Positions 1 through 29,523 of a stretch of 29,523 nucleotides of DNA are shown here, one piece after another. The notes below the pieces were generated by a model. It was not told the DNA's origin, searched no databases, and saw only the letters and a program-made list of their open reading frames with translations. Position 1 is the stretch's first letter. The number at the start of each line of letters is the position of its first letter. Source of the stretch: a virus (Duplodnaviria; Caudoviricetes); IMG/VR virus record IMGVR_UViG_3300043908_001268, positions 1 to 29,523 of that record; one strand, 5' to 3'. Made by a program: the position numbers and the translations under genes.

Positions 1-3
1 AAA

Positions 4-129
4 TATCTCAAAGAAGAAAAAGGAGTTTGCAACCATAGATGATATTTGGAATGAAATCAAACTTATTACTGAAAGCACAAAATTTAGTATTGGTCAGCAA
101 CTATTCTATTTATTACCACTATTTGCAAA
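4..129. repeat. Terminal direct repeat, left copy (126 bp), identical to 29398-29523
   Basis: Exact match TATCTCAAAG...TTTGCAAA at both ends. The three preceding bases differ (AAA vs CCC). Typical of an assembly circularisation overlap. Confidence 0.95.
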
Positions 130-328
130 TCCTATTTATATTCTTAATGATGGATATTTTAACCTAATAAATGAATATCATTATGTTACTGAATATAATA
201 TTCCATTAGGTAATAATTTAGATGATACAGATGCAGATAAATTAGTAATGTTTAACATTATAAAAAATGAAATAGGACTTGCATTAAAACACAAAGCTGA
301 GAAAAAAAATGGCAACTCAAAAAGTTAA
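4..328 (+). CDS. C-terminal part of the frameshifted tail assembly chaperone (gpGT-like), continuing across the junction from 29300
   Basis: Manually translated open frame ...ISKKKKEFATIDDIWNEIK...HKAEKKNGNSKS, stop TAA 326-328. Lies directly upstream of the tape measure gene. Confidence 0.75.
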
Positions 329-2069
329 TATAGATATACAAACAAAGGGAGCAAAGAAAAGTAAGGAAGAACTTTCTGGATTAAATAGTGCGATTAGTAA
401 AGTAGGTAAAGCTGCTGGAATTGCATCTGCTGCTTACTTTGGAGCAAAGGGATTAATTAGTGCGTTTTCATCTGTTATAGAGGCATCTGCTAGGCAAGAA
501 GCGGCAGAAAAAGCCTTAGAAGTTGCATTAGGTAGAACTTCACAATCTTTATTAAACCAAGCCTCTGCCTTACAGCAAGTTACAACCGCTGGAGATGAAT
601 CAATAATAGAGCAACAAGCTTTCCTTGCTTCTTTAAAATTCACAGAGGATCAAATAAAAACTATTATACCAGTTGCATTAGATTTATCAGCAGCAACAGG
701 GATTAGTTTAGAATCTGCTGTAAGAAACACAAGTAAAACTTTTTCTGGATTAGCTGGTGAACTTGGTGAACTTGTACCACAATTAAGAGATTTAACACAA
801 GAAGAAATGAAGGCTGGAAAAGCAGTTGAAGTTCTTGGAAACTTATTTGAAGGACAAGCCTCTAAACAAACTGAAACATTAGCCGGATCAATTCAACAAA
901 TGTCTAATGCTGTTGGAGATGCAGCAGAATCAATAGGAAGTTTACTAGCCCCAACAGTAATAAGAGTTGCAGATGGTATAAAATTTTTAGCAGAAGGAGT
1001 AGGAACTTTAATATCAAGATTTAAAGATTTTGGAAAAGAGGTTGATATTTTAATTGAAGGTCCAAATTTAGCAAAAATTCAAATAGATAATTTTAGAGAA
1101 TCAATAAAAAATTTATCTGTTGTAGAAATAGAACAAATGTTAAACGCTTTAAATAAGCAAAATAGTGCTTTGACTATGGTTGCAACCGCAACTAAATCTG
1201 TGATGACAATGGGTACTTTACAAGCTGAATCAGATCAAGTACAAATTGAAAAAGCAGAAATATTATTTGAAAGACATAAAGAACTTATAAGTCAACAAGG
1301 TTTATCAAAAGAAATGAAAACAGATCTTATTGATTTACAGCAAAGAGAAATTGATACGACTCAAGAATTTATAAATCATCTTGATTCATTAACAGCTAAA
1401 GAGAAAATGTCTAATGAAGAAAGATTAGCAAATAGAAGGCAATTTAGTGAACTAATGAGTCAAATGTTTGCATCTGATTTTGATAGCCAAAGATTAAATT
1501 TAGGAAAACAAATAACAGCTTTCAGAGAGGCTGGGGTTTTAGAGGCTGATATAGCAAGATTTACAGCAGAGCAAAAGAAACAAATAAGGGTTAATGAAAT
1601 AGAATTTCAAGCTAGTTCTATATCTCAACTTATAGGGGGATTAGGTCAATTAAATGAAGCTAGTGCTGGATCAGCTAAAGTAAATGCTAGACTTGCACAA
1701 GTTCAAGCAATTATTGATACTTACGCCGGAGCAAATAAAGCATTTGCACAGGGTGGGGTTTTTGGCTTTGCTACTGGTGCAGCAATAATAGCATCTGGAT
1801 TAGCAAATGTTTTAACTATCTCCAGAAATATAGGTGATTTAGAAAAGTTTAATACTGGTGGGATAGTTCCGGGTACAGGGAATACAGATTCAGTTCCGGC
1901 TTTACTTACTCCGGGAGAAGTTATTTTAAATCAAGCACAGCAACAAAATGTAGCACAAGGATTAGGCGGTGGTATAAATATAGAGATAAATGCCCCTCTT
2001 GTAGATGAAACTGTAATTGATACAATAATACCAGCTATACAAAAAGCACAAAAGTTAAATCTTGCCTAA
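309..2069 (+). CDS. Tail tape measure protein
   Basis: 586 aa, Ala/Leu/Ser-rich and helical. C-terminal FNTGGIVPG..DSVPALLTPGEVILN motif is typical of TMPs. Follows tube and chaperone genes on the circle. Confidence 0.9.
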   Translation: MATQKVNIDIQTKGAKKSKEELSGLNSAISKVGKAAGIASAAYFGAKGLISAFSSVIEASARQEAAEKALEVALGRTSQSLLNQASALQQVTTAGDESIIEQQAFLASLKFTEDQIKTIIPVALDLSAATGISLESAVRNTSKTFSGLAGELGELVPQLRDLTQEEMKAGKAVEVLGNLFEGQASKQTETLAGSIQQMSNAVGDAAESIGSLLAPTVIRVADGIKFLAEGVGTLISRFKDFGKEVDILIEGPNLAKIQIDNFRESIKNLSVVEIEQMLNALNKQNSALTMVATATKSVMTMGTLQAESDQVQIEKAEILFERHKELISQQGLSKEMKTDLIDLQQREIDTTQEFINHLDSLTAKEKMSNEERLANRRQFSELMSQMFASDFDSQRLNLGKQITAFREAGVLEADIARFTAEQKKQIRVNEIEFQASSISQLIGGLGQLNEASAGSAKVNARLAQVQAIIDTYAGANKAFAQGGVFGFATGAAIIASGLANVLTISRNIGDLEKFNTGGIVPGTGNTDSVPALLTPGEVILNQAQQQNVAQGLGGGINIEINAPLVDETVIDTIIPAIQKAQKLNLA

Positions 2070-4585
2070 TGCCATTTACTTCTGATATAAAAAAATCTAA
2101 TATAAAAGAAAACTGGCTTTTTGAATTAGAGTATTATAATGGAGATACTGGTGGAGATGGTGGCGGTGGTTTTGGTCAAATATTTTTAAGTAATGGAACA
2201 ACAGCATTATTAACAGCAGAAGCCTTAGATACATCTGAAACAACTATAACACTTGATACAAATACAATGTTTGAAATCGGTGATTTTATAAAAATTGATA
2301 GTGAAATAATGGAAGTAACTTCTGTAATAGTTGGAGAAAGTTCAAGCGTAGATATAACAGTAATAAGAGGAGCATTAAACACTACAGCAGCAACTCATAA
2401 TAATAATAGTACAGTTTTTTGGAATAATTATTTGGGGTTAGCTTTTTCTGATATTGTTTATAATAAAAGATTATACAAGGGGGCAGTATTAAATAATCCA
2501 TCTTTAAGAGAAAGCATTGACTTATATTCTTCAACCTCAAAGAGATCAAACATATCTATTCAGATACCAGATTTTGAATTTAAAGGCTTACCAATTAGCC
2601 AAGAATTAAATAAAACTCATCAATATATAAATAGGACTTGTTCAATTTATTCTATTGTAAATGATTCAGCTAGGGTTAAGATCGGATCATTTAGAGTTTC
2701 ATCAATATCAACAAATGGCAAAACAATAAATATTAATATGGCTACCTTTCAGCCTTGGGATAATTTAAAAGTTCCAAATGTAAAGGTCGAAACTACTGGA
2801 AGATATTTTCCCCTAGTTTATGGAGATTATACTGGTGTAGCTAGTTCTTTTGCATCTCCAGCATATATTGATACAATGCCAAATACTTTGTTCCCTGTTG
2901 AAGTGGATTCAACTTCATTTTATTTCTTTTGCCCTATTCACGAAGATATAGGTTCAACTGGTACACGATTAAGAGTTTATGAAAATGGATTTAATAAATT
3001 TACACCATTAGAAGTAAAGTTTGATGCAGAAAGTTATCGAGGTGGATTTGCATTAAAAGCAGAAACAAATCTAAGAAGAAGTTTTAAATTTAAACCTATC
3101 GGAACAATATCAACTGATTTTGTAAACCCAACAAATATATTTGATGCAACTGTAGATCATGGTGATAGTAATTCTTTTGGTACTTTGAACTTTGGGAGTG
3201 TAGGATCAACAACAACAAATTCATCTGATAATACTCAACCGATTGTATTAAATAAAGATACAACTTTTGAAATACCAGCTTTTGATGATCCGCCAGATAA
3301 AACTTCTACATCTGATAATCATGGATTGACTTTTGAGATTGTATGGAATATGATAAATTTTTTTGCTGAAACAACTGATCCAAATGAGTTTCAATATAAT
3401 AGAGTAACAGCTATTGATTTATCTGTGCCGGGATCAGAAACAACACTTACAAATGGATTATATACATCAGATTCTTCTGCATCTCAATCAGCACCGGGAG
3501 AAACAACAACAACAAGGACATCCTCTAAAGATATGGCTACGCTTTACAGTTCAAGCGGTGGATTTCCAGATGGTATAAAACTTAGATATAAAAGGGAAGC
3601 GTTTTCAACATCTGGATCAACTGATGTATCAATTCACCATGATACTGATGCAAATGTTTTAAAATTATATGATTTTAGATTTAAAGCAACTTTTGCAGTT
3701 GATAGATTTAATTTAGTATCTGATGGTAATGAAAGGATTAAAAATGTAAAATACCTATATTCTAATTCAGATGGATTTCAGCATGGCATTACAGGATTAT
3801 CTGGAACAGCAGATTCTATAAATGATGCTCACTTAGATTTATTAAATAGATTTTGCGATTTAGATGTCCCAACAAATCCCAATACAGATTTAGAAGGTTG
3901 GAGTGCTTTGCATACAGTTAGGAATAATTGGTATCTTCGTTGGTGGTGTCATAGCCCAAAAGATTTAGGAAATATATTAGAACAGATGCAGTTTGAAGGA
4001 TGTTTTATTTTTAGATACAGATATGATGGTGAGCCTCAATATATCCATATACCTAATTCACCTAGTTCTGTTCTACAACTAAGCAAGAATGATATAAGTG
4101 ATATTAATTTATATTTATCTGATCCAAATGATATAGTCACAAAGATGAGCGTAAACTTTGACGTTCATCCAGAATTAAGAACATATCAATTTAATGTTAC
4201 ATCTTCAAACACTAATTCAATTACAAAGTATAATATTCAATCAAAAGAGAATGTTAGAAATATAGATTTAGATATGTTAGTTGCACAAATTGGAGATAGC
4301 AACCCAGTAGGTGAAGATAAGAACGATAATTTTTTAGCTTATCAAAATGCTCTATTTGGCGATATTTTTTTGAATGTAGAGTTTGATATAGTTAATCCAA
4401 GTAAGTGGGTAGATTCAAGCCTTAACCCCATAGAAGTTGGTGATATAATAGATTTTGATAATAGTAATATGTTTCCAGAAACTCCAATGGGATTTAACAA
4501 TGCAAGTTGGAGCAGTTTAAATTTTGTTATTTTAGAAATGAAAAGAACAGTAGGAAAGGTATCAGTTAAAGCAAGGAGTGTTTGA
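2069..4585 (+). CDS. Tail tip / baseplate-hub-like structural protein
   Basis: 838 aa, Ser/Thr/Asp-rich, immediately after the TMP; call rests on synteny. Confidence 0.6.
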   Translation: MPFTSDIKKSNIKENWLFELEYYNGDTGGDGGGGFGQIFLSNGTTALLTAEALDTSETTITLDTNTMFEIGDFIKIDSEIMEVTSVIVGESSSVDITVIRGALNTTAATHNNNSTVFWNNYLGLAFSDIVYNKRLYKGAVLNNPSLRESIDLYSSTSKRSNISIQIPDFEFKGLPISQELNKTHQYINRTCSIYSIVNDSARVKIGSFRVSSISTNGKTININMATFQPWDNLKVPNVKVETTGRYFPLVYGDYTGVASSFASPAYIDTMPNTLFPVEVDSTSFYFFCPIHEDIGSTGTRLRVYENGFNKFTPLEVKFDAESYRGGFALKAETNLRRSFKFKPIGTISTDFVNPTNIFDATVDHGDSNSFGTLNFGSVGSTTTNSSDNTQPIVLNKDTTFEIPAFDDPPDKTSTSDNHGLTFEIVWNMINFFAETTDPNEFQYNRVTAIDLSVPGSETTLTNGLYTSDSSASQSAPGETTTTRTSSKDMATLYSSSGGFPDGIKLRYKREAFSTSGSTDVSIHHDTDANVLKLYDFRFKATFAVDRFNLVSDGNERIKNVKYLYSNSDGFQHGITGLSGTADSINDAHLDLLNRFCDLDVPTNPNTDLEGWSALHTVRNNWYLRWWCHSPKDLGNILEQMQFEGCFIFRYRYDGEPQYIHIPNSPSSVLQLSKNDISDINLYLSDPNDIVTKMSVNFDVHPELRTYQFNVTSSNTNSITKYNIQSKENVRNIDLDMLVAQIGDSNPVGEDKNDNFLAYQNALFGDIFLNVEFDIVNPSKWVDSSLNPIEVGDIIDFDNSNMFPETPMGFNNASWSSLNFVILEMKRTVGKVSVKARSV

Positions 4586-5619
4586 TGGCAAATAATGATG
4601 TAAAAATACCAAAATTCTATCCAGATATAATAAATCATTTAATGGCTACTGGTACTGCTCAAGATGGTAATTTTGATTTAATGAGTGGAACAGATTTAAT
4701 AAGTTCTTTAAATGCTGGAAGTGAAGCAGAGTTGTTTGATATGAACCCACTCAATCAAGTTCATTTTGAAACTTCTGCTAGTTCTTCAATTAGAGCAGAT
4801 CATGTTCTTTTAAACATAAATACAGGCGGAGATTATACAATAGATTTTGTTGCAATATTAAATCATAATCTTAATAGCTGTAATGGCAAATTTAGAATAG
4901 CCCATGCTGCAACTGCTGGAGCGATAGATAGCGTAGCAGAAATGGAAGATGGAACTGCAACAAGAGTAAATAATGTAACAGAAGTAGTAAATGGTGATAG
5001 TATAAGTAATAATATAGTGATCCCAGCAGAAAATGGGTCAACCATTGTAACTTTTGATGCAAATGATGCTCAATACTGGGGTATTCAATTTGAAGGGAAT
5101 ACAAGTTTTGACTCTTCAAATGATTTAAAAATAGGTTGTGTTTTGCTTGGTGAATCTTATCAATTACCTCATGCTGATTTAAATGTAAAAAGAACAATAG
5201 TCTATGATGGTGTGAATTTACAGGAATCTCTAGGCGGTCAAAGATATACAGTATCAACTCAAACTGGTAAACAATTTGTAAACTCTAATTCAAAATCACC
5301 ATTTGTTAGGGCAACAAATCAAGCCAGAGTTTATAACGGTAGATTAGGATATGAGTTTTCTGCATCTTATCTAAATTCTAGTGATGTTATGCCTCCAGAT
5401 TATTCTCAAGTTGTAGCGAATGAAACAACAGATAGCGTTGTTGCTGATCTTTATAATAGAACATTAGGAAACAGAATACCCTTCTGTTTTACTACTGATT
5501 CAACAAGTACAAGTGAAGCAGATTATATATTTGCAAGATTTGTAGAAAATAGCATCGAAATGACTCAAGTCGCTTATACAATGTATAATGTATCTTTTAA
5601 AATAGAAGAAGAGTATTAA
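4585..5619 (+). CDS. Tail-tip (distal-tail-like) structural protein
   Basis: About 344 aa from the ATG at 4585, which overlaps the upstream TGA. Beta-rich, ends YNVSFKIEEEY like distal-tail-type proteins. Last gene of the tail cluster. Confidence 0.55.
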   Translation: MANNDVKIPKFYPDIINHLMATGTAQDGNFDLMSGTDLISSLNAGSEAELFDMNPLNQVHFETSASSSIRADHVLLNINTGGDYTIDFVAILNHNLNSCNGKFRIAHAATAGAIDSVAEMEDGTATRVNNVTEVVNGDSISNNIVIPAENGSTIVTFDANDAQYWGIQFEGNTSFDSSNDLKIGCVLLGESYQLPHADLNVKRTIVYDGVNLQESLGGQRYTVSTQTGKQFVNSNSKSPFVRATNQARVYNGRLGYEFSASYLNSSDVMPPDYSQVVANETTDSVVADLYNRTLGNRIPFCFTTDSTSTSEADYIFARFVENSIEMTQVAYTMYNVSFKIEEEY

Positions 5620-5663
5620 GGGGCATACTAGCCCCTTATAAGAGGCTAAATAACAAGTACAAG
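5617..5663. repeat. Inverted-repeat element and degenerate copy of the putative origin at 9468-9517; may also end late transcription
   Basis: TAAGGGGC-atacta-GCCCCTTA perfect 8-bp stem, then AGAGGCTAAA and AACAAGTACAAG. Aligns to 9468-9517. Confidence 0.75.
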
Positions 5664-5715
5664 TATAAGTTTTTATATATTATATATATGTGAAAAAATA
5701 AATTTAAAAAACTCT

Positions 5716-5743
5716 TTGACATTTAATATTTTGTGTTTATACT
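5716..5743 (+). promoter_or_regulatory. Sigma70-type early promoter
   Basis: TTGACA (5716-5721), 16-bp spacer, TATACT (5738-5743), A/T-rich upstream tract. Confidence 0.75.
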
Positions 5744-5777
5744 TAGGGGAGATGATAGATAACTTAAACAACAAATT

Positions 5778-5836
5778 TAGCGATACCTCGGTGATAAGCC
5801 TACCATACCTATCATCTCCAACCGGGGTATCTGCTA
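5778..5836 (+). ncRNA. Putative structured regulatory RNA (antisense or switch RNA) in the early leader
   Basis: TAGC-GATACCTCGGT (5778-5792) pairs with ACCGGGGTATC-T-GCTA (5821-5836). The 28-nt loop contains CTATCATCTCCA, complementary to GGAGATGATA sites elsewhere. Confidence 0.6.
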
Positions 5837-5853
5837 CTAATGGAGATGATAAA

Positions 5854-6111
5854 ATGAAAATTACAGTAAATATAAATACAAATTGTGAATTTATACAAAA
5901 TGGAGTTTATGATGATTCAGGTAACTTTATAGTTGATGAGACTAGACCATTAGATTTATATGAATTAGATCTTTTAATGGATCAAGTAAAACAATCTGTC
6001 ATTGAACTTGCAAGCACTAAATTTGATTATAACAACGCATTAAGAGCATCAAATGGTGAGTTAGTTGGTAATGTAAAAATACAATCTAAAAAGTTATTAG
6101 GAGGCAAGTAA
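5854..6111 (+). CDS. Hypothetical early protein (first gene of the early operon)
   Basis: ATG 5854 follows the GGAG SD at 5842-5845. The track's TTG start at 5716 is the -35 box. Confidence 0.7.
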   Translation: MKITVNINTNCEFIQNGVYDDSGNFIVDETRPLDLYELDLLMDQVKQSVIELASTKFDYNNALRASNGELVGNVKIQSKKLLGGK

Positions 6112-6401
6112 TGGAAAGTAAATTACAATTTAAAACAAAAGTAGTTCCTAAATATGATAGACAAGATTTTTGGTTTCCTTGTTATACAGCTTGGGATTAT
6201 GATAAAGATATTGATATTGTAATATCAAAACTGCATGGAACTTGGAGAGTTGGAATTTATAGAGAAAATATTGATTGGCAACCTCACCCAGATAGAGGTG
6301 GATATGTTGGAGCATTTAAGACTTTATCAAAGGCAAAAGAAATAATTAATGATGTTTTAACAAATAGCGATTTAAATTATTATTTAAAAGGGGGCAAGTA
6401 A
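6111..6401 (+). CDS. Hypothetical early protein
   Basis: 96 aa, GGAGG SD, TAATG coupling at both ends, flanked by GGCAAGTAATGG repeats. Confidence 0.75.
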   Translation: MESKLQFKTKVVPKYDRQDFWFPCYTAWDYDKDIDIVISKLHGTWRVGIYRENIDWQPHPDRGGYVGAFKTLSKAKEIINDVLTNSDLNYYLKGGK

Positions 6402-6511
6402 TGGGTAAGATAAAAAACCTAGTAATTGAATTAGGTGAATATGGTGCTAAGAAATATCTAGAAGAAATTAGGGAACAAATTAAGAGGAAGAAAAAAAATG
6501 GAAAAAAATGA
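6401..6511 (+). CDS. Small hypothetical protein (36 aa, MGKIKNLVIELGEYG...)
   Basis: Manually found; TAATG coupling and G-rich SD; fills the gap between genes. Confidence 0.6.
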   Translation: MGKIKNLVIELGEYGAKKYLEEIREQIKRKKKNGKK

Positions 6512-6773
6512 TTTATTTGAAAGGTATGAAAGTTTTCTTTATTATCTTATGAAAAAAACAGAATATGAAAAAGATAAAAACTTAAATGAAGATAAGTATA
6601 TAATTAAATTACTCACCCTTAGAAATAGTATCCTTAGAGAAATAAATATGTTAAATATATATAATGAAACTGAAAATGCTAAAAAAAATATTTGTGAAAA
6701 TTGCAACAATGAAAATTTAATTCAATATTGCAACAGTTGTAGTGATGAGGATATAGTAAGGGAATTAAACTGA
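6498..6773 (+). CDS. Hypothetical protein with C-terminal Cys cluster
   Basis: CENC...CNSC Zn-ribbon-like motif; GAGG SD. Confidence 0.65.
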   Translation: MEKNDLFERYESFLYYLMKKTEYEKDKNLNEDKYIIKLLTLRNSILREINMLNIYNETENAKKNICENCNNENLIQYCNSCSDEDIVRELN

Positions 6774-6907
6774 TGAAAGTACCAAAAACAATAATACTAG
6801 AAAAGCCAGAAAATATGAGTACAGTACGATTCAAACTTATAACAGAAAGGATCGTAAAAGACCTAGAAGAATTGGGAGTTAAAGTTGAAAGATCAAGTAC
6901 CTCATAA
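6773..6907 (+). CDS. Small hypothetical protein (44 aa, MKVPKTIILEKP...)
   Basis: Manually found; TGATG coupling; AAGGGA SD. Confidence 0.6.
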   Translation: MKVPKTIILEKPENMSTVRFKLITERIVKDLEELGVKVERSSTS

Positions 6908-7130
6908 CTTCCCTTATCATGCAGAAATAAGGTATGAATCTGAAAGAGGGTTTAACTATGTTTCTGCATTAGGGGAATCATTAATAGATTTAATTGAAGA
7001 TATTAAATTTCAGTTAAATAATTACGCTCATAGATTGCCAGAGTTAGAAGTAGTTTATGAATTGCCAAACACAAAAAGAAAAGATATTACTGACAAAGTA
7101 AGATCGTTATTAGGAGATGATAATGGATAA
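6885..7130 (+). CDS. Hypothetical protein
   Basis: 81 aa, TTG start with GGGAG SD. Confidence 0.65.
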   Translation: MKDQVPHNFPYHAEIRYESERGFNYVSALGESLIDLIEDIKFQLNNYAHRLPELEVVYELPNTKRKDITDKVRSLLGDDNG

Positions 7131-7242
7131 ATTAGAATTATGGCTAATGACATTTGTATTTTATTTTATTAAAGTTGCACCCTATATTGTAGTTGCAGCC
7201 TTAATGAATTTAATTATTCAGCTAATAATCTTTATTTATTAA
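7123..7242 (+). CDS. Small membrane protein (39 aa, MDKLELWLMTFVFYFIKVAPYIVVAALMNLIIQLIIFIY)
   Basis: Manually found; AGGAG SD within a GGAGATGATA motif; hydrophobic; TAATG coupling to the next gene. Confidence 0.65.
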   Translation: MDKLELWLMTFVFYFIKVAPYIVVAALMNLIIQLIIFIY

Positions 7243-7580
7243 TGTATAAAGCAGAAATAAATGAAATTTTTAGGCTTCTTAAAATGTCTATTAATACAAG
7301 TTTAAAAATATTAACTGAATTAAAAGAACTTCAAATAGCAATAAATACAGTATATGATGGAGTTGAGGATAGATTTACAAACAAGATTAAAAAGTATAAT
7401 AAAAAAAATAAAATTATGACTATTAAGGATGTTTGTAAATATTCGACTCTGTCAATGTCTACTATAAGAAGGGCAATTAAAACAAAAGAATTAAAATATA
7501 CTAGCGGTGGTGGAAAGTATTTATTTACAAAAAAATCAGTTGATAGCTGGTTAAGGGGGAGAAATGCAAGATACAAGTAG
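7242..7580 (+). CDS. Excisionase-type (HTH_17-like) DNA-binding protein
   Basis: MTIKDVCKYSTLSMSTIRRAIKTKELK...KYLFTKKSVDSWL pattern. Confidence 0.75.
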   Translation: MYKAEINEIFRLLKMSINTSLKILTELKELQIAINTVYDGVEDRFTNKIKKYNKKNKIMTIKDVCKYSTLSMSTIRRAIKTKELKYTSGGGKYLFTKKSVDSWLRGRNARYK

Positions 7581-7827
7581 ATTAGCATATAGGCAAATTC
7601 AAAGCGAAGGGATTGCAGCGACACAAAAAGAAATCATTTATAATCTTTGTATAGATTATCCAGATGGTTTGAGTTTAAGGGAAATAGTTAATAAAACAGA
7701 TATAGATATAAATGCGGTATCTGGGAGAGTGAACGATCTTAAAAAAGATGGTTTATTAACAACAATAGAAAAAAGAAAATGTAATATTACTGGCAGATTA
7801 ATCAATCCGGTTATTACATCAAATTAG
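7564..7827 (+). CDS. Winged-helix DNA-binding protein
   Basis: GLSLREI...INAVSGRVNDLKKDGL...RKCNITGR pattern of small phage wHTH proteins. Confidence 0.7.
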   Translation: MQDTSRLAYRQIQSEGIAATQKEIIYNLCIDYPDGLSLREIVNKTDIDINAVSGRVNDLKKDGLLTTIEKRKCNITGRLINPVITSN

Positions 7828-7837
7828 GGAGTCAATT

Positions 7838-8401
7838 ATGGCATTTTTGCAAATTAAAAAAGATTATCATTTAGATAAACCTCTTATAGTTCGATTGGAC
7901 CAAGATCCAATTGATGTAAGGGGTGAAAAAAATAGATTTGATAATCTTGAATTTAAAATACTAGCTACAAACTTAGGTGAAGATTATGATGCAGCACCTT
8001 ATGGAGACAAAGAACCTTTCACGATAAGAAAGGGAGATCAGTTTGATTTAGTTATGTCTAGCACCTTGCATAAAAAAATAAATGATTATGAGAAAGGTGA
8101 GGCGGTACATATTGAACTAACAAAACAAAATGAAAGATTATTTTGGAAGGTACAAGTCGCTGGTGATGTTTTAATTAAAGAACATAAAGAGAATCCTCCT
8201 AGTAAAGATAGATCATTAGATATTAAATGGGGAATGGCTTTTAATAATGCTACAAGGTTGGCTTGTTCTAGTAATATTAATAACTCTACAAAAGATAAGG
8301 TTGAATTAATTGCTGAAATAATGCCTAGAATGTTTCAGATCGCTTGTACAATGGAAACAGCTTTAAAAGACTCAAAAGAGGAAGAAGATGCTCCATTCTA
8401 A
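7838..8401 (+). CDS. Putative single-stranded DNA-binding protein
   Basis: Acidic C-terminal tail EEEDAPF resembles SSB tails; lies in the replication module. Confidence 0.45.
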   Translation: MAFLQIKKDYHLDKPLIVRLDQDPIDVRGEKNRFDNLEFKILATNLGEDYDAAPYGDKEPFTIRKGDQFDLVMSSTLHKKINDYEKGEAVHIELTKQNERLFWKVQVAGDVLIKEHKENPPSKDRSLDIKWGMAFNNATRLACSSNINNSTKDKVELIAEIMPRMFQIACTMETALKDSKEEEDAPF

Positions 8402-8543
8402 GTATAAATTAACACAAGCATATTTAATTAAATTTTATGATGATTTAGTTAAAAAGGGCAAAGTTAAAGAAGGCGGTTATGCTCACAAAAGACTCAAAGA
8501 ACTTGTATTAAAAAAACACTTTGAAAAAACATCAAAGAAATAA
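8388..8543 (+). CDS. Small hypothetical protein (51 aa, MLHSKYKLTQAYLIK...)
   Basis: Manually found; GAGG SD; fills the gap between genes. Confidence 0.55.
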   Translation: MLHSKYKLTQAYLIKFYDDLVKKGKVKEGGYAHKRLKELVLKKHFEKTSKK

Positions 8544-8877
8544 TCTTAATAAAATACTTCGTGAGTTAGTTATGAAAAGGGATAAGTGTTGTCTTAAATG
8601 CGGAAAAAATACTTCCTTGCACATGAGCCACATTTATCCCAAGGGTCGATATAGAAAGATGCAGTTTGACCCAGATAATGTAAAAGCATTATGTTTAGGC
8701 TGCCATTTATATTGGTGGCATAAACACCCCATAGAGGCTAAGGAATGGGCGGTAAAAGCATTAGGTAGGGCAAGGCTTAACAGATTGAAAAAAAGAGCAA
8801 ATACAATAGATAAAACACTTTGGAATTATGAAGAAATTAAAATTAAATTAGAAAAACAAATTAAGGAGATGAAATGA
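8521..8877 (+). CDS. NinG/Rap-like HNH endonuclease
   Basis: RDKCCLKCG...MSHIYPKG...FDPDNVKALCLGCH Zn-HNH pattern. Confidence 0.75.
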   Translation: MKKHQRNNLNKILRELVMKRDKCCLKCGKNTSLHMSHIYPKGRYRKMQFDPDNVKALCLGCHLYWWHKHPIEAKEWAVKALGRARLNRLKKRANTIDKTLWNYEEIKIKLEKQIKEMK

Positions 8878-9131
8878 TAAGTAAACAAGAAGAATTAAAA
8901 CACAGCGTAATTTTATTACAAGATGCGACAAAAACATTATTTCAAAAATTAAAACATAAAAAATTTAAAAAGAGAACATTGGTTCAAATAGAGTCTGCAT
9001 TTATGGATTTAATAGGTGTTATTACTACTAGTACTTTTGATGATTTTGATGAGTATCAACTATATGTTAAGCGTGTAAAAAGAGAAATACATGGGCATAT
9101 TGAAGATATGAAAAAAAAGTTTATGGCTTAA
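8874..9131 (+). CDS. Hypothetical protein
   Basis: 85 aa, AAGGAG SD, ATGA overlap. Confidence 0.7.
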   Translation: MISKQEELKHSVILLQDATKTLFQKLKHKKFKKRTLVQIESAFMDLIGVITTSTFDDFDEYQLYVKRVKREIHGHIEDMKKKFMA

Positions 9132-9132
9132 A

Positions 9133-9960
9133 ATGGCTAAAAGATTTACAGATACCGAGAAATGGAAAAAATATTGGTTTAGAACACTAAGCAACGATCA
9201 TAAAGTATTCTGGTTTTATTTGTTAGATAACTGCGATCATGCTGGAATCTGGGAAGTAGATTTCGAGTTAGCAGATTATTTTTGCAAGGGAGTAAATGAG
9301 CAAGAAATAAGATCAATATTCAAGAAACAATTTATAGAGTTTGATAATAAAAAACGCTGGTTTATCAGAGATTTTTTAGATTTTCAATATGGTGATCTTA
9401 AAGAAACTAACAGGATGCACAAATCAGTAATTACTAGATTACAAAAATACAACTTAATTAAATATATGGGGCATATAAGCCCCTTAGATGGGGCTAAAGA
9501 AAAAGAACAAGTACAAGATAAAGATAAAGTAAAAGAAAAAATAAAAAAAAGAGAAGAAAAATTCTGTTTAGAAGCGTTTTCATTTGTAGATTCTAAAGGC
9601 TATGATAAATTAGAAATAGGTAAATTTATTAACTTCTGGACTGAAAAAAATAAATCCGGGTCAAAAATGAAGTTTGAGATGCAACAAACTTTTGATATTT
9701 CCAGAAGGTTAGCTAGGTGGATGTCTAATATAAAAGAATGGAAGATAGACAAACCTAAACAAGTAGAACAGTTTAAGAAAACTAAAACTGGTTTATATAT
9801 TGCATACTGTCAAAAATGCGGAACAAAAAATTATCCAAATGAGTACCAGCTTAAACAGCAAAGTTGTTGCGGTGTTGATTTCTTGCCAAGTAAACCAGAA
9901 CCAGATAAACATAATCAACCAGAACTAGATGCAAAGATAATAGCAAAGGTTTTTAATTAA
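9133..9960 (+). CDS. Phage replication initiator protein (lambda-O-like organisation)
   Basis: N-terminal AKRFTDTEKW...YLLDNCDHAGIW domain, central inverted repeats with a low-complexity KEK/KDK linker, FWTEKN...FDISRRLARW domain and a Cys-rich tail. Confidence 0.7.
   Translation: MAKRFTDTEKWKKYWFRTLSNDHKVFWFYLLDNCDHAGIWEVDFELADYFCKGVNEQEIRSIFKKQFIEFDNKKRWFIRDFLDFQYGDLKETNRMHKSVITRLQKYNLIKYMGHISPLDGAKEKEQVQDKDKVKEKIKKREEKFCLEAFSFVDSKGYDKLEIGKFINFWTEKNKSGSKMKFEMQQTFDISRRLARWMSNIKEWKIDKPKQVEQFKKTKTGLYIAYCQKCGTKNYPNEYQLKQQSCCGVDFLPSKPEPDKHNQPELDAKIIAKVFN
9468..9555. other. Putative replication origin within the rep gene
   Basis: Alternating GGGGC / AGCCCC / GGGGCT inverted repeats followed by a strand-asymmetric A-rich tract. 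Confidence 0.55.
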
Positions 9961-10214
9961 TGGACTTTTTTAAAGAATTTGATAGAAGAAGAGATGTCGC
10001 TTATCAAACAAAAGAAGTATTAAAAGTATCAGATGCCAAAGCAGCAGATAATGATATTTACTATTGTACAAAATGCAAAAGATGCTGGGAAATAAATTAT
10101 ATTGCTTTTAAAAACAGGAAAGATCGAGACAAGGAACAAAGTAGTTATCTAAATTATTATTGTGATTTTCCTACTTATGGAAAGAAACGAAAAATTTGCA
10201 AATGGTGTAAATGA
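9960..10214 (+). CDS. Small Zn-finger hypothetical protein
   Basis: CTKC and CKWC pairs. Confidence 0.7.
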   Translation: MDFFKEFDRRRDVAYQTKEVLKVSDAKAADNDIYYCTKCKRCWEINYIAFKNRKDRDKEQSSYLNYYCDFPTYGKKRKICKWCK

Positions 10215-11155
10215 TGACTTGCCCTCATTGTTACAATACTGATGTTAAGAAGTATGGATATAGATATAACAAAGGTATTGCAACTTCTAGGGTTTACAAA
10301 TGTAAAAGATGTAATAAAAGATTTAGTCAATTATTTGAAGATAGGGCAAAGGAATATCACGATCAGATGCCTAATATACTTATCTTTGATATAGAAACCA
10401 GTTTAATGGAAGTTTATGTATGGGGATTATATAAACAGTTTATTTCTCATAATAACATTATTAAAGATAAAAATGGTGAATTTAAAAGTTGGTTTATGTT
10501 ATCCTATGCTGCAAAATGGCTTTATGATGATAATATACTTAGCGACATAGTAACACCAGAAGAGGCAAGAAATCGGGATGATAAAAGAATACTAGAAAGC
10601 ATCTGGTTATTATTAGAAAGAGCAGATATTGTAATTGCTCATAATGGAGATAGATTTGATCTTAGAAAGATAAATGCTAGGTTTATAAGTAATGATATTA
10701 AACCCCCTACAAGTTTTAGGACTATTGACACCCTAAAAGTAACAAGAAGGAATTTTGCATTTGAAAGTTATAAACAAGATTTTTTAACTAAAAAATTCAA
10801 ACTGCAAGAAAAAAAAGAAACTGGTGGAATTGATTTATGGATAGAAGTTCAACAGGGAAACCAGAAAGCAATAGATAAAATGCTTGATTATAATATCCAT
10901 GATGTAAAAGGCTTAGAAGATTTATATTTAAAGATAAGACCTTATATTAAAAATCATCCAAATTTAGGGGTTATGTTAGATGAAGATGTTTGCCCTAATT
11001 GTGGATCGCCAAATCTAGAAGAAACTAATTCTGAATATTTTACTTCTGCAAATAGATTTCCGGTTTTTAGATGTTCTGATTGCAAAACACCATATATACG
11101 ACATAAGAAAAATTCAAGTACACGATCAACTAATATAAGAAGTGTACCAACATAA
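10211..11155 (+). CDS. RNase H-fold DEDDy 3'-5' exonuclease with N- and C-terminal Zn ribbons
   Basis: FDIETS (ExoI), HNGDRFD (ExoII), YNIHDV (ExoIII); CPHC..CKRC and CPNC..CSDC. Confidence 0.85.
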   Translation: MMTCPHCYNTDVKKYGYRYNKGIATSRVYKCKRCNKRFSQLFEDRAKEYHDQMPNILIFDIETSLMEVYVWGLYKQFISHNNIIKDKNGEFKSWFMLSYAAKWLYDDNILSDIVTPEEARNRDDKRILESIWLLLERADIVIAHNGDRFDLRKINARFISNDIKPPTSFRTIDTLKVTRRNFAFESYKQDFLTKKFKLQEKKETGGIDLWIEVQQGNQKAIDKMLDYNIHDVKGLEDLYLKIRPYIKNHPNLGVMLDEDVCPNCGSPNLEETNSEYFTSANRFPVFRCSDCKTPYIRHKKNSSTRSTNIRSVPT

Positions 11156-11227
11156 TGCCCTCAAAACTAGATAATTATTTGGAATGTTTGATGACAAACT
11201 CTAGTGTGGTTGGCTACCAAGAGGGCA
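11156..11227 (+). promoter_or_regulatory. Multi-stem structured leader occluding the methyltransferase RBS
   Basis: TGCCCTC/GAGGGCA, ACTAGA/TCTAGT, GTTTG/CAAAC and TGGT/ACCA nested stems. Confidence 0.5.
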
Positions 11228-11235
11228 AAATTTAA

Positions 11236-11877
11236 ATGAAAATATTAAACTTATATGCTTGTTTAGGCGGTAATCGCTATAAGTGGGGAGATAAACATGA
11301 GATAACTGCTGTTGAATTGGATGAAGAAGCCTCAAAATGTTATCAAGAAAGATTTCCAAATGACAAAGTAATAGTAGCAGATGCTCACCAGTATTTGTTA
11401 GATCATTATAAAGAGTATGATTTTATTTGGTCATCTCCACCATGTCCAACACACAGCAGGATCAATATTAGTCAATACACTCGCTCAAATTATAAAATGA
11501 AATATCCAGAAATGGGTTTATATCAAGAAATAATTTTTTTAAAACATTATTTTACTGGAAAGTATTGTGTTGAAAATGTGATTCCCTTTTATGATTTATT
11601 AATACCCGGTCAAAAAAGAGGAAGGCATATATATTGGACTAATTTTACTTTGCCTGGCATTTTAACAAAAAGAAAGAATCCAGATTTAAGTAGGACTCCA
11701 GACTTAATAAATGTTTTATCAAAGTTCCATGATTATGATTTTTACAAATATAAAGGGAAACAAAGTAGAGCAAAAATGGCTAGAAATTTAGTTGATTATG
11801 AAGCTGGCAAAGTTATATTAGATACAGCTATGGGAATAGAAAAAAAAATGAATATAAAACAAGTTTCATTATATTAA
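11236..11877 (+). CDS. DNA (cytosine-5) methyltransferase, short phage type
   Basis: Motif I LNLYACLGG, catalytic WSSPPC, VENV. Confidence 0.85.
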   Translation: MKILNLYACLGGNRYKWGDKHEITAVELDEEASKCYQERFPNDKVIVADAHQYLLDHYKEYDFIWSSPPCPTHSRINISQYTRSNYKMKYPEMGLYQEIIFLKHYFTGKYCVENVIPFYDLLIPGQKRGRHIYWTNFTLPGILTKRKNPDLSRTPDLINVLSKFHDYDFYKYKGKQSRAKMARNLVDYEAGKVILDTAMGIEKKMNIKQVSLY

Positions 11878-11891
11878 AAAAGGAGAGTGAT

Positions 11892-12035
11892 ATGAGATAT
11901 TATTTTGAAGCATTATTTAGTACAGAGTACTTTCCTTATTGGGAATTTACAATTCTTTGTGTTTTAATAATGAACTTATCCATGATTATAAGATTGCATA
12001 GAATTGAAAAAAAAATAAATGGGAGCAAAAAATGA
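11892..12035 (+). CDS. Small membrane protein (47 aa, MRYYFEALFSTEYFPYWEFT...)
   Basis: Manually found; AAGGAG SD; one hydrophobic segment. Confidence 0.65.
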   Translation: MRYYFEALFSTEYFPYWEFTILCVLIMNLSMIIRLHRIEKKINGSKK

Positions 12036-12169
12036 TATTTACATTAGATATATATGAATGGATAGTTAATTTTTTATTTTTAGGAATGGCAGTTGCAATA
12101 TGGATAATTCCACTTTCATTATGCTTTTGCTGCCTAGTTTATTGTTTAAATAAATATACAAATATATGA
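12032..12169 (+). CDS. Small membrane protein (45 aa, MIFTLDIYEWIVNFLFLG...)
   Basis: Manually found; GGGAG SD; ATGA overlap; hydrophobic. Confidence 0.6.
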   Translation: MIFTLDIYEWIVNFLFLGMAVAIWIIPLSLCFCCLVYCLNKYTNI

Positions 12170-12176
12170 GGCGTAA

Positions 12177-12467
12177 ATGATCCAAAAAACCGAACCTTGT
12201 CCTTTGTGCGGAAAGGATGAAACCAGTTATGAAAGAACATTAGCAGATAAAAGGGAACAAGAAAATTACATGAAGGCTTTTATGGCTGGTAGAGAATCAA
12301 TAGGGTTACTTTCAAAAAGAGAAAACCAGATATTCAATTACTTTTTTAGGGAAGGAATAAGAGACTTTAAAAAAATAGCTAGGCTTTTATCTATTAAACC
12401 CTATACAGTTGAAACTTTTTATGATAGAGCCATGAACAAAATACTAACACTTGAATTTGAGATATGA
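12177..12467 (+). CDS. Sigma70 region-4 / LuxR-type HTH regulator (possible late activator)
   Basis: LSKRENQIF...FKKIARLLSIKPYTVETFYDRAMNKI; N-terminal CPLC. Confidence 0.65.
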   Translation: MIQKTEPCPLCGKDETSYERTLADKREQENYMKAFMAGRESIGLLSKRENQIFNYFFREGIRDFKKIARLLSIKPYTVETFYDRAMNKILTLEFEI

Positions 12468-12814
12468 AGGTAGATATGTTTTTTAAATTAGCTGATGAAT
12501 TATTAGATGAATGTAAAGAAATCCAGATATTAAAAGGTCGTGAGTATTGCATTGATGATGGTACTGATTCAGTTGATAAATTTGAAAACTTTAAAAGCAT
12601 AGGCAAAAGATTAAAACTTGATCCTAAAATAATATTGATGGTTTATTTACTTAAACACATAGATAGTATTACAACCTTTGTATTATATGGGAAGGAAGGA
12701 ACAGAAGGAACAAAGGGAAGAATACAGGACTCTATTAATTATCTTACCATGCTACATGGATTAATAAAGGAAGAAAAAGAAGAAGCTTTATTAGTTAATG
12801 TCCTAAAAAAATAA
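12464..12814 (+). CDS. All-alpha NTP-pyrophosphatase-like protein (DUF1599/Nmad-type)
   Basis: KGREY...NF...KH.DSI...GRIQDSINYL pattern. Confidence 0.55.
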   Translation: MKVDMFFKLADELLDECKEIQILKGREYCIDDGTDSVDKFENFKSIGKRLKLDPKIILMVYLLKHIDSITTFVLYGKEGTEGTKGRIQDSINYLTMLHGLIKEEKEEALLVNVLKK

Positions 12815-12827
12815 ATTGTAATATTTC

Positions 12828-12856
12828 TTGTATCTTAAATTTTACTGTTTTATATT
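12828..12856 (+). promoter_or_regulatory. Sigma70-type promoter of the moron gene
   Basis: TTGTAT (12828-12833), 17 bp, TATATT (12851-12856). Confidence 0.6.
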
Positions 12857-12891
12857 AAGTCATTAATTAACTAATTATTATGGAGATGATA

Positions 12892-13341
12892 ATGAATTAC
12901 ACTAAAACACAATTTAATAACTTAATAGAAACAATGTCTTACAAGTTTGGTTTACATCCAGATGAGTTAAATTTTGGAGAATGGACTAATGACAGCCTTT
13001 ATGCTTTAAAAGATATAAGCCTTGTAGAGGATATTCTTAATTCTTTAAATAATGAGATGTATAAAAAAGAAGAATATGAAGAAAACTATAAGGTTAGACT
13101 TGCTCCAGCTTTTTGGGCGGAAGATGAATATATAGATTATATTGTTAATGATTGTATAGATACCGAAGCTAAAAGATATATAAAACTTCCAATATTTAAA
13201 GGAAAAATACATAAAATGTTTTTAGATTTTGTTGATCCTATGATTTATTCTTTAGGTGAAAAACTATTTAATAATATTATTAAATTTAGACATGGAAGAG
13301 TAAAAGACATTAAATTTAAAACAGATTATGTAGTATACTAA
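12892..13341 (+). CDS. Hypothetical protein in an independent transcription unit (moron)
   Basis: ATG 12892 follows TGGAGATGATA; own promoter and terminator; acidic and aromatic; no motif recognised. Confidence 0.75.
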   Translation: MNYTKTQFNNLIETMSYKFGLHPDELNFGEWTNDSLYALKDISLVEDILNSLNNEMYKKEEYEENYKVRLAPAFWAEDEYIDYIVNDCIDTEAKRYIKLPIFKGKIHKMFLDFVDPMIYSLGEKLFNNIIKFRHGRVKDIKFKTDYVVY

Positions 13342-13371
13342 ATCCAACAATACTTTAACTTATAAGAAATT

Positions 13372-13398
13372 AAGCCACTATTTTGTAGTGGCTTTTTT
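13372..13398 (+). terminator. Intrinsic terminator
   Basis: AAGCCACTA-ttttg-TAGTGGCTT followed by a T run. Confidence 0.85.
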
Positions 13399-13445
13399 GT
13401 ATATATAGAGGGATGATCTCCCTTACTCGCAATTTAATTTAATAG

Positions 13446-13679
13446 GTGTGCGATAGAATGGAACAAGATCAAGGCTTTGTCGGCAAAGCAAATAACAATG
13501 AAGTTCCGGACATTATGGAGAATACTCTAAATGTTGAACTTGTAGGAATTAAGAACTTAAAAACTACTCATAATTGGCGGTTAGAATTTGATGTCTTTGA
13601 AATGGACAGCAGTAAAGTAAAAAACTTAATGGATAAGATTAATACAGCTTTAGTAATGGTGCTTGTAGAAAATGGATAA
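13446..13679 (+). CDS. Hypothetical protein upstream of TerS (true start may be 13458 or later)
   Basis: Open frame overlapping the TerS start; start codon uncertain. Confidence 0.6.
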   Translation: MCDRMEQDQGFVGKANNNEVPDIMENTLNVELVGIKNLKTTHNWRLEFDVFEMDSSKVKNLMDKINTALVMVLVENG

Positions 13680-14004
13680 ACAAACGCTCAATAAACGCCA
13701 GAACCATAAACCAAATGGAGATTTTGCAAAAGGCAATAAGATAGGTAATAGATGGAAGAAAGGACAATCTGGTAATCCAAATGGAAGAAGAAACGCATAT
13801 ACTGATTTAATAAAAGAATTTAGTTTTACAAAGGTAGGCGATAAAGAGAGAAGAGATATTATTGTTAATAAACTTTTTCAATTAGCAGAAAGAGGAGATT
13901 TAAATAGTATTAAGTTTATTGTAGAAAGATTAGAAGGCAAGTCTAGGGAGACTAGGGAAGTAACTCATAAAACAGAACCGATCCAGATAATGAGTATTGA
14001 TTAA
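13672..14004 (+). CDS. terS: Terminase small subunit (DUF5681-type)
   Basis: GNRWKKGQSGNPNGR motif, helical C-terminus, upstream of TerL. Confidence 0.75.
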   Translation: MDKQTLNKRQNHKPNGDFAKGNKIGNRWKKGQSGNPNGRRNAYTDLIKEFSFTKVGDKERRDIIVNKLFQLAERGDLNSIKFIVERLEGKSRETREVTHKTEPIQIMSID

Positions 14005-14255
14005 TGGCTAGTATATCAGCGGCAGTAAGAAAAAGATTAACAGGACTAGCTAGAAAGAATAAAATTATGCCTTCATCATTATTAAAAGTATATAGAAGGG
14101 GATTAGGTGCAGCGGTTGGTTCTGGAACAAGACCCGGACAAACTCCAAGCAGTTGGGCAAATGCTAGAGTTAATTCATTTATAAAGATAGTAAAAAGAAG
14201 AAAAGCAATTAAACATGATCCGGACTTAGTAAGAAAAGAGCGAAAGCGAAGATGA
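14004..14255 (+). CDS. Small basic protein (DUF5824-like)
   Basis: LLKVYRRGLGA...RPGQTPSSWANARVNSF pattern, recalled from viral DUF5824-type proteins. Confidence 0.6.
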   Translation: MASISAAVRKRLTGLARKNKIMPSSLLKVYRRGLGAAVGSGTRPGQTPSSWANARVNSFIKIVKRRKAIKHDPDLVRKERKRR

Positions 14256-14428
14256 AGGTTAGAAGAGTTGCAAAAGATAAAAGATTTAAGAGTGTGCCAA
14301 AAAAATATCTATCTGGCGTTAAAGGGAGCAAACGATCGCAGAGAGGTAGAGACTTGGCAAGGATGCAGCGATTATATAAAGCTGGTAAGAAAGTTCCCAA
14401 AAGTTTGATGAAAAGAGTATTTGGATAA
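14252..14428 (+). CDS. Small basic protein (58 aa, MKVRRVAKDKRFKSVPKKYLSG...)
   Basis: Manually found; ATGA overlap; stop overlaps the TerL start. Confidence 0.7.
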   Translation: MKVRRVAKDKRFKSVPKKYLSGVKGSKRSQRGRDLARMQRLYKAGKKVPKSLMKRVFG

Positions 14429-15620
14429 TTGGACAGTAGACAAGAAAAGAAGAGAAGTATTATCTCATCCAGCAAAGCGAAAAGTTCTGGTAGCTGGTCG
14501 AAGATTTGGCAAATCTTTTTTAAGTATAATATGGATGCTTACAAGAAAGATAGAACAGAACGAAAGAAGATGGATAATTACACCTACTTACAGGCAAGGC
14601 AAGACAACAACATGGAAACTGTTAAGGGCTGTATTTAGAAATTATGATGCACAAGTTAATGAATCTGAATTACTGGTTAGACTTCCTAATGGAGCAGAGA
14701 TTGCAATTAAAGGGGCAGAGCAAGAAAATAACCTCAGAGGTGCTGGCTTAAATATGGTGTGTATGGAAGAATATAGTTATATAAAGCCTCATGTATGGGA
14801 AGAAATAATCTACCCTATGTTAACCACTACAAATGGAGATGCTTTATTTATAGGCACACCAAATGGGTACGACCATTTATACGATGCTTATTTAAAAGGA
14901 CAGAGCAACGATCCAGAATGGAAGTCATGGCAATATACCACGCTTGATGGTGGATTTGTACCAGAAGAAGAAATAAAAAAAGCTAAATCAATGATGGATG
15001 AAAGGGCTTTTAAAACAGAGTTTTTAGCCTCGTTTGAAACGACAGGCAACAGGGCAGCGTATAACTTTGATAGATCAATCCATGTAAAGAAAGCAGAACA
15101 AATATCAAGTAATATTTTCTGGTCAATGGATTTTAATATACTTGGGTCAGTTTGTTTAGCTTGTGAATATACAGATGGAACAATCCACTTCTTTGATGAA
15201 ATAAGACTACCAAACTCTAATACTCAAATGATGGCTAACGAAATGAAGAAGGTTGCCCCATATATACCAGTATATCCGGATGCAACAGGATCAGCCAGAT
15301 CAACTACAAGCAACAGATCAGATCATCAAATATTAAGAGATAATGGATTTAGAGTTATATCTAAGAAAGCAAATCCTTCTGTTATAGATAGGCTGAACGC
15401 TCTTAATAGAATGTTGAAAGATGCAAATGGGAAAGTCAGAATGACAATAGACCCAAAATGTACAAACTTAATAAAAGATTTAGAACAAACTCAAAGAACA
15501 AATGATGGGCGAATTGATAAAAGAGACGAAAAAAGAAGCCATTTCCTTGATGCTTGTTCATATTATATCGCTTACAAACATTCTTTAATTAATCGCAGCC
15601 CTGTAAGCATAGGAATTTAA
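14421..15620 (+). CDS. terL: Terminase large subunit
   Basis: Walker A AGRRFGKS, LRG..MVCMEE Walker B, FIGTPNG coupling motif, nuclease MDFN...HFLDA. Confidence 0.95.
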   Translation: MDNWTVDKKRREVLSHPAKRKVLVAGRRFGKSFLSIIWMLTRKIEQNERRWIITPTYRQGKTTTWKLLRAVFRNYDAQVNESELLVRLPNGAEIAIKGAEQENNLRGAGLNMVCMEEYSYIKPHVWEEIIYPMLTTTNGDALFIGTPNGYDHLYDAYLKGQSNDPEWKSWQYTTLDGGFVPEEEIKKAKSMMDERAFKTEFLASFETTGNRAAYNFDRSIHVKKAEQISSNIFWSMDFNILGSVCLACEYTDGTIHFFDEIRLPNSNTQMMANEMKKVAPYIPVYPDATGSARSTTSNRSDHQILRDNGFRVISKKANPSVIDRLNALNRMLKDANGKVRMTIDPKCTNLIKDLEQTQRTNDGRIDKRDEKRSHFLDACSYYIAYKHSLINRSPVSIGI

Positions 15621-15622
15621 AG

Positions 15623-16969
15623 ATGGAATTTCATGATAAAATAACTATACCAAATCTAGGAAAGATGGCAGTAATGGATTCTGTAAGAAAAGCAGAAGAT
15701 ATGGTCTTAGAAGATGAGTATGCAAAGAAACAAACTGCTCTTGATTTTTATTATAATAGAAATATAGATGCTCACATATCGCCTTACTTTCCCGGTCATA
15801 CATTAAGCCAGATACCCACTACATTTCTTAGGATATTGCCAAGATTTGCAAGAAGTAGAATGTTATTATACAAGCGACCACCAAGAAGATTTATAAATGG
15901 TGAAATGGCTGATGAATACTTAGAGTTTACTTATCATTTAGATAGTACGCTTAGAACAGCATCAGAGTTAGCTTGGACTTTAGGGATGATTCATGTTAGA
16001 AGTAAGTGGAACGAAAGAAAACAGCGTATAGAATATGATATACTTCCTAATGTAAAAGAATACTATTATGAAGGGGAGACTTTTCCTTTTGGTTATTCTT
16101 ATGAGATCGGTAAAGATGCACAAGGCAATAGGCAGTTTTATTTCTTTAGTGAAGAAAGAGATGGAGAACCGGGATTACATTTTATATTTACCTCTGATGA
16201 AAAGATTAAAGAAGTTGAGGGTAATCCAGAGATGATTAACATTTATGGCATTAATCCTATTTCTCGTATCATGTTCCCTTATTCTGCAAGTGATGTCGTA
16301 AGATGTGCAATTAACTCTAGTATTGCATTTACAGAAATTATGTTAGCGATTAGATACCAAACTGGATCGCCTGTTATGACCGGGATAGATACAGAAATAC
16401 CTAATATCAAATTTGGAATAGATCGCTTAATCAGTTTACCAGAAGGGGCAAACCTTTCATATATTGCTCCGCCTTCTAATATACCAGCGATGATACAAGG
16501 TATTAAAGAATATTTAACGATTACAGCCCAGAACCATAGTTTAAGCATCAACTTTGCACAAGGCACAAGCCCACCTTCCGGAATAGCATTAAAGATTATG
16601 AACTTAGAAAATGAAGAAGCTAGAGAGGCTGATATACCATTATTTAAAGAGTTTGAAGAAATGCGGTATGAAATAGATAGAAGAATATTAGAGGTACATA
16701 CTGGCAGAGTTTTTGATGAGTCTTATGCTGTTGATTTTGAAGAAAGCCAGATGCCTTTAGAATGGAATCAAGAGAAAGACAAACTCCAGTTTATGTTAGA
16801 TAATAACCTAATGACTAAAAGAGATTTATATAAGTTCTTTAATCCAGATATTACTCAAGAAGAATTAGAATCAAAGTTTGAAGAAATAGAAGAAGAGCAG
16901 ATAGTAGAGCAAGTAACAGAACAGCCTCAACAACCTCAAAGCATATTAGATGGGTTATTAGGTGAGTAG
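15623..16969 (+). CDS. Portal protein (SPP1-like)
   Basis: 448 aa, follows TerL, PSGIALK motif, acidic C-terminus. Confidence 0.85.
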   Translation: MEFHDKITIPNLGKMAVMDSVRKAEDMVLEDEYAKKQTALDFYYNRNIDAHISPYFPGHTLSQIPTTFLRILPRFARSRMLLYKRPPRRFINGEMADEYLEFTYHLDSTLRTASELAWTLGMIHVRSKWNERKQRIEYDILPNVKEYYYEGETFPFGYSYEIGKDAQGNRQFYFFSEERDGEPGLHFIFTSDEKIKEVEGNPEMINIYGINPISRIMFPYSASDVVRCAINSSIAFTEIMLAIRYQTGSPVMTGIDTEIPNIKFGIDRLISLPEGANLSYIAPPSNIPAMIQGIKEYLTITAQNHSLSINFAQGTSPPSGIALKIMNLENEEAREADIPLFKEFEEMRYEIDRRILEVHTGRVFDESYAVDFEESQMPLEWNQEKDKLQFMLDNNLMTKRDLYKFFNPDITQEELESKFEEIEEEQIVEQVTEQPQQPQSILDGLLGE

Positions 16970-17675
16970 TTTCGTAGATAAATATTATGATGATCTTGCA
17001 GCGATCAAAACAGAGTTAGTTAGTAAGGTGAATAGATTACTTCCAAGATTAGAAACCTTATCAGAAACTCAACTAATTGAGTTGTCTAAGTCATTAGATT
17101 TCTTTCAAGAGGCTAAGAGATTAGGATATGATAATATCGCAAAAGAATTTGAAGCTGGTATAAATAAAGAAGTTGCGGCAACCTTAAAGAAAGCTGGGCA
17201 GTTTGGAGTAAGTCTTGGTGATTTAAATTTAGAATCTTTGCAGTTGATTATGGATTTAGAACTAGAATCTATTGTATCTGAAAATAAAGCATTAGCTAAT
17301 CAATTAAAAAAAGAAGTCTTTAGGGGATTAGTTACAGGCGAGTCAATTAACAGTATTGCTGAAAGAATAGAAACAGAATTTTCTGGAACAGCTAGGATCG
17401 CACAATCAAGAGTAGCTACAAATGATGCAGTTAGTAAACTATTTAGAACTGCAACACAAAAAGCATTTGAGGGAGATGAGCAACAAAGATTTAAGTATAT
17501 CGGAGCAAATGATGATAAGGTAAGAGATATATGCAGAGCAGTATTAGATAACCCTCAAAATAATAAGGGGTTTACATTTGCAGAGATAGAAGCCTTTACT
17601 CCGATTGATGGAAAGAAAGTCACCTTTACAGAAGGTGGAAAGTATAATTGTAGACATGAGTTTGTACCAGTATGA
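16962..17675 (+). CDS. Minor head protein (MuF / SPP1 gp7-like)
   Basis: DDKVRDIC...GGKYNCRH motif; follows the portal. Confidence 0.75.
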   Translation: MSSFVDKYYDDLAAIKTELVSKVNRLLPRLETLSETQLIELSKSLDFFQEAKRLGYDNIAKEFEAGINKEVAATLKKAGQFGVSLGDLNLESLQLIMDLELESIVSENKALANQLKKEVFRGLVTGESINSIAERIETEFSGTARIAQSRVATNDAVSKLFRTATQKAFEGDEQQRFKYIGANDDKVRDICRAVLDNPQNNKGFTFAEIEAFTPIDGKKVTFTEGGKYNCRHEFVPV

Positions 17676-18223
17676 GATTAGATAGGGCATTGAATTTTAC
17701 CCCAAAGTTATGGGATCAAGTAGGGCAGTTTGTAAGAGGTGCAATTAAACAAGATGCCCTTAGAGGTATAATGCAAGATGACAAAAGACCCAAGCTAAGA
17801 TCAAATCAATATAAGAAGTATAAAAAAAATGATATGAGAAGATTTGGTAGAGGTAAGTCAAAAATTGGTAGAGGTACAAGATTAGGTAGCCGATTAGATT
17901 TAAAGAATGGTGAAAAATTTGAAAGTAAACACCCAAAGTACGATTTATCTGATATTTCTTTAAACAAAGATGTATCAAAGGTAAATCTGCATTTAACTGG
18001 TGATATGTTTAAACAAGTACAAGTTAAGAGTACCTCTAATTCTTCCAGAATCACCTTTTTACAGGGAAAAAAAGTTTTAGGCAATAAAAGACATGGCTAT
18101 AATGTTTTTGGACTAAGAAACAAGAATAGAAAAAATGCCCTAAGATTTCTAGATAGAACCATAGAAAGGAATCTAGAAAAAGAAACAAGTAAACCTATCA
18201 CTTTGAAGATAGGGAAAAGATAA
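17672..18223 (+). CDS. Basic virion morphogenesis protein (neck or tail-completion-like)
   Basis: VNLHLTGDM and VFGL motifs; K/R-rich; synteny. Confidence 0.5.
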   Translation: MRLDRALNFTPKLWDQVGQFVRGAIKQDALRGIMQDDKRPKLRSNQYKKYKKNDMRRFGRGKSKIGRGTRLGSRLDLKNGEKFESKHPKYDLSDISLNKDVSKVNLHLTGDMFKQVQVKSTSNSSRITFLQGKKVLGNKRHGYNVFGLRNKNRKNALRFLDRTIERNLEKETSKPITLKIGKR

Positions 18224-18241
18224 CTCATACAAGAGGTTAAA

Positions 18242-18814
18242 ATGATAGAAGAAAGTCAAGAAGTTCTAGACGAAAAAACAGAACAAACTCCAGAGCCAGA
18301 GGTAAAAGATGCTCCCATCAATGAAGTTCCTTATTCTCGCTTTAAGGAAGTAATAGATGATAAAAATACAATGAAAGCTGAACTTGATGCTCTTAAACAC
18401 CAAGTGTTGAAGGAAGCAGAAGAAAGAAAGCTAAAAGAGATGGAATCGAAAGGCGAATATGAATCTGCTCTTAGTATGGTTCGAGAAGAATCAGTGAAGA
18501 AAGATACGATGATAAATGAAATGAAATCTCAATTAGAAATCTATCAAGCACAAGAGCAAACAAAGAGAGAGATGCTTTTAGATAAACTAAGCGACGAAGA
18601 TAAAGCGATATATGGATCACTAGATAATAATGCTCTAGAGGCTCATATAACTCGCAATAGTAATAAAACAGTTCCATCAGTTGGCAACGCTCAACCAGCA
18701 GAAACACAAGGGTATAAAAACCTTGTAGATGCTGCAAGAGATTTCCAAAAGGGAAAAATAGATGAATCAATCTACAATAGGATCAAAAATGCCTTTAGAG
18801 CTAACCAAGCCTAA
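18242..18814 (+). CDS. Capsid scaffolding protein
   Basis: Acidic coiled coil with VPYSRFKEV motif, upstream of the capsid gene. Confidence 0.75.
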   Translation: MIEESQEVLDEKTEQTPEPEVKDAPINEVPYSRFKEVIDDKNTMKAELDALKHQVLKEAEERKLKEMESKGEYESALSMVREESVKKDTMINEMKSQLEIYQAQEQTKREMLLDKLSDEDKAIYGSLDNNALEAHITRNSNKTVPSVGNAQPAETQGYKNLVDAARDFQKGKIDESIYNRIKNAFRANQA

Positions 18815-19034
18815 ACAAGCAACTAACTTGCATGGATTTGAAGATCCTACAAAGGGAAGAGTAACTTCTTCTAATACAATGGAGGGAATGAGGTATCAGT
18901 TAGATGGTAAAGAAGTTCCTTTTGAAGATGGCTTTGCTCTGTCAGTCGGTAGAGATAAAACACCTTCTAAGATACGTTCATCTTTTTCTCATATTAGCCA
19001 AGAACAATGGGATAGAATATTTAATAAAAAATAG
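18789..19034 (+). CDS. Hypothetical protein between scaffold and capsid genes
   Basis: ATG 18789 with AGGA SD, in frame with the 18762 ORF. Confidence 0.6.
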   Translation: MPLELTKPKQATNLHGFEDPTKGRVTSSNTMEGMRYQLDGKEVPFEDGFALSVGRDKTPSKIRSSFSHISQEQWDRIFNKK

Positions 19035-19043
19035 GAGTCAATT

Positions 19044-19907
19044 ATGGCAGCCGGAGATACAGGGAATTTTGCTGGATCGTTGCAAGAAGTTCTTGCAGAT
19101 TCAATGATTCACTTTTCAAAAGCAAATGTATTATTACCATTAGTGATGGTAGAACAAAGAGACAAAGCAGATACAATAACCTTTCCAGTTTATAACTTAG
19201 GATCAAACGTAGTGACAAGTGCAGATATTGCTTCGCACACTCAAAGCGATTCTAGTGATATTGGAGCAACTCAACTAGATTCTGTTAAAAAAACTGTTAC
19301 CTTATCTATGTCCTCAATTAGAGTACCGGTAGCAGATGAAGCAGTCCTATCAAATGCAAATGACGTTACAGGAATTGCTGGTCAGCTAGTAGGAAACGCT
19401 ATGGCGGCTTTCGTAGATAAGAGCATTGCAGCCAACTTTGATAATTTTTCTACAGCGGTTGATGGTTCAAGTGCTGGAATAAAAGTAGATCATATTTTTA
19501 CAGCTTTAGGAACATTACAAGCTAATGCAGCCCCCGCTCCATATAGCTTATGTCACAATCCTAAAGCGATATACGGGACTCTGGGATTATCAAATGATTT
19601 AGTTACATCTAATCAATTTGGTGGATCACCTTCTTCTCAAGATGATATGCTTAAAACTGGATTTTTAGGAACTTTGGCTGGTGTTGATATATACACTACT
19701 CCAGAAGTTGCTATAGCTAGCGATGTTGCAAAGGGTGCTGTTTTTTCAAAAATGGCTATTGGATTTGCCTATGCTGGTGAATTAATGAGGGTTGAAGTTG
19801 AAAGAGATGCAAAGAAACTAAAGACAGATTACATTGGTAGTATCTTTAGCGGAAGTGTTGAACTAGCAGATACCTATGGCATTGAATTAACAGATAAAGT
19901 TCAATAA
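19044..19907 (+). CDS. Major capsid protein (HK97 fold)
   Basis: 287 aa, follows the scaffold; TITFP, GTLAGVDIY and VEVERDA patterns; strong SD; downstream hairpin. Confidence 0.85.
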   Translation: MAAGDTGNFAGSLQEVLADSMIHFSKANVLLPLVMVEQRDKADTITFPVYNLGSNVVTSADIASHTQSDSSDIGATQLDSVKKTVTLSMSSIRVPVADEAVLSNANDVTGIAGQLVGNAMAAFVDKSIAANFDNFSTAVDGSSAGIKVDHIFTALGTLQANAAPAPYSLCHNPKAIYGTLGLSNDLVTSNQFGGSPSSQDDMLKTGFLGTLAGVDIYTTPEVAIASDVAKGAVFSKMAIGFAYAGELMRVEVERDAKKLKTDYIGSIFSGSVELADTYGIELTDKVQ

Positions 19908-19926
19908 TAACTAAAAAAATGGTTGT

Positions 19927-19946
19927 GGGGTGGTTTATTCCACCCC
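19927..19946 (+). terminator. GC-rich hairpin after the capsid gene (attenuator or mRNA stabiliser)
   Basis: GGGGTGG-tttatt-CCACCCC; no clear T tract. Confidence 0.55.
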
Positions 19947-19961
19947 CTTCCATAGATAACT

Positions 19962-20303
19962 ATGGCACTAAATAATAATACAATACTAAAAGAATATTTT
20001 GCAGATTTAGCTGGAGTTAGTTCAAGCGGTAAAACTTTTAATACTTGTTTGAGATTGGGATTAGAGGCTGCTGGTTATAGTGGTTCATTAAATAGTATGT
20101 TAAGAGCATGGGGAAACGCTACAGCCGGAACAAGCAATCTTTCAGTAAACTCTGCTTTAAAATTAGCATTTGCAACAGCAGTAGGATCAACTCAATCAAG
20201 TTTAGCTGGATTAATTGGTGATTTTGCTGGTGAATCCCCAAACTGGGAAGCATCATTTCAATCATGGAATTTAGAGCAAAGAAAATGGAACTTAATAGAT
20301 TAA
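19962..20303 (+). CDS. Hypothetical virion protein
   Basis: 113 aa, Ala/Gly/Ser-rich, between capsid and fibre genes. Confidence 0.6.
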   Translation: MALNNNTILKEYFADLAGVSSSGKTFNTCLRLGLEAAGYSGSLNSMLRAWGNATAGTSNLSVNSALKLAFATAVGSTQSSLAGLIGDFAGESPNWEASFQSWNLEQRKWNLID

Positions 20304-20353
20304 ATAACCTCTAGGATAAGACTAGAAAGCATAATCATGGAAAGGATTAAATT

Positions 20354-23293
20354 ATGGCAACATTAGAAGGACAATCAATAGCATCATCTTATGAACAGTT
20401 ACTTCATGTAGATAGAGATGGTGGGGGTAACACAACAAATTTAGTAGATGTTAAAGATGGAAAAAATACAACTACATTTGCATTAAAACTAGCAACAGAT
20501 AAAGTTCATGTAAATGGGTCACTTGGTATAGGAGTAACCGACCCAGCAAAGGCTCTTGAAATTGCTGGAAGTGGAGCAGAAGCAGAATTAATTTATTTAA
20601 CAAGCACCCAAAGTGCAAATACATCAAATAGAGTTAGACAATCTCATAGATTATTAACGGATTCACAAGAAAGAACAAGTTTTTCATTATTATCTGGATT
20701 TAATACAATTACAGATGGTTCAAGAAACTCAATAGTTGAATTTAAAACAAGTAATGCTGGTACATTTGGAACAGTCATGACTATAGATGGTGGAAATGTA
20801 GGAATTGGATCATCACCCAATAGCTTTGTTTATTTTTATAAAGATATTAGCAATCAATCTACTTGGCATACTGATAGCAACTCTCATCTTGTAATATCAA
20901 ATCCTAGCTCAACAAGTGGAACATCAGCAATATTAAAATTAGCTGGGAAGCAAGGTAGAATTACTTATGGACTTAATGCAGATACAGATTCATTAACATT
21001 TACATCAAGACAATCTGCAAGTTCAACAGCAGAGGTTGTTCATTTTGATAATAATGCTAATGTTGGAATTGGGACTACGTCTCCAAATGCTAAAGTCGAC
21101 ATACATGGAGATACTGGTACTTGGGGTGGAATGGCTAAAATATTTTTAACAGATGTAAATTCAAATTCAAGCAGTAGAAATTGGTCTGTTGGGAATGGTG
21201 GTACTGCTTATGGAGCATTGTCTTTTATTGTTTCAAATGCGGCAGATGGAGTTCCAGCAGATTCAACTGGAACTGCTGTTATGTCTTTAGACTCCAACTC
21301 TCGCATTTCATTAAGTAATAATGATGGTGGTGCTAATAACACAACAATTTTTGGATATTTAGCTGGTAACAATTCTGGCTCTGGTGCAACACAAAACTGT
21401 TATATAGGACATGAATCTGGTAAAGCTAATGTTTATGGAGATGATAATGTTCTTATTGGTTTTCAAAGTGGACTTGCTTTAGGTGCATCAAGTGGAAGTG
21501 TTCAGAACTCGCTTGTGGGGAGTTTGAGTGGTAGTGTAATAACTGATGGAGACTATAACACTTTTCTAGGATATAGAACTGGCTCAACTGGAACTAATGA
21601 TATTACTACTGGAACATTTAATACTTTTATAGGAAAAGGTGTTGCGGGTTCATCTGCATCTGCAACAAATCAGACTGCTATTGGTGCTGATGTAACTGCA
21701 CAAGGCGATAATTCAGTAACATTAGGTAATGCAGATGTTACCGATGTTTATATGTCTCAAGATTCACAAGCTTATGTCCATGCTCAAAATGTACCTAACC
21801 ATGTAGCAAATACCATGAGTTCGCCTTACTATCGGTTTGATGGTGTAAATGATGAAATTGCTATTGCAGATAGTGATATTTTAAGTTTCGGTGATGGTTC
21901 TTCTGATTTACCATTTTCTATATCAGCATGGATATATATGGAAGATGCAACGAATTTCAAACTTATAAGCAAAGGTGTTTACGGGTCTACTCTTGAATAC
22001 ATTTTAAATGTAAGTAGTGATGACAAGTTGAAATTAGAAATATATAATGGTACTAATTTTGAGGTGGCAAGTACATCATCAACATTAACTGCTTATGAGG
22101 GTCAATGGATTCATGTTGCATCAACTTATAATGGTGTAGGGGGTGCAAGTGCAAATGCTGGGATGACTTTATATATAAATGGAGTTTCTCAAGCATTGAC
22201 ATTAAGTGATTCTGGTACTTATACAGCTATGCCAAATCAGAGTAGTGAGGTAAGAATACTTAATTATGCCGATAGCATTTATGGAAGAGGTAGCGTTTCA
22301 TGTTTAAGAGTTTGGAATAAAGAACTTACAGCCACAGAAGTTAAAGATGACTATTCTGGTGCAAGTGTACCATTTAAATACAAAGGTGCTAGTCAGACTT
22401 CTTTAGTAACTGGAAGTGCCTCTGATTTTTCAGCAGATGATTACTATTCAAAAGATACTGGGATTACTGTAACAAGTGGAGTTGCTAGGTGGTCAAGTGC
22501 TGGAAACAATACAGCATTATATAAAGCTAGTTTACTTACAATAGGAAAAGCGTATAACATTACATTTACTGTTTCTGGTTATTCTGCTGGTGGTGTAAAA
22601 ATATCTATTGGTAATTCTGGAACAACAAGAAGTGCAAATGGAACTTTTACTGAAACTGTTGTAGCTACAAGTGATACTTTTCAATTAATGTCAGTTGGAA
22701 CAACAACACTAGATATAGATAATCTTTTTATTAGACCAGCTGGTGCAGTAGCTGAATATATGGGTTCTAGTGCTGGAGAAAAGGTCTGGGGTGATAGTTC
22801 TGGTAATGATTTACATGCTACTGTATCTGGTGCAACTTTAGAAAATACACCTTATGATAGTGGCACAGAATATGAAGAAGGTACTTGGAGTCCAGTATAT
22901 AAACCATCTTCTAATTCATTTACTACAATGACAATGGATATAATTAGTGCTACTTATACTAAAATAGGAAGGCAAGTAACTGTTAGAGGTTCAATTAGAA
23001 CAGATAATGTTTCAGTTGGAAGTGCTTCTGGCACATTAAGATTAGGTGGATTGCCTTATAATTCTGTTGCTACAGATGGAGAATCAGTACTAGTTGTTGG
23101 ACACGCTTATAATTGGGTATCTAGTAATTTTCCTGCGGCTGGATATACTATAAGTGATTCTGATGAGGTTTTATTTGTACAAAGAGATACATCAAATGGA
23201 GCAACTGCTAGTATGGTAGTTGGAGATTTAACGGCTGGGGCATCTTCAGACCAGAATGGACTTATTTTTTCATTAACATATTTTACAGCTTAA
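20354..23293 (+). CDS. Fibre / receptor-binding protein with a LamG (concanavalin-like) domain
   Basis: GNVGIG repeats, N.xxG beta-roll repeats, YRFDGVND..FSISAWI..WIHVASTY LamG pattern, YEEGTWSP..YTKIGRQV C-terminal domain. Confidence 0.85.
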   Translation: MATLEGQSIASSYEQLLHVDRDGGGNTTNLVDVKDGKNTTTFALKLATDKVHVNGSLGIGVTDPAKALEIAGSGAEAELIYLTSTQSANTSNRVRQSHRLLTDSQERTSFSLLSGFNTITDGSRNSIVEFKTSNAGTFGTVMTIDGGNVGIGSSPNSFVYFYKDISNQSTWHTDSNSHLVISNPSSTSGTSAILKLAGKQGRITYGLNADTDSLTFTSRQSASSTAEVVHFDNNANVGIGTTSPNAKVDIHGDTGTWGGMAKIFLTDVNSNSSSRNWSVGNGGTAYGALSFIVSNAADGVPADSTGTAVMSLDSNSRISLSNNDGGANNTTIFGYLAGNNSGSGATQNCYIGHESGKANVYGDDNVLIGFQSGLALGASSGSVQNSLVGSLSGSVITDGDYNTFLGYRTGSTGTNDITTGTFNTFIGKGVAGSSASATNQTAIGADVTAQGDNSVTLGNADVTDVYMSQDSQAYVHAQNVPNHVANTMSSPYYRFDGVNDEIAIADSDILSFGDGSSDLPFSISAWIYMEDATNFKLISKGVYGSTLEYILNVSSDDKLKLEIYNGTNFEVASTSSTLTAYEGQWIHVASTYNGVGGASANAGMTLYINGVSQALTLSDSGTYTAMPNQSSEVRILNYADSIYGRGSVSCLRVWNKELTATEVKDDYSGASVPFKYKGASQTSLVTGSASDFSADDYYSKDTGITVTSGVARWSSAGNNTALYKASLLTIGKAYNITFTVSGYSAGGVKISIGNSGTTRSANGTFTETVVATSDTFQLMSVGTTTLDIDNLFIRPAGAVAEYMGSSAGEKVWGDSSGNDLHATVSGATLENTPYDSGTEYEEGTWSPVYKPSSNSFTTMTMDIISATYTKIGRQVTVRGSIRTDNVSVGSASGTLRLGGLPYNSVATDGESVLVVGHAYNWVSSNFPAAGYTISDSDEVLFVQRDTSNGATASMVVGDLTAGASSDQNGLIFSLTYFTA

Positions 23294-23331
23294 TTGGATA
23301 ATTAAGTGGAATTAAAAACAAGGAGGTCTTA

Positions 23332-23709
23332 ATGGCTTTAGAAAAAATAGTAGAAGTAGATAAAGTTGAGTTGGTAGGTGATTACTCAATTCAAGTAAGA
23401 ACAGCTACAAAGGTAATGGATGGTGGTTCACAAATTGGTTCAACCAGTTATCATCGCCATGTAGTGCATCCAAATTCAAATTGGACTAATGAAGATGCGA
23501 AAGTAAAAAAGATTGCAGATGCTTTATTTGATGCAGATTGCAAGGAAGCATACTTTGTGTCACAAAATGGTTATCCTAGTGGTGAGCCTAGTGATAGTTG
23601 GACAGAAGCACAGTTAAAGAAGTATTTATCTGTTAATGGTGTTGCATGGACAGAGGAACACACTAAAGCACAGTTATTAACCAAAGCAAAAGCTAAGTAC
23701 GGAGAGTAA
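23332..23709 (+). CDS. Fibre-associated protein with a C-terminal HeH/SAP-like helical motif
   Basis: IQVRTAT..YHRHVV pattern common after fibre genes; WTEAQLKKYL..TKAQLL tail. Confidence 0.55.
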   Translation: MALEKIVEVDKVELVGDYSIQVRTATKVMDGGSQIGSTSYHRHVVHPNSNWTNEDAKVKKIADALFDADCKEAYFVSQNGYPSGEPSDSWTEAQLKKYLSVNGVAWTEEHTKAQLLTKAKAKYGE

Positions 23710-23710
23710 T

Positions 23711-24040
23711 ATGGATTTTTTAAAATATGAAGATAAAAAGTCTAAGTCACTTGGTGGCTTTGAAAAGAAATCAGAAATTATCAAAGAAGCTGTTAAAGAA
23801 GAAAAAGATGAATTTGATGTGGTAATTGTGAAAGCTGAACCAGAAGAAAAAAGAGATTACATTATTTACAAAGAAAAAAGATACAACTCTGAAACTGGTG
23901 AGGCTATGGATGATTCTATTAAAGAATGGACTTTAGAACAATTAGAAGCAGAAAAAGCTAGGTATGATAAAGCTATGGAGGATGCTAAAAAACAAAGTGA
24001 TGCTATAGCAGTTTGCATAGCAGATTTTAAGAAGCTTTAA
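23711..24040 (+). CDS. Hypothetical charged protein
   Basis: 109 aa, GGAG SD, C-terminal coiled coil. Confidence 0.7.
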   Translation: MDFLKYEDKKSKSLGGFEKKSEIIKEAVKEEKDEFDVVIVKAEPEEKRDYIIYKEKRYNSETGEAMDDSIKEWTLEQLEAEKARYDKAMEDAKKQSDAIAVCIADFKKL

Positions 24041-24062
24041 ACAATAACAATAGGAGTGAATC

Positions 24063-24293
24063 GTGGCAAAAAAAGAAAAAGAAATGCCTAAAGAACAAGA
24101 GATCATTTTATTTGATAAACCATATAAGGAATCAGAATTAAGTGATGAGCAAAAAACAATGATAAACCATGTAGCGGACTTAGATAGAAAGATTACTACA
24201 AGTGAATTCAATTTACAGCAACTTCGATTTGGTAGACAGGCTTTCATGGATGCTTTAAAAGCTAGTGTTGAAAAGAATGAAGAAGAAGAGTAA
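24063..24293 (+). CDS. Hypothetical coiled-coil protein
   Basis: GTG start with AGGAG SD. Confidence 0.7.
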   Translation: MAKKEKEMPKEQEIILFDKPYKESELSDEQKTMINHVADLDRKITTSEFNLQQLRFGRQAFMDALKASVEKNEEEE

Positions 24294-24357
24294 TTGGATC
24301 ACTTCAACGTCTTATGATATTCCTATAAAATGGGTTTATGAAAAAGATAAAAAATAA
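24277..24357 (+). CDS. Possible peptide (26 aa, MKKKSNWITSTSYDIPIKWVYEKDKK)
   Basis: Manually found; fills a gap; weak SD. Confidence 0.3.
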   Translation: MKKKSNWITSTSYDIPIKWVYEKDKK

Positions 24358-24445
24358 TTTCTGGGATTCAGTACATAGGTTAAGTTTATACTTATTAAAC
24401 ATATCTTATAGAAAGCTGAATCCCTTACTTGGGAAAAATAAATAA
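24338..24445 (+). CDS. Possible small protein (35 aa, MKKIKNNFWDSVHRL...)
   Basis: Manually found; TAATG coupling to the next gene. Confidence 0.4.
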   Translation: MKKIKNNFWDSVHRLSLYLLNISYRKLNPLLGKNK

Positions 24446-24762
24446 TGGATTTTATGAGTGTATATTCTGAGGCGGGAATGATTGGAGTGGTCGGAGCGAT
24501 GTTTGTATATCTAGTTATTTCTTTATCTAATAAATCAGCAAAACAACAGGAGCAGTTAGAAGATTTAAAAGTTGAGAATAAAGGACAATCTGAAACGCTT
24601 GAAAATATGGAAGGTATGATTATAAAACTTATTAATAGATGGAATCAATCAGATGATAAGTTAGATCGCAAGTTTGACAGTTTATCTGAAAATGTAAATT
24701 CCGTTGATAACCAAATTTCAGAGGTGAAAGGGTCACTTTCTAGAATTAATGGAAGAAATTAA
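24445..24762 (+). CDS. Membrane-anchored coiled-coil protein (holin, antiholin or spanin-like)
   Basis: N-terminal TM GMIGVVGAMFVYLVISL followed by a coiled coil; lysis region. Confidence 0.55.
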   Translation: MDFMSVYSEAGMIGVVGAMFVYLVISLSNKSAKQQEQLEDLKVENKGQSETLENMEGMIIKLINRWNQSDDKLDRKFDSLSENVNSVDNQISEVKGSLSRINGRN

Positions 24763-24908
24763 TGGATAGCTTAAAAGTTTCTGGAACAAGTTTTGCAAGT
24801 CAAGCGATAATATTTATGGATATGTTACCCTATTTCTTAGGTTTAACAATAGCAGTAATGAATATTATATATTTGTATTATAAAATAAAAAATGAAAAGG
24901 AGCAGTAA
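24762..24908 (+). CDS. Putative holin (48 aa, MDSLKVSGTSFASQ...)
   Basis: Manually found; hydrophobic segment and charged C-terminus KIKNEKEQ; TAATG coupling. Confidence 0.55.
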   Translation: MDSLKVSGTSFASQAIIFMDMLPYFLGLTIAVMNIIYLYYKIKNEKEQ

Positions 24909-25085
24909 ATGGTTGGAAAAATAATAGCAGAATATTTATTAGACGATGAAGTTAAAGCTGATTTAATTGCATCCGTTAATAAATCTGTAAATGTACCAAT
25001 GATAAACGAAAAAACAGAAGCTAAGATATTAGAGGCTATCTGGGAATTATTTGAAATGGCTATCAAAAAGAAGCTGGGGTTATAA
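24909..25085 (+). CDS. Small hypothetical protein (58 aa, MVGKIIAEYLLDDEVK...)
   Basis: Manually found; AAGGAG SD; TAATG coupling. Confidence 0.75.
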   Translation: MVGKIIAEYLLDDEVKADLIASVNKSVNVPMINEKTEAKILEAIWELFEMAIKKKLGL

Positions 25086-25294
25086 TGACAAATATAATAA
25101 TAACTTTACTAACAACCTCATGCCTTCATGGATCAATTCCGGACATGATACAATATCCAGAAAGATATGCTGATTCAAGTTATTCTTTATATGGTGATGT
25201 TAAAAAGAAAAAGAAGAAAGGTAAAAAAATTGGTGGATCAAAAGGCAAAAAATCTAAGAAAGGTTTTTTCTCTAAAATATTTGGGAGTAAGTAA
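25085..25294 (+). CDS. Small protein with a hydrophobic N-terminus and Lys-rich tail
   Basis: IIITLLTTSC (possible lipobox) and KKKKKKGKKIGGSKGKKSKKGFFSKIFGSK. Confidence 0.65.
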   Translation: MTNIIITLLTTSCLHGSIPDMIQYPERYADSSYSLYGDVKKKKKKGKKIGGSKGKKSKKGFFSKIFGSK

Positions 25295-25371
25295 TGCCAT
25301 ATCATACTGGTAAAACAAAAAAGAAGCGGTCTAAAAAGCCGAAAATGAAGAGAAAATTAAAAAGGCGATAG
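25294..25371 (+). CDS. Protamine-like basic peptide (25 aa, MPYHTGKTKKKRSKKPKMKRKLKRR)
   Basis: Manually found; GGGAG SD; TAATG coupling; 14 of 25 residues are K/R. Confidence 0.65.
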   Translation: MPYHTGKTKKKRSKKPKMKRKLKRR

Positions 25372-25376
25372 TAACT

Positions 25377-25682
25377 ATGCCTGTACCACCTAAGACAGTT
25401 CAAGCGGTTGCAAGAAGAGCATTAGAAAGAAGAAGGGAAGCACCTAAATCTAAGAAGGGCGGTACAATGGTTGGAGTTTCTAGGGGTCGTGATTTGGCAA
25501 GGGGTGCAAATATCTCAATGAGATCAATCAGAAGAATGGTTAGCTTTTTTGCTAGACATGATACACCGGCAGAAAGAAGAAATAGAAAAGAAAAGATTTC
25601 TAGGGCTTCGATCTCTTGGGATTTATGGGGCGGTAATCCCGGAAGAAGATGGGCGGAATCAATAGTTAGAAGGATGAAATAA
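25377..25682 (+). CDS. Small Arg-rich protein of a widespread phage domain family
   Basis: GGT.VG..R..DL...RMVSFFARH...WDLWGG..G..WA pattern. Confidence 0.7.
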   Translation: MPVPPKTVQAVARRALERRREAPKSKKGGTMVGVSRGRDLARGANISMRSIRRMVSFFARHDTPAERRNRKEKISRASISWDLWGGNPGRRWAESIVRRMK

Positions 25683-26062
25683 TGTACAGATTCGGTAAAA
25701 GATCAAAAGAAAGATTGAAAGGTGTTGATGCACGATTAATAAATGTACTTAATGAATTGATTAAGATTATGGATGTTACAATTATTGAAGGATTAAGAAC
25801 CAAAGAAAGACAAGAAGAGTTATTAAAAAAAGGTGCAACTAAAGTAAAATATTCTAGGCACATGGAAGGCAAAGCTGTTGATCTTGCTCCCTACCCTATT
25901 GATTGGGAAGATAGGGAGCGATTTCATTATATGGGTGGAATGATAAGAGGAATAGGTAAACAACTTGGAGTAAATATTAGATGGGGCGGTGATTGGGACT
26001 CAGATGGAGAGATTAAAGATAATAACTTTGATGACCTAGTTCATGTAGAGGTAAGGGATTAA
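25682..26062 (+). CDS. Endolysin, M15-family L-Ala-D-Glu peptidase (T5 Lys-like)
   Basis: EGLRTKERQ, SRH..GKAVD, WGGDW and DLVHVE Zn-ligand motifs. Confidence 0.9.
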   Translation: MYRFGKRSKERLKGVDARLINVLNELIKIMDVTIIEGLRTKERQEELLKKGATKVKYSRHMEGKAVDLAPYPIDWEDRERFHYMGGMIRGIGKQLGVNIRWGGDWDSDGEIKDNNFDDLVHVEVRD

Positions 26063-26205
26063 TGTTTCTGCATTGTTCACTAAAAAATAAAATTTGTCCT
26101 TTCTGTGGAGAGTCAAAGAGCATTATGTATTGTGGCATAGCTTCTGGTGAAAATAGAATAGATCAATTAAATAAATGTCCTTACAAACCAAGAAAAAAGA
26201 AATGA
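26062..26205 (+). CDS. Small Cys-rich protein (47 aa, MFLHCSLKNKICPFCG...)
   Basis: Manually found; TAATG and ATGA coupling; 5 Cys. Confidence 0.6.
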   Translation: MFLHCSLKNKICPFCGESKSIMYCGIASGENRIDQLNKCPYKPRKKK

Positions 26206-26417
26206 AAAAAACACCACTACAAAAAGCCTTAAATAATGAATTTTCAAAAGATGATGCTTTTTTTAATCTTGATACAGCAATAGAACTCTCTAAAAAATTA
26301 AAGGTTTATGATCTTATAGAGCCAAATGGAAAAACTATTACTATCGTTGCAGAAATAATTAACAGACTTCAAAATGCAGAATTTGAAGTTATAGACTATG
26401 GAGACTTTGAAGCGTGA
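26202..26417 (+). CDS. Hypothetical protein
   Basis: ATG 26202 overlaps the upstream TGA and is in frame with the 26175 ORF. Confidence 0.6.
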   Translation: MKKTPLQKALNNEFSKDDAFFNLDTAIELSKKLKVYDLIEPNGKTITIVAEIINRLQNAEFEVIDYGDFEA

Positions 26418-27406
26418 GTACATACGAGCAAAATTTATGTGATTTAAATGATGTTTTATTTGTTTTACCGGAAGCATCAAAATACAACCAGAGATCACTC
26501 TTATCTCCAAACTGGGTAGCCTCTGGAACTTCTAACCTTTATAATCTTTACTCTCCCGGGTATATTGCATCTGATGCTGTTTTATATGTTGATGGGCAAG
26601 ACTTAGGAGTAGAAACTGGATCAGAACCCTCAAGTAATAATGAATGGAGATACACAGATAATTTAATCCAATACTTTAAATCTGGTACAAATGTAAGCCA
26701 GTTAAATGGTTCGATCTGGGAGATAGGGCAAGATACAGATACCTTAATTACATCAACTATTATACCTAGAGCAAGTGATATGATTCGCTCAATGGTTCAG
26801 CAGCCACTATATCCAAGAAGAGGGGTAGGGATTGCAAGTAAAACTGGACATGACTTTCCAGAGGTTATTGTTATGGCTACTGCTTACCAAGCTGCAAATT
26901 TAATAGTGGGTGTATATGATACTGAATTAAGAGATGAATTAGCATCTCAAATAATGAATGCAGAAGAAACAGGAATCATTGACAAAATACGAAATGGATC
27001 AATCTCATTGTATCAACATAATGATCTAGCTCTTAACAAAGGAATTGTAAGAAAAAAGTCTGTTAATGGTTCAAGTACAGCAGATATTGTAGATATTAGG
27101 GGAAGATGTTTAATTGAGTATGATTTAATAGAAGTAAAGATAGATCAAGGTGGAACGCTTACAAGGGGAACAGATAATACTGTAATTACTTTTTCAACCA
27201 AAGGACATTCATCTGCTGGATTACAAACAGCCGAACTTGTTACAAATCATGTAATATCTGGGGGATATGATAACATAGGTAGAGGTTTAGAAGTCAGATT
27301 TTCATATGGAATACTAAATACTGGAGATTCTTGGGAAGTTGAATGTTCTGGTATTATAGAAGCACAAGCAACTCCTGTTAAAATGGTACGAGCAGAAAGG
27401 ATATGA
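26414..27406 (+). CDS. Putative head-tail adaptor / neck protein with extra beta domains
   Basis: Central RASDMIRS...FPEVIVMATAYQAA helical segment resembles connector proteins; upstream of terminator and tube genes. Confidence 0.5.
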   Translation: MSTYEQNLCDLNDVLFVLPEASKYNQRSLLSPNWVASGTSNLYNLYSPGYIASDAVLYVDGQDLGVETGSEPSSNNEWRYTDNLIQYFKSGTNVSQLNGSIWEIGQDTDTLITSTIIPRASDMIRSMVQQPLYPRRGVGIASKTGHDFPEVIVMATAYQAANLIVGVYDTELRDELASQIMNAEETGIIDKIRNGSISLYQHNDLALNKGIVRKKSVNGSSTADIVDIRGRCLIEYDLIEVKIDQGGTLTRGTDNTVITFSTKGHSSAGLQTAELVTNHVISGGYDNIGRGLEVRFSYGILNTGDSWEVECSGIIEAQATPVKMVRAERI

Positions 27407-27813
27407 TAGATTACACAAATCAAATTCATAAGGCATTAGATAAAGTCGCATCTGTAATCACAAAAGAAATAACAGGAGTACCATTATCATTTGATGAGAA
27501 CAGGGGTAATAGTTCTTTCTGGTTGCAGCCTGTAAGTGATACATCAGTACAAAGATTTGCAACAAGTCAATTAAGAGAATATTCTTTTTTGCTTACCTAT
27601 CAGATTACAACCGGAGGGCAATATTCAGAAAATGTATTTAAACAATTATCCAATATTGCAGAGCGTGTAAAAGCTATTTTTTCTGGACCTCAATCAAGTA
27701 CAGAGGATGAATATTTTAATGGAGTTTGTGATTCAATAGAATACGAGAGGGATGAAGATGAAACAAAAGCGAGAGCAAATATTTCTTTAACAGTACAAAG
27801 GCTTGAAGTATGA
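27403..27813 (+). CDS. Putative tail terminator protein
   Basis: 136 aa alpha/beta pattern, located before the tail tube gene. Confidence 0.55.
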   Translation: MIDYTNQIHKALDKVASVITKEITGVPLSFDENRGNSSFWLQPVSDTSVQRFATSQLREYSFLLTYQITTGGQYSENVFKQLSNIAERVKAIFSGPQSSTEDEYFNGVCDSIEYERDEDETKARANISLTVQRLEV

Positions 27814-27995
27814 AAATAAAAATTAAAAAAGATTGCCAGATACCATTAGGGAGTGGATGGTGCTTTTTAGAATCTGGATATGATGAAGAATTGATAATAA
27901 AAATCAATGAGGGCAAAGAGGTTAAAGTAGATAAGATACATCCCTATGCTCGTAAATTAGTTAAACAAGTTAAACCAAATAAAAAAAAGGATTAA
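27810..27995 (+). CDS. Small hypothetical protein
   Basis: 61 aa, ATGA overlap. Confidence 0.65.
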   Translation: MKIKIKKDCQIPLGSGWCFLESGYDEELIIKINEGKEVKVDKIHPYARKLVKQVKPNKKKD

Positions 27996-27998
27996 AAT

Positions 27999-29018
27999 AT
28001 GGCTATATCCGGAACAGCTTATGATCCAAAATTATTTCAATTCCTAGTAGCAGAGCAGGATGACTTCGGCACAATAAACCCAACTTCTAGCGGTAGCCCA
28101 GATAATCCTTATGTTGCTCTTGATATTGATAGTATAGGATCACCAACATTAGGAATTAATCAAACTTTAGATGTCAGAAGTGGCTCAAGGGTTTTATTAG
28201 ATTCAAGTTTTTTTCAAGACAATATTGCAAGTGTTAAAGAGATTTCTGTAAGTGGTACAGCAACAACAGAAGGACTTGATTTATTATTGTCTCATTTTAC
28301 ATTAGATACTGGTGCGCCTTATGAGATTGCCTCAAATGTCGCAACCTCTACTTATTCAACTGGAACAACCAACCAAACATCACAGCAAATTTTATCTATT
28401 GTTATGAAGTCAGCGGCAACAGATAGCGATTTAGCTTTTAAAGATTGCTTTTTAACCTCGCTAACTTTAAATGGTTCGGCTGGAACAGAAGGCGGTAGGA
28501 TAAAGTTTTCCGCTACATTTCAAACAGGAACTAAATTAGCGTCTGGTGTACTCACAAATGCTAGTTTTGCAGCAGATACAGCGGTTACAGCAAATGATTA
28601 TTTTATGAGTTCTTTTGATGCAGATGACAGAATTATAGCTGGTTTAGCAAATGCAGTAGTTAGTGATTTCTCTCTAACAGTTGATAATCCAGTAGTATTT
28701 TCTGGAATTACCTCAACAGGATATGAGCAAGTTACTCGATCCGGTGAAATATCTGCGACAGCATCATTTTCAATTCTATATGATAATAATTATCTAGATA
28801 TGTTTGAAAGGTTTAACACTACTCAAGTTGCTGGATCATCTACTGGACAAACTTTATTAAATCATCAAGCAGCATTAGCAGATGGAAATTTTGGTTTTGA
28901 TATGCCTAGATCAATTATTACAAATGTTGCTTTTAATGAAGGCGATACAATGATGCTAGATGTAGAAGTTAAAGCATTAGGAAATGGATCAAATAAATTC
29001 ATTGGAATAAGTTGTTAA
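27999..29018 (+). CDS. Major tail tube protein
   Basis: 339 aa, Ser/Thr-rich beta protein, VAEQDDFGT and FSLTVDNP motifs, precedes chaperone and TMP. Confidence 0.8.
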   Translation: MAISGTAYDPKLFQFLVAEQDDFGTINPTSSGSPDNPYVALDIDSIGSPTLGINQTLDVRSGSRVLLDSSFFQDNIASVKEISVSGTATTEGLDLLLSHFTLDTGAPYEIASNVATSTYSTGTTNQTSQQILSIVMKSAATDSDLAFKDCFLTSLTLNGSAGTEGGRIKFSATFQTGTKLASGVLTNASFAADTAVTANDYFMSSFDADDRIIAGLANAVVSDFSLTVDNPVVFSGITSTGYEQVTRSGEISATASFSILYDNNYLDMFERFNTTQVAGSSTGQTLLNHQAALADGNFGFDMPRSIITNVAFNEGDTMMLDVEVKALGNGSNKFIGISC

Positions 29019-29036
29019 TTAAAAAGGGAGCGCACA

Positions 29037-29321
29037 ATGGAATTAAAAATCGAAGATCAGAAGATTGTAGTTAAGAACATTACTTACAAAGAGAAGCTAG
29101 GATTACAGGGTGAGTTTGCAGATGTTTATAAGAATGGTACTGATAATGTAAAACAGAAAGAGTTTAATATTCTACTCGGTAATGTTGCAGAGATTGCTTT
29201 TAATAATCCAGAGCAAGATTTAAAAAAGTATGATTATGACTTTCAATTAAAGATCTTAACAAAGTGCATGATGGATTATTTAGGTTTATCTGATTCGTCA
29301 AAAAAAGAAGATGGGGATTGA
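29037..29321 (+). CDS. Tail assembly chaperone (gpG-like)
   Basis: 94 aa between tube and TMP genes; slippery A-run near the 3' end. Confidence 0.75.
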   Translation: MELKIEDQKIVVKNITYKEKLGLQGEFADVYKNGTDNVKQKEFNILLGNVAEIAFNNPEQDLKKYDYDFQLKILTKCMMDYLGLSDSSKKEDGD

Positions 29322-29523
29322 GTTATGCTGTGTGGCATTGGGTTTTTGATAGAGATAGCCACCAACAATATACGCTCCCTTATATCGCTCAATCCCCTAT
29401 CTCAAAGAAGAAAAAGGAGTTTGCAACCATAGATGATATTTGGAATGAAATCAAACTTATTACTGAAAGCACAAAATTTAGTATTGGTCAGCAACTATTC
29501 TATTTATTACCACTATTTGCAAA
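29300..29523 (+). CDS. -1 frame extension of the tail chaperone, continuing at 130-328
   Basis: A AAA AAA G at 29300-29307; the -1 frame RRWGLSYAVWHWVFD... stays open through the junction. Confidence 0.7.
29398..29523. repeat. Terminal direct repeat, right copy
   Basis: Identical to 4-129. Confidence 0.95.

Follow-up and report, generated by a model that had tools for sequence, protein, structure and literature searches.

Positions 5748-5856 of the window (the complete stretch of 29,523 nucleotides analysed here) are likely to form the leader of an early operon with a hairpin conserved in relatives, and comparison of the sequences supports this hairpin as a real, conserved and strand-specific RNA element. 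The loop of the hairpin ends in an antisense segment that displays perfect complementarity to two targets of 11 nt each: T1, at the predicted 5' end of the transcript, and T2, which coincides with the ribosome-binding site (RBS) of the first early ORF. This T1/antisense/T2 arrangement is not a product of chance. In addition, T1 contains an AUG that opens a reading frame through the leader; both the AUG and the open frame are new here, having escaped the original prediction.

Most of what is known about how virulent phages regulate their early genes concerns proteins and nucleases. If this reading is true, an RNA able to base-pair with the two ribosome entry sites of the early mRNA would be a compact RNA-based means of timing or limiting early expression; at least five lineages retain the element, and sister phages have a counterpart in a second hairpin that looks unrelated. 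All members belong to uncultured marine phages, and the element is a lead for surrogate-host experiments rather than an established system.

Architecture of the leader and its distant matches

The leader and its immediate surroundings comprise the following features.

5620-5635, + strand: short G+C-rich hairpin right behind the stop codon of the final tail gene (4582-5619), a weak terminator candidate
5716-5743, + strand: predicted early promoter (-35 box 5716-5721, 16-nt spacer, -10 box 5738-5743)
5748-5758, + strand: T1, the 5' target, 11 nt, complement of 5810-5820, with an AUG at 5752-5754
5752-5853, + strand: leader frame, 34 codons beginning at the T1 AUG and in phase with the 5854 start codon
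5759-5777, + strand: linker from T1 to the stem, 19 nt, A/U-rich, unpaired
5778-5792, + strand: 5' strand of stem P1 (15 bp), pairing with 5821-5836
5809-5820, + strand: antisense segment, the final 12 nt of the 28-nt loop, adjoining the P1 3' strand with no gap
5821-5836, + strand: 3' strand of P1, with a bulged base at 5832
5841-5851, + strand: T2, the downstream target, 11 nt, complement of 5810-5820
5854-6111, + strand: first early ORF, 85 aa, no family match, a variable slot

Every coordinate that the original prediction gave for the stem, the loop and the complementarity proved correct on recomputation. The P1 stem includes one G-U pair (5788 with 5825) and the single bulge at 5832. T2 spans the Shine-Dalgarno bases 5842-5845 together with the spacer before the start codon 5854-5856. 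The ORF at 5854-6111 is missing in L032 (97% identical), where the leader adjoins the counterpart of 6111-6401.

The predicted promoter matches the consensus at 11 of 12 positions and is the best of 55 promoter-like sites in 4500-14000, a number of sites that is itself at chance level (55.6 expected). Its hexamers recur in lineage G010, whose promoter also scores 11/12. The T1 AUG sits 8 nt past the predicted -10 box in the window and 7 nt past it in G010, and the same spacing is seen in L061, L316 and L040 (read by eye). The leader ORF begins at the predicted 5' end, and it is devoid of a Shine-Dalgarno of its own. The window frame stays open in 9% of shuffles, and the corresponding frame is open in all five lineages at a per-lineage chance of 0.09-0.18, probabilities that do not multiply cleanly because the lineages share ancestry. 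The window, L040, L316 and G010 have this frame in phase with the main start codon; in the L061 type and L046 the stop codon of the leader frame shares one base with the main start. The encoded peptide differs strongly even between L316 and G010.

The 10-mer core of the targets is found in exact copies on the + strand at 5748, 5842, 7113, 12882 and 21437, and on the - strand at 5810. Allowing up to one mismatch raises the number of sites to 14 (2.95 ± 1.61 expected), a level reached by none of 100 shuffles (maximum 8). Dinucleotide shuffles of 5744-5856 (n = 2000) produced an inverted pair of at least 11 nt once and the three-part arrangement never. The distant copies belong to the following features.

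7113-7122, + strand: RBS of a 39-aa hydrophobic ORF (7123-7242), 10 nt complementary to the antisense segment
12881-12891, + strand: T3, RBS of ORF 12892-13341, with 11-nt complementarity to the antisense segment, part of a distinct short unit that closes the early region
13372-13394: terminator behind ORF 12892-13341, from the terminator scan
21436-21446, + strand: 11-mer copy inside a 979-aa ORF (20354-23293), in the coding frame, missed by the original prediction

The copy at 21436-21446 is probably incidental. Those at 7113 and 12882 confirm the distant RBS matches proposed earlier, and the latter match is conserved in a sister lineage: an RBS of the T3 type occupies the syntenic place in G001, G002 and G003, before mostly different genes. 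The match in this lineage extends over 12 nt, and between it and the window the base on the 5' side of the Shine-Dalgarno core and its antisense partner differ jointly. The counterpart of gene 7123-7242 in the sister lineage displays no equally long match, and in G009 and G010, where the antisense segment is changed (records 65% and 84% complete), no RBS elsewhere matches over at least 9 nt. Thus, the candidate trans targets show no co-variation except for the one base pair of G001-G003.

Folded alone, 5775-5840 reaches -21.3 kcal/mol, compared with -10.9 ± 2.6 for shuffles (z -3.98; equalled by none of 200). In the minimum-energy fold of the whole leader (-23.0 kcal/mol), 5748-5758 is paired with 5810-5820. 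The separate states are nearly equal in energy, at -18.6 kcal/mol for T1 with the antisense segment, -21.3 for the stem and -17.0 for the antisense segment with T2. The earlier suspicion that alternative folds exist is borne out by these close energies and by the T1-antisense fold being the minimum for the whole leader. The predicted pairings are mutually exclusive, and one of them would hide the Shine-Dalgarno, as in an attenuator. Only 4 nt (5837-5840) lie between the stem and T2, so that, on geometric reasoning, pairing of the antisense segment with T2 in cis would need an open stem.

Relatives with the same layout and with a second hairpin

The order of T1, a stem with the antisense segment in its loop, and T2 with a start codon is found in five lineages (class A), at the same late/early junction after the last tail gene. 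These are the window with L002, L032 and L313; L061, L062, L064 and L066; L040; L316 with G010; and L046. The T1 pairing covers 11-12 nt and the T2 pairing 8-11 nt; both reach at least 9 nt in eight of nine leaders, and the ninth has 12 and 8. Shuffled leaders of these lineages yield the triple 0-1 times per 2000, and a blind scan of 62 sources on both strands returned six matches, all six of them these junction leaders. MAFFT alignment of the class A leaders left the antisense segments out of register, and run-length scans with shuffles were used instead.

The bases beyond the shared core differ among lineages and change jointly in T1, the antisense segment and T2. The T1 extension lies 3' of the core and that of T2 lies 5' of it, each having its own complement in the antisense segment; such offset, co-varying extensions point to base pairing and not to three copies of one binding motif. 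Similarly, the sequence of P1 is different in every lineage, the stem being kept at the equivalent relative place, with G-U pairs that are valid on the + strand only, and a comparison of L061 with L062, and of L316 with G010, shows changes in both strands of the inner helix P2. The stem and the loop-target complementarity, whose presence in relatives the original prediction had named as decisive, are thus both kept through changes on both sides. The RBS coincides with the T2 copy in every lineage, and the linker is A/T-rich throughout (19-24 nt in four lineages, counted by eye). At the same junction, other relatives carry a palindrome over the promoter and a Cro-like first gene.

A different, covarying hairpin occupies this junction in 12 sequences (class B), where it lies upstream of the predicted early promoter and presents two distinct antisense segments, one for the 5' end and one for the RBS, which are the target types of class A too. 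RNAalifold predicts two helices, P1 and P2, in which both bases have changed in 10 of 18 pairs. When the stems are taken together with both long-range pairings (11 sequences), 96.8% of cells are paired and seven pairs are changed on both sides; none of 500 shuffles attains this level of pairing. The loop aimed at the Shine-Dalgarno region shows a two-sided change in L230 and a different pairing in L033. The predicted class B promoter is strong in L033 (11/12) and weak or absent, at chance level, in L005, L007, L008, L009 and L230; in L033 an 11/12 promoter lies directly upstream of the hairpin. A second leader containing both target types is located 7 kb further downstream in the class B genome G006.

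The class B covariance model R1, run over 51 sources, matched only its own building sequences, with no match in the window, L032, L040, L046 or the L061 type, so homology of the two hairpin types is not shown. Two pattern scans of viral contigs gave mostly chance matches. In the first, 5 of 114 loci were genuine, none of them new. In the second, 24 of 107 distinct stretches passed the filter and were inspected; eight of the 24 look class B-like, three of these on contigs already part of the comparison.

A possible switch and the competing readings

The reading tentatively preferred here is that the leader may act as an RNA switch, in which T1 and the RBS (T2) would compete for one antisense segment and so set which translation start is open, 5752 or 5854. 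From established knowledge, the antisense segment on T2 would hide the Shine-Dalgarno and block 30S binding, and on T1 it would free the Shine-Dalgarno and hide the 5' AUG. If a ribosome occupied the 5' AUG, or if the 5' end were lost, the antisense segment would be set free to pair with T2, and ribosomes in the leader frame would then reach the first gene through fusion or coupling. The T1 pairing is at least as long as the T2 pairing in every lineage, so that the switch alone would rest with the Shine-Dalgarno open. A switch acting only in cis leaves the conserved match at 12881-12891 unexplained; that hairpins whose loop is free additionally act in trans, by pairing with this RBS and with that at 7113-7122, is a rather doubtful addition. 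Since the class B antisense segments do not lie between two targets, the competition model cannot hold there as such. The class B hairpin would instead cover the two start signals of read-through transcripts or function as an RNA in its own right.

The main rival is a trans-acting antisense RNA cut from its own leader in the style of P4 CI and P1/P7 C4. It would accumulate and pair with T1 and T2 of newly made transcripts as well as with the 7113 and 12882 RBSs, either shutting off early genes late in infection or blocking a superinfecting phage of the same type. This reading, which is unlikely yet deserves a serious hearing, draws on the target/antisense/target order in one transcript, which is the P4 layout in the accessible part of PMC4825925, and on matching RBSs kilobases away, one of them syntenically conserved in G001, G002 and G003, where the 12-nt match includes the joint base change. 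It would also fit the position of the class B hairpin outside the early leader, with the 11/12 promoter of L033 just upstream, the second leader of G006 with both target types, and the cis T2 pairing in the window, which appears sterically hard. However, the T1 of each primary transcript would itself occupy the loop, G009 and G010 have no other RBS match of at least 9 nt, and the open leader frame is left unexplained. The lack of any Rfam match, C4 included, and of any sign of lysogeny also argues against it.

Both classes could be joined in a broader proposal, on present evidence an unlikely one, of a new phage family of RNAs that mask start sites. Its members would be a portable hairpin, antisense to a leaderless-type 5' AUG, to the early-operon Shine-Dalgarno and to the RBS of a second unit, and located either in the early leader or in a small-RNA gene of its own immediately ahead of the early promoter. 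The hairpin would serve virulent marine phages as a protein-free timer or exclusion device. The relatives provide natural test cases for mRNAs with a 5'-terminal AUG plus a Shine-Dalgarno start and for an antisense module that relocates relative to the promoter, and their lineage-specific matching triplets are in effect ready-made orthogonal pairs for specificity.

In a further reading, the T1-loop pairing would stack on the stem into a quasi-continuous helix of about 26 bp that protects the mRNA from 5'-end-dependent decay or forms an RNase III site, the likeness to an RBS being secondary. T1 begins at the predicted +1 and its pairing is nowhere shorter than that of T2, and in the window the antisense segment runs without a gap into the stem's 3' strand, which would allow such stacking. 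The reading is nevertheless improbable: T2 also co-varies with the antisense segment, which a stability element does not need, and class B devotes a separate loop to the Shine-Dalgarno region, with the two-sided change in L230 and the different pairing in L033.

It is more improbable still that the two direct copies and one inverted copy are DNA operators for a phage protein such as the HTH_17 protein (7242-7580). Such repeats around a promoter are a usual sign of operators, genes for HTH proteins lie nearby, and the other relatives combine a promoter palindrome with a Cro-like first gene at the junction. A single motif, however, predicts otherwise than T1 and T2 matching offset, co-varying parts of the antisense segment, and the inverted copy always lies in the loop of a stem that changes on two sides and has G-U pairs valid on one strand; moreover, the T2 copy is an RBS in every lineage. 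That the leader is merely the N-terminal coding part of the first gene, with functionless pairings, is suggested by the open frame from 5752 in frame with 5854, yet it is scarcely credible given that the frame ends at the main start codon in two lineages, that the genes behind the leader differ, that the peptide is not kept between close relatives and that the pairings are far beyond chance. A riboswitch or thermometer was set aside (no family match and no conserved ligand-type core), as was a packaging or origin site, in view of the strand specificity of the structure and its link to the RBS.

Relation to known systems and phage context

Rfam includes the C4 antisense RNA family (P1/P7 C4, P4 CI). 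No Rfam family reaches the gathering score in the window, and 5600-6000 gives no C4 match up to E = 10. Similarly, L061, L062, L033, L230 and L316 give no C4 match up to E = 1, and L005, L007, L008 and L009 have no Rfam match at the gathering score. The element is thus matched by no family in the window or its relatives, in agreement with the earlier suggestion of an undescribed RNA.

Translational attenuators of the erm/cat type possess a leader ORF and a segment that pairs either with an upstream competitor or with the Shine-Dalgarno region. The window leader resembles them in its ORF and in the alternative pairings with the Shine-Dalgarno region. In contrast to erm/cat, neither a stalling peptide nor an inducer is evident, the leader peptide is not conserved between L316 and G010, and the leader ORF, without its own Shine-Dalgarno, is fused in frame to the gene in three lineages.

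The original prediction had compared the leader with P4 CI and P1 C4, and the comparison stands as far as the layout is concerned. In P4, according to the accessible part of PMC4825925, the seqA and seqC targets flank the antisense segment in one transcript, and the CI RNA causes early transcription termination; C4 RNA acts on the c4-icd-ant operon (PMC8198154, accessible part). Here too a structured leader RNA shows an antisense segment with one target upstream and one downstream, in a single transcript if the predicted promoter is right. Unlike in P4 CI, the targets in the window are two translation start signals, and both P4 CI and C4 differ from this leader in that it has no Rfam match, no sign of lysogeny or immunity and an open reading frame along its length. 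The proposed immunity role is not supported: the two ends of the record are identical over 126 bases, so that it closes on itself, the family search found no integrase or repressor-type family among the window proteins, and 185,579 bacterial and archaeal genomes, in a search able to detect close relatives only, contain no relatives of the terminase or of the 339-aa protein. Regulation by RNA only likewise finds no support in the early region, which encodes an HTH_17 protein at 7242-7580 (43.6 bits) and two weaker DNA-binding candidates.

In T4 genes e, soc, 49 and I-TevI, the RBS is hidden in long transcripts and free in those from a promoter within the structure (accessible part of PMC3014915). 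Class B is similar to the gene e type in that its antisense arm lies upstream of the predicted promoter and the targets downstream, so that only upstream-derived transcripts would be masked. The timing, in contrast, would be reversed, with late read-through silenced and not early expression, and the class B arm is a hairpin with two separate antisense segments instead of a single strand of a simple stem. The antisense segment of the window is placed 66 nt downstream of the -10 box, which departs from the T4 layout. In E. coli mRNAs with a 5'-uAUG ahead of a Shine-Dalgarno-led cistron, ribosomes bind both sites and the uAUG can affect the downstream cistron (accessible part of PMC4965119). Similarly, an AUG at the predicted 5' terminus opens a frame ahead of the canonical start in the window; unlike the mRNAs in that part of PMC4965119, the leader carries a conserved antisense hairpin complementary to both start regions.

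The literature searched on phage antisense RNAs and early leaders, leaderless mRNAs and marine phage small RNAs, including accessible portions of a 2025 review (PMC12197685), does not show the element. The tRNA/tmRNA scan returned nothing. The cultured phage collection gave no DNA match for 5000-7500 and none for the tail protein, and in that collection the terminase has only distant matches (<40% identity). The short hairpin at 5620-5635 is not reported by the terminator scan because no T run stands behind it; a strong terminator is present at the equivalent site of a sister lineage.

The leader at the late/early junction

The hairpin described here keeps its antisense segments, one in class A (the layout of the window) and two in class B (a different hairpin in a second group of relatives), complementary to two places in the early mRNA, namely its predicted 5' end, which contains a start codon, and its Shine-Dalgarno region. 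Pairing at either target would block ribosome entry there. The IMG/VR record (29,523 bases, 32% G+C) has identical ends (4–129 and 29398–29523) although it is labelled 'linear, 92% complete', and thus closes on itself as an essentially whole genome of about 29.4 kb. Every called gene of the window lies on the + strand, and the main features are as follows.

About 13.4 kb, across the record ends, to 5619, + strand: structural block with terminase, head and tail proteins and lysis genes (gene calls, family matches)
5778–5792 with 5821–5836, + strand: stem P1, 15 pairs with one G-U and one bulge
5854–13341, + strand: block of small early-type genes, including an exonuclease-like protein, a methylase fragment and HTH proteins
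13372–13394, + strand: terminator 3' of the early block (terminator scan)

Since the structural block ends at 5619 and the early block begins at 5854, the leader element sits exactly at the late/early junction. Family searches matched none of the window proteins to an integrase or repressor family, the terminase and a 339-aa protein had no relative in 185,579 prokaryote genomes, and the phage collection searched held no close cultured phage; all phages carrying the element, of either class, are uncultured. Among the products of the early region, at 7242–7827 and 12177–12467, are an HTH_17 protein (43.6 bits) together with a weak winged-helix candidate and a small GerE/sigma-region-4-like protein, which from their sequences are possible phage transcription regulators.

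Re-reading of the sequence reproduced all coordinates of the original prediction. Stem P1 has a folding energy of -21.3 kcal/mol (z -3.98), and the final 12 bases of its 28-nt loop (5809–5820) form an antisense segment perfectly complementary, as had been proposed, to the 5' target T1 (5748–5758) and to T2 (5841–5851), which spans the Shine-Dalgarno bases and the spacer ahead of the start codon at 5854. The predicted promoter, the best of the region with 11/12 consensus matches, ends at 5743, thus placing T1 at the predicted 5' end of the transcript. The 10-mer shared by target and antisense occurs exactly six times in the window, and at 14 sites against 2.95 expected when one mismatch is allowed. 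Copies lie, as originally noted, at the ribosome-binding sites at 7113 (a 39-aa hydrophobic ORF) and 12882 (ORF 12892–13341), while the copy at 21437 is intragenic. Among 2000 shuffles of the leader, an 11-nt inverted pair arose once and the three-part arrangement never.

The suspicion that alternative folds exist was borne out by modelling, which predicts three nested states of similar energy: T1 with the antisense segment (-18.6 kcal/mol), the stem (-21.3 kcal/mol) and the antisense segment with T2 (-17.0 kcal/mol). The predicted minimum-energy fold of the whole leader pairs T1 with the antisense segment. By geometric reasoning the stem can stay formed while T1 is paired, since the antisense segment continues directly into the 3' strand and the helices could stack, whereas T2 cannot pair in cis with the full stem in place because only four bases (5837–5840) link them.

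The element belongs to no Rfam family, in line with the novelty originally suggested, and it does not appear in the accessible text of the literature searched, including a 2025 review of phage small RNAs. Its mode of working may resemble that of known antisense and anti-Shine-Dalgarno regulators. The layout equals that of P4 CI, but the sequence and structure differ, the lysogeny context is missing, the element aims at two translation start signals and it occurs in two genomic placements.

Co-variation and the open leader frame in class A

Near-identical records are limited to L002/L313, in which the leader is identical, and L032, whose tail protein is 97% identical to that of the window and whose two leader base changes both fall outside the paired parts. 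The slot 3' of the leader is variable: the first ORF of the window (5854–6111) is missing in L032, where the leader leads straight into the counterpart of the second ORF (slot at 702 onward). In G001/G004, G002 and G003 the slot holds first ORFs unlike that of the window and partly unlike each other.

A blind scan of the window and 61 loci, on both strands, for the three-part arrangement returned six matches (L032, L313, L040, L046, L314 and L316), all at the late/early junction. A gapped pattern scan added a sister lineage, L061, L062, L064 and L066 (genome records G001–G004), syntenic with the window at 25–76% protein identity, so that class A comprises five lineages. In every one, T1 (11–12 nt) lies just 3' of the -10 box and T2 (8–11 nt) covers the Shine-Dalgarno bases; the linker between T1 and the stem is A/T-rich (19–24 nt in the four lineages counted by eye). 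The stem sequences are unrelated between lineages, with the antisense segment towards the 3' side of the loop. The core common to T1 and T2 varies by lineage, and the antisense segment changes with it. Beyond the core, T1 is always extended on the 3' side and T2 on the 5' side, each extension having its own lineage-specific complement. These co-variations were measured by run-length scans rather than by structure-guided alignment. The inner helix P2 shows two-sided changes in two comparisons, L061 with L062 and L316 with G010, and only the + strand allows the G-U pairs of the stems.

Two lineages have additional potential pairings. At L061 1501–1522 the 3' strand of the stem offers a further partner for the antisense segment, giving a hairpin of 9 pairs with a T-rich tail, terminator-like in the scan and without equivalent in the window. 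L040 has two extra 8-nt complementary pairs (3621–3645 with 3723–3734) joining the region upstream of T1 to the 3' flank of the stem, a hint that the long-range helix may be longer, or the transcript may start earlier, in this lineage.

T1 contains an AUG in all class A lineages. Its distance past the -10 box is 8 nt for the window and 7 nt for G010 (both promoters 11/12), and 7 nt by eye for L061, L316 and L040. The frame opened by this AUG is free of stops across the whole leader (34–37 codons), while the other two frames close in the first few codons (stops at offsets of 0–18 nt). For the window, L040, L316 and G010 it continues in frame into the main start codon; for the L061 type and L046 its stop codon shares one base with the main start codon. 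Such an open frame arises in 9–18% of shuffles per lineage, the product over lineages being about 1e-4 to 1e-5, for lineages that are not independent. The encoded peptide differs between L316 and G010, whose RNA stems also differ; if anything is under selection, it would be ribosome passage and not the peptide. Ribosomes bind both sites on E. coli mRNAs having a 5'-terminal AUG and a Shine-Dalgarno-led cistron, according to the accessible part of PMC4965119.

Class B hairpins and second target units

Phages whose tail protein is 44–57% identical carry another G+C-rich hairpin immediately 3' of the tail gene (L005, L007, L008, L009, L026, L028 and L033, with L205, L230, L252, L257 and L293 from a pattern scan). 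Folded with RNAalifold, these 12 class B sequences share an 11-pair outer stem and a 7-pair inner stem, with two-sided changes in 10 of the 18 pairs. The Shine-Dalgarno region of the first early gene has its complement in the inner-stem loop; a segment about 12 nt further upstream, which holds AUG or GUG, has its complement in the strand between the stems. For the stems and the two long-range pairings taken as one set, the paired fraction over 11 sequences is 96.8%, with two-sided changes in 7 pairs, a score reached by none of 500 shuffles and no slid control. In the more distant L033 the sequences are different, yet by eye all four pairings are retained. The targets lie 100–130 nt downstream of the hairpin, beyond the predicted promoter. 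Promoter placement is firm only in L033, with 11/12 promoters before the hairpin and before the target; calls in L005, L007, L008, L009 and L230 are weak, at chance level. The class B covariance model did not match the window hairpin, and the two types are therefore analogous in layout, with homology unsupported. Between hairpin and predicted promoter, at L005 4169–4200 and correspondingly in other class B loci, lies a C-rich, G-poor tract with a recurring short motif, which may be a Rho loading site or a promoter element.

Other relatives lack such an RNA at the junction, some having an opposite-strand gene and some a palindrome over the promoter with a Cro-like first gene, a protein-based solution where other phages have the hairpin. 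Junctions were read by eye in 19/22 and 14/35 loci of two relative sets, the remainder being covered by the class B model and three-part scans only. The palindrome type was observed in L017–L021 and L024 (about 4060–4120 in each locus; tail protein 38–41% identical), overlapping a promoter-like site ahead of a Cro-like HTH first gene.

T3, the ribosome-binding site at 12881–12891, belongs to a short unit that ends the early region before the terminator at 13372–13394. G001, G002 and G003 have the same site at a syntenic place, with a similar leader before it and a strong terminator after it, and in their lineage T3 matches the antisense segment over 12 nt. Compared with the window, both the base just 5' of the Shine-Dalgarno core and its antisense partner are changed there, a single two-sided change. 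The genes behind T3 are mostly mutually unmatched, that of G003 alone resembling the window's (32% identity). Promoters of these units are weak or read by eye (9/12 in G001, by eye only in the window). In class B, genome G006 carries a further leader 7 kb downstream in which both kinds of target are present. G009 and G010, both incomplete records with a different antisense sequence, showed no second matching site. The T3 unit (12815–13394 in the window, 8040–8500 in L303) thus conserves leader and ribosome-binding site, with a terminator after, while the gene inside it mostly differs between relatives, like a cassette slot.

Competing readings of the leader

We tentatively favour a cis switch in which T1 and T2 of the window compete for the loop. 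With T1 paired to the loop, the Shine-Dalgarno sequence would be left open; were T1 unavailable, through a ribosome on the 5' AUG or loss of the 5' end, the loop would move to T2, leaving ribosomes that arrive via the leader frame as the only ones able to reach the first gene. The main rival, somewhat unlikely, is a released hairpin that would pair in trans with T1, T2, T3 and 7113 and so shut off early genes or exclude other phages, in the manner of the P4 CI and P1 C4 RNAs to which it was originally likened; this accounts better for T3 and class B and worse for the leader frame. For class B, an additional option by analogy is the logic of T4 gene e as presented in the accessible part of PMC3014915, in which only transcripts from upstream would be masked.

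A role in 5' stability or RNase III processing is improbable. DNA operators are very doubtful, the offset co-variation of the T1 and T2 extensions being what base pairing, and not a repeated protein-binding motif, would predict. A purely coding reading is the least credible, the leader peptide not being kept between L316 and G010.
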